Origin: an uncultured Candidatus Saccharibacteria bacterium
Lineage (GTDB): Bacteria; Patescibacteriota; Minisyncoccia; Phycocordibacterales; UBA9973
NCBI GenBank assembly: GCA_964502615.1
Contig: CAZCXF010000001.1
Location: 151,516 to 215,515 of the forward strand
Length of the DNA stretch: 64,000 nucleotides
Reading direction: 5' to 3'
The number at the start of each line of letters is the position of its first letter. Positions within the stretch are counted from its first letter, which is position 1. The notes under the pieces are model-generated. The model was not told the origin of the DNA. It did not search any database and saw only the letters and a program-made list of their open reading frames with translations. Positions 1-64,000 of this stretch are shown here, one piece after another. The position numbers and the translations under genes are program-made.

Positions 1-188
1 TATTACTGGTGAATGCCAGAAGCTGTATTTACTTTTCTTCTTGAATTGTGCCATAAAATATGTATAATTATAACATGATTTTCAGCAAGAAGAGCCAAAA
101 GAGAATGAGAACAGCTTTTACTGTAATATCCATTATAGTTATAGTTAGTATGATTCTACTTTACATGCCAATATTCAATCAGTAAGGC

Positions 189-2003
189 TTAATTATCTTT
201 ACTTCTCATCATTTTCAAAAAGACATCATGCGAGATGTTTATTTTAGCGTTTGCTTGCATTCTCTTCTTACCCTTTTTCTGTTTTTCTAAAAGTTTTTTC
301 TTACGACTAATATCTCCTCCTCCGACAACTTTACTTCCATGCATTAAAACATCTTTACGGAAAGCTGATACAGCTTCCGATGCGATTATTCTACCTAGAG
401 CCTTACCTTGTATTTTAAAAGCAAATTGCTGGCGAGGTATAATCTTTTGAAGTTTTTCAACTTGATTACGTGCCTCTTCTTCAACTCTACGACGAGACAC
501 TACTCTACAAAATGCAACCATCGGCTCGTCAGCAACAATAATATCAAGCCTTACAACATCAGCTTCCTTGTACTCACCTATTTCATAAGAGATAGAAGCG
601 TAACCAGAAGTAATACTCTTCATATCGTCAAAAAAGTTACGCATAAGTTCTCGTAGAGGCATATCTAAAGTTATAGATGATCTATTGTCTCCAAAATTTT
701 CAGTTGAACTTACAACAGCTTCGTGGTCATAGAAAAACGGCATGAGAACACTTGTATATATAGACGGACTAATTATCTTTACATGAACCCATGGTTCAAA
801 AACTTTTACAATATTTCCATCATCTGGAAATAGATGCGGTGAGTATATCATCTCTTCCTTACCATTTCGCAAAACAACTTTGTAAGTTATAGAAGGCATG
901 GTAACAATTAGCTCCAAATCAAACTCTCGATTTAATCTCTCTGTAATTATTTCCAGGTGGAGCATTCCCAAAAAACCACACCTAAAACCGCGTCCAAGCG
1001 TACCAGAAGACTCTTCTTCATATGAAAAGGATGAATCAGACAATCTTAGTCGTCCTAAGGCTTGTTTGAGATCTGGAAAATCATCCTGACTCTCAGGATA
1101 GACACTAGCCCATACCACAGGTCTAGGATTCATATAACCAGGTAACGCCTCTAGAGGCTTTTTAGCATAAGTTATAGTATCTCCTACAGAAGCAATACCC
1201 GGCTTTTTAATACCAGTTACAATATAGCCAATCTCTCCAATTGAAATTTTATCTCTAGGCATTTCCTCTGGCGAAAAAGTCCCAACCTCAAGAGCTATAA
1301 ACTTTTCTGCAGATACTGCAAAAAGAAGTGATTCATTCCTTCTAAATTCACCGTCTATAACTCTCACATAGACAATAACTCCTCTATGGTTGTCATATTT
1401 AAAATCAAAAACAAGTGCTCTACCAGAACCTACAACAATTTCATTTTCTTTTGGAGATGGAACTCTTTTTGTAATTTCATCTAATAAATGCGCAACGCCT
1501 TCTCCAGTTTTACCAGAAACCAAAAGTATCGTATCTGGATCAATATTAAGAAGTAAAGCAACTTCCATTTTTACTTCATCTACACGCGCAAGCGGAGAAT
1601 CTATTTTTGATATCACTGGTATTATAACCAAGCCTGAATCGCGGGCCATCTGTAGAGTCGTAAGAGTTTGTGCTTGAACTCCTTGAGTACCATCTACCAA
1701 AAGTATAGATCCTTCTACGGCCTTAAGCGCTCTTGAAACTTCATATGAAAAATCTATATGCCCAGGAGTATCAATCAAATTAAGAATATAATTTTCACCA
1801 TCAACTTTATATTCCATCCTAACAGGTTGCATCTTAATAGTAATGCCCCGTTCACGCTCTAGTTCCATCGAATCTAAAACTTGGTCTTTCATTTTACGTT
1901 TTTCAATAGTACCTGTAACTTCAAGCATTCGATCTGCAAGAGTCGATTTTCCGTGGTCTATATGGGCAATAATACTAAAATTACGTATGTGTTTTATATC
2001 CAT
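189..2003 (-). CDS. lepA: Translation elongation factor 4 (LepA), GTPase
   Basis: N-terminal 'FSIIAHIDHGKSTLADR' G-domain and full-length LepA architecture (604 aa). The plus-strand ORFs inside it are antisense artefacts. Confidence 0.95.
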   Translation of the reverse strand: MDIKHIRNFSIIAHIDHGKSTLADRMLEVTGTIEKRKMKDQVLDSMELERERGITIKMQPVRMEYKVDGENYILNLIDTPGHIDFSYEVSRALKAVEGSILLVDGTQGVQAQTLTTLQMARDSGLVIIPVISKIDSPLARVDEVKMEVALLLNIDPDTILLVSGKTGEGVAHLLDEITKRVPSPKENEIVVGSGRALVFDFKYDNHRGVIVYVRVIDGEFRRNESLLFAVSAEKFIALEVGTFSPEEMPRDKISIGEIGYIVTGIKKPGIASVGDTITYAKKPLEALPGYMNPRPVVWASVYPESQDDFPDLKQALGRLRLSDSSFSYEEESSGTLGRGFRCGFLGMLHLEIITERLNREFDLELIVTMPSITYKVVLRNGKEEMIYSPHLFPDDGNIVKVFEPWVHVKIISPSIYTSVLMPFFYDHEAVVSSTENFGDNRSSITLDMPLRELMRNFFDDMKSITSGYASISYEIGEYKEADVVRLDIIVADEPMVAFCRVVSRRRVEEEARNQVEKLQKIIPRQQFAFKIQGKALGRIIASEAVSAFRKDVLMHGSKVVGGGDISRKKKLLEKQKKGKKRMQANAKINISHDVFLKMMRSKDN

Positions 2004-2045
2004 TACCTACCTATCCTATCAGAAAAGGCCTGAAAATAAAAGATA

Positions 2046-3734
2046 TTATAGCTCTCCTTGCTCAGGAGCAATAACGCGACTCTTCCAGAACTTATGACTA
2101 AGTGTTTTTATTAGATCAGCAAGTTCGCGATTTTTCATTAGATAAAGAGCTAGTCCTCCAAAACTAATACCTATTAGTCCTGAAAATAAACCTTGGAAAA
2201 ATATTCCTCTTCCTGTTGTTATGTTAAATACGTCATCAAATACACCAAGGAAAAAATAAGCAACTAGACCCATAATTATAGAACCGACAAAACTCTGTAT
2301 AAAAGTTTTAAATAATTTTGATGATTGGCCTTTTAAAAAATCTCTTTTGAATAAAAACCAAATTAAGAAAAAGTTTAGTATTGAGCCGCAAGCATATGCA
2401 AGCGGAAGTGCTAACATCATAGTTCCAGGAACACCATAGACACGCAACAACATTTCTAAGTTGTTCATTAGGTTTGAATTGTGGCCTAGTACATAAATAA
2501 AAAGATAAGCAAAAACAATAATCATTACCGAAGAAAAGATATTTATAATTAGGGGTTTTTTTGTGTTTGAAGCTGCATAGTAACCACGTACAAACAAAAG
2601 CACTAAAGATTGAGATGCAAGCGAAATAACAAACAAAGCAGCTGAAGCAGCGGTTAATCTTGTATCTGACCAAGAAAAAGAATTAGAACCAAGCACGACA
2701 CGAACAATTTGAGCTCGAAGAACTATCATTAAGACAATTACTGGGAATGACCAGAAAATAATATGCCTGGCAGCGTTTAAAATGTAGTTGGTATAACCAC
2801 TTATATCTTTGGTAGAAAAAGATTTAACAAGTACCGGAAAAGCTGCTACTGAATAAGAGATTCCGATAATACCGACTGGGACTGATTGTAGATTGTAAGC
2901 AAAAGTAAAAAGTGATATAGAGCCAGATTTTATGGTTGAAGCCATTGCTATAAGAGCAATAAATGCCAAGCTATTGCAAGACAATGTTAGAGTTCTTGGA
3001 GCTGAGAGTTTAACAACATCTAAAATTTCTTTCCAATTTATTTTAGGAATAATTCTAGGGAAAAATCCATGGCTAATTACTATTGGAACTTGAATAAACA
3101 AATGCATAATTGCACCTAAAACAACACCGATAGCAAGCCCATATACACCAAATTTTGGATATATAAAAACTATGCCAAATAAAATACCGATATTGTAGAA
3201 GATTGGCGATAAAGAGAAAACAAAAAAATTCTTAAACAACTGAGTAATGGTTCCAATTAAGTTAGACAATCCTATGAAAATTGGAGACAGGAGCATTATG
3301 CGACTCGTTGTGATTAGTAGGGCAAATTGCTCTTCACTAAAACCTGGTGCAATATAATGAGCAATGTAAGGCATAAATATTGCAACTAGGATACTTATTA
3401 GCACCATAAATAACATATATGCGCTAAATACATTATTTATAAACTTACGAGCCTTTTCTTTGCCATCACTATCAGAATTTATTTTATCAGCCAGAAATGG
3501 CATCAAGACTGTAACTGATGCGAGAGATGCTACAGAAATATAAAGAAAGTCTGGAATACGAAAAGCTGCATAATAAATATCGAGCGTTGGACCCGCTCCC
3601 ACAATGTGAGCTAAAGTTCTATCACGAACAAGACCAAGTAACTGAGACAGAAAAGCAAAGCCGCCAAGCATGAGGGCGGCTTCGTTTACTCCATGAAATT
3701 CTTTATTTAGGAATGTCAGAATACGCTTAACCAT
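2046..3734 (-). CDS. murJ: Lipid II flippase MurJ (MviN family)
   Basis: 562-aa polytopic membrane protein. N-terminus 'LMLGGFAFLSQLLGLVRDRTLAHIVGAG...YYAAFRIPDFLY' is typical of MurJ/MviN. Confidence 0.85.
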   Translation of the reverse strand: MVKRILTFLNKEFHGVNEAALMLGGFAFLSQLLGLVRDRTLAHIVGAGPTLDIYYAAFRIPDFLYISVASLASVTVLMPFLADKINSDSDGKEKARKFINNVFSAYMLFMVLISILVAIFMPYIAHYIAPGFSEEQFALLITTSRIMLLSPIFIGLSNLIGTITQLFKNFFVFSLSPIFYNIGILFGIVFIYPKFGVYGLAIGVVLGAIMHLFIQVPIVISHGFFPRIIPKINWKEILDVVKLSAPRTLTLSCNSLAFIALIAMASTIKSGSISLFTFAYNLQSVPVGIIGISYSVAAFPVLVKSFSTKDISGYTNYILNAARHIIFWSFPVIVLMIVLRAQIVRVVLGSNSFSWSDTRLTAASAALFVISLASQSLVLLFVRGYYAASNTKKPLIINIFSSVMIIVFAYLFIYVLGHNSNLMNNLEMLLRVYGVPGTMMLALPLAYACGSILNFFLIWFLFKRDFLKGQSSKLFKTFIQSFVGSIIMGLVAYFFLGVFDDVFNITTGRGIFFQGLFSGLIGISFGGLALYLMKNRELADLIKTLSHKFWKSRVIAPEQGEL

Positions 3735-3745
3735 TTAGATATGGA

Positions 3746-6109
3746 TTAATGCTGAGCTGGTAATGGAGGTTTTACTGTTTTTGTATTATTTGTCTTTGTA
3801 TTAGTGTCTGTAGCTTTTTTATCTGTAGATGATTGAGTTCCTGATAATGAACTTAAGGCATCTTTAACATCTTGGTTGTCTGGTAATACTTTTGCTATTG
3901 CATTAAATTGTGCACGGGCATCCTCAGTACGTCCGACTTTCTGATATGACTGACCTAGCAAGAAGTGAGCATTTAGATATTGTGGATCTAGAATCACAGC
4001 TCTCTCAAAAGCACTGATTGCTCCTGTGTAATCAGAGTTATTGTAACGTAGTAATCCAAGTCTAAAGAATACACTTGAATCATTTGGACTAAGGGAGCTT
4101 GCTTTCTCAGCTTGCTTTATAGCCCCAGCTAGATTCCCTTCACTTGTTTGAATCTGAGCAAGTAAGAAAATTGCATCAGTATAATCAGCTTTTAGTTCTA
4201 GAGCTTGATCAATGAATTTTTTCGCCTCATCGTTATTCTTTTTAGCGAACTCAAGTGTTGCGCGAGCAAGTATTATAGCTGGGTTGTTTGGAGCAAGAGC
4301 TTTAGCTTTATCATAAGCAGCAACCGCACTCTCGTAACTATTTGTAACTTGAAGTGGTACTAAAGAACTGTATATATTACCAAGGTTTAAGTAGTTCTGG
4401 TATTGTTTTGGATTCTGAGCAACAGCAGCATTGGCAGAAGTTTCTGCAGAGTTAACTAGTCTCTGAACACTTGTCTTTAATGTATCCTCTGAAACACTTT
4501 TATCATTGACTAATAAACCAATTTCAGCAATGTATATTTGAGAAAGAGTTCTGTAATAAATATCATTTTGATCGAGCAATAATGCATTTGACATCATTCT
4601 CTCTGACTTTGATAGAGATTCTAGTGAATTTGAACTAACTGAACCTTTTGAGAAATATATGATTGAAGCAAATTTTTCAGCGTACAAGTATGTTGTAGAA
4701 AGAGTTACAATCATTAGAACCATCAAACCTAGTATTGAGAAGAAGCTATTGCGAGGGTCTCCCAAGAAAGAAAAATGTTTAGATTGAACGCTTTGATTAT
4801 ATACAAGGATACCCAACAATAAACCAGTAGAAGTAAAAGCTATACTAAACATCAAGAAATTTGGAGTGTAAACAGCAACGACAACCCAAGAATATATTGA
4901 AGTGAGTAGCGTGGTTATTGTGAAGTAATTTGACATAGAGCTAGACAACGCCTTTCTCAATGACTTAATGACTCTTAAAACAAAATTGAATAAGAAGTAT
5001 AACCAAGCTAGGATTCCCAAAATACCAGTAGTTACTGCAAAGGTCATTAGAGAACTAAAGCCATTTGCAAAATCTACATTCCAGAAAACTGATTGTGCAA
5101 CTTCTTTTGGTTGCCACAAAGCCCAGTCAATATTGAAAGTATTTGGACCTGTACCAAAAAGTGGATTGTGCTTTATTGATTTCAAAGCAATTTGTGAAGT
5201 TGTAGATACTAGAGGATGCACATCTATGTTTTGAACACTCAAGTATCTAGCTATCAAATTACCAATAGAACTATTCCCAACTAGGAAAATCAAACATACA
5301 AAGATAACTATTAGAGAAGTAAATGGGAACTTTTTCTTACCTTCATCTGTGTGTACTACTTTAACTCCAGCTTGTTGGATAGATATACTGTAGACAAACA
5401 TAACAATAGAGAATAAAGCGACCAAAACCCAGACGAGTGGAATGTTTATAACTATCAAGAAAAATAAACCTGATACAATCAAGAAATATTGTATGAATAG
5501 TATATATCCTTTTGTTCTTAAAAATTCAACAGTAGCAAGAGATACAAGGACAAGTAAGCCAAATAGTATTGCGAAATCATTCCAAGATCCAACCAAGTTC
5601 CCAGAAGATACGCCTTTTAGTAGTCCTGGTGCAAAACGTCCAAAACCTATGAACATATTTATGATCTCAAACAAGGCAAGTATAGCTCCACCAATAAGTA
5701 ATGATAGGAAAAATGCCCAGATCCTCTTTTCAGTTTGGAAGTATATTGAAGATAGGAAGAATATTATAAATAGAACAAGCATTGAACCAAAAGTTCCTAG
5801 CTCAAATCCACTACCAAATAGAGATACGTATTTAGAAGAAGAGAAAAAAGACGAAAGCAAAAATACAACAGGAATAGCTGCACCTGCAACTATAAGTTTA
5901 TCTTTTGGAAAAGAAAACTTACCTTCTCCAAGTCTCGCAATCAACCAGAAGAATAGAGCAAGTGTTGCTCCAACTGAAATAAGAAATCCTTTACTTGCTT
6001 CGAGTGTAACTGGTACGTAAGGGATGAAGAAGAACAGACTTAAAAATATTGTGGCTAATAATGTAGTGAATGAGAGTTTATTAAAAAATTCAACTTTTTT
6101 TGATTCCAT
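3746..6109 (-). CDS. Polytopic membrane protein with an O-antigen-ligase-like (Wzy_C-type) N-terminal region and C-terminal TPR repeats
   Basis: About 12 predicted TM helices in the first roughly 480 aa. The C-terminal 300 aa hold repeated TPR-like 34-aa units (AxxYxxAxALAPNNP..., LGQSYQKVGRTEDA...) and a Thr/Lys-rich tail. Confidence 0.55.
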   Translation of the reverse strand: MESKKVEFFNKLSFTTLLATIFLSLFFFIPYVPVTLEASKGFLISVGATLALFFWLIARLGEGKFSFPKDKLIVAGAAIPVVFLLSSFFSSSKYVSLFGSGFELGTFGSMLVLFIIFFLSSIYFQTEKRIWAFFLSLLIGGAILALFEIINMFIGFGRFAPGLLKGVSSGNLVGSWNDFAILFGLLVLVSLATVEFLRTKGYILFIQYFLIVSGLFFLIVINIPLVWVLVALFSIVMFVYSISIQQAGVKVVHTDEGKKKFPFTSLIVIFVCLIFLVGNSSIGNLIARYLSVQNIDVHPLVSTTSQIALKSIKHNPLFGTGPNTFNIDWALWQPKEVAQSVFWNVDFANGFSSLMTFAVTTGILGILAWLYFLFNFVLRVIKSLRKALSSSMSNYFTITTLLTSIYSWVVVAVYTPNFLMFSIAFTSTGLLLGILVYNQSVQSKHFSFLGDPRNSFFSILGLMVLMIVTLSTTYLYAEKFASIIYFSKGSVSSNSLESLSKSERMMSNALLLDQNDIYYRTLSQIYIAEIGLLVNDKSVSEDTLKTSVQRLVNSAETSANAAVAQNPKQYQNYLNLGNIYSSLVPLQVTNSYESAVAAYDKAKALAPNNPAIILARATLEFAKKNNDEAKKFIDQALELKADYTDAIFLLAQIQTSEGNLAGAIKQAEKASSLSPNDSSVFFRLGLLRYNNSDYTGAISAFERAVILDPQYLNAHFLLGQSYQKVGRTEDARAQFNAIAKVLPDNQDVKDALSSLSGTQSSTDKKATDTNTKTNNTKTVKPPLPAQH

Positions 6110-6168
6110 ACTTGTCTTTTTTGCTTATATATTAATGTGATAATTATACACGACTTCCTTTTATAATA

Positions 6169-9027
6169 CTAGGCAACAATATTCACAAGTCTACCCTTTA
6201 CATATATGACTCTCTTAACCTCTTTCCCTTCTATCCAAGGCAGGACTGCTTTGTCTTTAATTGCCATAGATTTTAGAGATTCTTCGTCTATATCAGGATT
6301 TATCATAACCTCAGAACGAACCTTACCATTGACCTGAATGACTATTTTAATAGAGCTATCAACAATCTTCTTTTTGTCCCATTTAGGCCACTTGGATAGA
6401 TGAATAGATTTTTTCTCGCCAAGTTCTCTCCATATCTCCTCACTTATATGTGGAGCAAAAGGAGCGAGTATCTGTAAGAAAATTTTAAAATCTTTTTTTG
6501 AAATATTTTTTGATTTTTCTATTTCATTAACCAAAACCATCATAGAAGAAATTGCAGTATTGAAACTCATTGATTCTATATCTTCTGTTATTTTTTTTAT
6601 TGTTTTATGCAGCAAGGTTTCCAATTCTTTTTCTGAAGTTTTTGAAAATTCATTTTGAGCAATTCTCCAAACCTTCTCCAAGAAACGTCGTGATCCAATA
6701 ATACTCTCTGTACTCCAAGATACTGCCTGATCAAATGGTCCAATAAACATCTCATACACTCGCAAAGTATCTGCTCCATAGAGTTTAACTATATCTTTAG
6801 GATCGATAGTATTACCAAGTGATTTAGACATTTTAGCTCCACCTTCGGCAAGTATCATACCGTGGCTTGTTCGCTTCATATATGGCTCACTAGTTGGTAC
6901 AAGCTTCAAATCATATAAAAACTTATGCCAAAAGCGCGAATATAGTAAGTGTAGAGTTGTATGCTCCATTCCCCCGTTGTACCAATCTACTCCGTTTTTC
7001 ATCCAGTATTTCAATGCCTTTTTACTAGCAAACTCTTTATTGTTTTTTGGGTCGACATATCGCAAAAAGTACCAAGAAGAACCAGCCCAGTTTGGCATAG
7101 TGTCTGTTTCTCTTTTTGCTTTACCTTTACATTTTGGGCATTTAGTATTTACCCATTTATCTATGATAGCAAGCGGGCTCTCGCCGTTATCTGTAGGCAT
7201 GTAAGATTTTACTTTCGGTAAAGTTACTGGCAAATCTTTTTCTGGAACCGGAACATATCCACATTTTTCACAATGAACTATTGGAATAGGCTCACCCCAG
7301 TAACGCTGTCTTGAAAATACCCAATCACGAAGTTTGTATTTTGTTACAATTTTTCCACCAACAGCTTCAGTGATTTTCTTTTTAGCTTCCTCTGAAGTAA
7401 TACCGTTAAATTTTTCTGAATTTGAAAGAACGCCATAACCTGTATACACCTGATTTAAATTGTTTAATAAATCCCATATTCTTAAAGACGATTGCTCGTG
7501 AACAAAATTTTTTACTTCCTCTTTTTTTACCCAAAAAACATCATGCTTAGCTTTTTCTTCTTCAACCATTTCTTCTCTTTTATCACTTTGCAATTCAAAA
7601 TACATACCTTTAAAATGTGCGTATCTATTTAAATTTTTTGGTGTGTGGAAAAATTTACTATGATATTGTCCCCCAACCTGTTTTATAAATTTTAAATCTA
7701 AATAACCTGTCTCTTCTCGAACTTCCATTCGAGATGCTTCTTCAGCTGTCTGACCTTCTTCAATACCACCAGTAACAAAAGTTCTCCAATCAACCTTTTT
7801 CCATTTAAGACACAAGTATTTATCCTCACTCCAGTGTTTAACAATAACATCCACAACATTCCTTTCTATAAAAGGCAATCCGTCTTTGGGTTTTGAACTT
7901 TCTGAAGTATCAATGAAAAGAGGTTCAATAACTTCCTTGACTGGTAGTTTATATTTCTGTGCAAATACAAAATCCCTTTCATCATGAGCTGGTACTGCCA
8001 TTACAGCTCCTGTACCATAACTTGCAAGCACATAATCCGCAATCCATATAGGCACTTCCTCATTATTTGCAGGATTTATGGCTTTCAAACCCTTAACTTC
8101 AATACCAGTTTTCTCTTTTTCTTCTGAGGTACGATCAAGTTCGGATTTATTTTTGATTTCAGAAATATATTTTTCTATTTCTGTTTTATTTATAACACCT
8201 GAATCAAATGTTAAAATTGTTTTCTCTACAAGTGGATGCTCTGGTGCAAGTACAACGTAAGTAACACCAAAAAGAGTATCCGCGCGAGTTGTGAATACTT
8301 TTATTTTTTCATTTGTATTTTTTATTTTAAAATCTATTTCACTACCTTCACTTTTCCCTATCCAGTTCCTCTGTTGAATTTTTATCTTTTCTAGGTAGTC
8401 TACCTTATCAAGATCGCTATCTAGTCTATCTGCGTATTTTGTAATTGCGAGCATCCATTGCTCCTTTTCTTTCTTAACTACTTCAGTACCACAACGCTCA
8501 CAACACCCATTTACCACTTCTTCATTTGCAAGACCTATTTTATCTTTGGGACACCAGTTTATAACGCTCCTAGCCTTGTAAGCTAAGCCTTTTTTGTATA
8601 ATTGCAAAAATATCCATTGCGTCCATTTATAATATTCAGGGTCAGTTGTGTTTACTTCCCGAGACCAGTCAAATCCAAAGCCTATTTCTTTGAGTTGCTT
8701 ACGAAATACATCTGTATTTTGTTTAGTAACTTTTTCTGGTTGAATACCTGTCTTTATTGCATAGTTTTCCGTTGGCAATCCAAATGCGTCCCAACCTATT
8801 GGAAAAAGAGTATTATATCCTTCCATGCGACGCTTGCGAGTGATTATATCCATCGCAGTATTTGATCTAATATGCCCCACGTGAAGGCCAGCACCAGATG
8901 GATATGGGAATTCTATTAAGCCATAGAATTTTTTACCGCTAGTACTATTTTTTGCTTGGTAAATTTTCTTTTTATCCCATTCATTCTGCCATTTCTTTTC
9001 AATTTTTGAGTGATCGTAATTTTTCAT
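6169..9027 (-). CDS. leuS: Leucyl-tRNA synthetase with an in-frame Nudix hydrolase domain insertion
   Basis: HIGH ('AGLHVGHIRS') and KMSKS motifs, the editing-domain region 'AHDERDFVFAQKYKLP' and the C-terminal LeuRS region are all present. About 150 aa are inserted after the editing domain and carry a canonical Nudix box 'GGIEEGQTAEEASRMEVREETGY'. Confidence 0.95.
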   Translation of the reverse strand: MKNYDHSKIEKKWQNEWDKKKIYQAKNSTSGKKFYGLIEFPYPSGAGLHVGHIRSNTAMDIITRKRRMEGYNTLFPIGWDAFGLPTENYAIKTGIQPEKVTKQNTDVFRKQLKEIGFGFDWSREVNTTDPEYYKWTQWIFLQLYKKGLAYKARSVINWCPKDKIGLANEEVVNGCCERCGTEVVKKEKEQWMLAITKYADRLDSDLDKVDYLEKIKIQQRNWIGKSEGSEIDFKIKNTNEKIKVFTTRADTLFGVTYVVLAPEHPLVEKTILTFDSGVINKTEIEKYISEIKNKSELDRTSEEKEKTGIEVKGLKAINPANNEEVPIWIADYVLASYGTGAVMAVPAHDERDFVFAQKYKLPVKEVIEPLFIDTSESSKPKDGLPFIERNVVDVIVKHWSEDKYLCLKWKKVDWRTFVTGGIEEGQTAEEASRMEVREETGYLDLKFIKQVGGQYHSKFFHTPKNLNRYAHFKGMYFELQSDKREEMVEEEKAKHDVFWVKKEEVKNFVHEQSSLRIWDLLNNLNQVYTGYGVLSNSEKFNGITSEEAKKKITEAVGGKIVTKYKLRDWVFSRQRYWGEPIPIVHCEKCGYVPVPEKDLPVTLPKVKSYMPTDNGESPLAIIDKWVNTKCPKCKGKAKRETDTMPNWAGSSWYFLRYVDPKNNKEFASKKALKYWMKNGVDWYNGGMEHTTLHLLYSRFWHKFLYDLKLVPTSEPYMKRTSHGMILAEGGAKMSKSLGNTIDPKDIVKLYGADTLRVYEMFIGPFDQAVSWSTESIIGSRRFLEKVWRIAQNEFSKTSEKELETLLHKTIKKITEDIESMSFNTAISSMMVLVNEIEKSKNISKKDFKIFLQILAPFAPHISEEIWRELGEKKSIHLSKWPKWDKKKIVDSSIKIVIQVNGKVRSEVMINPDIDEESLKSMAIKDKAVLPWIEGKEVKRVIYVKGRLVNIVA

Positions 9028-9030
9028 TTT

Positions 9031-9600
9031 TTACTTTCCAAATTTCTTAACTGCAAGCCAGATCAGTGCAGCAAGTGCAGCTCCCAAGATAATAACTCTT
9101 ACTATACTATCCGCACTCCCCCAATACCTCATGGATGCAATGACTAATGAAAGTACTCCACTCCATGAAAATGCAATCGATAGAAGAGATACACCTATAA
9201 AGGCACCAGATAAAATAACAAGTACTCCAAGAGATACTAATATAACAAATACATTTCTACTGTAGATTTTTGAAGCATTGTCGTATTTTTTCTGACAAGT
9301 ATAAGTTGAATTGCAGTAGCCAGTTATTTCAGTTTTCTTTGCGTTTGTTATTTTTGTATCAACTGGAACAACTTGCTCACTCCACATACCACCATTTTCT
9401 AAACATTGACCCTTGTTGTCATATGCTCTGTTGTAAACATCTGCTGGGCAGTATTTATCGTAGCTTGGTTCTGTATAAACTAGAGATGTAGCATAATTGA
9501 AAAACAAGTTAGTAACAATAACAATAGCAATAATCAATGCCCACTTAAGGACATTTCCCTGCTTTTTTGGTTCTACTTTTATTTCATTTATATTATCCAT
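9031..9600 (-). CDS. Hypothetical membrane protein (N-terminal TM, Cys-containing extracytoplasmic segment, C-terminal TM pair)
   Basis: ORF with hydrophobic segments. It sits 4 nt downstream of leuS on the same strand. Confidence 0.5.
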   Translation of the reverse strand: MDNINEIKVEPKKQGNVLKWALIIAIVIVTNLFFNYATSLVYTEPSYDKYCPADVYNRAYDNKGQCLENGGMWSEQVVPVDTKITNAKKTEITGYCNSTYTCQKKYDNASKIYSRNVFVILVSLGVLVILSGAFIGVSLLSIAFSWSGVLSLVIASMRYWGSADSIVRVIILGAALAALIWLAVKKFGK

Positions 9601-9644
9601 AATTCCTTTATTATAACAGAAAAAGGTGTATAATATAAGGACTT

Positions 9645-10142
9645 ATGCAACGCCTTAGAAAAAAATCTGAAGAGAGACTCGGGCGCGCCGCAGCTAATGC
9701 GACGAGATGGATAGGGTCTACAAAATCGCTAATTGTACATACACTACTATTTATAGTGTCTTTTTCATTATATTTCTTTGGTTTTGAATTTGATAAGATC
9801 TTGCTTGTTGTTACTACAATAGTGTCTTTGGAGGCCATTTACTTATCAATATTTATTCAGATAAGTGTAAATAACCAAGCTAAGCACTTGGACGAAGTTG
9901 CTGAAGACCTTGGTGAAATTCAGGAAGATGTGGAAGGAATTGAAAAAGATATTGACGAGATTCAGGAAGATGTGGAAGAGATTCAGGAAGATGTGGATGA
10001 AATCCAAGAAGATGTGGGAGAAGTAGACGAGTTAGACCAAAAACGCGATGAAGCAATGCTCTCAAAAATTGAAGGAACCTTGCAAATGCTGATTGGAGAA
10101 ATAAACGCACTTAAAAAACAACAGGAAGATAAAAACAAGTAG
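9645..10142 (+). CDS. DUF1003-like membrane protein with an acidic heptad-repeat tail
   Basis: Two TM helices followed by 'SLEAIYLSIFIQISVNNQ', typical of DUF1003. The C-terminus is built from tandem 'EIQEDVE' repeats encoded by a 21-nt DNA tandem repeat. Confidence 0.6.
   Translation: MQRLRKKSEERLGRAAANATRWIGSTKSLIVHTLLFIVSFSLYFFGFEFDKILLVVTTIVSLEAIYLSIFIQISVNNQAKHLDEVAEDLGEIQEDVEGIEKDIDEIQEDVEEIQEDVDEIQEDVGEVDELDQKRDEAMLSKIEGTLQMLIGEINALKKQQEDKNK
9914..10027 (+). repeat. Imperfect tandem 21-nt repeat (about 5 copies of GAGATTCAGGAAGATGTGGAA) inside the DUF1003-like gene
   Basis: Read directly. It encodes 'EIQEDVE' heptads. Confidence 0.8.
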
Positions 10143-10146
10143 ATAA

Positions 10147-10731
10147 CTATCTACTTGTTTTTATCTTTACACTCCCTTGCCTTAATATTTCTATTTCGCC
10201 ATCTTTGAATCTTATTAGGGTTGAAGGTTTAGAAATTTTTGTTCCTCCGTTTATATAAAGATCGATTTTATTACCAAAGTATTTTTTGGCTTCTACAATA
10301 TTTTTTGCGGAAGGTAGCCCTTCAGGGTTAGCACTAGGAGCAGATAGTGGACCTGCTTTGCTAATAACCTTATATAAATTTTTATTTTTAGGCCCAACCA
10401 TACGAAAGGCAATTGTATCTGTACCTCTGTGTAAATATGAAAACTTTTTATTTTTACAATCTAGCACTACACTTACCTTTCCAGGCCAGAAAGCTTCTAG
10501 CGATTTTTTTTGTTCTTTTGATATTTTAATATCGAACTTTCCAAGCTGGCTAAAAGAAGATATTAGTACAATGCAAGGCTTGCCTTTGTCGCGAGCTCTT
10601 ACTTTATATATATTTTCTACAGTCTTTCTGTTTAAAGCACTTCCAAGAACCCCATATATAGTGTCAGTTGGGGCTACAATAATACCTCCTTGTTTCAATA
10701 TTTTTACAGTTTTATTTACATCAAAATTCAT
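10147..10731 (-). CDS. tsaC: L-threonylcarbamoyladenylate synthase (TsaC/YrdC/Sua5 family)
   Basis: YrdC-domain motifs 'VAPTDTIYGVLG' and 'KGKPCIVLISS'. The 194-aa length fits. Confidence 0.8.
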   Translation of the reverse strand: MNFDVNKTVKILKQGGIIVAPTDTIYGVLGSALNRKTVENIYKVRARDKGKPCIVLISSFSQLGKFDIKISKEQKKSLEAFWPGKVSVVLDCKNKKFSYLHRGTDTIAFRMVGPKNKNLYKVISKAGPLSAPSANPEGLPSAKNIVEAKKYFGNKIDLYINGGTKISKPSTLIRFKDGEIEILRQGSVKIKTSR

Positions 10732-10802
10732 ATACAGATAATATCATAAAAAATGGCATCCGCTGACTTGTGGTCTTTGGATGCCGTGAATGAGTTTGGT
10801 TT

Positions 10803-11120
10803 TCATAAGAAAATATTTATAAGTACTAAAAGTACAGTGAGTAATATTATAAATATAATCGTAGAAAACAGGTTTTTTAATCCTCTTCTTTTAAGTGCAG
10901 GGATTGGTGCACCTCTCTTTACCTCTACGGCTTCAAGAATGAAACCAGACAAAGAGAAACTTTGATCCCAAAGGAATGTTAACACCTTAGGGATAAAAGT
11001 GCCGATAAACCACTTAATGAATTGAAGTGATTTATCCAGGATCATGTTAATTAAAGCGGTTAGTGATGTGGTATTACTTTTCTGACTCATGATTGTTAAT
11101 TTGGGTATATTATACCACAA
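10803..11120 (-). CDS. Hypothetical small protein with a C-terminal TM helix
   Basis: ORF 19 nt downstream of the PCD gene on the same strand. It overlaps a plus-strand ORF (10753..10965) and only one of the two is likely real. Confidence 0.3.
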   Translation of the reverse strand: MWYNIPKLTIMSQKSNTTSLTALINMILDKSLQFIKWFIGTFIPKVLTFLWDQSFSLSGFILEAVEVKRGAPIPALKRRGLKNLFSTIIFIILLTVLLVLINIFL

Positions 11121-11139
11121 ACAATACCAAAAGTCAATG

Positions 11140-11481
11140 TTATATATTGTTTATTTTAGCCGCTACTATAAAGTCATTTTGGGAAAGTCCCCCAATAGCG
11201 TGAGTAGTAAGAGTAATATTTACTTTACCCCAACCTAGCTCAATATCTGGATGATGACCTTCGCTCTCAGCGATAGCTCCAACTTTATTTACAAAAGCTA
11301 ATGCTTCAGCAAAATTTTTAAATTCAAATTTTTTAGAAATGCTTTTCGCATCTTGTGAAAGTACCCAATCTTTTACATGAAATAGAAGCATTGCTTCCGC
11401 ATCTGCCTTTGTCATTGGGTCTACTCCCCCTTCGCACGGCACACATTTTTGTTCTAGTAAATTCATAAATAATTTTAACAA
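11140..11481 (-). CDS. Pterin-4-alpha-carbinolamine dehydratase (PCD/DCoH)
   Basis: Conserved 'EGHHPD' motif and a length of about 110 aa. Confidence 0.85.
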   Translation of the reverse strand: MLKLFMNLLEQKCVPCEGGVDPMTKADAEAMLLFHVKDWVLSQDAKSISKKFEFKNFAEALAFVNKVGAIAESEGHHPDIELGWGKVNITLTTHAIGGLSQNDFIVAAKINNI

Positions 11482-12368
11482 ACAGAAGTAAAATCTCTAT
11501 ATGCATCTGTGGAATGACCACTTCCATCAGTAACTCTATAATGTCTTGTAGTAACTGCCAAACAACCTCCACCGCCACCTATTGCTTCAGCTTTTTTATT
11601 TGTAAAAAAAGATTTTATATTTGCAAGGAAGCTAGGTTTAGGATTATAGGCGTGAGGTGTGTAAGTATCTGGAAAGATTATTTGAACATTAGCAGTTAAA
11701 TCACCATCTTCTGGATCGCTTGCAGTATAGCTTGGCTCAGCCCAACTTGAAGGTAGAACTCCAAAAACAGAGGATCCGTTATATGTAAAAACTCCAGTAT
11801 AAACAGTATAACCAACAACTGAAGGAGGGGTTAACACTATAGTAGGAGAAGCGCCACCTGAGCTTCCACGTGTCGCATTATTACAATTTTTAGTAGCACC
11901 AATAGCAAGAAGTCCTGAGACTTGAGTTGAAGATAATGTACTATCGATACACCAGTATTTATTGGAAATTGATTTTAATGGAAATATAACAACATACGAA
12001 CTAGAGTCTGATTGGTATTCGTATTTACTCCCATTATCAACCGCAGTATAACCTGCTCCCAATATCATCTGATCAAGAATTTGTTTTGCTTGTGTACCGT
12101 TATTAAATTCACTTGCATAACCAGCACCATTTGTTTCATTCTCAATAACACTTCTTAAATGAGATAGTTGTTCCTGACGCTTCCCATCTTCACCTTTATC
12201 ACGAGACTTAGAAAGTACGGTTATAATAATTGCTGTCATGATTGCAACTATTGCAATCACAACCATAATCTCAATTAAAGTAAAACCCATAAAAAACCTT
12301 TTTTTATGCTTACTATTATTTGATTTAGTTTTAGATTTCATTGTTAGTAAATTATATCTTAAACTCAA
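11475..12368 (-). CDS. Type IV pilin-like protein (prepilin-type N-terminal cleavage/methylation domain)
   Basis: Basic leader, then 'G|FTLIEIMVVIAIVAIMTAII', the class-III signal and hydrophobic helix. The true start is probably an internal Met, for example 'MKSKTKS...' near 12341. It has a large C-terminal globular part. Confidence 0.75.
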   Translation of the reverse strand: MSLRYNLLTMKSKTKSNNSKHKKRFFMGFTLIEIMVVIAIVAIMTAIIITVLSKSRDKGEDGKRQEQLSHLRSVIENETNGAGYASEFNNGTQAKQILDQMILGAGYTAVDNGSKYEYQSDSSSYVVIFPLKSISNKYWCIDSTLSSTQVSGLLAIGATKNCNNATRGSSGGASPTIVLTPPSVVGYTVYTGVFTYNGSSVFGVLPSSWAEPSYTASDPEDGDLTANVQIIFPDTYTPHAYNPKPSFLANIKSFFTNKKAEAIGGGGGCLAVTTRHYRVTDGSGHSTDAYRDFTSVC

Positions 12369-13473
12369 TCACATCGCCATCTTTGACTATATATTCTTTT
12401 CCTTCTGTGCGGACTTTTCCTTTCGCGCGTGCTTCGCCATAACTCCCTGCATCAAGTAAATCCTGGAAGTAGACTACTTCTGCACGGATAAATTTATCCT
12501 TAAAATCTGTATGGATTGCAGTACCTGCGATAGGCGCTGTTGAGCCGTGCTTTATAGTCCAAGCTCTAGTCTCATCTTCACCGGTAGTAAAATAGGTATC
12601 AAGGCCAAGAAGTTTGTAACCTTCTTTGATCAGATTATTTATTCCATCATCTTCTCCGCCGAGTTCTTTTCGGAATGTTTCTTTTTCTTCTCCTTCAAAA
12701 TCTTTCAATTCCTCTTCAATTTTTGCATCAAGCACTACATAGCGTGATCCAGATTTCTCTATATAGTCAGTAAGTTCTTTGAAAATTTCTGGATTCATTT
12801 CATCTAGGTTTTTAGTACCTCCTCTTTTATTTAATCCATATAGAAAAGGTTTTAGGGTGAGCAGATTTAGCATTTTTACTTTTTCCAATTCTTTCTCATC
12901 AAATTCCACAGTATTTGCAAGCATACCTCTCTCAAAAGCTTTTTCAAGTTTTACAAGTGCTCCTTCTTCTATGATTGCTTCTTTATCACCTTTTTTTATT
13001 TCTTTCTGAATATTATTTTTTCTTTTTGAAACAGTTTCAAGATCAGAAAGTATGAGCTCTAGGTTTATCACTTCGATATCACGAAGTGGATCGATATCGC
13101 CATATACGTGAATAATTTCTCCTCCCTTATCACTCTTTAATGGAAATATTCTTACCATCTCAAGTATCGCATCAACTTCGCGAATATTTGCCAAGAATTT
13201 ATTGCCAAGACCTTCACCTTTTGATGCTCCTTTTACAAGACCTGCAATATCTACGAATTCTATAACTGCTGGTACAGTTTTGGCTGATTTTGAAAATTCT
13301 GAAAGTTTCCAAAGTCTTTCATCTGGTACAGGAACAATCCCTACTGAAGGATCAATAGTACAAAATGGGTAGTTCTCTGCTGGTACACCTTTTTTGGTGA
13401 GTGCATTAAAAAGCGTCGACTTACCGACGTTTGGCAGACCTACAATTCCGATTGATAGCATACAATACGACAA
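12352..13473 (-). CDS. ychF: Ribosome-binding ATPase YchF (Obg-family GTPase)
   Basis: 'IGIVGLPNVGKSTLFNALT' G1 motif, a TGS domain at the C-terminus, 373 aa. Confidence 0.9.
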   Translation of the reverse strand: MSYCMLSIGIVGLPNVGKSTLFNALTKKGVPAENYPFCTIDPSVGIVPVPDERLWKLSEFSKSAKTVPAVIEFVDIAGLVKGASKGEGLGNKFLANIREVDAILEMVRIFPLKSDKGGEIIHVYGDIDPLRDIEVINLELILSDLETVSKRKNNIQKEIKKGDKEAIIEEGALVKLEKAFERGMLANTVEFDEKELEKVKMLNLLTLKPFLYGLNKRGGTKNLDEMNPEIFKELTDYIEKSGSRYVVLDAKIEEELKDFEGEEKETFRKELGGEDDGINNLIKEGYKLLGLDTYFTTGEDETRAWTIKHGSTAPIAGTAIHTDFKDKFIRAEVVYFQDLLDAGSYGEARAKGKVRTEGKEYIVKDGDVIEFKI

Positions 13474-13685
13474 ATTCCGCCCTTATTTTGTAAAGGTATT
13501 TTTGTAATTAAGCTTTTATGAGCCGACTTTTTCATAAAATCATCATAACTGATTATTGACGATTTTCAAAATCTTAAATTGTTGACCCTTTCGCAACTTT
13601 TCAGGTCGTAAGTAAATAATAGGAAAACTCTTAGTTGTTTGTAAGGGAGGGGATGTATTCGAAAATTTAGGTTTATTGATTTGTC

Positions 13686-14609
13686 TTAAAAAGAAGTATT
13701 CAACTTTTCATCAAATACGTGTTCGTATTTTTCTGGATTCCGAAACCCATTTTCATTAAAATCACCAATAAGGTCTTTAAAGTTAAATGCTTTTGAACCA
13801 TTTTTAAGTTTTATAAAAACTCTACATTCTTCTTTATTTCCAAAAAAATGTCTTTGCGGATGTGTTACATCTTCATGTACTAAATCCTCCTTGAAAATAC
13901 TTTTATTAAAGTAAGTCATTAGTTTTTTATGAACCAAATCCAGGTAATCCTTTCCTTGGTCACCAACATTAAAATATTCGCCATGAACTAATCTATGACG
14001 CAATCCAACACTCGAATTTTTCCTTGTTCCAAAAAGTTCTTTAGTTAAATTTTCTCCCAAAATTGTGTTTATTAGGTTCCAATCCTTTTTACCATCTTTT
14101 TTCACCAACGCTTCAATTGCTGAAAACATTAAAAGTAACTTGGGTGAGTAACCAATTGTATTAACTGCGTCATTCCAGTAATAGTAAAATGCTTCCGGTA
14201 TTTCGGTACTTTTTAAAAGTACTTTTAGAGCTTTTTGCTCTCCCTCCATAAACATTAAACCAACAGATCTAACATCTTTTGTATATCTAAAAAAGGCTAC
14301 ATCGCTATTGACTTTACTTATTAGAAAAGGTTCACCGTAGAATTCTATATAACTTTGAGAGATTAAAGCTATCCTTGGAATTATTTTCACCAATTTATCT
14401 CTAAAAAGTTTAAAAGCTTTATGAGAATCTTTAGCCTCTGTATTAAATTCTGCTATCCAGGCATCTGATAACCACCCATCTCTGTAATTAAAATCCCAAT
14501 GAGAAAAAGAAATTCCATCAACATCAAAAGAAGCTGGTTTTTCTTTATTTTCCATTACTGCACAATGTGCAAGAGTAAGTATCTTATGTTCAATTTTATA
14601 TTTATTCAT
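13686..14609 (-). CDS. Hypothetical protein with a possible HEPN-like R-x4-H motif ('GLRHRLVHGEY')
   Basis: No recognisable housekeeping homology. The R-x4-H motif sits in a predicted helical context. It is adjacent to another orphan ORF. Confidence 0.45.
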   Translation of the reverse strand: MNKYKIEHKILTLAHCAVMENKEKPASFDVDGISFSHWDFNYRDGWLSDAWIAEFNTEAKDSHKAFKLFRDKLVKIIPRIALISQSYIEFYGEPFLISKVNSDVAFFRYTKDVRSVGLMFMEGEQKALKVLLKSTEIPEAFYYYWNDAVNTIGYSPKLLLMFSAIEALVKKDGKKDWNLINTILGENLTKELFGTRKNSSVGLRHRLVHGEYFNVGDQGKDYLDLVHKKLMTYFNKSIFKEDLVHEDVTHPQRHFFGNKEECRVFIKLKNGSKAFNFKDLIGDFNENGFRNPEKYEHVFDEKLNTSF

Positions 14610-14658
14610 TGATTTCTTTAGAAACTGTTATGTGATCATAATTACTCCCATAATAATA

Positions 14659-15429
14659 TTATTTCAATTTACCAACTTCATCCGCCCATTTTTTCGACAT
14701 TCCTTCTAGTGTGTCTTCCAGGCCCCAGCTAAACCTTTTGTTTGCTTCTTTTGAAATATGGAAGAAACAATCAAATGCGACAACAAGCGTAGTTCGTGAC
14801 AAATCCAAATTTTCTCCTATATTCAGGATAGTACCTTCTTCTGTATGACTCATGTATTCGTTCATACTCCTCGCATTTGTATGTCCAATTGTGCATTGCA
14901 AACTATAAACAGTATTATAAAGATCTGATCTGCCTATTGTTTCAGACATGCCTTTTATACCTTTATCTGACCAACCGTTTGTATACTTATATTTTTCCAT
15001 CACCTTTTTATACTCCTCCTCAATTTCAGCAAGCGCACCTTCTTTATTATCTGACTTTATTGCTTTATTAAGACCCATCAAAAGTTCATCCTTAGTTATA
15101 ATATAGTCATACATTTTTTTACGGGTCACCCAGTCATAGCTCATATAACGCATGAGGGTATCTTCAGTCTCATCCTGAAGAACGTAAACGGCAGTAACCA
15201 TCAATTCCAGCAATGTACGTGCGAGCATGAATGCATCTTCACCATAACCACTCCGACACAGTAACCCTATGGCTTCATAAGTCTTAAAAGACTTGCCCAT
15301 TACAAATGCCATAAAAAAGTCTTTGTTGTCTCCATTAGTAATCTCTAGCTGGAGTTTAGACTCAATAAGATCGTGGAGTTGTTTATTAAAATTGAGGATG
15401 ATATTTATCTCTCCATTACTCATAAACAT
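14659..15429 (-). CDS. Hypothetical all-alpha protein (possibly DUF5677-like)
   Basis: ORF with no housekeeping match. It is paired head-to-tail with 13686..14609. Confidence 0.45.
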   Translation of the reverse strand: MFMSNGEINIILNFNKQLHDLIESKLQLEITNGDNKDFFMAFVMGKSFKTYEAIGLLCRSGYGEDAFMLARTLLELMVTAVYVLQDETEDTLMRYMSYDWVTRKKMYDYIITKDELLMGLNKAIKSDNKEGALAEIEEEYKKVMEKYKYTNGWSDKGIKGMSETIGRSDLYNTVYSLQCTIGHTNARSMNEYMSHTEEGTILNIGENLDLSRTTLVVAFDCFFHISKEANKRFSWGLEDTLEGMSKKWADEVGKLK

Positions 15430-15633
15430 ATTTTAACATTTTTAGCCGATACAAACTAAAAAGTCCCTGACATACTGCTAAATCAGATAAAGAGTAAAAT
15501 TGTTTGATTTTTAAACACTATGCCACTTGTTTATGGAATTCGTTATAAATCTTATCGTAGTCCTTTGGGACTCTCTGATACATGGGAGGTAGTTCTATCT
15601 CAAATTCAAATGGAATATAGGCCTCAAATTCAG

Positions 15634-15723
15634 GAAGTCGGATTGTGCTCTGACCATCGGGGAAAATTTCTAGGCTTTCGTTGAAAGGCTTATTTGACTG
15701 AAGTCGGATTGTGCTCTGACCAT
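15634..15723. repeat. Two perfect 24-bp direct repeats (GAAGTCGGATTGTGCTCTGACCAT) separated by a 42-bp spacer
   Basis: Exact identity read from the sequence at 15634..15657 and 15700..15723. Both copies lie in the same frame of a minus-strand stop-to-stop ORF, where each encodes 'GQSTIRL'. That ORF has no ATG start. Confidence 0.8.
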
Positions 15724-15766
15724 ACCAATTGAAAGACTCATAATACTCTTTAATATAGCAGAGTAT

Positions 15767-16210
15767 TTAATTATTGACTACATGCCAGATTATCACTATC
15801 AAACTTCCCCACCAACCTAGATCTGAAATAATCAGGCTAACCATTATTTTATTCTGCCAAGATTTTGGAAGTAATTCAGAAGACTTTCCCTGACGTTCAC
15901 GTTCAAGTAAAAACGGACTCACAGAAAATGAAAGAAATATTCCATTTAATATCAAAATAGCCGCAACATAAGCTAAATAAACCGGCGTCCCAACAAAAGG
16001 AGCATTGTAGAAATATATAAGCCCACCAATGATAGCAAGTACTGTGCCAGCCCAAATCATTGGTTTGGTAACCTTGTGCGTACGAGTCGTAGCTTCTGTC
16101 CAATAGTTAGACTTTCTGCCGAGAAATCCATGGATATCAATCACGGTTACGGCTCCGAGTCCGATTATATAACCCATAATTAAAATAAATAGTCCGATAA
16201 AATGTTGCAT
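15767..16210 (-). CDS. Hypothetical integral membrane protein (4 TM)
   Basis: Hydrophobic profile. It sits 4 nt downstream of the DUF559 gene. Confidence 0.5.
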   Translation of the reverse strand: MQHFIGLFILIMGYIIGLGAVTVIDIHGFLGRKSNYWTEATTRTHKVTKPMIWAGTVLAIIGGLIYFYNAPFVGTPVYLAYVAAILILNGIFLSFSVSPFLLERERQGKSSELLPKSWQNKIMVSLIISDLGWWGSLIVIIWHVVNN

Positions 16211-16213
16211 AGG

Positions 16214-16555
16214 TTATTTTGTTTTATGTAAATTATCTCCCATTTTATTCGAGGATTTATTTACAACTTTTGCAATCGCATTTGCAATAGTTTCCAAATG
16301 ATTTTCAATTTCTTGATTTGTAATATGTTTTGTAAAAAATCCTTCCTTAGCTGAAAAATAATCTCTATTAAAATCAGCAAATACTTGTTTTGGCCTCATA
16401 TCATGTTGGGCTCCATCAATTTCAATATATATTTTTGCTTTTGGTATAAATATATCAACATGTTTATGTCCATCCCAATGCTCGAGTTCAACAACAATTC
16501 CTCTTTGTTTTAAAGCTTGAGCTAGGAATACTGTTTGTGGTGTAGATTTTTTCAT
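16214..16555 (-). CDS. DUF559 / Vsr-like restriction-endonuclease-fold domain protein
   Basis: 'HVDIFIPKAKIYIEIDGAQH' matches the DUF559 core 'VDF....KL.IE.DG.QH', a PD-(D/E)xK-like fold. Confidence 0.6.
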   Translation of the reverse strand: MKKSTPQTVFLAQALKQRGIVVELEHWDGHKHVDIFIPKAKIYIEIDGAQHDMRPKQVFADFNRDYFSAKEGFFTKHITNQEIENHLETIANAIAKVVNKSSNKMGDNLHKTK

Positions 16556-16590
16556 TTAAATATTTTAGAAAGAAATTTCCAGTCATTTAA

Positions 16591-18171
16591 CTACTCCCAT
16601 TTTGTAATTGAAAAAATAAACTTATAATCATTCTTATTGATTTTTTGACCAAATGGTTTGTCTATTTTAACTTCCTTTAAGTAAACCTCGTTATTCCCAA
16701 TATTAATATTTCTTAATCCTAATGTGAAATCTAAATTGGCATTAATTTTTTTGTTATCTTCTGAAATCCAAGAATTAATTGCACGTATAGAAGTCGGACT
16801 AGTACAGTACTCTTTATATATATTAATGCAATTACCCTCATCCAAAATAGCAGACACTGTTAAACTAGAATTAGCAACATTTATAGGCTGACCAAATTTC
16901 GCCACAACTAATTTTTCAACATGCTGTGATGGTGGAAGTGGATAAACTGTTACAGGATAATTAGTATTGGGTATATAATATTTTCCGTAATTAAGAACGT
17001 TACCATTATTGTCTACCGGCTGTCCTAAAAAGTTAAATAATATTTTTTCACTTCTTGAAAATGATGCAGTAATTTCTATAATACTTTTAATATTATCAAT
17101 TAAAACGTAATCAGTAGGGCCACTGTAGATCATTTGTGTTTTACCTGTACTAATATCAACAATATAGGAAGGATAAGTTATTAACCCATTATTATCATGA
17201 CCTCCTCCAATAAAAATCTTATCAGAATTTAAAGTATTAAAATAAAAAGGGAAATTAAAAAGTTTATCAGTAACGTAAGAACTAGAATTATCTTTCAAAT
17301 TAAACTTAATTAACTTAAGAGGATCATCTTTTGTAGGATTATAGTTGATGGGATTTAATGGTTCATCATTAACATACATAAGAGCATATATAAAATCCTT
17401 GTTATTACTAAATATAAATGGTTTATCATGATCAAAAGGATTATCTTGTTCTTTAGAACTATTGTATAAATAGTTATACAATCTACCAACCTTAATGCTT
17501 GTGTGCTTTTGTATATCGCGTACATGTAGAACATTGTTCTGTGAGTAAGCTAGATAATTGTTAGAGCCAAATCTTATATAGTCAATATTATTACTTGGAT
17601 TAATTTCATCTATTACTTCATTTTTTGAAGCATCGTATATTAAATATTTATATATTTCTTTACCTTTACCATCATATGGTACTGCTTGATCCTGAATTGT
17701 TATTATAGAATCACCAATTGGATTTACCTCAAACAATGCATCATTTACATTTAAATCTGAAACAGTTTTATTTTGTGTATCTATCATATAATTCTGAAAA
17801 TTACAAAATTCAACACAATCATTTGGTCCAACCCTAAAGAACCAGAATCTATTATTATCGGTTTTAATTATGCCTTTATTGTCTTGATTACTTCCACTTA
17901 TATGTTTGTTTTTTAGACCAATTGTGTTCAAAAGTTTATCAGCGTTGTCTGGAACATCTGAAATATGCCTAGTATTTGAAATAATTTTTTTAGAATCTAT
18001 AGGATGAACGAGCAAGGATGATAATATGTTTGAAGTCTGAAAATATCCATTAAAAAGTATCTTGAGACCAAAAATTAGAACAAACAATATGAATATCCAA
18101 ATCAAAATAGATTTTATAAAGTTTTTATTTTTAGGAGGAAACTGCACATTGTTGTCTAATTCCTTTTCCAT
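16591..18171 (-). CDS. Hypothetical secreted/membrane-anchored Asn/Tyr-rich protein
   Basis: N-terminal TM or signal anchor. The 526-aa protein is low-complexity and N/Y/K-rich, and the gene is very AT-rich. Confidence 0.5.
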   Translation of the reverse strand: MEKELDNNVQFPPKNKNFIKSILIWIFILFVLIFGLKILFNGYFQTSNILSSLLVHPIDSKKIISNTRHISDVPDNADKLLNTIGLKNKHISGSNQDNKGIIKTDNNRFWFFRVGPNDCVEFCNFQNYMIDTQNKTVSDLNVNDALFEVNPIGDSIITIQDQAVPYDGKGKEIYKYLIYDASKNEVIDEINPSNNIDYIRFGSNNYLAYSQNNVLHVRDIQKHTSIKVGRLYNYLYNSSKEQDNPFDHDKPFIFSNNKDFIYALMYVNDEPLNPINYNPTKDDPLKLIKFNLKDNSSSYVTDKLFNFPFYFNTLNSDKIFIGGGHDNNGLITYPSYIVDISTGKTQMIYSGPTDYVLIDNIKSIIEITASFSRSEKILFNFLGQPVDNNGNVLNYGKYYIPNTNYPVTVYPLPPSQHVEKLVVAKFGQPINVANSSLTVSAILDEGNCINIYKEYCTSPTSIRAINSWISEDNKKINANLDFTLGLRNINIGNNEVYLKEVKIDKPFGQKINKNDYKFIFSITKWE

Positions 18172-18198
18172 TATATTAGATTATATCAAAATACTTTA

Positions 18199-18789
18199 TT
18201 AAAACATAGAACTTACTTTACTAGAAACAACTTTATTATAAATAAAACAATTTTTTACGTGTGCTCCAGATAGATACCCTGTACTCATTAAGAATTCATT
18301 TACAATCTCACCTCCAGTGAATTTAAAAGTTTTCTTGAATAGTTTTACCCACTCATCTTTGCTATTAGTCTTGTGATGATCGAGCCATTTTTTAAATGAA
18401 CCGAATTCTTTTTTAATACCTAATATCACATTTGCATTATGAATTGCTGCATCTATTTTTAATCGGTTGCGGATAATTCCAGGGTCAGAGAGTAGTCGCT
18501 TACGGTCGGAATTTTTATAAGAAGCAACTTTTTTAATATTGAAGTTATGAAATGCTTTTTTGAAATTTTTTTGTTTATTTAAAATAGTATTCCAGCTAAG
18601 TCCGGCTTGGTTTATCTCAAGCACTAAGCGCTCAAAAAGTTCATTGTCATTTTTAATCGGAAAACCATAATACTTGTCATGATAAACACGATGGACATTT
18701 TTCTTGTCCAAGGTTTGTACAAATTCGCAATATGATCTAGGCTTCGGTTGTGACGCCATCAAATTCTGCTTCGTTAGCTGCTGCTTCAT
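18199..18789 (-). CDS. tag: DNA-3-methyladenine glycosylase I (Tag)
   Basis: 'CEFV...YHDKYYGFP...ELFERLVLEINQAGLSWNTIL' Tag signature. The start is probably an internal Met, which would relieve the overlap with the cupin gene. Confidence 0.85.
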   Translation of the reverse strand: MKQQLTKQNLMASQPKPRSYCEFVQTLDKKNVHRVYHDKYYGFPIKNDNELFERLVLEINQAGLSWNTILNKQKNFKKAFHNFNIKKVASYKNSDRKRLLSDPGIIRNRLKIDAAIHNANVILGIKKEFGSFKKWLDHHKTNSKDEWVKLFKKTFKFTGGEIVNEFLMSTGYLSGAHVKNCFIYNKVVSSKVSSMF

Positions 18790-19138
18790 CTTTTGTCACT
18801 CGGACAATACCATCTTTATGGTGAGCTGGAGAATATATAGTATAGAGTTTTAGATCCTCCGTAGCTGAAGTATTCATAATGTTATGCTCTGCTCCTGCTG
18901 GCACTACAATAACATCCCCATCCTTGAGTTCATATTCAGTCTCATTTATTATGCATTTACCAGTACCCTTTTCAAAACGGAAAAATTGATCATTCTCAGG
19001 ATGAACTTCTGAGCCAATGTCTTCGAGTGGTTTTAAACTCATAAGGACTAATTGGCTATGCTTGCCCGTGTATAAAACTTTTCTAAAATTGTTATTCTCA
19101 ACTGTATCTTTTTCTATATTTGTGTGAAATCCTTTCAT
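18737..19138 (-). CDS. Cupin-domain protein
   Basis: 'GSEVHPENDQFFRFEKGTGKCIINETEYELKDGDVIVVPAGAEHNIMN' double-His cupin motifs. Confidence 0.7.
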   Translation of the reverse strand: MKGFHTNIEKDTVENNNFRKVLYTGKHSQLVLMSLKPLEDIGSEVHPENDQFFRFEKGTGKCIINETEYELKDGDVIVVPAGAEHNIMNTSATEDLKLYTIYSPAHHKDGIVRVTKDEAAANEAEFDGVTTEA

Positions 19139-19143
19139 ATATT

Positions 19144-19542
19144 TTATTTATTTAAGTAAGTAATAGTGATTTGTAAAACTGTTGCAAACGAAACCCAAAC
19201 TAAATAAGGAATATTTATATAAACTATCGACCGCATATATGGCCAGATCGTGTACATAGCCCATACTAGTGTTGCTAGGACAAGAAGTATATCTATCATA
19301 GCCAGGAGATTATTTTTAAGTCCAAACTGAAGTGGGGTAAAAGCGAAATTAAAAATAAGATTTAGAACAAAAGGTAGTGCAACGATGGCCGGCAAGTCAC
19401 CCTTTATGACTTTGTAAAACACAGTTCCAAAGCTATATGCAATAAGAATATAAAGTACAGTCCAAACTGGCCCGAATATCCAGCTTGGGGGTGACCAAGT
19501 TGGTCTGACTAATGTTGAATACCAATTGTAAGAATTAGACAT
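19144..19542 (-). CDS. TspO/MBR family (tryptophan-rich sensory protein)
   Basis: 'RPTWSPPSWIFGPVWTVLYILIAYS' and 5 TM helices, typical of TspO. Confidence 0.8.
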   Translation of the reverse strand: MSNSYNWYSTLVRPTWSPPSWIFGPVWTVLYILIAYSFGTVFYKVIKGDLPAIVALPFVLNLIFNFAFTPLQFGLKNNLLAMIDILLVLATLVWAMYTIWPYMRSIVYINIPYLVWVSFATVLQITITYLNK

Positions 19543-19547
19543 ATAGT

Positions 19548-20450
19548 TTATCTTATTCCTGTATCAATATTTATATCCATATGGAACGTAGCATTTTTCT
19601 GAATCGTAACTGTCGCAGGTACGCCGAGAACAGTCGTTGGACGGAAAACTGGATTTACCAACTCAACATAGTAAACTCCTGCTGGAAGCGTAGCAGAGAA
19701 TCTACCATTTTGGTCTGGAGTAAGAGTTTTGACTAATACTTTTGGATCGCCTTTATATACAGCAACTTTTCTCTCTGCAAACATTTGAGGTGTAGGTTTA
19801 CAAGGGTTATCTATCCTCTCCACAGGACAAATCGGACCGATAGTCATAGTCCCATCTAGAGTACCACTCGCGACTGCTTCTTTGGCATTATTTGAAACAG
19901 AAAATTCAAAAACATAATCTCCCTTATTTATTATCAAGTTTGAAATAGCGGGTGGGTTTACTGTAATCAGTGTTATCTTTTTATCTCCAAAAACTACTGA
20001 GTTTCCAAAAGATAATTCTGAAGTTCGAGTTGTGTTACCAGGACTCTCAAGTTTTACTTTTACTCTAACTGTACCCTTCCATATACAATTTACTCCCGAA
20101 GGACAACGACTATCCTCAACGACTTCAAGCGGAGTAACGCTCATTCCAGCTATAACAACTTTTTTGTTTATCGTAGTAAATTTGCTACCTAGAACTTCTT
20201 CTTTTTTTACAACAACTTCATCTTCTACTTTTGGTTGTGGAGCAGGAGGACATTCAGCAAATTGGCATTGTGCTCCAAACCTATATACAGAGCTACCGTC
20301 TGGGCAGAGTTTTGCCTCTTGTGTACAAGCTACGATTTTAGTCGACTGGTTCTTTTTGTTTTGAGTAAGGATGAGAGTGGCTATTATGATAAATAGAATA
20401 AGCGCCCCTACGTACATAAAAAGCCTTCTCATGTTTTTCTTGTCTTTCAT
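19548..20450 (-). CDS. Hypothetical secreted protein (N-terminal signal anchor, Cys-rich N-terminal segment)
   Basis: ORF with an N-terminal hydrophobic segment. Confidence 0.5.
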   Translation of the reverse strand: MKDKKNMRRLFMYVGALILFIIIATLILTQNKKNQSTKIVACTQEAKLCPDGSSVYRFGAQCQFAECPPAPQPKVEDEVVVKKEEVLGSKFTTINKKVVIAGMSVTPLEVVEDSRCPSGVNCIWKGTVRVKVKLESPGNTTRTSELSFGNSVVFGDKKITLITVNPPAISNLIINKGDYVFEFSVSNNAKEAVASGTLDGTMTIGPICPVERIDNPCKPTPQMFAERKVAVYKGDPKVLVKTLTPDQNGRFSATLPAGVYYVELVNPVFRPTTVLGVPATVTIQKNATFHMDINIDTGIR

Positions 20451-20549
20451 GAGTTTATTATACCATTTATAAAAATAGCATAAAGGACTTTGCTATCAAC
20501 GATAAATGAAGTACAATAGGCTTATTATAAAATAAACAATTTAAACAAA

Positions 20550-20678
20550 ATGGCAAAAAGAGCTACATCACTTCATCCTCACAAGAAATCTAAACATTCT
20601 CGAAAGACCAAGAAAAGACTTGCTATCAAGAAAGAAATGCTTGCAAAAAAGGCTGCTAGTAGAAAAAAGAAGAAGTAA
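20550..20678 (+). CDS. 42-aa highly basic small protein (Lys/Arg-rich), unannotated in the ORF track
   Basis: ATG at 20550 to TAA at 20676..20678, immediately followed by a strong hairpin plus T-run terminator. The protein is about 45% K/R/H. Confidence 0.35.
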   Translation: MAKRATSLHPHKKSKHSRKTKKRLAIKKEMLAKKAASRKKKK

Positions 20679-20680
20679 TC

Positions 20681-20709
20681 AAAATCCCCGACAAACGTCG
20701 GGGATTTTG
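20681..20709. terminator. Bidirectional rho-independent terminator
   Basis: AAAA-TCCCCGAC-aaac-GTCGGGGA-TTTT: an 8-bp GC-rich stem flanked by an A-run and a T-run. It terminates the small basic ORF on the plus strand and the 20717..20947 ORF on the minus strand. Confidence 0.8.
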
Positions 20710-20716
20710 ATTTTGG

Positions 20717-20947
20717 TTATCCAAGCATTGCCTTTTGAATCTCAGCTTGATATTTGCGCATGACTTGCATTGTAGCCGTCATTTCACTAGTACCACTCTT
20801 TGTTAGAACTTTGACCTCATCTCCAATCTTCTTGAAGAGCTCAGGATTTTCATTTATAAGCTTGATAAACATATCTTGCTGAGCTTTAGGCAAGTTTTTC
20901 ATCTTGGCACGTATTAATTTTTCAGTTAAAAAACTTTTGATTGACAT
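20717..20947 (-). CDS. Hypothetical small protein (76 aa)
   Basis: ORF whose stop is directly followed by the bidirectional terminator. Confidence 0.45.
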   Translation of the reverse strand: MSIKSFLTEKLIRAKMKNLPKAQQDMFIKLINENPELFKKIGDEVKVLTKSGTSEMTATMQVMRKYQAEIQKAMLG

Positions 20948-21045
20948 CCCTTTTTTATATCATAAAAAGTGCTATTATGCGAGTGTTGGGAAGCTTATGA
21001 AAATTAGCTTCTTTCAAAAAGCACACATAATTTACTGGTGAAAAT

Positions 21046-22029
21046 TTGCTCTGCTCGCGCCGTCGCGCTGCGCAAGACTTTTTTCAAGAACTAATTTTCA
21101 TGCGCTCAAATACTAAAATCAAATCTAAGATTATTGTTGTTCTCGGTCAAACTGCCACTGGTAAGAGCGATTTTGCAGTGGAATTGGCAAAGAAAGTAGG
21201 AGGCGAGATAATCTCTGCTGATTCAAGACAAGTATATAAAGGTATGGATCTAGGTACTGGAAAAATTACAAAGAAAGAGATGCGAGGTATTCCCCACTAT
21301 TTGCTTGATGTTGCTTCTCCAAAAAAAGTTTTCTCTGTGAGTGATTTTAAGAAACTAGCTGATAAAAAAATTGAAGATATTATTGCTCGAGGTAAAACTC
21401 CGATAATCTGTGGTGGCACAGGATTCTATATAGACGCAGTCGTTGATGGGAATATTCTTCCAGAAGTACCACCAAACAAAAAACTAAGATCAACACTAGA
21501 AAAAAAATCTCCTGAGAAACTTTTAGAAATATTAAAGAAATTTGATAAAAGTCGTGCAAAAAATATCGACGCTAAAAACAAAGTTAGGCTTATCCGTGCG
21601 ATCGAGATAGCAAAGGCTCTAGGAAAAGTCCCTAAAATAAAATCACAATCAAAATACGAAGTAACAAAAATAGGCCTAACTCTACCAGATGAAATACTAA
21701 AAGATAAAATCAAAAATCGCTTACTTGCTCGAATAAAAAAGGGAATGCTTCGGGAAATTAAAAAGCTACACGAGAGTGGTGTATCTTGGAAACGCATGGA
21801 GATGCTGGGACTCGAATACCGATACGGAGCACTGTATTTGCAAAGTAAAATATCTAAGCAAGAAATGATTGAGAAATTAAACACCGAAATCTGGCACTAC
21901 GCCAAACGCCAAAAGACATGGTTTAAAAGAGATAAAAATACAAATTGGATAGATGCAAGAAATTTAAAAACTATATATCAAACTCCCTTATTTCAACATT
22001 TTTTGCTGGTTCAAAAGGTCCACCTTTAA
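21046..22029 (+). CDS. miaA: tRNA dimethylallyltransferase (MiaA)
   Basis: 'IIVVLGQTATGKSDFAVELAKKVGGEIISADSRQVYKGMDLGTGK' P-loop and DMAPP-binding region. The likely true start is the internal Met near 21100. Confidence 0.9.
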   Translation: MLCSRRRAAQDFFQELIFMRSNTKIKSKIIVVLGQTATGKSDFAVELAKKVGGEIISADSRQVYKGMDLGTGKITKKEMRGIPHYLLDVASPKKVFSVSDFKKLADKKIEDIIARGKTPIICGGTGFYIDAVVDGNILPEVPPNKKLRSTLEKKSPEKLLEILKKFDKSRAKNIDAKNKVRLIRAIEIAKALGKVPKIKSQSKYEVTKIGLTLPDEILKDKIKNRLLARIKKGMLREIKKLHESGVSWKRMEMLGLEYRYGALYLQSKISKQEMIEKLNTEIWHYAKRQKTWFKRDKNTNWIDARNLKTIYQTPLFQHFLLVQKVHL

Positions 22030-22513
22030 AGTTGGAATGAAAAAATCTAATTATCCCCCCATGTGCAACTAAAAGTATAGAATCATCTTCCGAATGATCT
22101 TTTTTTATCTTTTCCAAAAATGATAAAACTCTTTCTTTTATATCTTCTACTCGTTCACCATTATATGGCCTAAAATCATAATTTTGATCAATATATGATT
22201 GCCATAAATGTTTTCCATATTTTTCATTATGTTCACTCCATGTTTTACCATTTAAATCACCAAAGTTAACTTCTCTTAACTCAGGATGATATGATATATC
22301 AAGCTTTAATTTTTCATTTAAAATATCTGCAGTTTGTCGTGTGCGTAACATATCAGAAGAATATATCCTAGATATATTTTTAGGTATTTTCTCGATTGCT
22401 TTTTTTATATCATCTATACCATCAGAAACTAGTGCCTCATCTCTACTTTGTCCATTTATTATCTTAAGTTGATTAGATGGTACTAATCCGTGCCGAATTA
22501 TATAAATTTTCAT
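21971..22513 (-). CDS. Histidine phosphatase family protein (phosphoglycerate-mutase-like)
   Basis: N-terminal 'IYIIRHG' RHG motif and a C-terminal 'LLVAHGG' region. Confidence 0.75.
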   Translation of the reverse strand: MKIYIIRHGLVPSNQLKIINGQSRDEALVSDGIDDIKKAIEKIPKNISRIYSSDMLRTRQTADILNEKLKLDISYHPELREVNFGDLNGKTWSEHNEKYGKHLWQSYIDQNYDFRPYNGERVEDIKERVLSFLEKIKKDHSEDDSILLVAHGGIIRFFHSNFKGGPFEPAKNVEIREFDI

Positions 22514-22515
22514 AG

Positions 22516-22586
22516 CGGGCGATGAAGGAATCGAACCCTCGCCAACGGTTTTGGAGACCGTTGTACTACCACTATACTAATCGCCC
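22516..22586 (-). tRNA. tRNA-Trp (anticodon CCA)
   Basis: Hand-folded cloverleaf: acceptor GGGCGAT/ATCGCCC, anticodon stem ACGGT/ACCGT with loop CUCCAAA, T-arm GAGGG-TTCGATT-CTTTC. Confidence 0.85.
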
Positions 22587-22621
22587 AATGTGGCTAGTAT
22601 ACACTTTTTAGCTTTATTTTC

Positions 22622-22656
22622 AATAAAAAATACCTCGTTATGAGGTATTTTTTATT
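22622..22656. terminator. Rho-independent terminator downstream of rpmG
   Basis: AAAAAATACCTC-gttat-GAGGTATTTTTT, a symmetric hairpin with T-runs on both strands. Confidence 0.75.
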
Positions 22657-22658
22657 GT

Positions 22659-22823
22659 TTATCCAGTTATTTTTGCTTCTTTGTGTTTCGTATTTTTCTT
22701 GCAAGTCTTGCAGAATTTCTTCATTTCAAGCTTTTTTGTAACGAGTTTTTTGTTCTTACTGGTAAAGTAATTGCCGTTTTTGCAGACAGTACATTTAAGT
22801 TTTAGTAAACGATCTTGTGACAT
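22659..22823 (-). CDS. rpmG: 50S ribosomal protein L33 (bL33), not present in the supplied ORF track
   Basis: Translation 'MSQDRLLKLKCTVCKNGNYFTSKNKKLVTKKLEMKKFCKTCKKNTKHKEAKITG' (54 aa). It has the CxxC...CxxC zinc ribbon and the 'KNK...LE.KK(F/Y)C..C.K...HKE.K' L33 signature. Confidence 0.85.
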   Translation of the reverse strand: MSQDRLLKLKCTVCKNGNYFTSKNKKLVTKKLEMKKFCKTCKKNTKHKEAKITG

Positions 22824-22862
22824 AGTGGGTATAGGATACTATAAAAGGGCTTAAATTGCAAG

Positions 22863-23996
22863 CTAAGCGACAACCTTGGGTAAAAGTGGACTTATCCTAG
22901 TGGTTACTTCGTAGTTTATAGTGCCAGTTTTACTAGCTATATCGCAAGCATCTATGGTAAGGCCTTTTTGGGTGCCTATAATTACCACTTCACTCCCCGG
23001 CTTTACTCCTTTTATATCTGTAATATCAACTACTATCATATTCATGGCTACTCTACCTATAATCTTTGCAAATTTGCCATTTATTAATACCTCTCCATTG
23101 TTTGAAGATGCACGAACAATACCATTTGAATATCCTTGAGGAATAACTGCTGTTGTTGTATTTTTTCTTGTTGTATATGAAGTCCCGTAACCAATAGATT
23201 CACCAATTGGGATATTTTTTACTTGAGCAACGTGAGTGATGTATTTCATTACTGGCTTGAGCTCTATTTTTCTTTTCCAAATTTTCTCAAGTTCTTTGCT
23301 TGGCCACATTCCGTATAATCCTACGCCAACTCGAACTATATTGTTGTATCCTTTCCACTTTTCATATGCGAGAACTCCAGATGTTGCGGAAATATGAGTC
23401 TTGATATTTTTGTAGCTATTGTCTTTGAAGAGCTTTACTACATCTTCATAATCTTTTATCTGCTTAGAAGCATAAGTAAAGTCAGTAGTATCTTCGATAT
23501 TTGCAAAATGAGCATAGACTCCATCGATAGATAAATTTTTCATAGTTTTAATTTCTTTCAAAAATGTAGGAATCTGAACTGGAAGTAGTCCTTCACGTCC
23601 TAAGTGTGAATCAATCGCAACATGAACTTTTTGTTTTATACCAAGTTTTCTCGCAAATTCATTTATAAGTAACGCGTGATGTAAATCAAACACAGTCAAA
23701 ATGCAACCGAGCTTGATAGCTTTTTTAATATCATCTTTTTGTACATATCCGAGCAAAAGTATTGGTTTTTTTGTAACCGGCTTAATTTTTTCTAATTCTT
23801 CAATGCTGTTTATTTGGAAGTAATCTACATATGAATTTAAAACTTTAACAACCTCCACATCACCATGGCCATATGCATTTGCCTTGACTACTCCTGCGAT
23901 CTTTGTACCCTTGTGAACAATACGCCTAAACTGCTTGATATTGTGTATCAAATTTTTCTTAGAAATTTCTATATAAGAAAGGGGTAAATTCTTCAT
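22863..23996 (-). CDS. alr: Alanine racemase
   Basis: 'AGVVKANAYGHG' PLP-lysine motif, 377 aa. Confidence 0.9.
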   Translation of the reverse strand: MKNLPLSYIEISKKNLIHNIKQFRRIVHKGTKIAGVVKANAYGHGDVEVVKVLNSYVDYFQINSIEELEKIKPVTKKPILLLGYVQKDDIKKAIKLGCILTVFDLHHALLINEFARKLGIKQKVHVAIDSHLGREGLLPVQIPTFLKEIKTMKNLSIDGVYAHFANIEDTTDFTYASKQIKDYEDVVKLFKDNSYKNIKTHISATSGVLAYEKWKGYNNIVRVGVGLYGMWPSKELEKIWKRKIELKPVMKYITHVAQVKNIPIGESIGYGTSYTTRKNTTTAVIPQGYSNGIVRASSNNGEVLINGKFAKIIGRVAMNMIVVDITDIKGVKPGSEVVIIGTQKGLTIDACDIASKTGTINYEVTTRISPLLPKVVA

Positions 23997-24050
23997 TATA
24001 GAGATTATTCTAGCATTTTAAGTATATTTTGGTATACTAGCCGAGTGTAT

Positions 24051-24132
24051 GCCGGAGTGGCGGAATTGGTAGACGCGCACGACTCAAAATCGTGTCTCGC
24101 AAGGGGTGAGAGTTCGATTCTCTCCTCCGGCA
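24051..24132 (+). tRNA. tRNA-Leu (anticodon CAA), type II with a long variable arm
   Basis: Acceptor GCCGGAG/CTCCGGC, anticodon stem CACGA/TCGTG with loop CUCAAAA, T-arm GAGAG-TTCGATT-CTCTC. Confidence 0.85.
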
Positions 24133-24137
24133 CAAAT

Positions 24138-25157
24138 TTAGACAAACTCAGGTTCGGGTTCAAGTGTGATCCCAAATTTTTCGTGTACTATTTTTATTAT
24201 TTCATCTTTTACTTTTGTTACATCCGCACGAGTTGCCTTACCATTGTTTACTAAAACTAGAGCGTTGTTTTTATATATGGAGATAGGGCCAAAATCTTTA
24301 CCTTTTAGTCCTGCAGTTTCAATAAGGAAACCTGCTGGTACTTTTACCAAATCCCCACTTGGAAACAAAGTAACGCTTGGATACTTTTTCTTTAGATCAC
24401 TTGCCACAGTTTTACTAACCATAGGATTTTTGAAAAATGATCCAGCATTTGATATTTCGTTTGGGTCTGGTAGTTTATTTTTCCTTATATCAATAATTGC
24501 TTCACGTATTTGAAGTAAAGTAGGATTATTTATATTTTTCTCTAAGAAATATTTTTTAACTCCTGGGTAGTTAGGTATAGATGGTGCTCGTTTTGAAAGC
24601 CTAAGAGTGACAGCTGTTATGACATATCGTCCTTTAGCCTCTCCTTTAAAGATACTATTCCTATACGAAAAACCACACTCGCTATTTGAAAGTGTTTTTA
24701 ATTTATTGTCTTTTGTATCAAAAACATCAACAGACACTAGGGTATCTTTTATCTCCTGTCCATAAGCTCCTACATTCTGTACTGGAGTTGCTCCAGTAGT
24801 ACCTGGAATAGCAGACATAGCTTCAATACCTGAGAGTCCTACTGCGACAGCACAACTAACAGCATAATCCCAACTCTCCCCTGCTCCAATTTTTAAATCA
24901 GCATATTCCTCTGTTTCGTTTACAAGTTCAAAATTACAAAATTCAATCTTTACAACAACACATTCAAATACTCCGTCAGGAAAAACCATATTTGATCCTC
25001 CACCCAATATATGTACGGGTAAATTTTTTTCTTTAGCAAAACTATAAACTTCTGGAAGTTCTTCTGGTACAGAAACTTCTATAAAATATCTAAACTTACC
25101 TCCAACTTTAAAAGTAGTGTGTTCTCTGATATCCACATGTTCCTGTACTTCAATCAT
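24138..25157 (-). CDS. murB: UDP-N-acetylenolpyruvoylglucosamine reductase (MurB)
   Basis: FAD-binding N-terminus 'EHTTFKVGGKFRYFIEV...LGGGSNMVF' and a MurB C-terminal domain. Confidence 0.9.
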   Translation of the reverse strand: MIEVQEHVDIREHTTFKVGGKFRYFIEVSVPEELPEVYSFAKEKNLPVHILGGGSNMVFPDGVFECVVVKIEFCNFELVNETEEYADLKIGAGESWDYAVSCAVAVGLSGIEAMSAIPGTTGATPVQNVGAYGQEIKDTLVSVDVFDTKDNKLKTLSNSECGFSYRNSIFKGEAKGRYVITAVTLRLSKRAPSIPNYPGVKKYFLEKNINNPTLLQIREAIIDIRKNKLPDPNEISNAGSFFKNPMVSKTVASDLKKKYPSVTLFPSGDLVKVPAGFLIETAGLKGKDFGPISIYKNNALVLVNNGKATRADVTKVKDEIIKIVHEKFGITLEPEPEFV

Positions 25158-25165
25158 ATTGCAAT

Positions 25166-25183
25166 TATATCATATATGATATA
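25166..25183. promoter_or_regulatory. Perfect 18-bp palindrome TATATCATA|TATGATATA in the divergent murB/HTH-murA promoter region
   Basis: Read directly from the sequence. It lies 42 nt upstream of the HTH-murA ATG. Confidence 0.4.
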
Positions 25184-25224
25184 TAGTGAGCAAATAATAG
25201 CCTAGTGGATTATTAGCAAACAAT

Positions 25225-26736
25225 ATGAAAAAGCAAAAGGAGCAGGAAAAAATAGGGTTTTTTATAAAAGAGCTACGTGAGAGGCGTGGGCTCACCCAAG
25301 GTGCATTTGCAAAAGAATTAGGTACATCTCAGAGTGCTGTAGCACGTATGGAAAAAGGAGACCAAAATTTCAGCACTGAACTATTATCAAAAATCAGTGA
25401 TATTCTTGAACATCAAATAGTTTCAATAAATAATTCGATAGATTTTCAAATTGTCGGTGGTAAAAAATTGCACGGTAGTATTACAACAAACTTTTCTAAA
25501 AATGGTTCAGTTGGACTTCTTTGCGCATCCCTACTAAACAAAGGCAAAACTACTCTTCATGGAATTGCTCGTATTGAAGAAGTTTATAGAGTAATTGAAA
25601 TACTAGAGAGTATTGGGGTAAGCGTTAAATGGATTGATAGAAATTCTGTCCAGATAGTTCCACCTAAAAAGCTAACTCTTGATAAAATAAACGTAGAATC
25701 TGCTATAAAAACCCGCTCTGTGATTATGCTTATTGGGCCACTTATTCATTTACTTCCGACATTCTCTATCCCCCATGCATCTGGTTGCAAGCTTGGCAAA
25801 CGCACAATTTCAGCTCATACATATGCATTGGAAGATATTGGTGTAAAAATTAAAACAACAAACTCAACTTATGAGATAGGAGCTCAAAAATTGAATCCAG
25901 CAAATATTGTAATGTATGAAGCTGGTGACACTGCATGTGAAAATATTCTTACAGCTGTTGCTAAAGTACCTGGAAAAACAACTATATCATTTGCTAGTGG
26001 TAACTATATGGTTCAAGAGATCTGTTTCTTCATTGAAAAACTAGGGATAAAAATCGAAGGCATTGGTACAAGCACTATGATAGTACATGGGGTAAAAGAT
26101 ATAGATATGGATGTAGAATACTCAAATAGTGAAGACCCTATTGAATCCATGATGTTTATATCGGCAGCTATTGCCACAGATTCAGAGTTAACTATTACAA
26201 GATGTCCCATTGATTTCTTGTCGCTTGAACTTGAAAAACTAAAGAGAATGAATCTAAAATATAAAATACTAAAAAGTTATAAATCATATAATGGACGTAC
26301 TAACTTAATAGATATAAAAATAATGCCATCAAAACTAATCGCGCTTGATGATAAAATTCATGCTAACCCTTACCCTGGAATAAACATGGATAACCTTCCC
26401 TTCTTTGTACCTATTGCAATAAAAGCAAAAGGCCAAACTATGATACATGACTGGGTGTATGAGAACAGAGCAATATACTTTACAGAATTAAATAGGCTTG
26501 GAGCAGATGTTACCCTCGCTGATCCACACAGAGTATATATTCAAGGTGGTACACAATTGAAAGGAGCTCAGGTTGTTTGCCCTCCTGCCCTTCGTCCTGC
26601 GATGATCATATTGATTGGAATGCTTGGAGCACATGGAACTTCTGTATTACGTAACGTATATATGATCAGCCGAGGATATGAGGAAATAGCTGACAGACTT
26701 AACAAAATTGGTGCAGATATTACAATACTTAAGTAA
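25225..26736 (+). CDS. murA: HTH-XRE domain fused to UDP-N-acetylglucosamine 1-carboxyvinyltransferase (MurA)
   Basis: The first 75 aa or so, 'IKELRERRGLTQGAFAKELGTSQSAVARMEKGDQNFSTELLSKISDIL', form a classic HTH_3 domain. The rest aligns to MurA, including the catalytic Cys loop 'SGCKLGKRTISAH' and the C-terminal 'RNVYMISRGYEEIADRLNKIGADITILK'. Confidence 0.85.
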   Translation: MKKQKEQEKIGFFIKELRERRGLTQGAFAKELGTSQSAVARMEKGDQNFSTELLSKISDILEHQIVSINNSIDFQIVGGKKLHGSITTNFSKNGSVGLLCASLLNKGKTTLHGIARIEEVYRVIEILESIGVSVKWIDRNSVQIVPPKKLTLDKINVESAIKTRSVIMLIGPLIHLLPTFSIPHASGCKLGKRTISAHTYALEDIGVKIKTTNSTYEIGAQKLNPANIVMYEAGDTACENILTAVAKVPGKTTISFASGNYMVQEICFFIEKLGIKIEGIGTSTMIVHGVKDIDMDVEYSNSEDPIESMMFISAAIATDSELTITRCPIDFLSLELEKLKRMNLKYKILKSYKSYNGRTNLIDIKIMPSKLIALDDKIHANPYPGINMDNLPFFVPIAIKAKGQTMIHDWVYENRAIYFTELNRLGADVTLADPHRVYIQGGTQLKGAQVVCPPALRPAMIILIGMLGAHGTSVLRNVYMISRGYEEIADRLNKIGADITILK

Positions 26737-27320
26737 TGAACAAAAAAGAGAAATTGGATGAGCTAAATAACTACTGGAAAGAACACTGCTCATGTGAATT
26801 AAAAAAAACTGCAACTCAAGCGGTTTTTGGAAACGGTAATGCAAGTAGTGATATTGTATTTATAGGTGAAGCTCCTGGGAAAAATGAGGATATTGAGGGT
26901 ATCCCATTTGTCGGAGCTGCGGGAAAGTTCTTAAATGAAATGCTTGCAGATATAGGGATGAAACGTGAAGATATCTACATAACAAATATTGTAAAATACC
27001 GACCCCCGAACAACCGTGATCCAGAACCAGAAGAAAAGGAGGCATGTAATGAATGGCTCATAAATGAACTAAAAATAATAAATCCAAAACTTATTATATT
27101 TTTAGGTAGGCACTCTATGCTACGATTTTTCCCTACAGATAAGATATCTGAAGTACATGGAAAACTTTTAATAAAAAGTATAACTGAGCTTGGCAAGAAG
27201 CAAGCCTTTCTCCCCCTTTACCATCCTGCAGCTGCACTTTATAACGGTGGTATGCGAGAAACACTAAAGAAAGATTTCAAAAAAATTCCAAAAGCCTTAG
27301 AAAAAATTAAATCTTCTTAA
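26736..27320 (+). CDS. Uracil-DNA glycosylase, family 4
   Basis: 'GEAPGKNEDIEGIPFVGAAGKFLNEML' UDG-family-4 motif. Its start codon overlaps the murA stop (TAATG). Confidence 0.8.
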   Translation: MNKKEKLDELNNYWKEHCSCELKKTATQAVFGNGNASSDIVFIGEAPGKNEDIEGIPFVGAAGKFLNEMLADIGMKREDIYITNIVKYRPPNNRDPEPEEKEACNEWLINELKIINPKLIIFLGRHSMLRFFPTDKISEVHGKLLIKSITELGKKQAFLPLYHPAAALYNGGMRETLKKDFKKIPKALEKIKSS

Positions 27321-28089
27321 CTTCTAGACACATAAACATAGGTATTTCTTTACGAGCTATGTCTTCAGCTTTTTGGCGAGGACCTGTTTGGCTCTTTTTG
27401 TGAGATATCCATTCTTCGAGTCGTGTTATTGCAAAACCATTCTTTGAAAGTAATTTTACATAATATTGAAGTGGTCTATGGAAAGATATAGTTTTTATCT
27501 TCTTATGAGGATTTTTCTCGCCTGGTGTCATGTCAATAGAAATTTTTGATTCAGATAAATATTGTCCTACTTTTCTGTATTGAACTCCATTTTCAAAAAG
27601 CCAGTCACTCCCCTGGGGAATCCTAAAGCTAGGATGATTTAAAACTAAAACAATACGGCCGTTATTTTTCAAAATTCTTTTACATTCTGCAAAAACATCA
27701 CTAACATTTTCAATATTTTGGATTGCTAAGATTATAACAATAACATCTACTGATAAATCCTTTAAAAATGAGGCTTTTTCAGCTTTTGAATTATAAAATC
27801 TAATTTCTTTAGGAGAGTTTTTAATAGCTGTTTCAATAAGCCTCTTTGATAAATCCGATCCTATTACTTGCGCTCCGCTTTTATAAAAAATATTTGAAAA
27901 ATACCCTTGCCCACAAGCAAGGTCATATACTAACTCTCCTTTTTTCAAATCAAGAATCCTGAGAATATTTGGTGCGATAACTTTTGTTTGATAGCTATCA
28001 CTATCTGTAGTAAGTAATTCGTCATACCAACTTGCAACTCTGTTCCAAGATGTGTCTGTCGGTTTTTTTGATGTTTTGTTTTTTTTCAT
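27307..28089 (-). CDS. Class I SAM-dependent methyltransferase
   Basis: 'VYDLACGQGYFSNIF...VIGSDLS' SAM-binding motif I. Confidence 0.75.
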   Translation of the reverse strand: MKKNKTSKKPTDTSWNRVASWYDELLTTDSDSYQTKVIAPNILRILDLKKGELVYDLACGQGYFSNIFYKSGAQVIGSDLSKRLIETAIKNSPKEIRFYNSKAEKASFLKDLSVDVIVIILAIQNIENVSDVFAECKRILKNNGRIVLVLNHPSFRIPQGSDWLFENGVQYRKVGQYLSESKISIDMTPGEKNPHKKIKTISFHRPLQYYVKLLSKNGFAITRLEEWISHKKSQTGPRQKAEDIARKEIPMFMCLEVKKI

Positions 28090-28104
28090 ATTCTTTAATT
28101 ATAT

Positions 28105-29541
28105 CTACTCCATTATAGTAATATCAGAAGCTTTTATATTGTTATCTATTTCATCAGAAAAATGATTTTTCCTAACTAGAAGAACAGTAATTATACCGAT
28201 AAGTATTATTAAAGCAAGGCCTATAATACTCATTGATTTATTCGATATTGAGGTTATAGAGTTTCCTGCACTTGCACTTATATTGTTCAAGTCAATAATA
28301 TTTGAATCTCTATTTTTCGAATTAAGATTTGCCTTTTCACTATAATCACTTACCATACTAGATTTCTTATAATTTGGATAAGTATTTAGTATCTTTCCAG
28401 TTATATCTTCTAGAGTTAAATATTTTACATCTTCGTAATCAAAACCAGTTAGCTTAGAAGAGATTTTTACCTTGCTATTAGGAAGTATTATAGTGCCAGT
28501 TGGTATATCGAAAGATTTTAAGTAACTCCTTAAAACCCAGTGAGATATGTCTAACTCATAATTTGATTTATTGTAAAGTTCGATATAAGGATCTGATGCA
28601 TCACCCACAGAACTAATAGATATTTCTGAAGATAGAACTTTGAGAATAAGTCTATCTGTGGCTTGCGGTTCCTTCTCAAATGGATTTGAATAGTAAGACA
28701 AGGAAAGAACATAATCCCCTGGATATAAATAAATATGTTCAAACTTCTTTTGTTCGCTCATAGAGAAACTTGTACCGTCGCCAAAATTCCAAGCAAATCT
28801 ACCAGAAACAATTGGTTCTTTTCTTAAACCCGTAGTGCGAAAATCAATTTCAAGGGGTAAACCAGCAAACGTAGTATTTTTAGCTAAAATATTTGTGGTT
28901 ATTTTAGTAACTTCAATTTCCTTTTTTGTATTTGATCTTATATCTGTGTTCGTAGAATTCCCTCCAGTACCTGTATCCACACCACCCCCTGAACCACCTC
29001 CGCCATTTCCTCCACCACCCCCACCACTTGTTTGATTCTGAACACCTGGTGTAGGAGTTGCACCTCCCCATGAACTATTTATTTTTTGGAGAGAACTACC
29101 ATCTCCAGCTCCACCTTGACTTGAAGTAAAAGATACCTGGCTTACTATATTTAAATCTGGATCTTTTAAAGCAATAGTTTCTCCGTCGTTACTTAATCCC
29201 GTCCAACTACTATCAAAAAGTAGTCCTGAGTAATTTGGCCAATCAACTCGAAACTTTGCTGAATCTTGAGTTATAACTGCATAGCCACCTGCAGGAATAC
29301 TTGAATTACCTTGTGGAACAAGTGAGTGCTTAGTATTGTCAGAGAAGAAATACCAATGCGAAAAATCAGTGCTTTCATTACCATTGTTGTAAACCTCTAC
29401 CCATTCGCGACCAGTATCAGTACCGTCGAGATCATACATTATTTCTGTAATCTCAAAAGAAGCGCTTGCAAGATGAGACCAAGATAAGAATAAAAATATA
29501 GTTATTAATATAATTTTTGAAATTCTTCCAAAAACTTTCAT
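28105..29541 (-). CDS. Secreted lamin-tail-domain (LTD) protein with a Gly-rich linker and a C-terminal TM anchor
   Basis: Signal peptide, then 'ITEIMYDLDGTDTGREWVEVYNNGNESTDFSHWYF', the LTD signature. A poly-Gly stretch follows and a hydrophobic helix sits near the C-terminus. Confidence 0.65.
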   Translation of the reverse strand: MKVFGRISKIILITIFLFLSWSHLASASFEITEIMYDLDGTDTGREWVEVYNNGNESTDFSHWYFFSDNTKHSLVPQGNSSIPAGGYAVITQDSAKFRVDWPNYSGLLFDSSWTGLSNDGETIALKDPDLNIVSQVSFTSSQGGAGDGSSLQKINSSWGGATPTPGVQNQTSGGGGGGNGGGGSGGGVDTGTGGNSTNTDIRSNTKKEIEVTKITTNILAKNTTFAGLPLEIDFRTTGLRKEPIVSGRFAWNFGDGTSFSMSEQKKFEHIYLYPGDYVLSLSYYSNPFEKEPQATDRLILKVLSSEISISSVGDASDPYIELYNKSNYELDISHWVLRSYLKSFDIPTGTIILPNSKVKISSKLTGFDYEDVKYLTLEDITGKILNTYPNYKKSSMVSDYSEKANLNSKNRDSNIIDLNNISASAGNSITSISNKSMSIIGLALIILIGIITVLLVRKNHFSDEIDNNIKASDITIME

Positions 29542-29545
29542 AAAA

Positions 29546-31939
29546 TTATTCTTCTAATATTTTTCTTAAAACTTCTTCGGGAACCTCTTTTTTAGGCTGA
29601 GGTTTCTGCCAAGAATTATTATTTGCAGGAATATTATTAGGAACTACCTGATCAGTATTTTGTGGTTGTGATGAATTTACTGGCTTAGATTCAATTTTTT
29701 GAATTATGGGAACCTCTATTTTAGGTGGCATTGGTACCTCTGGTTTCGGGGGAATCTGTACTTCAACTTTTGGAGGAACAGGGATTAGTGGTTCTACTTT
29801 TGTCTCAACCTTTGGTTCTATTTTTGGCTCTTCTACAACTATTTTCGATTCTTTTATAGGTTCAGGAATAGTATTACTGATAGAAATAGACTCTGGAGCC
29901 CTTACTTCAGGTATTTTTATAACCGGTTGTTCAACTTTTGGTTTAATCTCTTCTAGAATAGGTTTTACTTCCACTGGTTTAACTTCAACTTTAGTAACCT
30001 CTGCGGGTTTTGTTTGAGGTGGAGCAACTTTGGCCAATAAATCTTTAAGTGAAGCTTTTTTCTCTTCAGAAGCTTCTTTGGTTGGTACAGATACAGTTGG
30101 AATATTAGTTTCTGGTTTTTTTAAAGTTGAAAGTGATACCGGAGTAGGAGTTTCTTTTTTTATTTCAACGACAGGTGGATTAGTAGGTTGTTTTTGAGAT
30201 CTATCCCCGCCAATTTTTTCTAGCAATCCTTTCAGTAGTGGAGATGGACCAGAATGTTTCTTTTCAGTTTGATTATTATTTCTCTGAAAATTATTGGTGT
30301 TATTGTTTTTGTTAAATGGTGGTCGTCCTTGCCCAGACTGGTTTTGGTTGGGAGTAAATCCGTTTTTATTAGGGGCCTTATTACCACCAGCATCAGTAAA
30401 CTCAATACCTAGCATTGCAAGAGGTGAAGTAGAATTCTTTTCTTCTTGACGTGCAGAGCGAGAAGCTACGAATCCAGTCTGTGGCTTTAACTCACCACTT
30501 TTAATTTTAAACATACAGTCTTTACAATACACTGGCCTACCCTCTTTAGGCTCAAAAGGGACCATTATAGACTTACCACAATTTGAACAATCTGCTTTAT
30601 ATTTTGCTTCACCTTCAACAGTCTGAAGTGTTCCACTCCATTTATTTATTTCGGCTTCAACTTCTTCACGTGGACGAGCATAGAGTTTCCTTGATGACTC
30701 TATTATTTTTTCTTTGACTCCTGCTGAAGGATCAATCTTAAGAGGTGGTAATGTACTTGCAGAAAAAGGTCTACTTGTAACACCATCAATCATGAGCTTT
30801 AGATATATGTGGTAGTTTGGAAGATTAACTAGATCCTGAGCGGTAAATTCTGGTTCAAATTCTTTTTCAATAAATTCTGCATCATCAGCACCAACTCGAA
30901 AAATTATCATAGTTCCAACGTTTCCGAAAACTGCATCTCTTACGGCTGTACCATTTTCATTTGAAAGCTGAGCCGTGTATTGGTGAGCAATTATAAGATT
31001 TAGGCGGTATTTACGAGCTTCGGAAAGAATATTTGCAAAAGAATCAGTTGCAAAGTTTTGGAACTCATCCACATATAGGTAGAAATCTTTACGTTCATTT
31101 TCTGGTATACGCACACGTTCCATCGCAGCAAGCTGGATCTTGGTAATAATCATACCTCCAAGAAGCGCAGAGTTGTCTTCACCTACACGTCCTTTTGAAA
31201 CATTTACAAGGAAAATCTTCCCTTCGTTCATTATCTTGAAAATATCAATTGTAGATTTAGATTGACCAACTACGTTACGGATGATTGAAGTTGATAGGAA
31301 TTGTCCAACTTTGTTTTGAATCGGGGCAATTGCTTCATTTCTAAACTGTTCACGCCATTGTTCGTACTCATGAACCCAAAAGGCTTTGACCACGGGGTCT
31401 TTTAAGTTGCCAATAATCATTTGACGATAGTCTTTGTCTACGAGAAGTCTTGGAATACCTAGGAGTGTTGTACCTGGAGTATCAAGAAGTGCCAAGATTG
31501 CGTTATTTAGAATGTATTCCATACGAGAACTCCAAGCATTAGCCCAAATCTTGGTAAATATTCCCATAAGTCCAGAAGCGACTAAGTGTTTGTATTTTGG
31601 ATCATCTAGTGCAATAACATTGAAACCAACATTGAAATCAATATCTGCTGGGTTAAAGTATATTACGTCTTTGGCACGATGGTCAGGAATAAGGTGAAGA
31701 ATTTCTTCAACCAACTCTCCGTGTGGATCAACCACACAAACACCTTCCCCATTATTTATATTTTGAACTATTAGATTAGATAGGAGTACAGACTTACCGG
31801 TACCAGATTTACCGAGCACATACATATGTTGCCTTCTGTCTTTCCTCTTGATACCAAATATATTATTGGTACTGCGAAAATTGGTCTTAGCGAAGTAAGT
31901 TATATCTCGATTGTGTGGAATTTGGTTGTTCGGATCCAT
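29546..31939 (-). CDS. TraD/VirD4-like (FtsK/HerA superfamily) soluble P-loop ATPase with an internal Zn-ribbon and a long Pro/Lys/Glu-rich disordered C-terminal tail
   Basis: Walker A 'VLGKSGTGKS', Walker B 'FYLYVDEFQNFAT', coupling-protein-like 'SEARKYRLNLIIAHQYTAQL...GNVGTMIIFRVG'. There is a CxxC-x19-CxxC ribbon 'CSNCGKSIMVPFEPKEGRPVYCKDCMF' and about 300 aa of low-complexity PK/E-rich tail. It is a paralog of 38563..40041. Confidence 0.7.
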   Translation of the reverse strand: MDPNNQIPHNRDITYFAKTNFRSTNNIFGIKRKDRRQHMYVLGKSGTGKSVLLSNLIVQNINNGEGVCVVDPHGELVEEILHLIPDHRAKDVIYFNPADIDFNVGFNVIALDDPKYKHLVASGLMGIFTKIWANAWSSRMEYILNNAILALLDTPGTTLLGIPRLLVDKDYRQMIIGNLKDPVVKAFWVHEYEQWREQFRNEAIAPIQNKVGQFLSTSIIRNVVGQSKSTIDIFKIMNEGKIFLVNVSKGRVGEDNSALLGGMIITKIQLAAMERVRIPENERKDFYLYVDEFQNFATDSFANILSEARKYRLNLIIAHQYTAQLSNENGTAVRDAVFGNVGTMIIFRVGADDAEFIEKEFEPEFTAQDLVNLPNYHIYLKLMIDGVTSRPFSASTLPPLKIDPSAGVKEKIIESSRKLYARPREEVEAEINKWSGTLQTVEGEAKYKADCSNCGKSIMVPFEPKEGRPVYCKDCMFKIKSGELKPQTGFVASRSARQEEKNSTSPLAMLGIEFTDAGGNKAPNKNGFTPNQNQSGQGRPPFNKNNNTNNFQRNNNQTEKKHSGPSPLLKGLLEKIGGDRSQKQPTNPPVVEIKKETPTPVSLSTLKKPETNIPTVSVPTKEASEEKKASLKDLLAKVAPPQTKPAEVTKVEVKPVEVKPILEEIKPKVEQPVIKIPEVRAPESISISNTIPEPIKESKIVVEEPKIEPKVETKVEPLIPVPPKVEVQIPPKPEVPMPPKIEVPIIQKIESKPVNSSQPQNTDQVVPNNIPANNNSWQKPQPKKEVPEEVLRKILEE

Positions 31940-31982
31940 AGATTACCCTCATTATAACCTATTTATATATATAAAAGGAATA

Positions 31983-32561
31983 CTATTTACTATTGTGAGT
32001 AAGTCTATATTCTACAATCTGGCTAAATAAAATACCTGTTGAAAGTATAAGAGCATAGAACATTATAGAAACTGGATATGAGGTAGGAATAGATTTAAGC
32101 ATCCCTAGTATAAATGCCAATAACCAAGAACTTAGTGATATAGCCCCAAAAGCAAATGATAGTTTTCTAAGCTTTACGTATTTATGACGTGTATTGATAT
32201 CAGTGAAATTTATCTTTCTAAGAGCTGGGTGAACAACCCTTTGAAACATATAACCATTTACGATAATAACTGTTACTACAGTCATCTTTATTAAGAATTT
32301 AACTGAGTGTGAGTATTTTTCTGGATCAGAAAGAAAAAGAGTAATCCCACTTATAAAAATAAAAAATAAGCTAAACCAGATGACCTTAGATAAAATACTC
32401 AGTGTTTTATCTTCGTGAATATTTATCTTTTTATCTTTTATATAAATATTGAATAGAATATCAGATACTAAAGCAGCACCCATGCCTACAATCACAGAAA
32501 AGACATGAGCTATGATAGATATATATTTATACTCATTAAAAAATGCTATTGTTTCTTCCAT
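31983..32561 (-). CDS. Hypothetical polytopic membrane protein (4-5 TM)
   Basis: Hydrophobicity pattern. It lies between the Cys-rich paralogs and ATPase-1 with gaps of only 27 and 43 nt. Confidence 0.5.
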   Translation of the reverse strand: MEETIAFFNEYKYISIIAHVFSVIVGMGAALVSDILFNIYIKDKKINIHEDKTLSILSKVIWFSLFFIFISGITLFLSDPEKYSHSVKFLIKMTVVTVIIVNGYMFQRVVHPALRKINFTDINTRHKYVKLRKLSFAFGAISLSSWLLAFILGMLKSIPTSYPVSIMFYALILSTGILFSQIVEYRLTHNSK

Positions 32562-32588
32562 ATTTAATTAGTATACACGATTTTTTAA

Positions 32589-34283
32589 TTAATTCACTTC
32601 CTGTTGATAGCAGGATTCGCAATAAACTATATCGGGTTGATTCGGTTCGTAACTAGTTTGAAACTCATTTTTACAACCTTCTTTCATACATGAACGATTG
32701 TAAAGTTTTGGTTTATTTATAAATTTATAACGGTCTAAAAACCTACAGTTATGACATTTATGAGGCAGAGGTAACCCAATCCGTTTATAAAATTGCAATT
32801 CAATCGGAACTATTCTATATGCTTTTTTACAATTTACGCATGCAATAATTTCTTTTGTAATATCTTCTGAGACTTCAGTAATTGAATCTGGCAAATCGTT
32901 ACCGCTTATAGTAGTCTGAAATTCACGTGCATTTGGCTCGCGCCACAAGAAACCTTTCTGCAATGCTTCTTCTTTGCTTATTGGGACATAATCTTGTGCC
33001 AAACTTTCGTTGTATGCCAAGGGTGAAAAGGAAGATGGGAAGAAGTCCCCATATGTATATACTTTTCCTTGCTCATCGACATATGGCATATCTTTCATAT
33101 GCTGTACTATCTTTGGAACAAGCGCTTCGTATTCTTCCTTTGAATACTGTTTATTTAAAATGCAGTATTGTTTTTTCTTTAGACTAACACAACCAAATGA
33201 ATTTGATGCACCAAAACAATAACCACAGTATTCTAGATCTCGGACATTCCCAAAACAATTGAAACAGTATTTTAATCCATAAGCTCCATCTCCACATGTC
33301 ATGCATTCGTAGGCATTTTCTATTCCCATAAAAAGTTGGCAGGAATCATAGGAGTTAGCGGCTTTCAAAACACTTATCTGTACATAACGTAAGTTCTCAG
33401 CATTCTCTACAGAAAAAGAGTCTCTTACATTTTTTGAATCACTAACCCTATCCCCTGTACAATTTAAATTTCTTGAACCATGATAGTATTTTACTGGGAA
33501 TTTTTGCCAAAAATCTGGAATAGTATCATTTAATTGTTTAATTGATTCATAGGAACTTAGATTTATTTCAGATATTCTTTTCTCATATTCTTCTCTAGAG
33601 AGCGGCTCATTAAAAAAATAATAAGATTTACCACGTAGATTTACGCAACCAAAACAATTTGTACATCCACGAAGCCCTTTGCTAAACCATACATCCACAC
33701 AACTTTCACAATCAACAGAAAACATAGTTTGGTAAGATTTGTACACCATTACACATTCATAGCATAGCTCGTCATCTATCATTTCATGGGAATCAAATGA
33801 ATTTTTTACATTAGTTACCTTTACTAAATATCCAGAATCTTCTATAAAATCTGCATCAAAACATAGATATGCATTCTTTAGCCTCCCTGCCTCATTGCAA
33901 TAGTCTGAATTTATCATAAATCCAGCAGAAGACTTTGCCATAATAGGTACACGGTTGAGTAGTGATTGGAATTGTTTGAAGAATGGTACTGAGAAATCGT
34001 ATTCTACCCCGTAATCCAATGCTTCCCATTCGTCACCATACCAATAAGTGGTTTCATATGTTTGCATAGGTGCTTCGGCTGGAATACCTGAAAAGGAGTC
34101 ATTACCAGTATGAGCATCTTTTCTTCGAAATAAATTGCGTTCATTTCTCCAAGTCAACCGACGAACCATACGACACTCCGGACACCAAGTAGGTACTGGA
34201 ACCTTCATCTTTTCGTAGAAAGAAAAATCATCCGGTTCGATATTGAAATCTTTTTTACAATTTTGGCAGTTTTTTGTTTCCAT
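32589..34283 (-). CDS. Cysteine-rich multi-zinc-ribbon protein, paralog C (564 aa)
   Basis: N-terminal CxxC-x22-CxxC ribbon ('NCQNCKKDFNIEPDDFSFYEKMKVPVPTWCPECR'), internal CxxCxGC modules and C-terminal ribbons ('CVNCKKAYRIVPIELQFYKRIGLPLPHKCHNCR', '...VYCESCYQQEVN'). The 2nd ribbon is lost relative to paralogs A and B. Confidence 0.8.
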   Translation of the reverse strand: METKNCQNCKKDFNIEPDDFSFYEKMKVPVPTWCPECRMVRRLTWRNERNLFRRKDAHTGNDSFSGIPAEAPMQTYETTYWYGDEWEALDYGVEYDFSVPFFKQFQSLLNRVPIMAKSSAGFMINSDYCNEAGRLKNAYLCFDADFIEDSGYLVKVTNVKNSFDSHEMIDDELCYECVMVYKSYQTMFSVDCESCVDVWFSKGLRGCTNCFGCVNLRGKSYYFFNEPLSREEYEKRISEINLSSYESIKQLNDTIPDFWQKFPVKYYHGSRNLNCTGDRVSDSKNVRDSFSVENAENLRYVQISVLKAANSYDSCQLFMGIENAYECMTCGDGAYGLKYCFNCFGNVRDLEYCGYCFGASNSFGCVSLKKKQYCILNKQYSKEEYEALVPKIVQHMKDMPYVDEQGKVYTYGDFFPSSFSPLAYNESLAQDYVPISKEEALQKGFLWREPNAREFQTTISGNDLPDSITEVSEDITKEIIACVNCKKAYRIVPIELQFYKRIGLPLPHKCHNCRFLDRYKFINKPKLYNRSCMKEGCKNEFQTSYEPNQPDIVYCESCYQQEVN

Positions 34284-34284
34284 A

Positions 34285-35979
34285 TTAATTTACTTCTTTT
34301 AAATAGCAAGACTCACAATAAATAATCTCTGGCCGACCTGGGGCGTAACTTGTATCAAATTCATTATGACAGCCACCCTTCATACAATTCCTATGCCAGA
34401 GTTTGAAAGGATTTCTTCTAGCAACACGTCTAGAATGTCGACAATGGAAACATCTTCTAGGTATTGGGATTTCCATTTTCCTATATAGTGTAAGTTCATC
34501 TCCGACAATTTTATAATTCCTATTACAATCAATACATTTTAAAACCTCACTTGTTATAGAGTCTGGGACATCAAAAATACTCTCTGGAATATTTTCTGGC
34601 ACTAACGTCTCGCGACCGACTGTACGCTGTATATTATCTTGCCATTTATAGCCTAATGAAATTGCCTCTTCTTTATTTAGTGGGAAATGTTCCATAGCTA
34701 TAGTTTCATTGTACCCAAAAGGAGCAATCTCAACTGGGTAAAATTCTCCATATTTATACACTAATCCACGTTGATCTATATAAGGCATTGTATTCATATG
34801 CTCTATAATCTTAGGCAATATTTCTTCATATTCTTCTTTGGTATATTCTTTATTTAGGATGCAATACTTTGCATTGCGTAAAGAAACACATCCAAAAATA
34901 TTTTTTGAAGAATGGCAATGTTGAGAATATTGAATGTTTTGGCTCTTTACAGAAAAAACACCAAAAAAATTATTAAATGAGTGATCGCACACTACAGAAT
35001 CGTAACATTCTTCAATCTCGCCAGACATGGTTATATCATAAGAACCTTTGTTGTCATTTGAATACTCAGCATATTTACAATTCTCTAATTTTTTTACTAA
35101 AAAAGAATTCTTAGTGTTTTTACTATAAGAAACGATATCTCCAGTACAGTCAAAATTCTGCTTCATCCAAGCATATCTTCTAGGATAATGCAGAATAAAT
35201 TCATCATATTCTTTTTGAGCTTTTTCTACTCCACTGAAAGTGTCTAATCTATATTCCTTCAAAATATTTTCATATTCCTCTTTTTCGTATTGTTTATTCC
35301 TAAAATGGTATCTTTTGTTTCTAAGACCAGTACACATGAAGCAATCGGAGCAGTTCTGACAATCGTAAAGAAATTGTGAGTTTATACAAGATCTACTAAA
35401 AAATGAGTGCTTAAGCATGTAGCCATGCGAACAATTTATACATTCATATAAATACTCAGCTTCTGCCATATTTATCATCCCGTCTATAATATTTTTTCCA
35501 GCAAGAATATAGAAGCTATACATTATGTTCTCTATATGCCAACCTGAAAAAACCATATAACAGTTCTTAGCAAACCATATGTCGTGAGTATATTCACAAT
35601 TTAAACTAGCTATTCCATCGTCATTTACAACCGCCATCTGTGGAACTCTATAAAGTAATTCTTTGAATTGTTCAAAAAATGGTTTTGAAAAATCATAGTC
35701 CTGTGCATAATCTTTTGGGTCCCATTTGTCACTCCACCAGCATTTATTGCAATAAACTATAACTCCAGAATCAGGAGAATAAATTGATACGACAGACTTT
35801 TGGCAAAGTTCACAAGTGCGTGAATAAAGAGATAAACTGTTGCGCCAAGCATGACGCCTCTGACTTCGACATTCTGGGCAAAAGGTAGGCGCTGGAACTT
35901 TTATCTTTCCATAGAAAGAAAAATCATCCGGTTCAATGGTAAAATTATTTTTACAATTTTGGCAGTTTCGGGTTTCCAT
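34285..35979 (-). CDS. Cysteine-rich multi-zinc-ribbon protein, paralog B (564 aa)
   Basis: Same architecture and collinear with A and C, separated from C by 1 nt and from A by 2 nt. It has the second ribbon 'CELCQKSVVSIYSPDSGVIVYCNKCWW'. Confidence 0.8.
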   Translation of the reverse strand: METRNCQNCKNNFTIEPDDFSFYGKIKVPAPTFCPECRSQRRHAWRNSLSLYSRTCELCQKSVVSIYSPDSGVIVYCNKCWWSDKWDPKDYAQDYDFSKPFFEQFKELLYRVPQMAVVNDDGIASLNCEYTHDIWFAKNCYMVFSGWHIENIMYSFYILAGKNIIDGMINMAEAEYLYECINCSHGYMLKHSFFSRSCINSQFLYDCQNCSDCFMCTGLRNKRYHFRNKQYEKEEYENILKEYRLDTFSGVEKAQKEYDEFILHYPRRYAWMKQNFDCTGDIVSYSKNTKNSFLVKKLENCKYAEYSNDNKGSYDITMSGEIEECYDSVVCDHSFNNFFGVFSVKSQNIQYSQHCHSSKNIFGCVSLRNAKYCILNKEYTKEEYEEILPKIIEHMNTMPYIDQRGLVYKYGEFYPVEIAPFGYNETIAMEHFPLNKEEAISLGYKWQDNIQRTVGRETLVPENIPESIFDVPDSITSEVLKCIDCNRNYKIVGDELTLYRKMEIPIPRRCFHCRHSRRVARRNPFKLWHRNCMKGGCHNEFDTSYAPGRPEIIYCESCYLKEVN

Positions 35980-35981
35980 GA

Positions 35982-37682
35982 TTAATTAAACTCTTGTTGG
36001 TAGCATTTTTCACAATAAACTATTTCAGGTCTATCTTTGGAAAAAGCAGTAGTAATATTACTATTACATTTAGCACAGTTCCTTGACCATAAGTGTATTG
36101 GATTGAGGCGAGAAAAATGAGCTTTTTGCCTACACTGCGGACAGTTATGTGGAACTGGGAGATTCATTTTTTTTAATAAATTAAGTTCAAGTGGTCCAAT
36201 TTTATATCCACGACCACATTTTTCACATTTTATAATTTCACTAAGAATAGATTCAGTAATTTGGTTAATGGTATTAAATAGTTCTGTGGCATTTATTGTT
36301 GTTTTATATTCCAATTGATCAGCTTCATGCCACATATATCCCATAGAAAGGGCTTCTTCTTTTGTTTTTGGGAAAAACTTCATTACATCAGATTCGTTAT
36401 AGCCAAATAAATTAAATTTAATAGGATAAAATTCGCCATAACTCCACACACGACCCAACTCATCTACATAAGGATTTTTTTTCATATCTTCAACAATTTG
36501 AACTTTGAGTTTCTCGTATTCTTCCTTTGAATATTCTTTATTCAAAATACAGTAGGATTTGCGTTTTAGATTTACGCATCCGAAGACATTTTTACAAGCA
36601 GAGCTCCACATAGAATATTCAATATTCATACTATCTGGGTAGCAACTATTAGAAAATTTTATATTACTTGCTTTCTCGCCAGTCGAGTGAGCCTCATATA
36701 TGAGGTCAACATTTGCACCCCACCCAGAGTAATCGTAGCAATCACGAGCCGTAGGAACTGTCACGAACTGAACATATCTAGAGTCTTCCACACTAGTACA
36801 AAGGTATAAATCTTGTGAATTTTTTGATTCAAATACATACTCGCCAGTAATATTCAAATTCATTGAATTGCCGGTGTAAGATCGATAAGGTTTTGTGAGC
36901 CAAAATGCGCGAGAACTTTCAATTAAGCCTTGTAGAGTATTCCATGAATTCAGGCCTAATTCTTTTACTTTAAGATCATAATCTTCCTTTGAATACTTTT
37001 CATTAAAAATACAATATGATTCTCCTCGTAAATTTGCACATCCTATACAATTTGTACAATTGTAACAATTACGAGAAAACCAAACATCTGTACATGCATC
37101 ACATTCTTCTGAAAAAAAAGTTTGGTAACATTTATTAATCCCTAGTGAGTTATAGCAAAGTTCCGATTCGCGAGCTCTCATACAATCAGAGGAATCTTTC
37201 AGTTGTAAAATAATTGAGGAGTGAGTAACGTTTTCAGCGTAATCTGCCCAAAAAGTAAGATAACAATTTCTTAACCAAGATGCTCCATTGCAGTATTCAG
37301 AATTTATCATTGAAGGACCGAGTGTTTCTGTCGCAACCCATGGTGTCTTTCTTGAAAGTTCATAAAGTTGTTCGAAAAAGTTTCTATTAGGATCATAATC
37401 CATAGCATACTCAGTACCATCCCAATCATCTGCCCACCAACATTCTGAACAGTAAACTATAATAGGGTTATCTTTATGATACATAGAGAGTGTTCTTTTT
37501 TTACATTTATCACAATCACGAAAATATACCGTCCAAACAGTTTTTGAAGCATTCCTCCGAATAATTCTACATTCTGGACACCATGTAGGATGAGGCACAT
37601 TGATTTTTTGATAGTAGAGTTTATCCCTCTCATCAATAATAAAATCTGTTTTGCAATTTTGGCAGTTTCTAGTTTCGTTCAT
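35982..37682 (-). CDS. Cysteine-rich multi-zinc-ribbon protein, paralog A (566 aa)
   Basis: Same architecture. It includes a CxxCxxCxxC module 'CYNCTNCIGCANLRGESYCIFNEKYSKEDYD' and the repeat 'GCVNLKRKSYCILNKEYSKEEYE'. It overlaps the upstream nucleotidyltransferase gene by 14 nt. Confidence 0.8.
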   Translation of the reverse strand: MNETRNCQNCKTDFIIDERDKLYYQKINVPHPTWCPECRIIRRNASKTVWTVYFRDCDKCKKRTLSMYHKDNPIIVYCSECWWADDWDGTEYAMDYDPNRNFFEQLYELSRKTPWVATETLGPSMINSEYCNGASWLRNCYLTFWADYAENVTHSSIILQLKDSSDCMRARESELCYNSLGINKCYQTFFSEECDACTDVWFSRNCYNCTNCIGCANLRGESYCIFNEKYSKEDYDLKVKELGLNSWNTLQGLIESSRAFWLTKPYRSYTGNSMNLNITGEYVFESKNSQDLYLCTSVEDSRYVQFVTVPTARDCYDYSGWGANVDLIYEAHSTGEKASNIKFSNSCYPDSMNIEYSMWSSACKNVFGCVNLKRKSYCILNKEYSKEEYEKLKVQIVEDMKKNPYVDELGRVWSYGEFYPIKFNLFGYNESDVMKFFPKTKEEALSMGYMWHEADQLEYKTTINATELFNTINQITESILSEIIKCEKCGRGYKIGPLELNLLKKMNLPVPHNCPQCRQKAHFSRLNPIHLWSRNCAKCNSNITTAFSKDRPEIVYCEKCYQQEFN

Positions 37683-38118
37683 TTTTATTCAGAATAGACG
37701 ATTTAAATTTCTCTGGTTTATAAGCTTCTCCTGTTTTAATTTCAATTTTAGGAATAATCTTCTTTTTTATCGCTTTACTTATACTATCAAATAGAGCTTG
37801 CTGGTCATAGCCTAAAAATATTAAATCTGGTTTAACTTCTTTTAAAATATTGTAAGTATCTTCGTTGGGATCACCAAGATAAGCAATATCAATATCTGGA
37901 GTATCCATAATAGATTTAATTCTAAAAGCTTCATCGTTTACTGGCATTTTCCCTTTTAGTTTTAAAACTACTTCATCCCTGGCAACTATAGCAACAAGCC
38001 TATCTGCGTATTTTTTAGCTTCACGTATAAAAGCAAGGTGACCTTCGTGAATCCCATCAAAAGTACCAAATATTGTTACTGTTTTATAATTCATTACTGT
38101 ATTTCTTGAGCCATCCAT
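37669..38118 (-). CDS. Cytidylyltransferase-like (HxGH) nucleotidyltransferase, RibL/TagD/HldE-domain-II-like
   Basis: 'TIFGTFDGIHEGHLAFIREAKKYADRLVAIVARDEVVLKLKG', the (T/H)xGH nucleotidyltransferase motif. The 149-aa size fits. Confidence 0.65.
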   Translation of the reverse strand: MDGSRNTVMNYKTVTIFGTFDGIHEGHLAFIREAKKYADRLVAIVARDEVVLKLKGKMPVNDEAFRIKSIMDTPDIDIAYLGDPNEDTYNILKEVKPDLIFLGYDQQALFDSISKAIKKKIIPKIEIKTGEAYKPEKFKSSILNKNERN

Positions 38119-38399
38119 TCTTTATAATCATGATTCATCCGACGGATATCAACTCCCGCAATAAGGGGCACACTGTAAGTATGATTGTCATTTATAAGTT
38201 GGGATACTGGATCGAGCTTTGATTCGAGTGTAGTCACTAATAACATTGCTTGGGTTACACATTGCATTCCACCCTCCCAGTTATAGCAAGATTTGATGGG
38301 CCAAAAATCCACACAGGCACCTATTTTGGCTTGTATTATAAGTGATCCGAGCTTCTCGGCTTCATCCATATCCTTACATGTTGTATATATAAAAACCAT
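38094..38399 (-). CDS. cutA: CutA1 divalent-cation-tolerance family protein
   Basis: 'KIGACVDFWPIKSCYNWEGGMQ...HTYSVPLIAGVDIRRMNHDYKEWM' matches the CutA fold signature. It overlaps the downstream nucleotidyltransferase gene by 25 nt. Confidence 0.75.
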   Translation of the reverse strand: MVFIYTTCKDMDEAEKLGSLIIQAKIGACVDFWPIKSCYNWEGGMQCVTQAMLLVTTLESKLDPVSQLINDNHTYSVPLIAGVDIRRMNHDYKEWMAQEIQ

Positions 38400-38562
38400 A
38401 AAATATAAGGGTTTTTAGACTACGACCTTTACTCTTTAAGTTTAGCACTAAACCAGCAAAAAGAAAGTCCTGAGAAAGATGAAAAATATACAAATTATAA
38501 GCGGTGTCGGAGCCCCCGTAGAGAGGGTAAAGCGTGAATAATTTGTATAATCTTTTGTTTTA

Positions 38563-40041
38563 TTATATTAATGGTTCACTAGCTTTTTCTTCAACAACTT
38601 TTTTCTCTTCTTTGTCGCCATAAACAGAATTTTTACCACCAGTAATAGCAGCTTTTTCTTGAGCTGAGCGAATAATTGTAGACTCTTCTTCTGCAATTAG
38701 GCGCTGTGCTTCCCCTGCAGGAATAGCATAAGTATTTCGAGACGCTTCAATAACACGATCACGATAAGATGGATGAGTCGCAGGTAGAACGCGAAGAGTT
38801 TCAGCAGAGAATGGATCATATGATTCCCCGTCGATTGTCATCTTCACATAAAATTCCCCTACTCCTAAGTTGATCATATCTTTCACATCAAATATTGGAG
38901 AAAATTCTGGCTTGAGTTTTACAGCATCATCACCTCCCACGCGGAAAGAAATAATAGAACCTACGTTACCGAGCACTGCTGCTTCAACTTTTGCTGGAAT
39001 CTGCCCTACGTACTGGTGAGCCATTGTTAAGTTGATTGCATACTTACGAGCCTCGGAAAGCAAGTTTTCAAATGTATCTGTTACTACGTTTTGGAACTCA
39101 TCCACATATAAATAAAAATCTTTGCGGAGATGTGCTTCCATTTTGGCACGAGCCATTCCAGCTTGTTTAATCTTAGTCAAAAACATCGCTCCAAAGAAAG
39201 ATGAATTCTCTTCTCCGATTTTTCCTTTTGATAGATTAATCAAAAGAATTTTTTGATCATTCATGATTTGCTCTATATCAATTTTATTTTCTTTTTGTCC
39301 GAAAATATTTCGAAGCATTGGATCAGATAGAAATTGACCGAGCTTGTTAACAAGCGGGATGATAGCATCAGTATCAAATTTCTCAGACCAGTCAGCAAAT
39401 TCGATAGCCCAGAATCTTTTAACCATGTCGTCCTCGATATATTCCACCACCTTCTGACGATAGTTACGATCAGTAAGCATAGATATCATTCCTCGCATAG
39501 TAGCGTAAGGATAGTCTAGAAGCGCAAGTGTGGTAAAACGAAAAACGTGCTCAAGACGAGGAGTCCAGTTTGCTCCGAATTGTTTACGGAGAACTTCAAT
39601 CAGACCTTGGGTAAGCTGATGTTTAAATGTTGGGTCAACATTTGCGAGAGGATTGAAAGATGATGGAAAATCTATATCTCCAGGATCAATAATACAGACA
39701 TCGTTTATACGATTCTCAGGGATAAAACCTAAAATATCATCAATAAATTCCCCGTGAGGATCTATGACGCAAACTCCGTGTCCATATGCAATATCTTGGC
39801 GAACCATGAGCTCTTGGAGTTTTGATTTACCTACCCCAGACTTACCGATAATATACAAATGTCTTCTACGATCTACACGCTTTATACCGAAAACGAACTT
39901 CTTTTCTTCAAGAGCTGCAACGTAATTTGTTCTACCAATAAAAGAAACCTCATTAGGATCAACTTGTCCAAGTACAGGTAAATCCGGAGGCGGCGGAGCA
40001 TATTTAATTATTTGAATCTTGTTGGGCTTGTTGAGTGCCAT
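38563..40041 (-). CDS. TraD/VirD4-like (FtsK/HerA superfamily) soluble P-loop ATPase, paralog of 29546..31939 without the Zn-ribbon and tail
   Basis: Shared N-terminal 'FGIKRVDRRRHLYIIGKSGVGKS', 'VCVIDPHGE', 'FYLYVDEFQNVVT' and 'SEARKYAINLTMAHQYVGQI...GNVGSIISFRVG'. Confidence 0.7.
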   Translation of the reverse strand: MALNKPNKIQIIKYAPPPPDLPVLGQVDPNEVSFIGRTNYVAALEEKKFVFGIKRVDRRRHLYIIGKSGVGKSKLQELMVRQDIAYGHGVCVIDPHGEFIDDILGFIPENRINDVCIIDPGDIDFPSSFNPLANVDPTFKHQLTQGLIEVLRKQFGANWTPRLEHVFRFTTLALLDYPYATMRGMISMLTDRNYRQKVVEYIEDDMVKRFWAIEFADWSEKFDTDAIIPLVNKLGQFLSDPMLRNIFGQKENKIDIEQIMNDQKILLINLSKGKIGEENSSFFGAMFLTKIKQAGMARAKMEAHLRKDFYLYVDEFQNVVTDTFENLLSEARKYAINLTMAHQYVGQIPAKVEAAVLGNVGSIISFRVGGDDAVKLKPEFSPIFDVKDMINLGVGEFYVKMTIDGESYDPFSAETLRVLPATHPSYRDRVIEASRNTYAIPAGEAQRLIAEEESTIIRSAQEKAAITGGKNSVYGDKEEKKVVEEKASEPLI

Positions 40042-40089
40042 GTGTTTTAAATTGTATCAAATTACAATAAAATAGTATAATGATTTTAC

Positions 40090-41370
40090 ATGGCAAAAGC
40101 TAAAGAATCTATCTTAAAAGAAGGTGAAGAATACATTGAGAAGCTCGGTCCAGGTCTGATAACGGGTGCGGCAGATGACGACCCTTCTGGAATTGCTACA
40201 TATTCACAAACTGGTGCTCAGTATGGCACTACTCTCCTTTGGCTCGCTGCATGGACTCTGCCACTTATGGCAATAGTTCAAGAAATGTGTGGACGTATTG
40301 CACTTGTTACTGGGCAAGGACTTGCTTCAAATATAAAAAGAGTTTATTCAAAGAAGGTTTTATACTTTTGTACTATTCTTTTATTTATCGCAAATACTTT
40401 AAACATCGGAGCAGACCTTGGAGCTATTGCAAAATCTATCCAACTCATCACGCCTTCTGCTTCTTTTGTTTTTACTATTGTAGTCGTTGGACTCATATGC
40501 TTATTACTACAAATATACATTCCATATAAAAAATACGCTCGAGTACTAAAGTGGCTAGTGATAAGTTTATTTGCATATATTGCTACTGGACTAATAATTC
40601 ATATGGACTGGTCACAGCTTATGTATGATGGACTGATACCGAGCATTGAATTCTCAAAGACTCAGATACTTTTAATAACAGCAATTTTAGGAACAACAAT
40701 CTCACCTTACCTTTTCTTTTGGGAAACATCACAAGAAGTTGAGGAGCAGATTGCTGAAGGTCTCGTTACTGATGAATCTCGTCTAGGTACAACAAAAAAA
40801 GAAATTAAAAAAATGCGCATAGATATTTGGAGTGGAATGATATTTTCAAATCTTGTAATGTTCTTCATTATCGCAGTTTGTGCCAACACATTATTCACTC
40901 ATGGAATTACAAATATAAATACAGCAAGCGATGCTGCTCTTGCTCTTGCACCGTTTGCTGGCAAATGGGCAACTTATTTATTTGCTATTGGTATTATAGG
41001 GACTGGAATGCTAGCAATACCTATACTCGCGGGATCTACCTCTTATGCTATATCTGAGAGTTTTGGCTGGAAGGAAGGTCTATATCGTAAACTATCTGAA
41101 GCAAAAGCTTTCTACGCGATTATAAGTGTTTCTATTGCTATTGGGATACTTATAAACTTCATTGGTATAGACCCTATAAAAGCCTTAATATACTCCGCTA
41201 TTGCAAATGGAATAGTGGCTCCTGTCATTATTATCTTTATTGTTCACATAAGTGGAAGCAAGAAAATCATGGGCCACTTCAAAAACTCAAGACCGATAAA
41301 TATAATAGGCTGGATAATAACAATACTCATGAGTATTACAGCTCTAGCTGCTATCTATTCCCTATTTTAG
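40090..41370 (+). CDS. mntH: NRAMP-family divalent metal (Mn2+/Fe2+) transporter
   Basis: 'GPGLITGAADDDPSGIATYSQTGAQYGTTLLW' NRAMP consensus and about 11 TM helices. Confidence 0.85.
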   Translation: MAKAKESILKEGEEYIEKLGPGLITGAADDDPSGIATYSQTGAQYGTTLLWLAAWTLPLMAIVQEMCGRIALVTGQGLASNIKRVYSKKVLYFCTILLFIANTLNIGADLGAIAKSIQLITPSASFVFTIVVVGLICLLLQIYIPYKKYARVLKWLVISLFAYIATGLIIHMDWSQLMYDGLIPSIEFSKTQILLITAILGTTISPYLFFWETSQEVEEQIAEGLVTDESRLGTTKKEIKKMRIDIWSGMIFSNLVMFFIIAVCANTLFTHGITNINTASDAALALAPFAGKWATYLFAIGIIGTGMLAIPILAGSTSYAISESFGWKEGLYRKLSEAKAFYAIISVSIAIGILINFIGIDPIKALIYSAIANGIVAPVIIIFIVHISGSKKIMGHFKNSRPINIIGWIITILMSITALAAIYSLF

Positions 41371-41411
41371 AGTCTTGCAAAAAGATAAAAATACGGTAAT
41401 ATAGGTGAATT

Positions 41412-41484
41412 GGGCCGTTAGCTCATCTGGTAGAGCACCTCATTTGCAATGAGGGGGTGGCAGGTTCGAGTCCTGTACGGTCCA
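41412..41484 (+). tRNA. tRNA-Ala (anticodon UGC)
   Basis: Acceptor GGGCCGT/ACGGTCC with a G3:U70 pair, anticodon stem CCTCA/TGAGG with loop UUUGCAA, T-arm GGCAG-GTTCGAG-TCCTG. Confidence 0.85.
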
Positions 41485-41491
41485 CTCGTAT

Positions 41492-41522
41492 AAAAAAGAG
41501 TCATCGCAAGATGGCCTTTTTG
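41492..41522 (+). terminator. Rho-independent terminator after tRNA-Ala (GNRA-loop hairpin)
   Basis: AAAAAAGA-GTCATC-GCAA-GATGGC-CTTTTTG. Confidence 0.7.
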
Positions 41523-41789
41523 TTGCGTGGACCGTAAGCAAAGTATCTGCATACTTTGCGTCAGGACGAGAAAGACTTTTCTGTGATTTTTTTTATAAAT
41601 CCAGAAAAGTACCCGCGGCCGTAGGCCGAGAGATTCCTGTATCCTACACAAACTTGACTTTTATAAATTTTTGTGCTACTTTGAAAAAAAAGTATGATTT
41701 TTTGATATGTGTTTTAGGAGTGTTTATGTTTTCCCTGTTTCTTTATGGAGATAGAGATAACATAAACATTAACAACTAAAACTATATTC

Positions 41790-42347
41790 ATGGAAACAAA
41801 ACCTTCAATTGACCTTTTCCTGATAAATAAGTTTCAAAAAATATCTGACTGGTCACAAGACTGGTTTGGTGTTGACTGCTTCGGAATCGCAAGGTTATTC
41901 AGAGACCTGCTAATATTAATATGTATAACTGAAACAATATTGGGCATTATAGCTGGCGTTAGCGCTATCAGTCTATCCTTTAGCTTATTCTTCAATTTTT
42001 TCTTTGTATTTATTGTGTCCAGTTCAATACGTTATATAGAAAAACATTTAAGAGAAAACCCTGCGTTCTCAAACCCAGTTGCGATTCATTTATCTTTTAC
42101 AAGAACAATTTGGGGACTTATAACAATAATGTCACTTACTATGTTTTGTGAAGACATTTTCTCTAGAAGATGGGCACATACAATATATCATTCTAATGAC
42201 ATTGTTATTCTATTTATATTATACTTTGCTTCCTGCACGCCTAAGCCGCATAAACCGAGTAAAGCAAGGAAATTGATTGAGAAAGCAAAAGAATCCATAA
42301 GTAGATTGAGGAGCCCAGTATTGAAACCTGCATATATATCAGGATAA
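41790..42347 (+). CDS. Hypothetical membrane protein
   Basis: Hydrophobic segments. It is followed by two hairpin plus T-run elements at about 42371..42398 and 42427..42460. Confidence 0.5.
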   Translation: METKPSIDLFLINKFQKISDWSQDWFGVDCFGIARLFRDLLILICITETILGIIAGVSAISLSFSLFFNFFFVFIVSSSIRYIEKHLRENPAFSNPVAIHLSFTRTIWGLITIMSLTMFCEDIFSRRWAHTIYHSNDIVILFILYFASCTPKPHKPSKARKLIEKAKESISRLRSPVLKPAYISG

Positions 42348-42426
42348 AATTTGTGAAAGTAATTGTTATAGCACCCGTCCTTATGGCGGGGCTTTTTTAT
42401 TCCATTTGCTTATTTTAATCCACAAA

Positions 42427-42460
42427 ATAAAAAACGGCTCCACTGGGAGCCTTTTTGTTT
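42427..42460. terminator. Bidirectional rho-independent terminator
   Basis: AAAAAAC-GGCTCC-actg-GGAGCC-TTTTTGTTT. It serves the plus-strand gene upstream and the minus-strand gene 42480..42869. Confidence 0.8.
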
Positions 42461-42479
42461 AGCATTTATAATGCCTAAT

Positions 42480-42869
42480 CTAATTACTCATTTCAACGAG
42501 CTTTATCTCAACTGCTTCTTTAAACGAAACCTGGCCGTCCTTGTTTTCCCAAAATGCTTTGGGGTTAATAAACAGTGTATCGTTCCGGGAAGATACCATA
42601 TTTACTCCGTAGAGTGTATCCACGGTCTCAATAGGATTGTTTGCCTCGCCATAACAAAATTTTATTACTTCAGGGAGTTCAAGATCCTCCCCTATATCGT
42701 TTGCTATCTTGTGAACGACAAGGTCCATATCCGCCGGTAGATCCATTTCAACGGAAATGTTAACTTCTTTTTGGGGGCTTTCTTTTTCATCGGTAGTATT
42801 TTCCTGGCCGATAATGCTGAAAGTGAAAAGACAAAGGACTACGATTGTCAAAATTACGAAGGTTCTCAT
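42480..42869 (-). CDS. Small secreted hypothetical protein (signal peptide)
   Basis: N-terminal 'MRTFVILTIVVLCLFTFSIIG' signal peptide. A palindrome abuts its start codon. Confidence 0.5.
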   Translation of the reverse strand: MRTFVILTIVVLCLFTFSIIGQENTTDEKESPQKEVNISVEMDLPADMDLVVHKIANDIGEDLELPEVIKFCYGEANNPIETVDTLYGVNMVSSRNDTLFINPKAFWENKDGQVSFKEAVEIKLVEMSN

Positions 42870-42895
42870 GTTAATGTTTTTCTCAACATTAACAT
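42868..42895. promoter_or_regulatory. Perfect 11-bp inverted repeat ATGTTAATGTT-n6-AACATTAACAT abutting the start codon of 42480..42869
   Basis: Read directly. It would form a 5'-UTR hairpin covering the RBS region, or act as an operator. Confidence 0.45.
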
Positions 42896-42971
42896 CTATA
42901 AAAAAGAAGTCAAACTGAAATTTTGACTATATAAGAAAATGTGTTAATATCACTGAAAACCAAAAAAGATT

Positions 42972-43436
42972 ATGGAAGCAAAAATTATGTCTGGGGTAGG
43001 AGTTTTAATACACACCATCCTAAAAACCGCAATCGGAAAGAAATCGCACCATCCGGACCATGAGTGTGATAAATATTTTCATTACCTTCAAGGGAAGGTG
43101 GAAATGTTTAAATTCCAAAACAGAAACACTTTAGGGGTCCACATCCCCGAAAATGAAGATGCTGAGGGACACATCTTCATAATTCATGAGCATTTAAAGA
43201 ATGTTCTGATTGCAATTGAAAGTGGACATCCTTATGCGCCAGATGTAGTAGTGGCGTTTAAAATCAAGAAGAACGGCACTATAATCCCTATCCTCAGAGG
43301 AGAAGGTGCCCGCGGTATAAACATGCTAAAGTTTGACCACGGACTTAAAGAAATGCTCTTTAAACTTGAGGAAGAAATTCCAAGAGCTGTTGCAGAATAC
43401 AATCTGAGAAAATTAAAGTCCATCAGAAAAAAATAA
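42972..43436 (+). CDS. Hypothetical protein (154 aa)
   Basis: ORF with no recognisable motif. Confidence 0.45.
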   Translation: MEAKIMSGVGVLIHTILKTAIGKKSHHPDHECDKYFHYLQGKVEMFKFQNRNTLGVHIPENEDAEGHIFIIHEHLKNVLIAIESGHPYAPDVVVAFKIKKNGTIIPILRGEGARGINMLKFDHGLKEMLFKLEEEIPRAVAEYNLRKLKSIRKK

Positions 43437-43486
43437 AAAAGTAAAATATACAAGGTGAGCTCGTTTCTACGGGTTCACCAATTTTT

Positions 43487-44011
43487 TTACCCAAAAAGTG
43501 ATTTAATTTTTTCCCATGGTACAGATACGAGAAGCGTGCCGAGAAAAACCATAGCAAGTCCAATTATTGCTTGAACTGTAATCCCCTCTGCCAAGACAAC
43601 GGTTGCAAATATAGCAGTAAGAACAACAGAGAGCTTATCTATTACAGTTACAGTTACCGTGGGACCACCAGCAAGTGCTTGGTAGAAAAATATCCAAGAG
43701 AGTGCCCCACCAAGACCAGAAAGTATTACAAAAAGCCATTGCTTTTGAGAAAGAGAATGGATTGCTGTTATTGAAAGTTTACCAAATGAAAGTGCTGCAA
43801 TACATACAACTACTGCCATAACAATCCCTCTTATAGCAGTGAGCAAATTAGCATCGACACCTTTAAGTCCGAGCTTTGCAAAAATAGTGCCCATACTTGC
43901 CATTACAGCCCCTAGTAACGCGTAAATAATATACATGATTCCATTATACCAAAAGAAACCCCTTTCGGGGTCTCTTTTGCTATAATAACTAATCTTCTTT
44001 TTTTGGAGCAA
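43487..44011 (-). CDS. Single-EamA-domain (DMT superfamily) small membrane transporter-like protein
   Basis: 4 TM helices with 'ALSWIFFYQAL...' typical of EamA. The start is probably an internal Met (near 43936), which removes the overlap with the upstream gene. Confidence 0.55.
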   Translation of the reverse strand: MLQKKKISYYSKRDPERGFFWYNGIMYIIYALLGAVMASMGTIFAKLGLKGVDANLLTAIRGIVMAVVVCIAALSFGKLSITAIHSLSQKQWLFVILSGLGGALSWIFFYQALAGGPTVTVTVIDKLSVVLTAIFATVVLAEGITVQAIIGLAMVFLGTLLVSVPWEKIKSLFG

Positions 44012-47000
44012 GAGGATTTAATTCTATAGGAGTAAGTGTGGGGATTGTAAGTTTAAGATCTGGACACATAATATTATTCACCTCTGTTTGAGTAGTGATA
44101 TAGAATATACCTGTTGGAACCTTGAATCCCCATGGACTTAGAACTGTATCCGCATGCTTTAATTGGAATTTCTTTAGATATTTCTCTGTATTTAAACCAA
44201 ATTTACCATCTTCTTTGATTCCTGCTTCCATAGTATCGTTTAAGAATTTTTGTAGTTTCTTTACTGCTTCTACATCATTCTTATAACCTCGGCGCAAGAA
44301 TTTATCCACGTATATTCCACAAGATGTTGAGGCGCCAAGAACCTGACCTTGCGGTTTTAGAAATCCTCCTCCACCCCTACCTCCACTTCCTGAAGTAGTA
44401 ACTGGATCTGTCTCATCATTATCATTTGGATTCCATGAGTTATCTTCACCAGATTTACATCCTGGATCAAGAGAATCAACTAGACCATCGTTATCATTAC
44501 TTATACCATCAGAGCATTGAGCACCTTGGTATACTTCAGAATCAATATTTCCATCGTATGATCCTGGATTATTTACATTATGATCTGTGTGACAAGCTGG
44601 ATCTTTATCATCTTTTAATCCATCATCATCATTGTCTTGTCCATCTGAACATACTGGTGTGTGTTCATCTATAACAACTTTTGTATTTGTTACAGTACAC
44701 ATTGCAGTGCCATTCTCAGTAATATTTACTGAAGAACAATTGTCATAAGTTGTATTGTATCCTGAAGCTGAAACTTCTGTAACAGTATGAGTACCCACAC
44801 TTACAGTAACATCGTTTTGTCCATCAGATTCAAAGGCTACTGGATCACCTCCATCAATTTTGAAACTAAAGTTTGAAGGGTTTGCTTCCTGATCCCCAAC
44901 TATTACCTTCTTTACTTGTAAAATTCCAGTTTTTGGAGTTTCAGGACAATCATTACTTACAACGTGAAGTTTGTATATAAGACCTGCTGGGTTACTCTCA
45001 AATGTTGAACCTTCAACTGCAAAATTAGTGACGTCAAAAGATATGCTATTTAAGCCTGATGTTATGTAAGAAACTACATCAAAAGTTTTTGCAGGATTAT
45101 AGTTAAACTCTGTAGGATCTGCTATAACACCACTACCATTTCCATTAATTGATCCAACAAAAGAATTGTCTGCAGCGACATCAAGAGATGCTGAGACTGG
45201 ATTACCAACTACAGTAAATGATTTACTAAATGATTTTGTTTGTTGGGTTCCTCCTAGGAAATCATTTAAATTATTCCATATCCATGTAGCACCAGGGATA
45301 CTCGTCCAAGCTCCATGTGGTGAAGCAATTGGTGTTGCAGAAACTCCATCTACAGTATTTGTATCGTCACTTACAACATCGAGAACTTTATCTCCGCATT
45401 GATTCTGTTCACAAGTTTGTGTATCTACATTCCATGTACCACCTCCACCTGTACAAATATTGTTAGCACAAGGACCTTCTGTTTGTATTCCGTTTACTTG
45501 TGGGCAAACATCTATAACTTCATCTACACATTTCTTATTCCAAACAATTATAGTGGAATCGCCATCTATAGTGACCGTTGGTATGGTTAAACTCCTAACA
45601 CCGTTTTGAGCTTCCTGTAATGTTTTACCCGTTGTGTATCCAACAAGTTCGTAAGATGGTTTATTTTGATTTGAACAACTTGATCCAACAAGTGTTGTAG
45701 TTAGATCTTCAGCTGCTGAGTATGATTCACCACCAATCATATTGTATGTAGACGATTCATAATGTATGTCTCCTGCTCCTTCATCACTATTTGGACCTAG
45801 GTAAAATGGATATCCTGGTGCATCAGGTTTATACATCGGGAAAGATACAGAGTTTGCATTTTCATCTGTTGCTTGTACACCATCTATATATTTGTAGATA
45901 TGAACTTTACCATCTGCTTTTGTTGGCTTTAAAGTATTAAACCCAACACAGTAGTAATTAGCATTTGCAACTACTGGGCTTATGTAATCATAGTTGTCGT
46001 AGTTTAAAACATCTGAATTACAGTAGAATTCAGCAGATCTCTTTGCATTTGTTCCATCTAGATCTGTTGTAGCGCCTGAGAATTGATGATAAGTATTAGG
46101 TAATTGTTCACGTAGCCAAACTAAATTGCCTACAGGAACTTGAACCGTACCACTTGAAAATGGTACCCATGATCCTCCACCGACTGTAACATTATCTCCA
46201 GGATTTCCTGTTCCTTCTGGTGCCCATTCAAATATCCAAGGTATAATGTGACAACTTGAATTATGAGCTACATAATCTGTTGCTGTTGTAGCAGTGATAT
46301 CTGCCCCACCTGAACCCCAATTGGGTAGATCAAATTCATTATCACAAACTACTTTTGTAGCATGAACTGTAGCAGTATCTGGAACACACTGATTCTGTTC
46401 ATTTAAGTGCATACCTTCAGGGACAGTTGTTTGTTTACCGGAAATATTCGGACATACATCTATTTGAACATTGAAAGATATACAGTGATATAAATGATTC
46501 TTTTGAATAGAACTAATACTGTCGTAGTTGTCGTAATTTTGTACATCAGTATTACAGTACATTTCTGCAGAATTCTTTGCGTTTGTACTGTTTAGATTTG
46601 AAGTAGCTCCAGAGAATGGTATATATCCATTTTGCATTTGCTCACGAACCCAAACCTTTTTACCTTCAGGAACTTCAGGTAAATCATTTTGGTCGAATGG
46701 ATGCCACGCACTACCAGCAGGACCTACTATATTATTACCAGGATTTGCTGTACCATCTAACGCCCATTCAAACACCCAATGAGATTCATGACAGTCTGGG
46801 TGAGAATTTAAGAAACTTTGAGCAGTCCCAGCTGTTATAGATGGGCCATTGTTACCCCAGTTTGGTAAATCAGATTCATTATCACAGATTATTTTTGTTG
46901 GTGAGATCTGTCCAGTTCCAGGAATGTGAGTCTTACACCAGTTGTCAGCAGTATTGTTTTTGTTATCTGGCTTACCATCTTTTGTAGGACCATCATATAA

Positions 47001-47198
47001 AAAATCACCGTGATCAAGATGGTTTGATAGAGCGCTATTATCAATTTGAATCCCATTCCACGGGTTATTTTGAGAACCAGTAGTATGGCAAATATTTACT
47101 TTTCCTTCATTTTCAGCAAAGGCAAATTGTACTTGTGTATTTAAACTAACAAAAGATAGGACAAAGAAAAACGATAGAAACTTTTTAAAATTTTTCAT
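43989..47198 (-). CDS. Large secreted surface protein (1069 aa) with an internal roughly 150-aa tandem duplication and a C-terminal peptidoglycan-binding (PG_binding_1-like) domain
   Basis: Signal peptide. Duplicated block 'K(V/I)(V/I)CDNE.DLPNWG..G..IT..TA......H..CH...W(V/I)FEWA..GT.NPG.N...'. C-terminal 'VKKLQKFLN...IKEDGKFGLNTEKYLKKFQLKHA'. Confidence 0.7.
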   Translation of the reverse strand: MKNFKKFLSFFFVLSFVSLNTQVQFAFAENEGKVNICHTTGSQNNPWNGIQIDNSALSNHLDHGDFLYDGPTKDGKPDNKNNTADNWCKTHIPGTGQISPTKIICDNESDLPNWGNNGPSITAGTAQSFLNSHPDCHESHWVFEWALDGTANPGNNIVGPAGSAWHPFDQNDLPEVPEGKKVWVREQMQNGYIPFSGATSNLNSTNAKNSAEMYCNTDVQNYDNYDSISSIQKNHLYHCISFNVQIDVCPNISGKQTTVPEGMHLNEQNQCVPDTATVHATKVVCDNEFDLPNWGSGGADITATTATDYVAHNSSCHIIPWIFEWAPEGTGNPGDNVTVGGGSWVPFSSGTVQVPVGNLVWLREQLPNTYHQFSGATTDLDGTNAKRSAEFYCNSDVLNYDNYDYISPVVANANYYCVGFNTLKPTKADGKVHIYKYIDGVQATDENANSVSFPMYKPDAPGYPFYLGPNSDEGAGDIHYESSTYNMIGGESYSAAEDLTTTLVGSSCSNQNKPSYELVGYTTGKTLQEAQNGVRSLTIPTVTIDGDSTIIVWNKKCVDEVIDVCPQVNGIQTEGPCANNICTGGGGTWNVDTQTCEQNQCGDKVLDVVSDDTNTVDGVSATPIASPHGAWTSIPGATWIWNNLNDFLGGTQQTKSFSKSFTVVGNPVSASLDVAADNSFVGSINGNGSGVIADPTEFNYNPAKTFDVVSYITSGLNSISFDVTNFAVEGSTFESNPAGLIYKLHVVSNDCPETPKTGILQVKKVIVGDQEANPSNFSFKIDGGDPVAFESDGQNDVTVSVGTHTVTEVSASGYNTTYDNCSSVNITENGTAMCTVTNTKVVIDEHTPVCSDGQDNDDDGLKDDKDPACHTDHNVNNPGSYDGNIDSEVYQGAQCSDGISNDNDGLVDSLDPGCKSGEDNSWNPNDNDETDPVTTSGSGGRGGGGFLKPQGQVLGASTSCGIYVDKFLRRGYKNDVEAVKKLQKFLNDTMEAGIKEDGKFGLNTEKYLKKFQLKHADTVLSPWGFKVPTGIFYITTQTEVNNIMCPDLKLTIPTLTPIELNPLAPKKED

Positions 47199-47399
47199 AA
47201 AAATATATTAATGAATAAAAAAATAATTAACAAAACAAATAAGAGCATTTGTTACAATTGGCCAAAAACTTGACAGATCGTAGATTAAACCAAATTCTAC
47301 TCTATTTCTCAAATGTGTCAATGGTGTAAAGTGTATAAAGATGTGCATAAAAAAGCACCTTTTATAGGTGCTTTTTTATGGTTTTAATTTAGAGATTTA

Positions 47400-48440
47400 T
47401 TAGAATAACCTACCCATGAACAGTGAACCATTCATGTAAATAAATGAAGTCATTATTATTATGAGAAGTATTCCATAAGCTATATTTTTAGGATGTTGAA
47501 TCTTTATCTCAACGATAGACATTATCAATAGCGAAGTGAAAACTATCAAGATAAGTATGTGATAAATTGAATCAATATATGATGGTATCAAAAATATTAA
47601 TCTTTCTTTCCAATTTGAGTACTTACTTTCTTGCGATATTAGTGCTTTGTCAGCGTTTGTTTCTACGCTGTTATTTTTAACAGAAACAAAACTTTTGGTC
47701 TCTGTAATAGTCTCTAAATCTTCTAATCTAGCAACGGATTCTCCTTTAACATTTGATGATGTTTCGGTCTTTAAGTTAGAGGGTGCCTCGCCTGATACAA
47801 CCTCTTTTATTGGTTTAGTAGCAATAGCTAACTCTTTATTTGATAGTTCTTTTTTAGGAGTCATAGCTGGAGTACCGAAGGATTGAACAACAAAAGTAGT
47901 AGGAATACCTTGATAAACAGCGTCTATTGTAGCAATACCTATCTCTGTAAAATGGCTATTTAGGATATTGGCTTTATGAGTTGGTGAAGCAAGCCAAGCA
48001 TTTTCAACATCTGCAGATTCAGTAAAGTTTATGGCTAGGTTCTCCCCTGCATATTTAAAGGAATATCCAGCTTCGTCAAACCAATGCCATGGTGTTACCC
48101 CAGTTGGACTATTGTGAGCAAAATACCCTAGTCTTGCCATATCTTCAGCTTTCATTTTCGCAACTTTGTCTAATGTTGGATTTCTAGTTAAAACTTTTTG
48201 ACTATTGGATATGCGTGCGCTATTTGTAAGATCTAGAATTACAGCAGGTAAAACAGTAGCAGTAAGATTATTCTTTTTTATGTAAGAGATTGTTCCAGCT
48301 GAAATTGAAAGCAATACAATTGCAAGAACGGATATAAAAATAACAGAAGCTTCACGCAAAATGTGTGGCTTGTAGTTATTGTGCTCGTGAGGGACAAAAA
48401 GGTGTTTTAGCGATTTTATAACCTTATTCATGTCTATCAA
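47400..48440 (-). CDS. CAP/SCP (PR-1-like, YkwD-type) domain protein with N- and C-terminal TM anchors
   Basis: 'GYFAHNSPTGVTPWHWF...YAGENLAINF...AWLASPTHKANIL' CAP motifs. Confidence 0.75.
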   Translation of the reverse strand: MIDMNKVIKSLKHLFVPHEHNNYKPHILREASVIFISVLAIVLLSISAGTISYIKKNNLTATVLPAVILDLTNSARISNSQKVLTRNPTLDKVAKMKAEDMARLGYFAHNSPTGVTPWHWFDEAGYSFKYAGENLAINFTESADVENAWLASPTHKANILNSHFTEIGIATIDAVYQGIPTTFVVQSFGTPAMTPKKELSNKELAIATKPIKEVVSGEAPSNLKTETSSNVKGESVARLEDLETITETKSFVSVKNNSVETNADKALISQESKYSNWKERLIFLIPSYIDSIYHILILIVFTSLLIMSIVEIKIQHPKNIAYGILLIIIMTSFIYMNGSLFMGRLF

Positions 48441-48520
48441 TTATACCATATAATGGTGAATTGTACAAATATCCAACAAAATAAGCACCAATTTGGTGCT
48501 TATTTTGTTTAATTCCTAGA

Positions 48521-49834
48521 TTAATGATCTTTTTTACCTCCTCTATTGTCGTCATGGTCATGGTCTTTGCTGTCTTGATCTTTGTCATAATTACTGTGTC
48601 CATGATTACCATAGTAGTGGCCATGTTGATCATCGCGATTATCGTCTTTATCATCATCCTCTTTATCTTTCTTTTGTTTGACTGCGTTTCCAAAATTTAC
48701 ATCAGTTACATTAGAACCTCCGACTATCACAATGTCTTTTGGATTTTTACTCATACGCTTCCAACCTTTTTGATGAACCTCACGGACATCATATGTACCT
48801 GGTGCAATGTTGTTGAAAGTATAACTACCATCAGCATTTGTAATTGCTGAAACAATGAATTCATCTTTGCCTGAAACTGATACTTCGTCATCTAAAAGAA
48901 GTCTAATAGTCCAACCAGCAAGACCTGGCTCCCCTTCATCTTTTTTACCGTTACGATTCAAGTCATTGTATTTCATTCCATGGATACTTCCTGTTGTAGG
49001 AGTGTTTGGATTACATGGATAAATATCAACAGTAAAATTGCCAGTATTATTTGGATAATAAACATCGTAAGAAAGGAAAGATGCTAGAGAACCATCTCCA
49101 GTTGCAAGATATTTGTATTCATGTGAACCATTGTAAAATCCCCATGGAGTTGAACCATTAAATAACAAGTCTAATAGTTTAGGAGTATATGATTCATAAG
49201 TAGAAACTGAATCAGTCCATCCAACAGATGTTGGTGTTCTAAATGAATAGCGAGCGTCGTAATTTATTCCATCACCTGCATTTGCTACACCAGATGCTTT
49301 CAAAATATATTTCATCCCATTTGCTAGAGGATTAACTGACATAGTATTAGTAGATTTATCTGCAGGGACTATTACCGTTTCCATTGGTGAAACTGATTGT
49401 GTTGTTCCTTCTGGGCAAGATACCTCGACATCTTGTTTGGCTACTCCACCAGTAAAACTCCAATCCCAAGGGGATGTTCCACTTATTGAACCATCTGGAG
49501 CTATAGTTCCAGTCATATTCCAAACTGAACCAGTAGCATATGGACCTGTATATGTAACAGTAAAAGCAATATTGTTACCTGTTACTGATCCAGTAATTAT
49601 CTCACCTGTCTGCTCTAGACCTCCTGATGGCCAGCTACCAGTTCCAGTGAAAGTACCATCTAAACTATTTTGAGTAAGATTTATATCATGGAAGTAAGAG
49701 CCGAAAACATCCCATACATAGCTACCTGAAACATTCCAATTTGGAGATGTCGCATGAGTAATACTTGGAGAAAAAACCATAAACTGAGCTAATACAAACA
49801 TGCCGACACTAAACTTTTTTAAAAACTTTTTCAT
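48521..49834 (-). CDS. Secreted protein with an SdrD-B-like (Cna-B-type) domain and a His/Asp-rich C-terminal tail
   Basis: Signal peptide. 'GSIHGMKYNDLNRNGKKDEGEPGLAGWTIRLL...TNADGSYTFNNIAPGTYDVREV'. Tail 'DKEDDDKDDNRDDQHGHYYGNHGHSNYDKDQDSKDHDHDD'. Confidence 0.65.
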   Translation of the reverse strand: MKKFLKKFSVGMFVLAQFMVFSPSITHATSPNWNVSGSYVWDVFGSYFHDINLTQNSLDGTFTGTGSWPSGGLEQTGEIITGSVTGNNIAFTVTYTGPYATGSVWNMTGTIAPDGSISGTSPWDWSFTGGVAKQDVEVSCPEGTTQSVSPMETVIVPADKSTNTMSVNPLANGMKYILKASGVANAGDGINYDARYSFRTPTSVGWTDSVSTYESYTPKLLDLLFNGSTPWGFYNGSHEYKYLATGDGSLASFLSYDVYYPNNTGNFTVDIYPCNPNTPTTGSIHGMKYNDLNRNGKKDEGEPGLAGWTIRLLLDDEVSVSGKDEFIVSAITNADGSYTFNNIAPGTYDVREVHQKGWKRMSKNPKDIVIVGGSNVTDVNFGNAVKQKKDKEDDDKDDNRDDQHGHYYGNHGHSNYDKDQDSKDHDHDDNRGGKKDH

Positions 49835-49939
49835 AAGTCGTCTAGGCTTTTTAGCCTATAAATTAATTGATTAATAGAAACTCTTTAAATTAAGTATATG
49901 CTCTTTGGGCCATTTGTCTAATATAGATTGTGGACAACA

Positions 49940-49972
49940 AAAAAAGCCCCGATTAATCGGGACTTTTTTTGT
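49940..49972. terminator. Rho-independent terminator (palindromic hairpin)
   Basis: AAAAAAAG-CCCCGATT|AATCGGG-ACTTTTTTTG, downstream of the minus-strand gene 49980..50783. Confidence 0.75.
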
Positions 49973-49979
49973 ATAGATT

Positions 49980-50783
49980 TTATCTATCACCGTCACGGCC
50001 TTTACCACGACCCTCACCTTTTCCATTTTCACGATCACCTCCGAAAAAGTCTTTCATCATTCCTTTGAAACTACCATCCATTTTACCGTTGTCTTTCCAA
50101 TCATCTTCACGGTCTTTACGGTCACCCATATTTCTAATGTTTGTATTACTTACTTTTCTTGCATTAATAGTAGGTGAACTAGCAGTAGGGTCCATCATAC
50201 CTTTAACTTCTACCCAATCCCCTGCTTTATACAAACTTACGTCTTGAGCAAGTGAACCAAACTTTGCATTAGTAGTGTTTACATTGAATGTCAAACCCCA
50301 TACTTTTACAACCAGGTTATTACCGTTGATAGAATCGATAGTACCTTGGAGGTTTACTTGTCCTCTTGGATTTATCTCAAGCTTCATCTTTGTGTTGTTA
50401 ATAACAGGAAGCGGATTTTGATTCATATTAACTGTGATGCTAGTAGAAGTATCAGCAGAGAATGCTGTAGGAGTAGCGTTATCTGTGGCAACTAATTTGA
50501 AGTTATAAACTCCTGGTGAAGTTAGTCCAGTAACAGACGTAGTCACTGAGCTAGGAGAAACTATAACTGGTGTAACTGGACCACCTGTGAATGTCCAAGC
50601 ATAAGTTGCTATTGCTGTAGCTGGGCTTGAGAATGTTGCAGAGCCAGATAGAGTGGCTGTGTTTGTTGGTAATGTTATTGTTTGAGATGCACCAGCACTA
50701 ACAGTGGGAGCTGCTGCTTGAGCAACTGCTACGATACCTAAAACAGCTAGAACCATAGAACCTAATACTAATATTTTTTTCAT
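49980..50783 (-). CDS. Secreted hypothetical protein with a Gly/Arg/Asp/Lys-rich C-terminal tail
   Basis: 'MKKILVLGSMVLAVLGIVAVAQA' signal peptide. Confidence 0.5.
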   Translation of the reverse strand: MKKILVLGSMVLAVLGIVAVAQAAAPTVSAGASQTITLPTNTATLSGSATFSSPATAIATYAWTFTGGPVTPVIVSPSSVTTSVTGLTSPGVYNFKLVATDNATPTAFSADTSTSITVNMNQNPLPVINNTKMKLEINPRGQVNLQGTIDSINGNNLVVKVWGLTFNVNTTNAKFGSLAQDVSLYKAGDWVEVKGMMDPTASSPTINARKVSNTNIRNMGDRKDREDDWKDNGKMDGSFKGMMKDFFGGDRENGKGEGRGKGRDGDR

Positions 50784-50888
50784 AATTAAACTTATATTTT
50801 AAATTAATAAATAAGGAATGCCATCGATTTAGCACTCCTACTACATTATAACGTATTCAATTTGAAGACGTGACACTAAAGATGTGGT

Positions 50889-51905
50889 CTAATTTTTATG
50901 TCTATTTATAGCCATTGATAATAAATGATCTATAAACTCAGGCATTGAAGCACCAACTACACCTAAAGCCTTTGGAGTAAGAGAAGCATCAGATAAACCC
51001 GGTAGAGTATTGACCTCAAGTGCATATATACCCTTCTTAGGATGAACAATAAAATCACTTCTTGAATAATGATCGAGGTTGAGTCCTGTATGGATAAGTG
51101 AGGCAAGCCGAATAAGTTCTTCTTTTTCTTCTTTACTAAAATTGCCAGGACAAATTTCTGCTTCTGTTGAACTTGTACCATACTTAACTTCGTAGTCAAA
51201 AAAATCCTTTCCTTTTGGAACTCTTATTTCGATAGGAGGCAATGCATAGATGGGTTGATTCCTAAATTTTTCTATAATAGGAACAGTTGCTTCTTTACCT
51301 TCTATCATCTCTTCTATCAACATATCAACACCGTCATTAATACAAGTCATTATTGCTTCCTCTAATTGAGGGAATGTTTTACAAATGCTGACACCGACAG
51401 AGGAACCAGAAGATATAGGCTTCACAACCCAAGGTGGTGAAATCTTACTCCAAACAAATTGTGCTTGTTCTTTGCCAAGTACTCTTATGTCTTTACTTTT
51501 ATCAATACTATCAATAGTTATAATTACAGATTGTGGGGTTTTGATACCTAAGGCTTTAAATCTTTCTTTAGCTAAGGCCTTGTTGTAACCTAGAGCCGAA
51601 GCAAAAGCACCACTTCCTGTGTAGGGAATCTTCCACTGATCAAGCATTTGTTGAACTTTACCATCTTCTCCGTAGTCACCATGCAGAGCGTTGAAAATAA
51701 CATCTACATGATTTGAAATATGCTCAAGTGTAGTAGGTTTACCACCAACATGCCAAGCACCATTTTTATCTATCAAGATATCGATGGGTTTATATTTTTC
51801 ATTTAATTTATCTCCTCGCAAATGAGAAAGTACATTGCCACCAGTATTGAGTGACACTTCGTATTCAGAACTAGGACCTCCTCGAATAACTCCAACTCTG
51901 ATCAT
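50889..51905 (-). CDS. ddl: D-alanine--D-alanine ligase
   Basis: 'IRVGVIRGGPSSEYEVSL' N-terminus and an ATP-grasp domain. Confidence 0.9.
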   Translation of the reverse strand: MIRVGVIRGGPSSEYEVSLNTGGNVLSHLRGDKLNEKYKPIDILIDKNGAWHVGGKPTTLEHISNHVDVIFNALHGDYGEDGKVQQMLDQWKIPYTGSGAFASALGYNKALAKERFKALGIKTPQSVIITIDSIDKSKDIRVLGKEQAQFVWSKISPPWVVKPISSGSSVGVSICKTFPQLEEAIMTCINDGVDMLIEEMIEGKEATVPIIEKFRNQPIYALPPIEIRVPKGKDFFDYEVKYGTSSTEAEICPGNFSKEEKEELIRLASLIHTGLNLDHYSRSDFIVHPKKGIYALEVNTLPGLSDASLTPKALGVVGASMPEFIDHLLSMAINRHKN

Positions 51906-51956
51906 ATAAACTGATTATACCAAAATTAAAATGCTAAAAATAGCTCTTCTCAAAAA

Positions 51957-53135
51957 CTATTTTAAGAAACTTTTTCCCCTCCTGTTTTTATGGAAAGTGA
52001 TGGCAAACCTATGAGCTTCGCTATTTGAAAGTAGTACTGATTTTTTATGTTTTTTTATAAGTTCTTCATTGCCTACTAAAGCCCGAGCTTTATGTCTATC
52101 ATCTTTCACTACTGCTATTATTGGAATATCTAATTGGTATCTATCCAATACTCTTTTGGCAACATTTATCTGTGCAGTGCTACCATCAACTACAACAATG
52201 TTTGGAAAGCCCCACTCAGTATGGCGAAACCTTCTAGACAATACTTCTTCAAGAGCTCCAGTATCATTTGAACCAGTCTGAGTTTTTATTATAAATTTTT
52301 TGTATTCATTTTTTGCTACCTCACCATCTTGAACCACAGTCATAACTCCTACCATATTCAAACCCCCCATATGAGCAATATCGTAAGCTTCAATTCTGGT
52401 GCTTATATTCTTAATAGTGTTATCTTCTTTTATAAGCGCAACATCATTTATATGTTCTAGGGCAAATATCCTTTTCTTTATTTCACCAGCCCTTTCAAAT
52501 TCTCTATTCTTAGCAAAGAGCATCATATCTTTTTTAAGATTTAAAATAATTTTTTTCTTCTTACCTTCGAAGAATAGGATTAAATTCTTAATATTATTCT
52601 GATAATCCCCCTCTGGTATCAAAGCTAGTTGTTTGTAAAATTGATAATTTTGTTTTTTATCTGAATTATTATCAAAATAAGGAAAAATTTTACGAATAAT
52701 TCTCATACCTTCACGGAGTTGTAAACCATTTGGAAAAGGTCCAAGTACTTTTTTGTAATCAGATTTTTTTAATTTTCTTCCTCGAAGAACTAATACTTTA
52801 GATATTTTATCTTTAGTTATACATACATAATTAAAGCTCTTATTGTCTTTTTCTTTTGTATTGTATTTAGGTTGATGTTTCTTGATAAGCTCAGCCTCAA
52901 GTATTAATGCCTCAAGTACACTATCTGTCTCTTGCCACTTGAGCTTATCTGCTTGAACAGTCATATCTAAAATAAGTGGCCCGCGAGTCACGATTAAGTC
53001 TTTACCAAAATAACTCTTTACGCGAGAGCGAAGTGAGGTAGCCTTACCAATATAAAGCAGTTTTTTACCTTTATAGAAAAAATAAACCCCTGGTTTTTCA
53101 GGTATATTGAGTTTTTTCAGAAATTGACTTTTCAT
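51957..53135 (-). CDS. uvrC: Excinuclease ABC subunit C, short form (GIY-YIG, UVR and RNase-H-like domains, no C-terminal (HhH)2)
   Basis: 'PEKPGVYFFYKGKKLLYIGKATSLRSRVKSYF' GIY-YIG. UVR motif 'LFAKNREFERAGEIKKRIFALEHI'. RNase-H-like 'IEAYDIAHMGG...VVVDGSTAQ'. At 392 aa it ends before any HhH region. Confidence 0.8.
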   Translation of the reverse strand: MKSQFLKKLNIPEKPGVYFFYKGKKLLYIGKATSLRSRVKSYFGKDLIVTRGPLILDMTVQADKLKWQETDSVLEALILEAELIKKHQPKYNTKEKDNKSFNYVCITKDKISKVLVLRGRKLKKSDYKKVLGPFPNGLQLREGMRIIRKIFPYFDNNSDKKQNYQFYKQLALIPEGDYQNNIKNLILFFEGKKKKIILNLKKDMMLFAKNREFERAGEIKKRIFALEHINDVALIKEDNTIKNISTRIEAYDIAHMGGLNMVGVMTVVQDGEVAKNEYKKFIIKTQTGSNDTGALEEVLSRRFRHTEWGFPNIVVVDGSTAQINVAKRVLDRYQLDIPIIAVVKDDRHKARALVGNEELIKKHKKSVLLSNSEAHRFAITFHKNRRGKSFLK

Positions 53136-53577
53136 GACCTTAATATATGATAAATATAAACAAACTCCAAGAGATATGAAAAATAGACTCCTTGGATGGA
53201 CACATGAATTCTCTTCAATATGTCCTCCTGAAAAAAAGAAAGAGCTAAAAACTAAAGCAAGTTCAATAAAAGTAATTCACCCACAAGATCTTTTTAGTTT
53301 TTTAAAAAAATTCTTCAAAGAGGTAAAGCCATTCAAATCTGCAACAATATGGTTTAGGCCATCACCTCAACAAGATGATGATGGTAAGAAATTAAAATTC
53401 TTTAAACAGACCTATGTGCTATTAATGGATGGTGAGGGTAAAAATATTGAATTAAAAAAAGACTACGCAGAAACTATCCTGCACCTGAGGAAAAATATTA
53501 AAGGCAATTACGATTCTATTGTTGAATGTGGAGAAGGATATTCTGCAATAAAATGTCTACTAAAAGAATTGTTTTAA
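53134..53577 (+). CDS. Hypothetical protein (147 aa; start uncertain)
   Basis: The ORF is followed by a plus-strand-specific hairpin plus T-run terminator (GAGCC-ggctcata-GGCTC-ATTTTTT at about 53594..53619), which supports expression. Its annotated ATG overlaps the uvrC ATG on the opposite strand (CATG), so an internal Met near 53176 is plausible. Confidence 0.4.
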   Translation: MTLIYDKYKQTPRDMKNRLLGWTHEFSSICPPEKKKELKTKASSIKVIHPQDLFSFLKKFFKEVKPFKSATIWFRPSPQQDDDGKKLKFFKQTYVLLMDGEGKNIELKKDYAETILHLRKNIKGNYDSIVECGEGYSAIKCLLKELF

Positions 53578-53616
53578 ATGAAGTTACAAGCACGAGCCGG
53601 CTCATAGGCTCATTTT

Positions 53617-56214
53617 TTATTTCTTTTTTAGAACTTTCTTCAAGTATTTTCCAGTATAGCTTCCTTGAGTATTTGCAACTTCCTCGGGTGTACCTTTAGC
53701 AACTATTTTTCCACCACCTACTCCCCCCTCAGGACCAATATCGATAATATAATCAGAGCATTTTATTATATCCATATTGTGTTCAATCAAGACAACAGTA
53801 TTGCCTTTATCAACTAATTTATTTAAAACTTCTAGGAGCTTTGCTACGTCATCATAATGAAGTCCAACTGTTGGTTCATCTAAAAGATATATAGTCTTTT
53901 CTAAATGTGGTCGATATAGTTCTGAAGAAATTTTTACACGTTGAGCTTCACCTCCAGAGAGTGTTGTAGCAGACTGGCCAAGCTTTATGTACCCAAGACC
54001 CACGTCCATCAAAGTTTTCAATCTATCATAAACATTTGGAATATCCTCAAAAAAAGTTACTGCTTCTTCAATAGACATTTCAAGAACCTCGTGAATATTC
54101 TTTTTCTTATATTTGATTGTAAGAGTTTCTTTATCAAATCTTTTACCAAGACATACATCACAAGTAACATAGACAGTCGGTAAGAAGTGCATTTCAACCG
54201 CAATTTCCCCGTTTCCTTCACAAGCTTCACATCGTCCTCCTTTAACATTGAAAGAAAAACGGTTTGGTTTCCACCCTCGTAATCGAGCTTCTTCACTTGT
54301 AGCAAATAAATCACGTATGTGAGTAAAAGCTCCTGTGTAGGTTGCAATATTTGAGCGTGGAGTGCGACCGATTGGTGATTGATCAATTAGTATTGAGCGA
54401 GATAAATACTCAGTTCCTGTAAATGAAGCACAGTTAAAAACCTGAGCGCTTCGATATTTTCTTTCATACCTCGCCTGAAGATTTTTATATAAAATCTCAT
54501 ACATAAAAGAACTTTTACCTGAACCAGAAACACCTGTAATCGTAACCATTTTACCAAGAGGTACTTCAGCATTTAGATTTTCAATATTAAAAACCTTTCC
54601 ACCAACTATTTTTAGGGTTCCTTTGTCACTAGTGCGTCTTTTTTCTGGAATTTCTATCCGTGCTTCATTTCTAAGATAAGAAAGTGTTCTAGATTTAGAA
54701 GAGTTTGTTTTTGCATCAAGAAGTGGTGCTAGATAGTCTGCAACTATAACTTGACCTCCGTGAACACCTGCTTTAGGACCAATATCAACAATAAAGTCAG
54801 AAGCAAAAATAGTATCTTCGTCATGCTCAACAACTAGGATAGTATTACCAAGATCTCGTAAATCTTCGAGAGTCTTAATTAAGCGCTCATTGTCACGCTG
54901 ATGAAGACCAATTGTTGGCTCATCAAGTACATAAAGAGCTCCGACAAGACGAGAGCCTAGCTGTGATGCTAAACGAATACGTTGAGCTTCACCACCAGAG
55001 AGAGTATTTGCCTTACGATCAAGTGATAAATATTCAAGTCCAACATTTAAAAGAAATTGTAACCGTGCTTCAATCTCTTTGATAACTACCTTTGAAATTT
55101 CTTTTTCTTGTTCATTCAACTCAAGTTCAATAAAGTAATCCGTTACTTGTTGTATAGAGAGTTGAGTTATTTTTACGATATTTATACCTTTTGTTTTACC
55201 TAGGAAAACATTTAAAGCCTCTCTACGTAAACGTGCTCCACCGCAAACATCACAAGGTTCTGTACCTCCGAAATATTTTGTACCTAGACCATTACATTCA
55301 GGACATGCTCCGTATGGAGAGTTGAAAGAAAAAAGTCTTGGTTCAATTTCTGGAAACGAAAAACCATCACGAGGGCAAGCAAATTTGGAAGACATTAGAA
55401 ACTCTTCCTCAGCAATTGAAATAGTAACAAGACCTTCAGATTCAAGTAAGGCTCTCTCTATCGCTTCAGAGAGACGCATACGAGCATCGTCGGGGCTGTC
55501 TTTGAATTCATGAATTGCAAATGAATCTACAAGTACATCAATATCATGCTTTTTAGTTTTTGAAATATCAATCCGCTCACGAAGATTGCGTATTTCTCCA
55601 TCCATTCTTACTTTGGAAAATCCTTTGTTCAATAAATCATATAAGAGCTGGTAGTACTCACCCTTTCTTCCGCGAACAACTGGAGAATATATTGTGATTG
55701 GAGTTTCATCCCACTCGACACCCATTACTTTTTTCTTTCCAGCCGGTTTTTGGTGGTTCTTTATTTTCTTTAGCACAAAATTCATTATCTCTTCATTTGA
55801 GAGTTTCTTGATTTCATCTCCACATTCTGGACAATGCGGTCTACCAATACGCGCGTAAAGCACACGAAGATAATCATATATCTCAGTTATGGTTGCAACT
55901 GTTGAACGAGGATTATTTGAACGAGATTTTTGATCAATAGATATCGCTGGAGAGAGGCCTGTAATTTCGTCTACGTCTGGTTTTGGCATCTGGTTTAAGA
56001 ATTGTCTAGCATATGCAGAAAGAGATTCCACATATCGACGCTGACCCTCAGCAAAGATAGTATCGAAGGCAAGTGAAGATTTACCAGAACCAGACATACC
56101 AGTAATAACCACCATCTTATTTCTTGGCATTTCAAGGCTGATATTCTTTAGATTGTGGGTCCTGGCACCCTTTATTACGATTTTATCGTGTACATCTTTC
56201 TTCATAAAAGTCAT
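53617..56214 (-). CDS. uvrA: Excinuclease ABC subunit A (865 aa, compact form)
   Basis: Two ABC ATPase modules: 'VVITGMSGSGKSSLAFDT' and 'VTITGVSGSGKSS', with 'LSGGEAQR' signatures twice. Zn-finger Cys pairs are present. Confidence 0.95.
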   Translation of the reverse strand: MTFMKKDVHDKIVIKGARTHNLKNISLEMPRNKMVVITGMSGSGKSSLAFDTIFAEGQRRYVESLSAYARQFLNQMPKPDVDEITGLSPAISIDQKSRSNNPRSTVATITEIYDYLRVLYARIGRPHCPECGDEIKKLSNEEIMNFVLKKIKNHQKPAGKKKVMGVEWDETPITIYSPVVRGRKGEYYQLLYDLLNKGFSKVRMDGEIRNLRERIDISKTKKHDIDVLVDSFAIHEFKDSPDDARMRLSEAIERALLESEGLVTISIAEEEFLMSSKFACPRDGFSFPEIEPRLFSFNSPYGACPECNGLGTKYFGGTEPCDVCGGARLRREALNVFLGKTKGINIVKITQLSIQQVTDYFIELELNEQEKEISKVVIKEIEARLQFLLNVGLEYLSLDRKANTLSGGEAQRIRLASQLGSRLVGALYVLDEPTIGLHQRDNERLIKTLEDLRDLGNTILVVEHDEDTIFASDFIVDIGPKAGVHGGQVIVADYLAPLLDAKTNSSKSRTLSYLRNEARIEIPEKRRTSDKGTLKIVGGKVFNIENLNAEVPLGKMVTITGVSGSGKSSFMYEILYKNLQARYERKYRSAQVFNCASFTGTEYLSRSILIDQSPIGRTPRSNIATYTGAFTHIRDLFATSEEARLRGWKPNRFSFNVKGGRCEACEGNGEIAVEMHFLPTVYVTCDVCLGKRFDKETLTIKYKKKNIHEVLEMSIEEAVTFFEDIPNVYDRLKTLMDVGLGYIKLGQSATTLSGGEAQRVKISSELYRPHLEKTIYLLDEPTVGLHYDDVAKLLEVLNKLVDKGNTVVLIEHNMDIIKCSDYIIDIGPEGGVGGGKIVAKGTPEEVANTQGSYTGKYLKKVLKKK

Positions 56215-56234
56215 TCAGTATAACACTTTTTGAA

Positions 56235-58346
56235 CTATTTTTCCATTCTACGTTTAAGTACCATTATCTCATCGCGGAGAATTGCTGCTGTTTCGAAGTC
56301 GAGAGTTTTCACTGCGCTATTCATCTCTTTTTCTTTTATTTTAATTATTTTTTCGTAGACTGTTTTATTGCGTTCTTCATCTGAAATAAGTAAGTTCTTT
56401 ACTGAATCTTTTTCTGTCTTTCCTTTTTTTTTCTTATCTTTTGTAAATGCTTTCTTAAATAATTCTACATCAAGATCAAGCTCGGCATTCACAGCCTTCT
56501 CGTGTTTATTCTCAAGCTCTTCGGTAATATCCTTAATCTTTTTTAAAATAGTCTTTGGAGTAATACCATGCTTCTTGTTATAAGCTACTTGTATCGCACG
56601 ACGACGATTTGTTTCTCCTATTGCACGCTCAAGCGAACCCGTCATAATATCTGCATAAAGAATTACTTTACCTTCTACGTTTCTTGCTGCACGACCTATA
56701 GTCTGGATAAGTGAAGTTTCTGAACGAAGAAAACCTTCCTTGTCTGCATCAAGAATCCCAATAAGTGCAACCTCTGGCAAATCTAAACCTTCACGAAGAA
56801 GATTAACTCCAACCAAAATATCCATGTCGCCTTTTCTAAATGCAGTTAATATTTGAATTCTTTCAATAGTTTTTATTTCACTATGAAGGTATTCTGCTTT
56901 GATTCCCTTATCTTTCAAATAAATAGATAAATCTTCAGCCATGCGCTTTGTAAGTGTTGTCGCTAAAACTCGGAAACCTTTCTTTATAGTTTTTTCTGCT
57001 TCAGCTATAAAATCTTGGATTTGACCTGGATATTCTCCTCCTGCAGAAACTTTTCTAACTATTACTTCTGGGTCGATAAGTCCTGTTGGGCGAATAATCT
57101 GTTCGACAATCTGCTGGCTTGATTCTCTCTCTAAAGTCGAAGGGGTTGCGGATACATATACTACTTGCCCAATGCGCTCTTCAAATTCAGGATACTTAAG
57201 TGGTCTATTATCTTTAGCGCTTGGTAAACGGAAGCCGAACTCGACAAGTGTATTCTTGCGTGAGGCATCGCCTGCGTACATACCATTTAGTTGAGGAAGT
57301 GTAACATGAGATTCATCAATGATAGTGAGGAAATCGATCTCTCCATTTTCAGTTCTTGGAAAATACGAAAGAAGCGTCTCTGGCGCTTCCCCTTCTTTTT
57401 TACCAGATAGATGACGAGAGTAATTTTCAATACCGTTACAATAACCAATTTCTTTTATCATTGCCAAGTCGTATGACGTACGACGCTTAATACGCTCTGC
57501 TTCAAGAAGCTTTCCTTCTTTTTCAAATTTTTTTATTTGTGATGCAAGTTCGGCTTTAATATTTTTTATTGCTTTCTCTACTTGGTCTTTCTCGGTAATA
57601 AAGTGCTTTGTAGGAAACAAGAAAATATTCTCTTCTTCTTTTAATATATGGGATGACACAGGATCAACTTTAGCAATTCTTGCAATCTTTCCATCAGCAA
57701 ATTCTATTTGATATACAAATGTCTCAGACACTGGCATCACTTCAACTTTTGCACCAATCGAGCGAAATTGACCTGAATTAATATCTGCATTTGTACGCTC
57801 AAAGTGTACTTCGATAAGTTTTTTCATAAGTGTAGTTCTGTCCATCTTCATACCCACTGCAAGTTTTAAATTTACTTTTTCGTACTCTTCAGGAGAACCT
57901 AAACCATAAATACACGAAACTGAAGCGACAATAATAACATCCTTGCGTGTCAAAAGTGCTTGGGTGGACGCATGGCGAAGTCGGTCTATTTCTTTATTAA
58001 TCTGTGCATCTTTTTCAATATAGGTATCGGTAACTGGCATATATGCCTCAGGTTGATAGTAATCGTAGTAAGAAACAAAGTAATGCACCGCTGCGTCTGG
58101 AAAAAATTCGCGAAACTCTTGGGCAAGCTGTGCAGCTAATGTCTTGTTGTGAGCGATGACTAGAGTTGGCTTGTTCCATTTCTCGATAACATTGGCCATA
58201 GTGAAAGTCTTCCCTGTACCAGTTGCCCCCAAAAGTGTCTGCTTTTGCATTCCCTTCTCAAGCCCTTTGAGCAACTCTGAAATAGCCTTTGGCTGGTCAC
58301 CATCAGGCTTGTAGTCGCTTTTTAATTTAAATACTTTTTCTTTCAT
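56235..58346 (-). CDS. uvrB: Excinuclease ABC subunit B
   Basis: 'LLGATGTGKTFTMANVI' helicase motif I, a C-terminal UVR domain, 703 aa. Confidence 0.95.
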   Translation of the reverse strand: MKEKVFKLKSDYKPDGDQPKAISELLKGLEKGMQKQTLLGATGTGKTFTMANVIEKWNKPTLVIAHNKTLAAQLAQEFREFFPDAAVHYFVSYYDYYQPEAYMPVTDTYIEKDAQINKEIDRLRHASTQALLTRKDVIIVASVSCIYGLGSPEEYEKVNLKLAVGMKMDRTTLMKKLIEVHFERTNADINSGQFRSIGAKVEVMPVSETFVYQIEFADGKIARIAKVDPVSSHILKEEENIFLFPTKHFITEKDQVEKAIKNIKAELASQIKKFEKEGKLLEAERIKRRTSYDLAMIKEIGYCNGIENYSRHLSGKKEGEAPETLLSYFPRTENGEIDFLTIIDESHVTLPQLNGMYAGDASRKNTLVEFGFRLPSAKDNRPLKYPEFEERIGQVVYVSATPSTLERESSQQIVEQIIRPTGLIDPEVIVRKVSAGGEYPGQIQDFIAEAEKTIKKGFRVLATTLTKRMAEDLSIYLKDKGIKAEYLHSEIKTIERIQILTAFRKGDMDILVGVNLLREGLDLPEVALIGILDADKEGFLRSETSLIQTIGRAARNVEGKVILYADIMTGSLERAIGETNRRRAIQVAYNKKHGITPKTILKKIKDITEELENKHEKAVNAELDLDVELFKKAFTKDKKKKGKTEKDSVKNLLISDEERNKTVYEKIIKIKEKEMNSAVKTLDFETAAILRDEIMVLKRRMEK

Positions 58347-58429
58347 TTGTACTTCAAGATTAACTTATTTTTAGAAATAAAAAAAGCTGGCATTCTTGCC
58401 AGCATTATTCATAAATGAATCTTAGCCTC

Positions 58430-59041
58430 TTAATCATCAGGATTCATCAATTCAAGAACTCTTGCAGTTTGAAGCTCCCGATACTTATACACCTTGGGCA
58501 ATTGTGTTAATGCACAATTTAATGGAATAGCACTTGCTACTACTCCAGTACCAATCAAGGCGTCATACATATCTTTATCGTAAACGTACAACACTGTTGT
58601 TTTGTATGTTTTTACGAGGCCTTCAATATTGTTCACGGTGGCTTTGTATTTAACACCAGCATGGCCACCACCGATGAGTACACAAGCAATAACTTCAGTA
58701 CTTGGTACCGGTAACAAATTTAGACACTCTTCAATAAGTGCAGGGGCCTCTTCCCATCCGCCTTCTTCATTTGTATGAACGGGCAGAGCATGAAAAAACT
58801 TTCCTTTAATTTTTTTAGTAATTGGCTTACCTTTTTCAAATTCTAAGGTAGCTAGCTCTGGCCATCCATATTCAGCAACCTGGCCAGCAAAACCACCATT
58901 TGAGTTATCAAGGTAACCCTTTTTATTACGCCAATGTACACCGAATGCTATGTGGTCAGCAATGGTATTAAAAATACTGTCCTGGATAGCAATCAAAGGC
59001 TTTTGTAAGCTATTGCCATAAAGAAATTCTTGCAAATTCAT
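58430..59041 (-). CDS. Hypothetical protein (203 aa) with a Gly-rich 'LIGGGHAGVKY' loop
   Basis: ORF whose family I could not confidently assign. Confidence 0.45.
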   Translation of the reverse strand: MNLQEFLYGNSLQKPLIAIQDSIFNTIADHIAFGVHWRNKKGYLDNSNGGFAGQVAEYGWPELATLEFEKGKPITKKIKGKFFHALPVHTNEEGGWEEAPALIEECLNLLPVPSTEVIACVLIGGGHAGVKYKATVNNIEGLVKTYKTTVLYVYDKDMYDALIGTGVVASAIPLNCALTQLPKVYKYRELQTARVLELMNPDD

Positions 59042-59099
59042 ATTGATTTATTTTTATGGTTCAATAATAGAAAATTGAACTAATTCAACCACAAAAAGA

Positions 59100-60410
59100 C
59101 TATTTGTGCAAATATGAGTTTAAGAAGCTTTCTTTAAATTCAAAAAATTTATTGTTTAAAATTGCTTCGCGCATTTGATCTACAAGGTGAGTTATGAAAT
59201 AAATATTGTGAATTGAAGCAAGAGTTGCAGCTTCCATCTCTTTTGCACGAAATAAATGTGATACATACGCAAGTGTATAACTCTTACAAGTATAACACTG
59301 ACAATCTTTTTCTATCGGTTCAAAGTTATTTATGAATTGAGCATTAAATAAATTTATTTTTCCACTTTTTGTAAAAACTGTTCCGTTGCGAGCAATACGT
59401 GTAGGGCCAACACAATCAAAAAGATCTACCCCATTCTCAACCCCCATAAATAAATCCTCTGGCTCTCCTATTCCAAGTAAATGACGAGGTTTATTCTCAG
59501 GCAAAATTTCATTGACCCACTTCACAGCGGTACTCATATCTTCTTTTGCAAATGAACCACAAATATCAAAACCATCAAAATCCATTCCACTAATAGCTTT
59601 AGCTGATTTTTTTCTTAATTCTTCAGATCGCCCACCTTGAACGATTCCAAATAGAGCTTGAGGTAGAAAATCAGAGACAGCAAAATCTCGCCGCTTTACC
59701 CTCTCTTCGGGGGCTCCGACACGGACAAGATTTTCCTGTTTCTGCTTTTCTAATTCCTTATGTCTTTCTAAACTTCTTTTAGCCCAAGCATGTGTACGAG
59801 ACAATGCTTCATCTTGATATAAATCAGTTTCAGTTGGTGAAGTACATTCATCAAATGCAAAAATAATATCAGCTCCTAGATTGTGCTGGATCTCGATTGA
59901 TTTCTCTGGAGTAATATAGTGGAGTGATCCATCTAAATGTGATTTAAAAGATACTCCGTCATTACTAATTTTTGCAAGTGGAACTACGCTGTCTATAGAT
60001 CGCTCAGGAATAAGAAAATTAGGGTCAGTTATAGTTGTAACTTTTGAAATCTCTTTACCATATGCAGCACCCAGAGAAAATACTTGGAAACCTCCTGAAT
60101 CAGTCATCAAAGGCCCTTGCCAGTTCATAAACTTATGTAGTCCACCAGCATCACGAATTAGCTCATCCCCAGGCTGAAGATATAAGTGGTAGGTGTTGGC
60201 TAGTATTACTTGTGAACCAGTACTTTGAATTTGTTCTGGAGTAAGAGCTTTAACACTTGCTTTAGTACCAACAGTTACAAAAGCTGGGGTTTTAATTTCT
60301 CCATGTGGTGTATTTAAAATAGCTGCTCGACCGAGATATCCTTCGATCTTTTTCTCAATTTTAAAATCAAAAATATTCATAACATCTAATTCCTTTTGAT
60401 TTGTACCCAT
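59100..60410 (-). CDS. tgt: Queuine tRNA-ribosyltransferase (Tgt), with a roughly 40-aa insertion
   Basis: 'GPLMTDSGGFQVFSL' catalytic Asp motif and the C-terminal Zn site 'CQCYTCKSYTLAYVSHL'. Confidence 0.9.
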   Translation of the reverse strand: MGTNQKELDVMNIFDFKIEKKIEGYLGRAAILNTPHGEIKTPAFVTVGTKASVKALTPEQIQSTGSQVILANTYHLYLQPGDELIRDAGGLHKFMNWQGPLMTDSGGFQVFSLGAAYGKEISKVTTITDPNFLIPERSIDSVVPLAKISNDGVSFKSHLDGSLHYITPEKSIEIQHNLGADIIFAFDECTSPTETDLYQDEALSRTHAWAKRSLERHKELEKQKQENLVRVGAPEERVKRRDFAVSDFLPQALFGIVQGGRSEELRKKSAKAISGMDFDGFDICGSFAKEDMSTAVKWVNEILPENKPRHLLGIGEPEDLFMGVENGVDLFDCVGPTRIARNGTVFTKSGKINLFNAQFINNFEPIEKDCQCYTCKSYTLAYVSHLFRAKEMEAATLASIHNIYFITHLVDQMREAILNNKFFEFKESFLNSYLHK

Positions 60411-61183
60411 TTCAAACTTTGTATATTTACAGGTGAGTGTAGAATGACTTTCTTAACTGGATCTGTAGGCCGAGAAATAATTCCATCAATAACTGCTATT
60501 ACTTCGGATTTACTACTTGGCAATACGACCGTCAGACCATTATCAGTTGCTAGCTCATTCGGCACAGTCATTTCAAAATTTCCACCACCACGTCCAACAA
60601 GCTCTACATTTGCATTTGATCCTTCAAGCATAGCGTCAGTCGTCTGCCCAGGATTAGAATATAAAATAACAAGTGAATTATTTGCATATACCTTACCAAT
60701 CTCACCTATTGGAATATTACTGTTTGCAAAAACTTTTTCACCTTCTAAAACGTCTAGATCTTTTCCAATATCTATAATAATAGTGTCATAAGGGGAACGA
60801 TTTGGCTTAGCTAAAATATTAGCTAGTGTAAAATTTTCTTTTTGTGGCAATCTTCCGAGTAATTCTTTTAGTGAATCATTCTCTTTTTTAAGAGTATCAT
60901 AATCAATCATGGAAAGTTTTAAATCAGCGTTTTCTTTTTTTATAGACTCATTTTCTTTGAATACAGAAGATTTAGTTCTAATTAAATAGCCCATACCACT
61001 CACGCCTTCTACTACAGTGTTTTGCGCTTTCCAAATAGGTCTGCCAATAAAATTAAAAAGTTTACCTAAAAACCCTAAAGCTCCAGATAAAGATATAAAC
61101 AAAAATAGTCCTATAATTACAACATTACGGGTTATAATTTTCTTTCTATTAATTCTTTTTTTATCGCGGAGTTGATGTATCAT
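60386..61183 (-). CDS. mreC: Rod shape-determining protein MreC
   Basis: N-terminal TM, coiled-coil and beta-domain with 'VELVGRGGGNF...LTVVLPSS'. It sits immediately downstream of mreB and overlaps it. Confidence 0.75.
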   Translation of the reverse strand: MIHQLRDKKRINRKKIITRNVVIIGLFLFISLSGALGFLGKLFNFIGRPIWKAQNTVVEGVSGMGYLIRTKSSVFKENESIKKENADLKLSMIDYDTLKKENDSLKELLGRLPQKENFTLANILAKPNRSPYDTIIIDIGKDLDVLEGEKVFANSNIPIGEIGKVYANNSLVILYSNPGQTTDAMLEGSNANVELVGRGGGNFEMTVPNELATDNGLTVVLPSSKSEVIAVIDGIISRPTDPVKKVILHSPVNIQSLKWVQIKRN

Positions 61184-62207
61184 CTGTATTTACTAAAACT
61201 TCTTGAAAATTTTCAAAATCATCTAATATAACTCCTGTGCCACGAGCAACTGCTGTGAGAGGATCCTCAGCAATATAAATAGGTATTTTAAGTGAACTTT
61301 TCAAAAGAATATCTAAACCTCGCAATAGAGCTCCGCCTCCAGATAAAACTAACCCTCTGTGCATAATATCGGAAAGTAATTCTGGTGGTGTAGTCTCTAA
61401 AACTTCTTTGATACCATCAACCAAACTAATCACAGATGGCATTATAGCTTCGCGAACATCAGCGTCAGTAATAATAACCTGACGTGGTAAACCAGTCACC
61501 AAATCCCTGCCTCTGACTTCTGCTTCCATTGGCTCACCTTCTATAACTTGCCCAATTGCGATTTTTACATTTTCAGCAGTTTTTTCACCTATTAGTAATT
61601 TGAATTCATCCTTCATGTAGTTAACAATACTTGAATTCAAAAGATCTCCTGCTATTTTTAAATTTTTTGATCTAACAACTCCGGAGAGTGATATTACAGC
61701 GATATCTGTTGTTCCTCCTCCAATATCAACGATAACTGATCCGACAGCGTCTTTAACAGGAAGTCGTATGCCAACAGAAGCTGCCATTGGTTCTTCCACA
61801 ATGTAAACTTCGCGAGCCCCAGCAGAACGAGCTGCATCTTCTACCGCTCTAATTTCAACGTTAGTTATACCAGTAGGAACACCTACCAATACACGTGGTC
61901 GAATAAATTTTTTAGACATTTTTTCAGCTTTACCGATTAGGTATGAAAGCATTTCTTCTGTTACTTCAAAATCAGAAATAACTCCATCAACTATTGGTCT
62001 AACAGCGCGAATATGCCCCGGAGTTCGTCCTAACATTTGTTTCGCCTCAGCTCCTACGGCTACAATCTGTCCAGTCTTTTGATTTACAACCACCACCGAT
62101 GGCTCATTGATAACGATGCCATGACCTTTCAAATAAACCAGAGTATTAGCTGTGCCTAAATCTATTCCAATATCGTTTGAAAATGTATTGTAAAGTTTTT
62201 TAAACAT
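61161..62207 (-). CDS. mreB: Rod shape-determining protein MreB (actin homolog)
   Basis: 'IGIDLGTANTLVY', 'VIVDIGGGTTDIAVIS' and 'GLVLSGGGALLRGLD' actin-fold motifs. Confidence 0.95.
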   Translation of the reverse strand: MFKKLYNTFSNDIGIDLGTANTLVYLKGHGIVINEPSVVVVNQKTGQIVAVGAEAKQMLGRTPGHIRAVRPIVDGVISDFEVTEEMLSYLIGKAEKMSKKFIRPRVLVGVPTGITNVEIRAVEDAARSAGAREVYIVEEPMAASVGIRLPVKDAVGSVIVDIGGGTTDIAVISLSGVVRSKNLKIAGDLLNSSIVNYMKDEFKLLIGEKTAENVKIAIGQVIEGEPMEAEVRGRDLVTGLPRQVIITDADVREAIMPSVISLVDGIKEVLETTPPELLSDIMHRGLVLSGGGALLRGLDILLKSSLKIPIYIAEDPLTAVARGTGVILDDFENFQEVLVNTDDTSTPR

Positions 62208-63465
62208 TTTTTAATTCATTTAATAATTGTTCTTTTGGAACAATTTTTCCAGTCTCTTCTGTACGTTTTTTTATTTCATATCCACCGGAAGCATTACTAC
62301 GTTTTGATACAACCACTCTATAAGGTATTCCAATCAAATCTGAATCAGCAAACTTTTCTCCTGCACTAACATCGGTGCGATCATCAAATAAAACTTCAAT
62401 ATTATTTTCTAATAAATATTTATAAATATTTTCTGCTTCAGATTTGGTGTTGTCTTCATTGCCCAGTAGTAGTAAGTGTACTTTAAAAGGAGCAATAGAT
62501 TCGGGCCATATAATGCCTTTATCATCAGATAGAACCTCAACAACCGTACCCATTAACCTTCCTGGCCCTATACCATAAGAACCCATAAATACTGATTTGG
62601 ATTCACCTGTATCGGTTTGATACTTTAATTCAAGAGCGTCAGAGAAACGAGTACCTAATGTGAATATGTTTCCAACTTCTACTGCTCTATTTTCAACCAA
62701 AGTATCTTTTGAAAGTCCTAGGCTTTCAATAACTTCATCATTATAAACCTCTTTGTTTATAGCTATACCTTTATTTTCATCTACATAAATAGTATCTTCC
62801 CCTGCACCCGTTAATGTTTGAAATTCATGAGAAAACTTTGAGAACATACCTCCAGAAGCAAAGGTTAGATAAGTTAGGTGACCAATACCAACTCTTTTAA
62901 AAACATTTTTATAAGCTTCTTTAGCTTTTTCATAAAACTCATTATGCTCATTTTCATCTCTTGAAAAAGAATATAGATCTTTCATTATAAATTCCCTAGT
63001 ACGCATTATCCCACTCTTAGCACGAGTTTCATTTCTAAATTTAGTTTGAAATTGATAAAGAGAAAAAGGCAAATCGCGATAAGAATTTACAAATCCTTTT
63101 AACATTTTAGTTATTGGAGCCTCGTGAGTCACAGCAAGACCTAACTCAGTCTCACTTTTTAATTTAGTCTTAAACCAGACATCTACCTGTTCATCACTCC
63201 ATTGATTTGTAGGTTCCCATGTTGAACGCTCTTGGAGTGCTGTCATTACTATCTCTTGTCCACCAATTGCATTCATTTCTTCACGAATAATATTCTGTAT
63301 CTTATTTAAAACACGAAGACCTAGTGGTAAATATGCATAAACCCCAGCCATTTCCTTGTTTATAAAGCCAGCTTTTATCAGAAGTTCAGCATTAAGAGAT
63401 ACTTCATCTGCTGGAGACTCCTTCTTAGTTTTTGTAAATAGTTGTGATTGCTTCATACCAATCAT
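62200..63465 (-). CDS. proS: Prolyl-tRNA synthetase, bacterial-type but lacking the INS editing domain (421 aa)
   Basis: N-terminal 'SQLFTKTKKESPADEVSLNAELLIKAGFI', motif 2 'FRNETRAKSGIMRTREFIMKD', motif 3 region 'GSYGIGPGRLMGTVVE'. The motif 2-to-3 spacing is too short for an INS domain. Confidence 0.9.
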   Translation of the reverse strand: MIGMKQSQLFTKTKKESPADEVSLNAELLIKAGFINKEMAGVYAYLPLGLRVLNKIQNIIREEMNAIGGQEIVMTALQERSTWEPTNQWSDEQVDVWFKTKLKSETELGLAVTHEAPITKMLKGFVNSYRDLPFSLYQFQTKFRNETRAKSGIMRTREFIMKDLYSFSRDENEHNEFYEKAKEAYKNVFKRVGIGHLTYLTFASGGMFSKFSHEFQTLTGAGEDTIYVDENKGIAINKEVYNDEVIESLGLSKDTLVENRAVEVGNIFTLGTRFSDALELKYQTDTGESKSVFMGSYGIGPGRLMGTVVEVLSDDKGIIWPESIAPFKVHLLLLGNEDNTKSEAENIYKYLLENNIEVLFDDRTDVSAGEKFADSDLIGIPYRVVVSKRSNASGGYEIKKRTEETGKIVPKEQLLNELKNV

Positions 63466-63641
63466 ACTACCTTAAAATAGGCTTCTGGTCAAAAAGAGGG
63501 GTTGCTAAATAATGGTTTTTCTGCTATTATGATTCCACGTTCCGTGAGGAGCTTTTTTATATAAAGCCACCTTGTAAACAAGCTGAGATGCTTAAAAACG
63601 GACGTTTATAAATTAATTAACCCTAAAATAGGGATATAAAT

Positions 63642-64000
63642 ATGAGTACACAAAATACGTTAGTGGAAAAAATGTTTCAAGCAGGTGCTCACTACGGCTA
63701 TTCAAAAAGTCGTCGTCACCCATCAACAAGTGCATACATTTTTGCAACAAAAAATGGTGTTGATATTATAAATATTGAAAAATCATACGAACTTCTAGAA
63801 AAAGCACTAGATGAAGTAAAGAAATTAGCTTCTAGTGGTAAAACAATTCTTTTTGTTGGTACAAAGCCAGAGGCTCGCCAACAAATAACAGAACTCGCCC
63901 TTTCTCTTGGTATGCCATATGTTAGTGAGAGATGGGTTGGTGGTTCACTTACGAATTTCCCAGAAATAAAGAAAAGAATCGCAAAACTGCTTGACCTACG
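63642..64000 (+). CDS. rpsB: 30S ribosomal protein S2, partial (runs off the window end)
   Basis: 'MFQAGAHYGYSKSRRHPSTSAYIFATKNGVDIINIEKSYELLEKAL...ILFVGTK' S2 N-terminus. No stop before position 64000. Confidence 0.85.
   Translation, partial: MSTQNTLVEKMFQAGAHYGYSKSRRHPSTSAYIFATKNGVDIINIEKSYELLEKALDEVKKLASSGKTILFVGTKPEARQQITELALSLGMPYVSERWVGGSLTNFPEIKKRIAKLLDL

Follow-up and report, generated by a model that had tools for sequence, protein, structure and literature searches.

Aminoacyl-tRNA synthetases (aaRS) are among the best-studied enzymes, and new biology (editing, signalling, Ap4A) has come to light more than once through their accessory domains. In leucyl-tRNA synthetase (LeuRS), lineage-specific insertions are known from the CP1 domain. 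Examples are the 20-residue CP1 peptide of Aquifex aeolicus and the CP1 insertion of Giardia, both short peptides that tune editing or aminoacylation. In another class Ia synthetase an extra enzyme domain has been catalogued: ileS_w_GNAT (NCBIfam NF040702), a curated 'exception' family, holds isoleucyl-tRNA synthetases with an added N-acetyltransferase. Synthetases are also a main source of Ap4A, which is degraded by Nudix enzymes; by-products of aaRS are thus substrates of the Nudix pyrophosphohydrolases of dinucleoside polyphosphates and RNA (PMC10148737). Full-text literature searches found no description of a Nudix domain nested in LeuRS. The first-pass annotation of the locus discussed here had supposed the architecture to be undescribed, and as far as checked this holds.

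The locus lies in a window of 64,000 nucleotides (the whole stretch of DNA that was analysed, to which all positions refer), and all features described below are on the minus strand. The host gene leuS (6169..9027) is a single uninterrupted open reading frame (ORF) for a bacterial-type LeuRS of 952 aa. Its product scores 1005.7 bits against the TIGR00396 equivalog HMM (cutoff 548.4) and matches the LeuRS of Thermus thermophilus (Tt; 1h3n) with E = 2.8e-216; the full-length AF2 model has a pLDDT of 84.4 and a pTM of 0.71. The motifs of both the synthetic and the editing site are intact. The HIGH signature of the synthetic site reads HVGH (aa 49-52; 8872..8883), with H49, G51 and H52 invariant and V50 nearly so in alignment A4, and the KMSKS signature is found at aa 732-736 (6820..6834). 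The first part of the CP1 editing domain, up to the insert (aa 220-368; 7924..8370), holds the threonine-rich editing-site motif TTRADT (aa 246-251; 8275..8292), which we take to be the T247/T248/T252 region of Escherichia coli, and the AHD motif (aa 347-349; 7981..7989), which bears the universal Asp. T246, T247, R248, D250 and T251 are invariant in a 53-sequence LeuRS alignment, as are H348 and D349 in the LeuRS alignment, and neither editing nor synthetic motifs vary across insert-bearing LeuRS. A leucine-specific domain before KMSKS is typical of bacterial-type LeuRS, if not universal. In the alignment to 1h3n this domain (Tt residues 580-634) is absent from the window's protein, where aa 727 corresponds to Tt 579 and aa 730 to Tt 635. 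Some other LeuRS lack it too, for example that of Mycoplasma mobile (PMC3643597).

Positions 7450..7923 (aa 369-526, 158 aa) encode a domain of Nudix fold, autonomous and set into a surface loop of CP1. The boundaries of this cassette come from close relatives with an empty site, which have 6-8 residues in its place ('...EIKEVVS-GGSILE-KAYTEDG...'); it begins with a Pro ('PLFID') and ends at a Gln-Val ('NLNQ' then 'VYTG'). When aligned with 1h3n, aa 368 corresponds to Tt 363 and aa 524 to Tt 373, with about 150 extra residues in between, and the part of CP1 after the insert (aa 527-563, 'VYTGYGVLSNSEKF...'; 7339..7449) aligns from Tt residue 373 on. The PF13603 match to the editing domain (229 bits) is split, with profile positions 1-143 of 185 falling on aa 220-370 and a second matched stretch reported further on. 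The first-pass annotation had placed a complete, in-frame Nudix domain at 7410-7875, at the end of the CP1 region. The T. thermophilus alignment confirms the insertion and its point; the empty-site relatives move its limits, and the split PF13603 match, together with the conserved 'VYTGYGVLSNSEKF' strand that follows the cassette, puts it inside CP1 and not at its end.

That the domain is complete is borne out by profile and fold. Pfam NUDIX (PF00293, cutoff 21.1 bits) matches aa 413-508 of the whole LeuRS with 36.5 bits and the insert alone with 40.7 bits, and on the excised insert Pfam reports NUDIX only, with no Hint or endonuclease domain. The AF2 model of the excised insert has a pLDDT of 97. 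It shows the alpha/beta/alpha Nudix fold: Foldseek assigns probability 1.0 to many solved Nudix hydrolases, the highest TM being 0.77 (2azw), and the matches include the Aquifex Ap4A hydrolase (3i7u, TM 0.69/0.80), the Ap6A hydrolase Ndx1, CT771, RppH and NudI. The top PDB sequence-profile match is the lupin Ap4A hydrolase (1f3y, 34 bits). The junction regions reach 82-93 per 10-residue block in the full-length model, where a strand (aa 367-372) passes from the LeuRS 'VIE' to the 'PLF' of the cassette. Tblastn found no second Nudix gene within the 64-kb window. No flanking repeats are present at the cassette, only short AT-rich chance repeats. An intein or a repeat-bearing mobile element was considered for this position and rejected, as splicing motifs and an endonuclease are both missing.

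The identical 952-aa protein occurs on at least six contigs from at least three samples, among them two JGI metagenomes and an SRA run, and more than 100 homologues preserve the cassette junctions. The survey of related LeuRS that the first-pass annotation had proposed comprised the window's LeuRS and its 120 closest cluster representatives. The same Nudix family sits at this site (site A) in 115 of these 121 proteins, and the insert is missing altogether in six close relatives. The domain also lies inside LeuRS ORFs at no fewer than 68 of the 80 GTDB species-representative loci retrieved. The family is found almost only in metagenome-assembled genomes (MAGs) labelled Patescibacteria, with a few instances on contigs with archaeal-type neighbours, and it has five settings: site A, other LeuRS sites, a gene upstream of leuS, an unlinked gene, and a prolyl-tRNA synthetase (ProRS). 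Some LeuRS have a second Nudix copy, near aa 235 (site B) or near aa 207 (site C), and single LeuRS proteins of 1461-1735 aa hold three Nudix matches. At three loci (L020, L041, L058) leuS is directly preceded, at a distance of ~15-55 nt, by a Nudix gene of its own, the unlinked free-standing genes encode about 160 aa, and one ProRS (P0300) has a nested NUDIX. Of the 149 best-ranking representatives of the family, LeuRS and its fragments make up 102 and free-standing proteins only 33. The neighbourhoods of the free-standing homologues show no conserved genes, whether translation-related or other. Some of these family members are annotated as 'NUDIX hydrolase' or '8-oxo-dGTP pyrophosphatase MutT (NUDIX family)', and some MAG records name 157-aa free-standing Nudix genes 'leuS'. 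The same LeuRS scaffolds also hold unrelated domains, namely Ham1/ITPase, HAD (HAD_2) and alpha/beta-hydrolase (Ser_hydrolase), and the LeuRS gene of one relative contains a DUF559 endonuclease element with terminal inverted repeats.

The phylogeny of the cassette is uncoupled from that of its host gene. The closest LeuRS (P0046), from a fully syntenic locus, is 88.5% identical to that of the window in the backbone and 35% in the Nudix domain. At the DNA level, window positions 7932-7410 alone are as low as 47-69% identical to a syntenic relative (L003); identity is mostly 75-94% elsewhere along the aligned locus. Across 5050 pairs the correlation between cassette and backbone is rho = -0.004, compared with 0.24-0.60 for control LeuRS segments. 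The reverse discordance is seen as well, in a pair with 69% identity in the backbone and 87.5% in the Nudix domain. From this uncoupling it follows that cassettes have been exchanged, gained and lost; most simply, the exchange would proceed by homologous recombination via the highly conserved flanking LeuRS sequence. Rapid divergence in situ was rejected as an explanation of the 35% identity, given the low dN/dS and the closer cassettes elsewhere: that of the window is 54-67% identical to cassettes of more distant LeuRS and 60% to free-standing genes. Selection on the cassette is strongly purifying, with dN/dS of 0.014-0.083 between embedded cassettes and 0.15 in one pair of free-standing copies. 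Nudix copies within one protein are 32-50% identical and have different box types, so that intragenic duplication was rejected as the source of second copies; the types ER and Q coexist in two-copy LeuRS proteins.

The Nudix box of the window, GGIEEGQTAEEASRMEVREETGY (aa 420-442, G420-Y442; 7702..7770), is a variant one. It fits the consensus GX5EX7REUXEEXGU at G1, E16, U17 (V), E19, E20 and G22, positions 16, 19 and 20 being E435, E438 and E439. It deviates at E7 (Q426), R15 (M434, with R433 adjacent) and U23 (Y). The box had been called canonical in the first-pass annotation, with REx2EE intact, which is not exact: the three glutamates and both glycines fit, positions 7 and 15 do not. Among 168 aligned domain copies, of which 128 are embedded and 40 free-standing, none departs from G1, E16, E19 or E20 and 166 have G22, and the catalytic glutamates are retained in every copy of the multi-copy proteins examined. 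The Q-type box is kept in 39 of 40 free-standing homologues and is therefore a trait of the subfamily and not a sign of decay. The missing E7 and R15 might lower or alter catalysis. All in all, the module is predicted to be a working Mg2+-dependent pyrophosphohydrolase, and it probably is one.

What the enzyme acts on is addressed by several searches; the first-pass annotation had named Ap4A, mis-activated adenylates and NDP-X as candidates. The best NCBIfam equivalog, for RppH (NF001936), reaches 24.1 bits against a cutoff of 118, and the MutT 8-oxo-dGTPase model (TIGR00586) 12.7 against 97.9. The structural neighbours found by Foldseek cover several Nudix specificities, and neither these, nor the NCBIfam equivalogs, nor the PDB profile search give a decisive substrate assignment for the cassette; its similarity to hydrolases of Ap4A or 5'-ppp-RNA is weak (1f3y, 3i7u). 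The repeated physical coupling to two unrelated aaRS classes points to a job connected with synthetase chemistry. The best explanation, to which we would give about an even chance, is that of a predicted active pyrophosphohydrolase tied to a synthetase, perhaps clearing Ap4A-type by-products. The putative substrates would be dinucleoside polyphosphates (Ap4A, Ap3A, Ap4N), which arise at synthetases by attack of ATP on the enzyme-bound aminoacyl-adenylate. In a minimal genome, tethering would ensure that the module and the source enzyme are expressed together and at 1:1 stoichiometry. Hydrolysis of these putative substrates by a module tethered to their source is speculative, and we propose it tentatively. 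Against it, LeuRS is classed among the low Ap4A producers (Goerlich 1982, cited in PMC10148737). In the overall weighing, the six insert-free close relatives were counted against a synthetase-linked active enzyme, as was the lack of conserved translation-related neighbours around free-standing homologues.

The same LeuRS scaffolds host unrelated domains, and LeuRS may for this reason simply be a permissive carrier. The cassette would then be a self-sufficient house-cleaning enzyme for nucleotides, with a job unrelated to leucylation. LeuRS is large, essential and constitutively expressed, with insertion-tolerant loops; in streamlined genomes it would carry small hydrolase genes, which recombination through the conserved leuS flanks would spread and swap. 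The Ham1/ITPase, HAD_2 and Ser_hydrolase domains and the TIR-flanked DUF559 endonuclease, nested at several sites in this LeuRS family, speak for such a carrier, and Ham1 and Nudix are both NTP-sanitising types of enzyme. The uncoupled histories of backbone and cassette, the differing presence of the cassette among close relatives and the free-standing homologues without any conserved neighbours are also in favour. However, the coupling of one and the same Nudix family with LeuRS takes no fewer than four distinct forms (site A, site B, site C and the upstream gene), and its nesting in a class II ProRS as well exceeds what generic insertion tolerance predicts; the excess of LeuRS-linked over free-standing members (102 to 33 among the top 149) is a further point against it. 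We regard a passenger role as possible, but as less likely than a synthetase-linked one.

The replacement of the cassette between near-identical host genes resembles the pattern of conflict loci. This could mean that a rapidly exchanged enzyme protects LeuRS or tRNA-Leu by removing a lesion or toxin derived from nucleotides, with diversifying selection favouring the swapping of variants. Examples would be modifications of ADP-ribose or nucleotidyl type, and effectors from phages or competitors that are capped or dinucleotides. The several divergent copies per protein, the patchy presence and absence, and the selfish endonuclease element in the same gene of a relative all fit, and the joint occurrence of ER and Q boxes in two-copy proteins suggests non-redundant specificities. 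Within a cassette lineage, however, selection is purifying and not diversifying. The cassette matches no PADLOC defence family (free-standing homologues give only 14 bits, E ~0.005, to a candidate family), no toxin partner or defence-island context is visible within the 64-kb window, and no known toxin fits. A protective function of this kind is improbable.

Somewhat less probable still is a non-catalytic insert, that is, a module that hydrolyses nothing and tunes editing or aminoacylation in a structural role, by sensing nucleotides or by contacting tRNA; the first-pass annotation had listed a catalytically dead insert as its alternative. The mobility of the CP1 domain and the loss of the canonical E7 and R15 would agree with it, but the metal-binding or catalytic glutamates are present without exception in embedded and free-standing copies alike, dN/dS stays at 0.014-0.15, and free-standing proteins, where there is no LeuRS to be regulated, conserve the Q-type box just as well. 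A misjoin of a free-standing Nudix gene into leuS by assembly error has a negligible chance of being true: related organisms do have such genes at 45-60% identity, but the uninterrupted ORF, the three separate samples, the GTDB loci and the junctions shared by independent assemblies and more than 100 homologues refute it. Neither of the two refuting conditions named in the first-pass annotation thus holds, the NUDIX HMM score being above threshold and the junctions reproduced.

A complete second enzyme within the editing domain of LeuRS, present in more than 100 protein clusters, is probably unexpected to specialists, and some relatives go further, with up to three Nudix copies plus other hydrolases in LeuRS of up to 1735 aa. 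The uncoupled histories and the strong purifying selection make it a clean natural example of domain-level horizontal exchange in an essential gene, of relevance to the evolution of multidomain proteins and to the engineering of insertion-tolerant sites. A synthetase-linked role for the module also offers a concrete hypothesis, in which synthetase side-chemistry (Ap4A-type dinucleotides) would be tied to its clearance in minimal cells. A broader and more doubtful conjecture is that in microbes with ultra-small genomes synthetases offer a platform for nested enzyme cassettes that can be exchanged, the Nudix module having a synthetase-linked job. The evidence comes from Patescibacteria, and the contigs with archaeal-type neighbours suggest that DPANN-like archaea are included. 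The cassettes, above all Nudix with Ham1, HAD and alpha/beta-hydrolase in addition, may be swapped between alleles independently of the host gene, and the putative job may be to clear adenylate-derived dinucleotides at their source or to shield synthetase or tRNA from nucleotide-based attack. If true, it would add to aaRS biology a layer that has so far gone unrecognised, with an unusual gene organisation and horizontal exchange of domains inside an essential gene.

Among known proteins, the free-standing Patescibacterial Nudix proteins (~160 aa; for example P0002, P0001 and P0013) are closest. They belong to the same family, with 45-60% identity over the whole domain, and share the N-terminal 'EPLFID...PFVER' strand and the Q-type box with the cassette; no biochemical characterisation of them was found. 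They differ in being separate genes, without LeuRS flanks and without conserved neighbours. The Ap4A hydrolases of lupin, Aquifex and human, Ndx1 of T. thermophilus and RppH/NudH of E. coli have the same compact single-domain Nudix fold, but they are only 14-22% identical to the cassette, the RppH equivalog HMMs stay far below their cutoffs, the cassette has Q and M at box positions 7 and 15, and no synthetase contains any of these enzymes. Inteins and homing endonucleases likewise sit in frame at a conserved site of an essential gene, are patchily distributed and do not follow the phylogeny of the host gene, whereas the Nudix cassette has no Hint or splicing motif and no endonuclease, is retained in the model of the mature protein and keeps an enzyme active site. 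The ileS_w_GNAT family differs in both the synthetase and the added domain. Like the CP1 insertions of Aquifex and Giardia, the cassette occupies a surface region and leaves the core fold intact; unlike those peptides, it is a complete foreign enzyme domain with free-standing homologues.

The leucyl-tRNA synthetase (LeuRS) of this window is encoded on the minus strand by an uninterrupted leuS ORF of 952 aa (6169..9027) and is of the bacterial type. It matches TIGR00396 with 1005.7 bits (cutoff 548.4) and the T. thermophilus enzyme (Tt; 1h3n) with E = 2.8e-216, and has the HVGH and KMSKS motifs. Aligned to Tt LeuRS, residues 368 and 524 of the window protein fall opposite Tt 363 and 373, which gives it about 150 extra residues at this position (site A). 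Close relatives that lack an insert here read '...EIKEVVS-GGSILE-KAYTEDGALVNSGKF...', and this empty site sets the bounds of the extra cassette at aa 369-526 (7450..7923, minus strand). The first-pass annotation had described a Nudix domain inserted in frame into LeuRS, which the single ORF bears out, although its coordinates (7410-7875) were slightly off. It had also placed the insert at the end of the editing/CP1 region. This was incorrect, since the PF13603 editing-domain match is split by the insert, with profile positions 1-143 of 185 preceding it and a second stretch also matched, so that the insert lies within CP1. The TTRADT and AHD motifs of editing and the motifs of the synthetic site are kept across insert-bearing relatives, and on this motif conservation the host LeuRS looks fully functional. 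The leucine-specific domain before KMSKS (Tt residues 580-634) is missing in the window LeuRS, which has only about 2 residues in its place (aa 727-730; window 6835-6846). A tRNA-Leu(CAA) gene is found at 24051-24133 (plus strand), about 15 kb from leuS.

The insert is recognised by the Pfam NUDIX profile both in the whole protein (aa 413-508, 36.5 bits) and when excised (40.7 bits), in each case above the gathering score of 21.1. Its Nudix box, GGIEEGQTAEEASRMEVREETGY (aa 420-442; 7702-7770, minus strand), has both glycines and the three glutamates of REUXEE, but position 7 is Q instead of E and position 15 is M instead of R; an Arg is present at position 14. The box is therefore only approximately the canonical one with an intact REx2EE that had been reported: the glycines and glutamates are there and positions 7 and 15 are not. 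An AlphaFold2 model of the insert (pLDDT 97) matches solved Nudix hydrolases in Foldseek with probability 1.0. The best match is 2azw, an uncharacterised Nudix protein from E. faecalis (TM 0.77), followed by NudI, the Aquifex Ap4A hydrolase (TM 0.69/0.80), RppH, the Ap6A hydrolase Ndx1 and CT771. In a profile search of PDB sequences a lupin Ap4A hydrolase comes out on top with only 34 bits, and the curated equivalog models stay far under their cutoffs (RppH 24 vs 118, MutT 12.7 vs 97.9). With matches this weak and mixed, assignment to a Nudix subfamily or substrate is not possible. In a model of the full-length LeuRS (pLDDT 84.4, pTM 0.71; Nudix blocks 88-95), one continuous beta-strand (aa 367-372) joins 'VIE' of LeuRS to 'PLF' of the cassette.

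The same 952-aa protein is found, identical, on at least six contigs; among the matches listed, it comes from three places (two JGI metagenomes and one SRA run). The comparison set comprised the window LeuRS and the 120 representatives of 90%-identity clusters closest to it; 115 of these 121 proteins have the same Nudix family at site A. A scan of GTDB species-representative genomes gave 80 loci, about 68 of them with the domain inside LeuRS ORFs of about 900-1735 aa, in MAGs labelled as Nomurabacteria, Moranbacteria/Moraniibacteriota, Taylorbacteria, Zambryskibacteria, Colwellbacteria, Paceibacterota and Saccharibacteria/Saccharimonadales. Such recurrence rules out an assembly chimera, the chance of which is practically nil.

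The Nudix module is exchanged as a cassette. The window LeuRS has its closest relative in P0046, and synteny between the two loci is complete, with YrdC, a DUF1003-like gene, a 189-aa gene, leuS, a TPR protein, MurJ and LepA in common. The two proteins are 88.5% identical in the backbone (LeuRS without the insert) and 91% in the editing domain, and 35% in the cassette. At the DNA level, the loci are mostly 75-94% identical, and within leuS identity falls to 47-69% only at window 7932-7410. A more distant LeuRS, P0119, has 67% cassette identity to the window with a backbone identity of 74%, and free-standing genes are up to 60% identical to the window cassette, which is closer than the cassette of P0046. 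Among LeuRS with a single insert, cassette identity shows no correlation with backbone identity (5050 pairs; Spearman rho = -0.004, p = 0.77). Where the backbones are at least 85% identical, the median cassette identity is 39%; five control segments of LeuRS give rho 0.24-0.60, and medians of 71-96% in the same class of pairs. The discordance also runs in reverse, as in P0078 vs P0080, where the backbone is 69% and the cassette 87.5% identical. Relaxed or runaway divergence is excluded as the cause of low cassette identity by the low dN/dS of the cassette (0.014-0.083 in embedded pairs, 0.15 in one free-standing pair). No repeats were found flanking the window cassette, and Pfam and the cassette ends gave no intein or endonuclease features. 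The simplest mechanism of exchange would be homologous recombination between leuS alleles through their very conserved flanks; from the fall in DNA identity, breakpoints would be expected at window ~7932 and ~7410. The recombination tracts may extend past the cassette into CP1. The identity of the editing domain tracks that of the remaining LeuRS weakly (rho 0.24). Between the window and another relative, P0047, this domain (window 7924-8370) is 63.5% identical, with a backbone identity of 86.6%.

The same family is also found outside site A, and it is recurrently coupled to aminoacyl-tRNA synthetase (aaRS) genes. A second copy is present in 13 of the 120 LeuRS relatives, at one of two sites: site B, where the editing domain begins (~aa 235), or site C, ahead of that domain (~aa 207). 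The LeuRS of three species representatives (L026, L035, L057) have three Nudix matches. The copies fall into two types by box positions 7 and 15. One, the ER type, has E7 and R15 as in the canonical box and accounts for the majority of copies at site A. In the other, the Q type, position 7 is Q and position 15 is small or hydrophobic; it includes the window copy, about a quarter of the remaining copies at site A, every copy at sites B and C and, of the 40 free-standing proteins retrieved, 39. All 168 copies in the alignment have G1, E16, E19 and E20, and 166 have G22. LeuRS with two copies pair an ER type at site A with a Q type at site B or C. Such paired copies are 32-50% identical to each other, which, together with their different boxes, excludes recent internal duplication as their source; they may be non-redundant.

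With only the insert as query, a search found about 40 proteins of ~160 aa that are free-standing and 45-60% identical to it. They are solitary, and no conserved neighbours were found in the loci compared. Searched exhaustively, 1.84 billion cluster representatives gave 227 matches at E <= 1e-10, of which the best 149 comprise 102 LeuRS or LeuRS fragments, 33 free-standing proteins and 14 others. In three loci (L020:3989-4480, L058:~3980-4468 and L041:~686-1450) a separate, co-oriented gene for a 163-aa Q-type Nudix protein is found upstream of leuS at a distance of ~15-55 nt, and this leuS has a diverged Nudix of its own at site A. One of the 14 other proteins of the exhaustive search is a class II enzyme from a JGI metagenome (3300036940, L088:2906-4837), the 643-aa prolyl-tRNA synthetase (ProRS) P0300, in which the Nudix is nested, with the order class II core, HGTP anticodon domain, NUDIX (aa 398-515) and ProRS C-terminal domain. 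Its linker is common to several shorter proteins, among them the fragments P0200, P0215, P0266, P0298 and P0303 and stand-alone proteins of ~230 aa (L089:3797-4522, L090:3830-4516, L091, L092), which have a short N-terminal domain and then the Nudix. This N-terminal domain resembles a class II anticodon-binding domain, and the surrounding genes look archaeal (prefoldin-like, eIF-2B-like). It is worth adding that two free-standing Nudix genes, P0020 and P0031 (157 aa; L001:6001-6474), are labelled 'leuS' in NCBI MAG records, probably by annotation transfer from LeuRS-Nudix proteins.

Nudix is not the only domain nested in these LeuRS. Relatives also contain Ham1/ITPase (site B), Ser_hydrolase-type alpha/beta-hydrolases (site B or near aa 589), HAD_2 (near aa 635) and two modules of ~120 aa without assignment. 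The 1735-aa LeuRS of a Taylorbacteria MAG (L035:2738-7942) combines three Nudix matches with an alpha/beta-hydrolase and a HAD domain. It is one of a set of giant LeuRS of 1357-1735 aa (also L026:1137-5753, L057:1328-5710 and L011:1676-5746) with up to three Nudix matches and nested Ser_hydrolase alpha/beta-hydrolase and HAD_2 domains at several sites. Another LeuRS, in L075 (CAITSA010000011.1), has at site B an in-frame ORF (L075:3179-3640), with its own ATG, for a DUF559 (Vsr-like) endonuclease. At its ends are terminal inverted repeats of ~31 nt that match imperfectly (AACCCCTCCCCAGCCCTCCCCGAAGGAGAGG and an imperfect reverse complement of it); P0155 has the same architecture. This insert looks like a selfish mobile element translated through within LeuRS. 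The variety of nested domains shows that the LeuRS scaffold is tolerant of insertions in general.

The window module is a Nudix domain that is folded, maintained by selection and intact in its metal-binding glutamates, and the LeuRS around it is intact as well. The module is probably an active pyrophosphohydrolase. Whether its role is tied to synthetase chemistry is evenly balanced; such a tie is suggested because one family is coupled to LeuRS in four or more separate ways, and to a class II ProRS as well. Dinucleoside polyphosphates of the Ap4A type, which synthetases make from aminoacyl-adenylate and ATP and which Nudix enzymes degrade (PMC10148737), would be a speculative and rather doubtful candidate substrate. 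According to that source, LeuRS is a low Ap4A producer in classical assays (Goerlich 1982), which counts against this reading, as does the fact that the insert resembles Ap4A hydrolases no more closely than it does other small Nudix enzymes. The module could instead be a passenger, a house-cleaning enzyme carried by a permissive LeuRS; this has its chief support in the general tolerance of the scaffold and is a possible, if less probable, explanation. A conflict or protection module is improbable, and a non-catalytic insert very improbable. An active pyrophosphohydrolase tied to the synthetases remains the preferred reading.

Several other features of the window are recorded here. A 503-aa protein (25225-26736, plus strand) joins an N-terminal HTH_3 DNA-binding domain to an EPSP_synthase/MurA-type enolpyruvyl transferase domain, a fusion that is unusual. 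There are three tandem ORFs of 564-566 aa (32589-37682, minus strand; one scanned, with no Pfam match) and a 1069-aa ORF (43989-47198, minus strand), also with no Pfam match; T4SS-coupling and HerA-like ATPases are nearby (29546-31939 and 38563-40041). The window also has tRNA-Trp and tRNA-Ala genes.

A search of the full-text literature found no description of a Nudix domain as an insert in, or a fusion with, LeuRS or any other aaRS, in agreement with the first-pass annotation, which knew of none. The insert-bearing proteins are in public databases, where their Pfam labels were assigned automatically and they are simply named 'leucine--tRNA ligase', so the sequences are known while their architecture and behaviour appear to have gone unremarked. 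Synthetases with an added enzyme domain are already known, the NCBIfam family 'ileS_w_GNAT' being likewise of this kind; what is unusual in the nested Nudix is its exchange as a cassette.

Follow-up and report, generated by a model that had tools for sequence, protein, structure and literature searches.

A gene for MurA (UDP-N-acetylglucosamine 1-carboxyvinyltransferase) – the target of fosfomycin and the gate of peptidoglycan synthesis, whose first committed step it catalyzes – is fused in the DNA described here to an N-terminal helix-turn-helix (HTH) domain, and its promoter carries a palindrome that is retained together with that domain across species. We consider it likely that the product is a bifunctional "trigger enzyme" that is catalytically active as MurA and also represses its own promoter, and probably that of the adjacent gene, murB. 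Coordinates refer to the window, that is, the whole 64-kb stretch of DNA that was analyzed (Table 1).

Table 1. Features of the HTH-murA locus, with positions in the window.
Feature	Position	Strand	Details
murB	24138..25157	-	UDP-N-acetylenolpyruvoylglucosamine reductase; divergent; MurB_C 2.8e-25, FAD_binding_4 5.7e-18 (Pfam)
murB/HTH-murA intergenic region	25158..25224		67 bp
-35 hexamer TTGCAA, HTH-murA promoter	25159..25164	+	promoter scan
Putative murB -10, TATAAT	25164..25169	-	read from sequence
Operator palindrome TATATCATATATGATATA	25166..25183		perfect 18-bp; putative HTH site
-10 hexamer TATAGT, HTH-murA promoter	25182..25187	+	promoter scan
HTH-murA fusion gene	25225..26736	+	503 aa plus stop; ORF list, Pfam, NCBIfam
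XRE/Cro-C1 type HTH	25264..25407	+	aa 14-61; Pfam HTH_3, model helices
Predicted recognition helix QSAVARME	25330..25353	+	aa 36-43
Linker between HTH and MurA	25408..25440	+	aa 62-72
MurA catalytic domain	25441..26733	+	aa 73-503; NF006873, alignment to solved MurA structures
Catalytic Cys188 codon	25786..25788	+	GCKLGKR loop
Uracil-DNA glycosylase (UDG) superfamily gene	26736..27320	+	Pfam UDG 3.3e-35

Both parts of the protein are recognized by Pfam, which bears out the original prediction of an XRE-type HTH fused to MurA. HTH_3 matches residues 14-61 above its gathering threshold (E = 5.6e-13; 49.2 bits; cutoff 23), and EPSP_synthase (PF00275) matches residues 78-492 over profile positions 3-417 of 417 (E = 4.7e-39). 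In an AlphaFold2 model of the full-length fusion (mean pLDDT 94.7, pTM 0.86) the N-terminal region is a helical bundle with a helix-turn-helix, its helices spanning residues 3-20, 25-32, 36-43 and 51-61 (pLDDT 92-96); the linker has no secondary structure, and confidence is lowest there (block pLDDT about 68).

A scan of GTDB species-representative genomes left 80 related loci, 66 with the HTH and 14 without. Across the 66 orthologues the mean pairwise identity is almost the same for the HTH (77.8%) and the MurA domain (77.7%), and lower for the linker (65.5%). Because the first two values match across 66 species, we conclude that the HTH is under selection equal to that on the MurA domain. 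A sequencing error that joined two reading frames, which had been named as a possible cause of the fusion, is ruled out: 66 of the 80 loci are likewise fused, HTH and EPSP_synthase occur together in 120 of the 120 best database relatives, and no split HTH ORF was seen. The 14 HTH-less genomes contain no separate small HTH ORF; the domain is simply absent.

As part of the trigger-enzyme reading as a whole, the C-terminal 430 residues are likely to be the working MurA of the cell. They match the NCBIfam MurA subfamily NF006873 over residues 74-501 (302 bits; cutoff 297), and their score against the TIGR01072 equivalog (291.7) falls under its cutoff of 392.7; we therefore regard the protein as belonging to a divergent MurA subfamily. 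By alignment, nine of nine key residues are kept – K92, N93, R164, C188, G191, R193, D304, R415 and R457, which we take to be equivalent to E. coli K22, N23, R91, C115, G118, R120, D305, R371 and R397 – and the earlier claim of a full MurA with its catalytic Cys loop holds at every catalytic position that was checked. The predicted model has the two-domain inside-out alpha/beta barrel fold, superposes on liganded MurA and, in Foldseek, matches 1uae with a TM-score of 0.94 (normalized to the target) and an rmsd of 2.0; MurA structures account for all of the top 43 PDB matches. The window holds one MurA gene, which lies beside murB and alr. Orthologues that do not have the HTH are 74-82% identical to the window protein, which places the gene in the housekeeping MurA lineage. 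A DNA-binding domain and an enzyme whose competence is indicated by its intact residues are joined in a single polypeptide.

The MurA-like domain could instead be solely a ligand sensor, in which case the protein would be a pure regulator and the catalytic MurA would be encoded elsewhere. Seven distant fusions (P0130, P0131, P0137, P0140, P0146, P0223 and P0263) have lost 3-8 of the nine catalytic residues and at least three of them adjoin a separate, bona fide murA; the TIGR01072 score under cutoff and the fact that 64 kb of the genome is in view also leave room for such a role. For the window protein we nevertheless think it unlikely. Its nine key residues, Cys loop included, are intact and NF006873 is above cutoff; the window contains no other MurA, and the gene has murB as its partner; and the HTH-less orthologues in sister species occupy the same type of locus.

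The 67-bp intergenic region between the divergent murB and murA genes, and the perfect palindrome within it, lie as originally placed. The palindrome fills the spacer of the HTH-murA promoter (17 nt, from TTGCAA to TATAGT in the promoter scan) and overlaps the first two nucleotides of the -10 hexamer. The murB start codon is 8 nt from the palindrome, and the minus strand reads TATAAT-TGCAAT-ATG. Here the putative murB -10 overlaps the left arm of the palindrome, and the ATG, 7 nt after the hexamer, would give an apparently leaderless transcript; the promoter scan did not report this -10 because its -35 is weak. At the other end of the gene, the ATG of the UDG gene overlaps the murA stop codon (TAATG), so the UDG gene is probably co-transcribed from the same promoter and operator.

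Within the window by itself, chance could account for the palindrome. Of the dinucleotide-preserving shuffles of the window, 42% contain at least one perfect 18-bp palindrome, and the window itself contains a second one, inside a coding region (62414..62431). Because such shuffles often contain one, the significance of the palindrome rests only on related sequences. No further copy of the operator was found in the 64-kb window, even at three mismatches.

Among the 66 fusion loci, each from a different species, 65 carry exactly one copy of the operator within about 7.5 kb; at the remaining locus the contig provides just 18 nt of upstream sequence. In the 65 loci the operator always lies upstream, at the promoter, whatever the upstream gene (over the 66 loci, murB in 32, tRNA-Leu in 13 and others in 21), and where a 191-aa gene or a 120-bp insertion stands between promoter and start codon the operator remains with the promoter. 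The 18-mer has about 2 bits of information per column, the flanks about 0.2. The -35 (TTGCAA or TTGCAT) keeps its position, and the -10 at the aligned position reads TATAAT, TAAAAT or TATACT. Operator variants are symmetric, taking the forms TATATC...GATATA and TATCTC...GAGATA. A recognition helix of the S.P type occurs with operator G in 27 of 28 loci, and one of the AV[AV] type with operator T in 29 of 37 – counts that ignore kinship. This is suggestive of a recognition helix that tracks its operator.

The operator is absent from the promoters of all 14 close HTH-less MurA orthologues (0/14). That the palindrome might prove to be missing from orthologous promoters had been raised as an objection to the original prediction; instead, it is missing precisely where the HTH is missing. 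A relative of 45% identity, in which the HTH has decayed, likewise has no operator. In a neighbor-joining tree of the MurA domain, which carries no support values, the HTH-less orthologues are nested at several places, a pattern that is suggestive. HTH-mediated regulation is evidently dispensable, because 14 related species manage without the HTH.

The fusion extends to the Actinomycetota. In three Nonomuraea species, with genomes of 70-72% GC, the fusion is 52% identical to the window protein and the operator takes the form ATCTCATATGTGAGAT amid diverged flanks, 28-29 nt upstream of the annotated start (62 nt at one locus). The Nonomuraea copies adjoin an integrase. Of the pseudo-MurA fusions introduced above, which are 29-41% identical to the window protein, six of the seven examined have the operator at their own or their operon promoter, with murA-murB on one side and ddl or Mur-ligase genes on the other; the exception, for which we have no explanation, is P0137, whose 2.7-kb contig shows no clear palindrome. 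These catalytically dead paralogues inside mur clusters are, to all appearances, dedicated regulators. Because the operator recurs in genomes of 62-72% GC, an AT-rich background cannot explain it.

The association was also examined in reverse. In 120 metagenome contigs with an exact match to the operator, the HTH subfamily was sought downstream, in the proper orientation and within 800 nt; it was present in 48. The background is a single subfamily match in 425 kb of sequence more than 1.5 kb from any operator, and recovery from the operator thus exceeds background more than 100-fold. No HTH was detectable near the match in the other 72 contigs, which may represent chance matches, truncated contigs or other uses of the sequence.

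These comparisons bear on whether any protein binds the palindrome at all. It might be no more than a conserved promoter core, possibly bidirectional, with back-to-back -10-like boxes, the HTH having some unrelated role. Part of the conservation could indeed be due to promoter function, because the right arm overlaps the -10 and the left arm, where the neighbor is divergent, the putative murB -10; AT-rich palindromes of this length, moreover, arise by chance in the window. As a complete account, however, we judge this very unlikely. The left arm is invariant even where there is no divergent transcription (next to tRNA-Leu, next to a co-directional gene and in Nonomuraea), and the spacer bases are better conserved than the -35 and the -10. 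The operator is lost whenever the HTH is lost, though a promoter is still needed, and it points to this HTH subfamily even where the surrounding genes are unrelated.

Autoregulation by a dimeric HTH, as first proposed, is the best-supported reading, because both of the tests that were named as able to overturn it – a frame-fusion origin and a palindrome absent from orthologous promoters – failed to do so; conservation of the operator, its co-occurrence with the HTH and its recurrence in GC-rich genomes all support it. The protein would bind the palindrome through its N-terminal HTH, presumably as a dimer in which each 9-bp half-site is occupied by one HTH. MurA enzymes are usually monomers, so the HTH domains, or binding to DNA, would have to bring about dimerization. 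Protein bound in the -35/-10 spacer would exclude RNA polymerase, and the amount of MurA would therefore limit its own synthesis (negative autoregulation). Because the operator overlaps the likely murB -10, the first two steps of the pathway would be repressed together, along with the UDG gene. The operator sits on the promoter of the gene itself, with murB adjacent, which is compatible with such own-pathway regulation. DNA binding, dimerization, repression as the sign of control and the extension to murB are all inferred here from sequence comparison.

The sign could in principle be the opposite: binding might stimulate transcription or switch the promoter between states, as with an activator or a MerR-like spacer binder, and the site does lie exactly in the -35/-10 spacer, as it does for MerR-type activators. 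MerR-type activation, however, relies on over-long spacers of 19-20 bp, whereas the spacer here is an optimal 17 bp between good -35 and -10 hexamers. The same pairing of HTH and operator, furthermore, serves antitoxins of Gp49/HigB-type modules, and antitoxins of this class classically autorepress. An activating role is accordingly one to which we attach very little probability.

The link to antitoxins comes from several sides. The HTHs recovered by the reverse search include antitoxins of toxin-antitoxin systems, in Gp49-XRE pairs with the same operator; the HTH region of the fusion matches NCBIfam antitoxin families, PezA among them. The fusion itself does not have the make-up of a type II antitoxin of the HigA/XRE kind: its neighbors are murB and the UDG-family gene, none of the genes flanking it in the window is toxin-like, and a 430-aa enzyme is attached to the HTH. 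At two related loci, L052 and L061, a P-loop AAA_33 kinase gene lies between the operator and HTH-murA; its identity as a zeta toxin was rejected, AAA_33 being the only model to pass and Zeta_toxin (E = 0.0035) falling below the Pfam threshold. We consider it very unlikely that the HTH plus operator is a relic or mobile promoter cassette derived from a toxin-antitoxin system, with a role in conflict or addiction and perhaps a connection to zeta-type toxins, whose product inhibits MurA: the shared operator and HTH subfamily, the faint zeta similarity of the two kinases and the integrase beside the Nonomuraea copies would suit such an origin, but the window gene has no toxin-like neighbor, and in 66 species the fusion with an enzyme of an essential pathway is vertically conserved, its two domains being equally selected.

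Several known systems resemble the fusion in part. BirA of E. coli, which is both biotin protein ligase and repressor of the bio operon, joins an N-terminal HTH to an active enzyme and acts at a palindromic operator between divergent promoters of its own pathway; however, its HTH is winged, it dimerizes on biotinyl-AMP and it regulates the bio operon and not its own gene, whereas the fusion has an XRE/Cro-type HTH and its own promoter as predicted target. PutA, the classic trigger enzyme, is a flavoenzyme of proline utilization and the put repressor; it too has an added DNA-binding domain and autoregulates a divergent intergenic region, as we propose for the fusion, but by means of a ribbon-helix-helix and a redox/membrane switch, and in a catabolic pathway rather than in cell-wall biosynthesis. 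Proteins of the BzdR type share the order of N-terminal XRE HTH, linker and enzyme-fold domain (shikimate-kinase-like in BzdR), and the HTH region of the fusion matches NCBIfam NF006015 ("anaerobic benzoate catabolism transcriptional regulator"; E = 1.7e-07). They are the closest counterpart of the HTH-pseudoMurA paralogues that have lost catalysis. In BzdR the enzyme-like domain serves solely as a sensor; the window fusion differs in keeping a complete MurA active site. HigA-type XRE antitoxins, the partners of Gp49/HigB-like toxins, have the same HTH subfamily (T-x-Q-S-x-[IV]-x-R-[IM]-E) and the same promoter palindrome, TATATCATATATGATATA, but are small, unfused proteins that have a toxin as their partner, whereas the fusion is an essential enzyme with none. 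To our knowledge, control of MurA is otherwise post-translational. In Firmicutes the enzyme is degraded in a ClpCP/ReoM-dependent manner, and UDP-MurNAc inhibits MurA by feedback; like the autoregulation proposed for the fusion, these controls restrain flux into peptidoglycan synthesis at its first committed step, but they are post-translational or allosteric, while that proposed here is transcriptional and built into the enzyme. In full-text searches of literature outside subscription journals, we found no published description of an HTH-MurA fusion or of its operator.

By acting at its own promoter, such a MurA would have a transcriptional homeostat contained within the enzyme, in genome-reduced CPR bacteria that have very few regulators. 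Within the family one can follow how an active enzyme that also regulates gives way, inside mur clusters, to a pseudo-enzyme that acts as regulator; the operator consensus is well enough defined for regulons to be delimited computationally, and the occurrence of the same fusion and operator in culturable Nonomuraea makes bench testing possible. Binding may also be modulated by UDP-GlcNAc, PEP or UDP-MurNAc through the open/closed transition of MurA. More tentatively, and with the odds against it, the MurA fold may be a built-in metabolite sensor in which these ligands alter the seating of two HTHs on the palindrome, the pseudo-MurA paralogues being dedicated UDP-sugar-sensing regulators derived from this enzyme, and the whole forming one family that senses cell-wall precursors. 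If so, peptidoglycan-precursor levels would feed back directly on the transcription of murA and murB, and the fusions would constitute an unrecognized family of transcription factors spanning the CPR/Patescibacteria and the Actinomycetota (Nonomuraea), between which it may have been exchanged horizontally.

The C-terminal 430 residues of the fusion protein are MurA (NCBIfam NF006873, 302 bits, barely over the cutoff of 297), although a score under the cutoff of the strict equivalog TIGR01072 places it in a divergent subfamily. As the original prediction held, an HTH is joined to a full MurA: Pfam finds HTH_3 and EPSP_synthase in one 503-residue open reading frame. In an alignment with solved MurA structures and 88 homologues, the equivalents of K22, N23, R91, C115, G118, R120, D305, R371 and R397 (E. 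coli MurA numbering) are all kept. An AlphaFold2 model (mean pLDDT 94.7, pTM 0.86) shows the HTH as a four-helix bundle (residues 3-61, pLDDT above 90), a lower-confidence linker (residues 62-72, pLDDT about 68), and a MurA body close to E. coli MurA 1uae (target-normalised TM 0.94, rmsd 2.0); no PDB match spans both domains. By the tests applied the protein is both a MurA and an HTH_3 protein. Assignment as a toxin-antitoxin antitoxin was rejected because there is no toxin partner. The window holds no second MurA; alr and tRNA-Leu lie past murB, and a His_Phos_1 gene (21971..22513, minus strand) is also near the fusion. The TAATG overlap with the downstream UDG-family gene implies translational coupling, which would place a DNA-repair gene under the murA promoter.

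HTH and EPSP_synthase occur together in all 120 best matches from a collection of 5.8 billion proteins, those with a named source being Candidatus Nomurabacteria or Paceibacteria metagenome bins (CPR). A scan of GTDB species-representative genomes gave 559 stretches encoding relatives; among the best 80 of these, 66 encode the fusion and 14 a MurA without HTH. The 14 HTH-less proteins are 74-82% identical and their first residues already belong to the MurA domain. No separate HTH reading frame exists at these 14 loci; the domain is therefore present or absent rather than the product of a split gene, and the fusion withstands the suspicion of a frame-fusion artefact. Mean pairwise identity among the 66 fusion orthologues is 77.8% for the HTH versus 77.7% for the MurA domain. 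On these sequence comparisons the fusion is real and old.

The predicted perfect 18-bp palindrome in the 67-bp murB-murA intergenic region is present. Given the positions of the promoter hexamers, it occupies the whole spacer and touches the -10. The leader of the fusion gene is 37 nt long and shows no obvious Shine-Dalgarno sequence. On the minus strand TATAAT-TGCAAT-ATG can be seen by eye, absent from the consensus-scan output; its TATAAT overlaps the left arm and is a putative murB -10 that precedes the start codon by 7 nt, suggesting a leaderless murB transcript. By itself, the window provides a palindrome that is not beyond chance: at least one perfect 18-bp palindrome arises in 42% of dinucleotide-preserving shuffles. 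A second, AAATATTTATAAATATTT (62414-62431, within a 421-residue reading frame, 62200..63465, minus strand), is not intergenic and is regarded as a chance product of AT-rich sequence. No further copy of the operator motif, with up to 3 mismatches, occurs in the 64 kb.

All 80 GTDB loci were searched with the pattern T[AC]TC[AG]TAT[AG]TGA[TG]A, tolerating one mismatch. In 65 of the 66 fusion loci there is a single match per ~7.5 kb, and it always lies 5' of the fusion gene. Only L039 has none, and its contig preserves just 18 nt upstream. The pattern is found nowhere in the 14 HTH-less loci. The palindrome is thus conserved in orthologous promoters, as anticipated, and the two frequencies (65/66 and 0/14) support the autoregulatory reading. 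Upstream neighbors vary (divergent murB in 32 loci, tRNA-Leu in 13, others in 21), and the motif therefore tracks the fusion gene, not its neighbor. In motif-aligned loci, information content is ~2 bits per column in the 18-mer versus ~0.2 before the -35 and after the -10, and the spacer is more conserved than either hexamer.

Features of the HTH-murA region and of related loci
Feature	Locus	Position	Strand	Details
murB	window	24138..25157	-	divergent to HTH-murA
-35 TTGCAA	window	25159	+	HTH-murA promoter, consensus scan
Palindrome TATATCATATATGATATA	window	25166..25183		intergenic
-10 TATAGT	window	25182-25187	+	consensus scan, 17-nt spacer to -35
HTH-murA	window	25225..26736	+	503 aa
HTH_3, XRE/Cro-type	window	aa 14-61		Pfam E 5.6e-13, 49.2 bits, cutoff 23
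EPSP_synthase, full-length	window	aa 78-492		Pfam E 4.7e-39
Overlap of murA with UDG-superfamily gene	window	26734-26738		start overlaps murA stop
AAA_33 P-loop kinase	L052; L061	2292-2867; 710-1288		between operator-promoter and HTH-murA
His_Phos_1 phosphatase	L057	2409-2987		between operator-promoter and HTH-murA
120-130-bp element	L006; L014; L026; L058; L064	2880-3000; 2860-3000; 2845-3000; 1670-1783; about 1790-1870		
Nonomuraea HTH-MurA genes	L087; L208; L210	6595-7605; 7632-8657; 7586-8677		
Pseudo-MurA fusions	P0130, P0131, P0137, P0140, P0146, P0223, P0263			
Gp49/HigB-like toxin + XRE antitoxin	L116, L117, L146, L180, L181, L199, L204			preceded by identical palindrome

The operator remains with the promoter even where the two are separated from the murA start. 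In three species (L052, L057, L061) a 191-192-residue gene intervenes and forms an operon with HTH-murA; similarity of the L052 and L061 kinase to Zeta_toxin is faint and sub-threshold. In five loci an element of 120-130 bp, bounded by terminal inverted repeats (in L014, ACTCCCGTTAGAGATG...CTATCTCTAACGGGATG), precedes the ATG; L020 lacks it, yet its protein has the same N-terminus as that of L014. The element resembles a MITE that entered at the start codon and duplicated the ATG, an insertion that would convert a leaderless mRNA to a leadered one. Leaderless mRNAs are implied in ~36 GTDB loci (about half of the fusions; e.g., L003, L004, L008, L009, L028), where the start codon lies 7-8 nt past the -10, as also in Nonomuraea L208; in the same ~36 loci the operator 14-mer begins at -25 to -30.

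Where tRNA-Leu is the neighbor, a DnaA-box-like TTATCCACA, perfect or with 1 mismatch, stands 2-25 nt before the -35 (L022, L027, L040, L042, L045, L046, L049, L051, L054, L055, L059, L070). ATATCCACA (window 25129-25137) falls within the first codons of divergent murB, as in many other loci. The DnaA-box-like element may be a second regulatory site.

Operators are symmetric (TATATC...GATATA or TATCTC...GAGATA) or mixed. The recognition helix TSQS-S.P-RME accompanies a right-arm G in 27 of 28 loci, and TSQS-AV[AV]-RME a right-arm T in 29 of 37; these counts ignore kinship, and the correlation of helix with operator variant, being uncorrected for phylogeny, is suggestive only. HTH-less genes are nested among fusions at several places in a neighbor-joining tree of the MurA domain (built without support values), which suggests repeated joint loss of HTH and operator. 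In L067, L072, L073, L076 and L080 the HTH-less murA starts a few nucleotides at most after the 3' end of a tRNA gene, which suggests that it is transcribed together with the tRNA instead of from an operator-controlled promoter.

Among 1.84 billion cluster representatives, more distant full-length fusions were also found. P0122, 52% identical, represents a cluster whose 246 members come from cultured Nonomuraea species (Actinomycetota). In three of these species (70-72% GC) ATCTCATATGTGAGAT lies 28-29 nt (two species) or 62 nt (the third) before the annotated start, as one copy per 11-13 kb with diverged flanks; such GC content removes the AT-background objection. The gene, presumably an extra murA paralogue, always has a formyltransferase/enoyl-CoA-hydratase fusion gene 5' and a phage-type integrase 3', and, at 52% identity to proteins of the CPR, it may have been transferred horizontally across very distant phyla. 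Seven representatives (29-41% identity) keep the recognition helix and have lost 3-8 of nine MurA catalytic or substrate residues. In L081, L212 and L213 such a pseudo-MurA gene is divergent to an operon with a bona fide 438-452-residue murA plus murB or a Mur ligase, precedes a Mur ligase or ddl, and has the operator 16-28 nt ahead of its start (3/3). The operator lies at -21 for P0223, at -35 for P0263, and for P0140, which belongs to a NUDIX - NTP-transferase - HTH-pseudoMurA operon, at the operon promoter; none was found for P0137 (2.7-kb contig). Nor was one found at the locus of P0125 (45% identical), whose active site is intact and whose HTH has decayed below Pfam detection.

Searching metagenome contigs for the exact 18-mer gave at least 120 matching contigs. 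Among the 120 listed, 48 carry this HTH subfamily oriented downstream within 800 nt; the background, measured over 425 kb of the listed contigs at distances above 1.5 kb from an operator, is one such HTH. Of the 48, 26 are HTH-MurA fusions, some at 64-68% GC, and the remainder mostly Gp49/HigB-like toxin and XRE antitoxin pairs or stand-alone XRE proteins. For the other 72, which have no HTH near the operator, candidate explanations are a chance match in AT-rich DNA, truncation of the contig, or another use of the motif. Since the operator accompanies the same HTH subfamily outside MurA fusions, the pairing is, as judged from these contigs, a property of that subfamily independent of MurA; murA probably acquired it in the form of an antitoxin-type autoregulatory cassette. 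In eight cases the toxin reading frame (MIYNEY...) shares its frame with an ATG inside the palindrome, although the N-terminal extensions vary in length.

The best-supported reading makes HTH-MurA a bifunctional trigger enzyme that is at once an active MurA and an autorepressor. With an HTH dimer on the two 9-bp half-sites, the protein would cover the promoter of its own gene at the spacer and -10 and repress it. Repression is favored over activation on three grounds: where the operator lies, a spacer of the optimal 17 bp, and kinship with autorepressing antitoxins. The fusion as activator fits less well, as do the fusion as pure regulator, a toxin-antitoxin-derived relic or conflict module, and the palindrome as a promoter-only element: all four account more poorly than a trigger enzyme for the co-occurrence of HTH and operator. 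BirA and PutA are functionally similar, each being an enzyme that carries an added DNA-binding domain and acts at a divergent control region, and the catalytically dead paralogues resemble BzdR (XRE HTH plus enzyme-fold sensor). These pseudo-enzymes suggest that the MurA fold can serve as a sensor; ligand control via a MurA conformational change is an attractive speculation.

Full-text literature searches turned up no description of the HTH-MurA fusion or its operator, and in databases the proteins carry no annotation beyond MurA or 'helix-turn-helix domain-containing protein'. The operator is sharp and testable, and a culturable host, Nonomuraea, exists for experiments. Because in this genome the site also adjoins the divergent murB promoter, we propose that both early steps would be co-regulated.

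Follow-up and report, generated by a model that had tools for sequence, protein, structure and literature searches.

A zinc-ribbon domain and a motif-bearing disordered tail on a coupling-protein-like ATPase of Patescibacteria

Introduction

Two paralogous ATPases are encoded in the window (the whole 64 kb stretch of DNA that was analysed). One of them, hereafter ATPase-1, runs on past its motor core into a cysteine-bearing module and a tail of some 300 residues, whereas the other, ATPase-2, ends shortly after the core. The locus thereby raises the question of what a motor of this kind does with so long an extension. The question reaches beyond a single gene, as the study of Quinonero-Coronel et al. 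2025 (PMC12102498) reports approximately two VirD4-type homologues per Patescibacteria genome and acknowledges the function of these orphan coupling-protein homologues as an open question.

Results

The motor core

ATPase-1 is encoded by a continuous reading frame (table 1), the long start of which is supported by the conservation (79–97%) of residues 10–38 in the homolog alignment. Its N-terminal part is clearly related to type IV coupling proteins: residues 32–350 match PF10412 (Pfam, E = 5.7e-14), TrwB is the sole sequence match in the PDB, and TrwB also heads the Foldseek ranking (E = 1e-13; TM(target) 0.61–0.66, approx. 410 of 424 residues), followed by HerA, Cag-beta and the Legionella type IV coupling complex. 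An AlphaFold2 model based on 32 close homologs (mean pLDDT 46.6) was superseded by a second, monomer model based on an alignment of 143 sequences, in which the mean pLDDT of the core is 91.9. The core begins at about residue 10, carries its helices over residues 114–224 and contains 4.0% Pro and 9.2% aromatic residues. The Walker A and B motifs are intact in ATPase-1 and ATPase-2 alike, so that both paralogs look like active motors; this runs counter to the suggestion, made in a first sequence-only reading, that one of them anchors while the other powers. As a motor of the TrwB/VirD4 fold, ATPase-1 presumably forms a ring.

Two hallmarks of type IV coupling proteins are thus found in ATPase-1, namely the P-loop domain with both Walker motifs and the TrwB-like fold including the all-alpha domain, whereas others are missing. 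Neither a TM segment nor a signal peptide was detected in the protein, the top 19-aa Kyte–Doolittle window reaching 1.2 and not being N-terminal, and the TM anchor expected at the N-terminus is consequently absent. No VirB4, T4SS or relaxase gene occurs among the scanned ORFs of the window or the labelled neighbours of related loci, and the best scores against the NCBIfam equivalog and subfamily models for TraD and VirD4-like CD1115 (50.3 and 45.8) fall below the respective cutoffs of 366 and 250. The FtsK_SpoIIIE motor domain (PF01580) reaches 14.5 bits for a cutoff of 24, and this in the Walker A region only; a replacement of FtsK by ATPase-1, which was considered, finds little favour in this below-cutoff score. 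The term FtsK occurs in a transcriptome paper on Saccharibacteria (TM7x).

Table 1. Coordinates (window positions) and supporting observations for ATPase-1, its segments and the neighbouring genes.
Feature	Position	Strand	Evidence or remarks
ATPase-1 gene	29546..31939	(-)	ORF listing; 797 aa + stop codon, uninterrupted
TrwB/VirD4-fold P-loop core with all-alpha insertion, res 1-445	30605..31939	(-)	PF10412, PDB, Foldseek
Walker A GKSGTGKS, res 43-50	31790..31813	(-)	invariant in 143-sequence alignment
Walker B YLYVDE, res 287-292	31064..31081	(-)	D291 and E292 invariant
CxxC-x17-CxxC zinc ribbon (putative), res 446-478 (Cys 451, 454, 472, 475)	30506..30604	(-)	TIGR04272, PF23477
Conserved post-ribbon segment, res 479-514, ...IKSGELKPQTGFVASRSARQEEK.STSPLAMLGIEF	30398..30505	(-)	column conservation
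Variable Asn/Gln/Gly-rich spacer, res 515-558	30266..30397	(-)	27-33% conservation; pLDDT 44-49
Conserved island 1, res 559-577, EKKHSGPSPLLKGLLEKIG	30209..30265	(-)	conservation; predicted helix 567-575
Conserved island 2, res 597-608, TPTPVSLSTLKK	30116..30151	(-)	conservation
Conserved island 3, res 619-637, PTKEASEEKKASLKDLLAK	30029..30085	(-)	conservation
Hypervariable Pro/Glu/Val/Lys spacer, res 638-775	29615..30028	(-)	20% Pro, no aromatics
Conserved C-terminal peptide, res 776-797, SWQKPQPKKEVPEEVLRKILEE	29549..29614	(-)	terminal helix 788-796; pLDDT 65-74
Co-oriented downstream LTD gene	28105..29541	(-)	4 nt past ATPase-1 stop codon
ATPase-2, 492 aa	38563..40041	(-)	same core, N-terminal motif IQIIKYAPPPPDLP, short charged linker, EPLI-COOH

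The zinc ribbon

The core is followed by a small module whose four cysteines (451, 454, 472 and 475), contained in CSNCGKSIMVPFEPKEGRPVYCKDC (window 30515..30589), display a 2-17-2 spacing. The module scores 53.0 bits against TIGR04272 (cutoff 36) and 50.4 bits against PF23477 (cutoff 27) and, since both values exceed curated cutoffs, cannot be taken for a chance pattern of cysteines. In the AlphaFold2 model, it consists of two beta-hairpin strands and a helix (mean pLDDT 92.3). The embedded Zn-ribbon noticed at first sight of the sequence is therefore real, even though the two pairs are separated by 17 residues and not by 19, a spacing kept in 120/120 close homologs. By its family match, the module is a putative zinc-binding domain; two small M. 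mazei proteins of the TIGR04272/PF23477 family were found to bind zinc by ICP-MS (PMC12704099). No further ribbon-bearing protein was found in the window or in related loci. Among the more distant CPR relatives of ATPase-1, the ribbon is optional (54/119) and about half of them do without it, from which it follows that it is not essential to the core function of the family.

A tail of spacers and conserved islands

The remainder of the protein (residues 481–797, window 29549..30499; 317 aa) is composed of 14.8% Pro, 12.6% Lys, 11.4% Glu and 1.9% aromatic residues, and is almost neutral (net charge per residue 0.02). No Pfam family matches it at E ≤ 0.1, the TonB family included. The Pro/Lys/Glu-rich disordered tail described in the sequence-only reading is confirmed by the second AlphaFold2 model, in which residues 491–780 have a mean pLDDT of 49.2, versus approximately 92 in core and ribbon, and the last 17 residues one of 69.5. 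Nor is this tail a frameshift artefact, as had been anticipated from the uninterrupted ORF: the ribbon and a tail of 195–372 aa are present in all 120 closest database homologs. Hundreds of Patescibacteria species share this ribbon-and-tail arrangement.

From the homolog alignment, a dichotomous tail emerged, in which islands and end peptide are 71–94% conserved versus 4–36% for the spacers. The segment following the ribbon is 80–94% conserved through residue 510, then 59% in the 511–520 block, with pLDDT declining from 82 to approximately 55. Further along, the ‘hSLxxLK’ motif of island 2 is retained in relatives at 52–58% core identity, and the ‘SLKxxLxxAh’ motif of island 3 in distant relatives, of which it sometimes forms the extreme C-terminus. 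The hypervariable spacer beyond it (4–36% column conservation, pLDDT 41–54) contains weak in-frame tandem repeats of 12 and 15 nt. Hence the initial impression that everything past about residue 490 is low-complexity applies to the variable spacers but not to the tail as a whole, owing to the three islands and the C-terminal peptide. The Pro/Glu/Val/Lys stretch quoted at that time is the least conserved part of ATPase-1, a spacer rather than the functional element. As for the likeness to TonB that it evoked, it proved to be compositional only: signal peptide, TM segment and TonB-domain match are all absent, and ATPase-1 thus lacks the membrane anchor, periplasmic spacer and TonB domain of TonB-type proteins. 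The absence of the first two implies that the tail is cytoplasmic.

The acidic and amphipathic end peptide, WQK-x5-KEVPEDVLRKVLE-COOH, is present in 118/120 closest homologs and in 73 ATPase-1 orthologs of related loci (80 GTDB loci), and is retained at 50–58% core identity whether the ribbon is present or lost. Some relatives display another conserved end peptide, LKPG(E/D/Q)xhxF, and ATPase-2 homologs have a third (see below). Among the other ORF families of the window and the 80 loci, none has one of these three sequences at its C-terminus; as these peptides occur in their own families only, within approximately 1.5 Mb of related DNA, a shared hub is not visible. EVPEDVLRK at the end of ATPase-1 is reminiscent of DIPxFLRK in the FtsZ C-terminal peptide, with a spacing off by one residue; no FtsZ gene was found in the window or in the related loci examined. 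With its variable spacers, short conserved motifs and end peptide, the anatomy of the tail suggests a tether or recruiting element. ATPase-1 combines two attributes of disordered tethers that end in a docking peptide, a variable disordered linker and a conserved short terminal peptide.

The paralog and the gene neighbourhood

Over 443 aa, ATPase-1 and ATPase-2 share 45% identity. The asymmetry reported between the paralogs, with ribbon and long tail in ATPase-1 only, is real and evolutionarily conserved. ATPase-2 is indeed devoid of a ribbon (it has two Cys only) and extends approximately 50 aa beyond the core, but its apparent plainness did not hold, since its termini are conserved: 118/120 of its homologs end in (E/A/Q)PLI-COOH, and the N-terminus MALNKPNKIQIIKYAPPPPDLP is common to them. 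This N-terminus aligns with the DUF8128–core junction of fused relatives, and the motif is apparently a remnant of such a fusion. The paralogs are often adjacent, the order A2-A1-LTD being observed in loci L054, L055, L059, L061 and L076.

ATPase-1 is co-operonic with the gene of a surface protein that crosses the membrane once and carries lamin-tail domains (LTD). This gene lies directly 3' of ATPase-1, on the same strand and at a gap of 0–48 nt, in 74/75 related loci, while the other neighbours vary; synteny among the close relatives is partly a matter of shared ancestry. It also adjoins the ATPase in 20/80 distant metagenome loci. No intrinsic terminator was detected on the coding strand from ATPase-1 to the LTD gene, which is weak evidence as overall counts are at background. 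The encoded protein (Pfam LTD, E = 9e-23, in two stretches, plus PKD) comprises a signal peptide, an LTD, a PKD, a second LTD, a C-terminal TM segment (residues 438–456; TM score 3.07) and a cytosolic tail of 22 aa, which ends in ...SDITIME, the conserved end peptide of the family being ..DMTIIE. This cytosolic peptide was considered as the receptor of the ATPase-1 end peptide, a candidacy weakened by several distant LTD proteins that end at the TM segment: since the ATPase peptide stays in these cases, the LTD tail cannot be the sole receptor.

This motor adjoins, or is fused to, the membrane protein DUF8128 in other CPR classes. DUF8128 is encoded directly upstream of it in 5/5 distant lineages looked up and forms one polypeptide with the core in at least 56 of 150 representative clusters. 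Searches with phmmer and a custom profile gave no DUF8128 match in the window and the 80 GTDB loci. The gene cluster of these other classes also includes a Sigma70_r4 + HARE-HTH DNA-binding protein. The scanned ORFs of the window are housekeeping genes only. A phage or mobile-element origin was considered and rejected, with only 9 relatives in 2.9 million viral contigs. The candidate partners offered by the neighbourhood are the LTD protein, ATPase-2 and DUF8128.

Discussion

A tethered motor and its alternatives

The explanation that we favour, with a probability of roughly 0.6, is that ATPase-1 is a T4SS-independent, coupling-protein-like motor, the tail of which acts as a tether carrying docking motifs to one or several membrane partners. 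ATPase-1 would then be one of the orphan type IV coupling-protein-like ATPases distributed throughout Patescibacteria, deprived of the usual N-terminal membrane anchor and provided with a C-terminal appendage in two parts: a small folded CxxC-x17-CxxC domain, putatively zinc-binding, and a disordered tether in which fast-evolving spacers would present three motifs and an amphipathic end helix. We infer that the soluble motor is thereby connected with one or several partner proteins at the membrane, for which TraD–TraM and FtsZ offer precedents. Since the LTD gene is co-operonic, ATPase-2 near and DUF8128 paired or fused elsewhere, the motor most likely operates on the cytoplasmic side of the membrane, where it would act on a polymer substrate; by analogy with its family, this substrate is probably nucleic acid.

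Nucleic acid might, however, be what the appendage itself binds, in which case ribbon and Lys/Glu/Pro-rich tail would form an arm feeding DNA or RNA to the motor rather than a protein-docking tether. Zinc ribbons are often nucleic-acid binders, DNA is translocated by members of the FtsK/HerA/T4CP superfamily, and the Sigma70_r4 + HARE-HTH protein belongs to the cluster of other CPR classes. We nevertheless hold this alternative to be unlikely, as the tail is close to neutral (0.02 per residue), members of the family can lack the ribbon, and an acidic amphipathic end peptide fits protein binding better than DNA binding.

We rate slightly lower again the possibility of a true coupling protein for conjugation or secretion, one that would work for a T4SS encoded elsewhere in the genome and recruit substrates through its tail in a TraD–TraM-like manner. 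The similarity to T4CP families of Pfam and NCBIfam and the TrwB fold are consistent with such a role, all the more so as a T4CP gene can be located well away from virB4 and as essential T4SSs exist in Patescibacteria. Yet the N-terminal TM domain is absent, scores of approximately 50 bits are remote from NCBIfam equivalog cutoffs of 250–650, the 64 kb window is free from T4SS and relaxase genes, and the conserved linkage is to LTD, DUF8128 and SecDF genes instead. Moreover, according to PMC12102498, only 148 of 5,713 Patescibacteria T4CP homologues are located near virB4, an exaptation is proposed, and the homologue of Southlakia epibionticum is non-essential for epibiotic growth whereas its T4SS is essential.

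The tail could also turn back on the motors, its terminal helix and internal motifs folding onto the ring of ATPase-1 itself or of ATPase-2 for autoinhibition or assembly, comparable to the SecA tail or to CagZ on Cag-beta. Subfamily-specific end peptides and the A2-A1-LTD adjacency in the five loci named above would suit this scheme, and Cag-beta, an ATPase regulated by CagZ, was returned by the fold search; but a spacer of 140 aa is longer than binding in cis needs, and the helix shows no confident docking in the monomer model (pLDDT 65–74), so that we consider it improbable. Finally, the idea of a neutral low-complexity expansion, or of a TonB-like envelope-spanning rod, is scarcely credible and already largely refuted, as the Pro/Glu/Val/Lys composition shared with TonB and titin PEVK and the microrepeats of the hypervariable spacer are outweighed by conserved islands and a near-invariant end peptide, which oppose neutrality, and by the absence of signal peptide, TM segment and TonB domain, which keeps the tail out of the envelope.

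A broader and rather doubtful reading can be put forward tentatively. The soluble TrwB-like paralog pair and the LTD/PKD protein (with DUF8128, the Sigma70_r4/HARE-HTH protein and SecDF in other CPR classes) might constitute an unrecognised, T4SS-independent and CPR-wide membrane translocation machine, in which the end peptides KEVPEDVLRKVLE, LKPGExhxF and EPLI would serve as an assembly code directing each motor into its membrane partner. Such a machine, if true, could be involved in nucleic-acid uptake or export at the host interface.

In any case, these proteins are built from modules: a motor is combined with a disordered tether and with an end peptide that differs between subfamilies, and some members have a zinc ribbon as well. 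The genes of these orphan motors are linked to those of specific membrane proteins, either the LTD/PKD protein or DUF8128 (adjacent or fused). Short peptides, candidate partners and a gene fusion predictive of an interaction provide experimental handles, and thereby a route to the cargo of these motors in ultra-small symbiotic bacteria.

Comparison with known systems

With TrwB (R388), VirD4 and TraD, ATPase-1 shares the P-loop core and its all-alpha domain, as established by Pfam, PDB sequence and fold searches. Unlike them, it has no TM anchor and no linked T4SS or relaxase, lies in a chromosomal housekeeping context, and bears a zinc ribbon inserted past the core. The flexible C-terminal tail of F-plasmid TraD docks TraM through its last residues (PMC7555446); in comparison, the tail of ATPase-1 is about twice as long, includes several internal motifs and ends in a helix (..EDVLRKVLE), whereas the TraD motif is acidic and aromatic-terminated. 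The orphan T4CP homologues of Quinonero-Coronel et al. 2025 (PMC12102498) are the same protein population as ATPase-1; a term search of that paper did not return the word ‘zinc’. The ribbon has the 2-17-2 cysteine spacing of TIGR04272/PF23477 (zf_Tbcl_2) proteins and an HMM score above cutoff but, in contrast to the stand-alone small proteins of this family, is embedded behind an ATPase core.

The arrangement of the tail has counterparts in other motors and filaments of the cell. FtsZ presents a conserved C-terminal peptide on a variable C-terminal linker, FtsK possesses a Pro/Gln-rich linker, and the docking element of the SecA C-terminal tail is a zinc-binding module. ATPase-1 resembles all three in the succession of a folded NTPase, a variable disordered linker and a short conserved element, putatively for docking; the likeness is one of analogy and not of homology, and the ribbon of ATPase-1 comes before its linker.

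Core and fold of ATPase-1

The core of ATPase-1 has a coupling-protein fold, of the kind found in type IV coupling proteins (T4CPs; VirD4/TrwB/TraD). Indeed, Pfam matched TrwB_AAD_bind to residues 32–350 (E=5.7e-14) and, more weakly, T4SS-DNA_transf, TraG-D_C and DUF87, and TrwB of plasmid R388 was the sole match when all PDB sequences were searched with the homolog profile. An AlphaFold2 run on 32 close homologs yielded a poor model (pLDDT 46.6); a second, given 143 sequences from three homolog searches, reached pLDDT 91.9 over residues 1–440 and 92.3 for the zinc ribbon. Foldseek comparison of the ATPase-1 model with the PDB placed TrwB first (E=1e-13, TM(target) 0.61–0.66, ~410 columns), followed by HerA, H. 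pylori Cag-beta and the Legionella type IV coupling complex. No hydrophobic segment was found in ATPase-1 or in its paralog ATPase-2 (top 19-aa window: 1.2), and both scored far below every NCBIfam TraD/VirD4 cutoff. ATPase-1 therefore has a coupling-protein fold but is neither anchored in the membrane nor linked to a type IV secretion system (T4SS), two traits that define a functioning T4CP.

The start of the gene was also considered. A 100% identical database homolog (P0001) is annotated 38 aa shorter, which fits a start at Met39 of the window ORF; the longer start is preferred because residues 10–38 are strongly conserved.

Features of ATPase-1, its paralog, its family and neighbouring genes (window positions; conservation is column conservation in a 32-sequence alignment)
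Feature	Position	Strand	Residues	Observation
Leucyl-tRNA synthetase	6169..9027	-	413-508	NUDIX domain match
MurA-like enolpyruvyl transferase	25225..26736	+		N-terminal XRE-type HTH_3 domain; unusual fusion
LTD (lamin-tail-domain) protein	28105..29541	-	438-456 (TM)	signal peptide, LTD, PKD, second LTD, strong C-terminal TM, 22-aa cytosolic tail
ATPase-1 ORF	29546..31939	-	797 aa	uninterrupted (ORF listing)
Antisense ORF	29706..30017	+	103 aa	Gly/Ser/Thr/Phe-rich
Ribbon, CSNCGKSIMVPFEPKEGRPVYCKDC	30515..30589	-	C451/C454/C472/C475	sole Cys cluster of ATPase-1 (sequence)
Three tandem Cys-rich paralogs	32589..37682	-	564, 564, 566 aa	ribbon-like CxxC...CxxC motif at N- and C-terminus of each
ATPase-2	38563..40041	-	492 aa	
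ATPase-2 N-terminus, IQIIKYAPPPPDLP	39970..40041	-		conserved; aligns with DUF8128-core junction
Large protein	43989..47198	-	1069 aa	no Pfam match; sole match NCBIfam acidic double-disulfide repeat
Walker A, GKSGTGKS			43	sequence
Walker B, YLYVDE			287	sequence
Post-ribbon segment			479-514	conservation 80-94% up to residue 510, 59% beyond
Asn/Gln-rich spacer			515-558	conservation ~30%
Island 1, GPSPLLKGLLEKIG			559-577	conservation 76-91%
Island 2, TPxPxSLSxLKK			597-608	conservation ~58-71%
Island 3, KEASEEKKASLKDLLAK			619-637	conservation 69-94%
Pro/Glu/Val/Lys spacer			638-775	conservation 4-36%
Terminal peptide			776-797	conservation 51-79%
End peptide, ATPase-1 type				(K/R)E(V/I)PEDxL(R/K)xhLE
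End peptide, second type				LKPG(E/D/Q)xhx(F/L); prevails in sequences named Doudna-, Kerfeld-, Portnoybacteria
End peptide, third class				F(E/D)xP(I/L)(I/L/V)-COOH

Zinc ribbon and tail

The sequence-only reading had described a ribbon and a long Pro/Lys/Glu-rich tail on ATPase-1, both absent from ATPase-2, and this is borne out, save that the ribbon spacing is x17 and not x19. With TIGR04272 ('CxxC-x17-CxxC') scoring 53 bits (cutoff 36) and PF23477 ('zf_Tbcl_2') 50.4 bits (cutoff 27), the Cys cluster is a recognised domain and a chance pattern is ruled out. When it was checked whether homologs keep both elements, all 120 best database matches to ATPase-1 displayed the exact x17 ribbon and a tail of 195–372 aa, and 118 of them end in SWQK-x5-KEVPEDVLRKVLE. 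Among 119 diverse relatives from Patescibacteria (CPR) the ribbon was found in 54, and it is therefore an optional module.

The tail (residues 481–797) contains 14.8% Pro, 12.6% Lys, 11.4% Glu and 1.9% aromatics, versus 4% Pro and 9.2% aromatics in the core, and matched no Pfam family. Its description as low-complexity is right for the Pro/Glu/Val/Lys spacer, the stretch then quoted, where weak in-frame tandem repeats of 12 and 15 nt occur, but does not extend to the three islands and the end peptide, which are conserved. In the AlphaFold2 model, tail helices are predicted solely at residues 567–575 and 788–796, and mean pLDDT is 49 across residues 491–780. Relatives at 50–58% core identity differ in their spacers (Gln/Asn-rich, Pro/Ala-rich or Glu/Arg-rich) and keep 'hSLxxLK', 'SLKxxLxxAh' and the terminal 'EVPEDxLRxxL', often in proteins without the ribbon. 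Such variable spacers and retained motifs are the signature of a disordered tether with short linear motifs, which neither junk sequence nor a rigid spacer fits.

The antisense ORF opposite the tail's coding sequence most likely results incidentally from the low complexity of that sequence.

ATPase-2 and the wider family

ATPase-2 shares 45% identity with ATPase-1 across 443 aa and, as previously noted, ends soon after the core, with just ~50 residues beyond it. It belongs to the third end-peptide class, (E/A/Q)PLI terminating 118 of 120 homologs, which have the N-terminus MALNKPNKIQIIKYAPPPPDLP in common. In alignment, this N-terminus matches the junction motif h-S-R-K-x-PP-x-LP of third-class proteins fused to DUF8128, which points to a fused ancestor of ATPase-2 from which DUF8128 was lost. 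It lies within 10 kb of the ATPase-1 ortholog in 53 of 80 GTDB loci, and directly upstream of it in loci L054, L055, L059, L061 and L076.

The closest homologs of ATPase-1 (window GC ~35%) come from Candidatus Nomurabacteria, Paceibacterota and other Patescibacteria. Pattern matches in GTDB species-representative genomes gave 541 stretches encoding a relative, and among 1.84 billion representative proteins, 24,126 clusters passed a threshold of E<=1e-3 and 6,673 one of E<=1e-30. Of the best 150, 136 were complete sequences, and 119 of these are extended by more than 150 aa at one or other end; three types of end peptide recur. Nine relatives (L088–L096; 40–55% identity, tails mostly absent) lie on IMG/VR viral-classified contigs, and may be misbinned CPR DNA or genuine phage copies.

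Gene neighbourhood

The window is ordinary chromosome (genes for LepA, MurJ, LeuRS, YchF, MiaA, Alr, MurB, MurA, UDG, Ddl, UvrABC, Tgt and MreBC, and tRNA genes), and its 64 kb yielded neither VirB4 nor a relaxase nor any other T4SS gene. This agrees with a 2025 survey of 2,918 Patescibacteria genomes, in which only 148 of the 5,713 VirD4-type homologues had virB4 nearby and exaptation was suggested (PMC12102498).

One neighbour is nearly constant: the LTD gene ortholog lies directly 3′ of the ATPase-1 ortholog in 74 of the 75 GTDB loci with downstream DNA available (80 in total), on the same strand and 0–48 nt apart (4 nt in the window), the remaining neighbours being variable. Its product is a single-pass surface protein whose cytosolic tail has a conserved ..SAKDMTIIE-type end (..D-M/I-T/K-I-I/V-E-COOH). 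When metagenomes were scanned with distant ribbon-less relatives as seeds, 20 of 80 loci had an LTD/PKD protein adjoining the ATPase; in one (L136) Pfam confirmed the neighbour, at a gap of 0 nt. An ending akin to that of the window LTD protein, E-(F/W/Y)-x-I-(I/E)-E, is seen in distant lineages. The tandem Cys-rich paralogs match nothing in Pfam or NCBIfam, and many related loci have homologs of them beside the ATPase genes.

Five distant CPR lineages were looked up, among them Doudna-, Jackson-, Portnoy- and Saccharibacteria, and in each DUF8128 (PF26449, N-terminal TM) is encoded directly upstream of the ATPase; a Sigma70_r4 + HARE-HTH protein precedes it in four, with SecD and SecF further upstream in three of these. 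At least 56 of 150 representative clusters also have DUF8128 fused N-terminally to the core, a Rosetta-stone type link; the domain is absent from the window and the 80 GTDB loci. SecD-SecF, Sigma70_r4 + HARE-HTH, DUF8128 and the T4CP-like ATPase form a conserved CPR cluster (L081, L083, L085, L086, L087 and many of L144–L176).

Part of this was known. The domain architecture is already in the database annotation of relatives ('CxxC-x17-CxxC domain-containing protein', 'type IV secretion system DNA-binding domain-containing protein'), and orphan T4CPs of Patescibacteria are published (PMC12102498, where a term search found no 'zinc'). The literature searched gave no account of how the tail is built from motifs and spacers, of end peptides specific to subfamilies, of the ribbon being optional, of the close pairing of the ATPase and LTD genes, of DUF8128 lying next to or fused to the ATPase, or of ATPase-2 as a derived, truncated form.

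Proposed role

We propose that ATPase-1 would be a soluble ring motor whose ribbon and tether either guide it to partners associated with the membrane or draw such partners in. Contacts would be made by the end peptide and the three islands, with reach supplied by the Pro-rich spacer; candidates for the partner role are the LTD/PKD surface protein and ATPase-2, joined in other lineages by DUF8128. Several distant LTD proteins stop at the TM, yet the neighbouring ATPase retains its end peptide, so that a simple pairing of end peptide and LTD tail is disfavoured. As to the distinct roles earlier ascribed to the paralogs, recruitment is plausible, but a split between anchoring and powering is unsupported.

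Possibly, ribbon and tail form instead an arm capturing nucleic acid, although the tail is close to charge-neutral and the end peptide acidic. It is unlikely that ATPase-1 is a true T4CP serving a remote T4SS, as it has neither the anchor nor the linkage, and we give little credence to a tail folding back as a regulatory or assembly element. A neutral low-complexity tail or a TonB-like rod is largely refuted by the conservation pattern and by the cytoplasmic topology of ATPase-1; the likeness to TonB seen in the sequence-only reading is one of composition.

The recruitment proposal draws on known systems. TrwB, FtsK and HerA are ring translocases acting on DNA, and by homology nucleic acid is the default guess for the substrate of ATPase-1. 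CxxC-x17-CxxC domains bind zinc in small proteins of M. mazei (PMC12704099), and in F-plasmid TraD the last residues of a flexible C-terminal tail dock the relaxosome protein TraM (PMC7555446).
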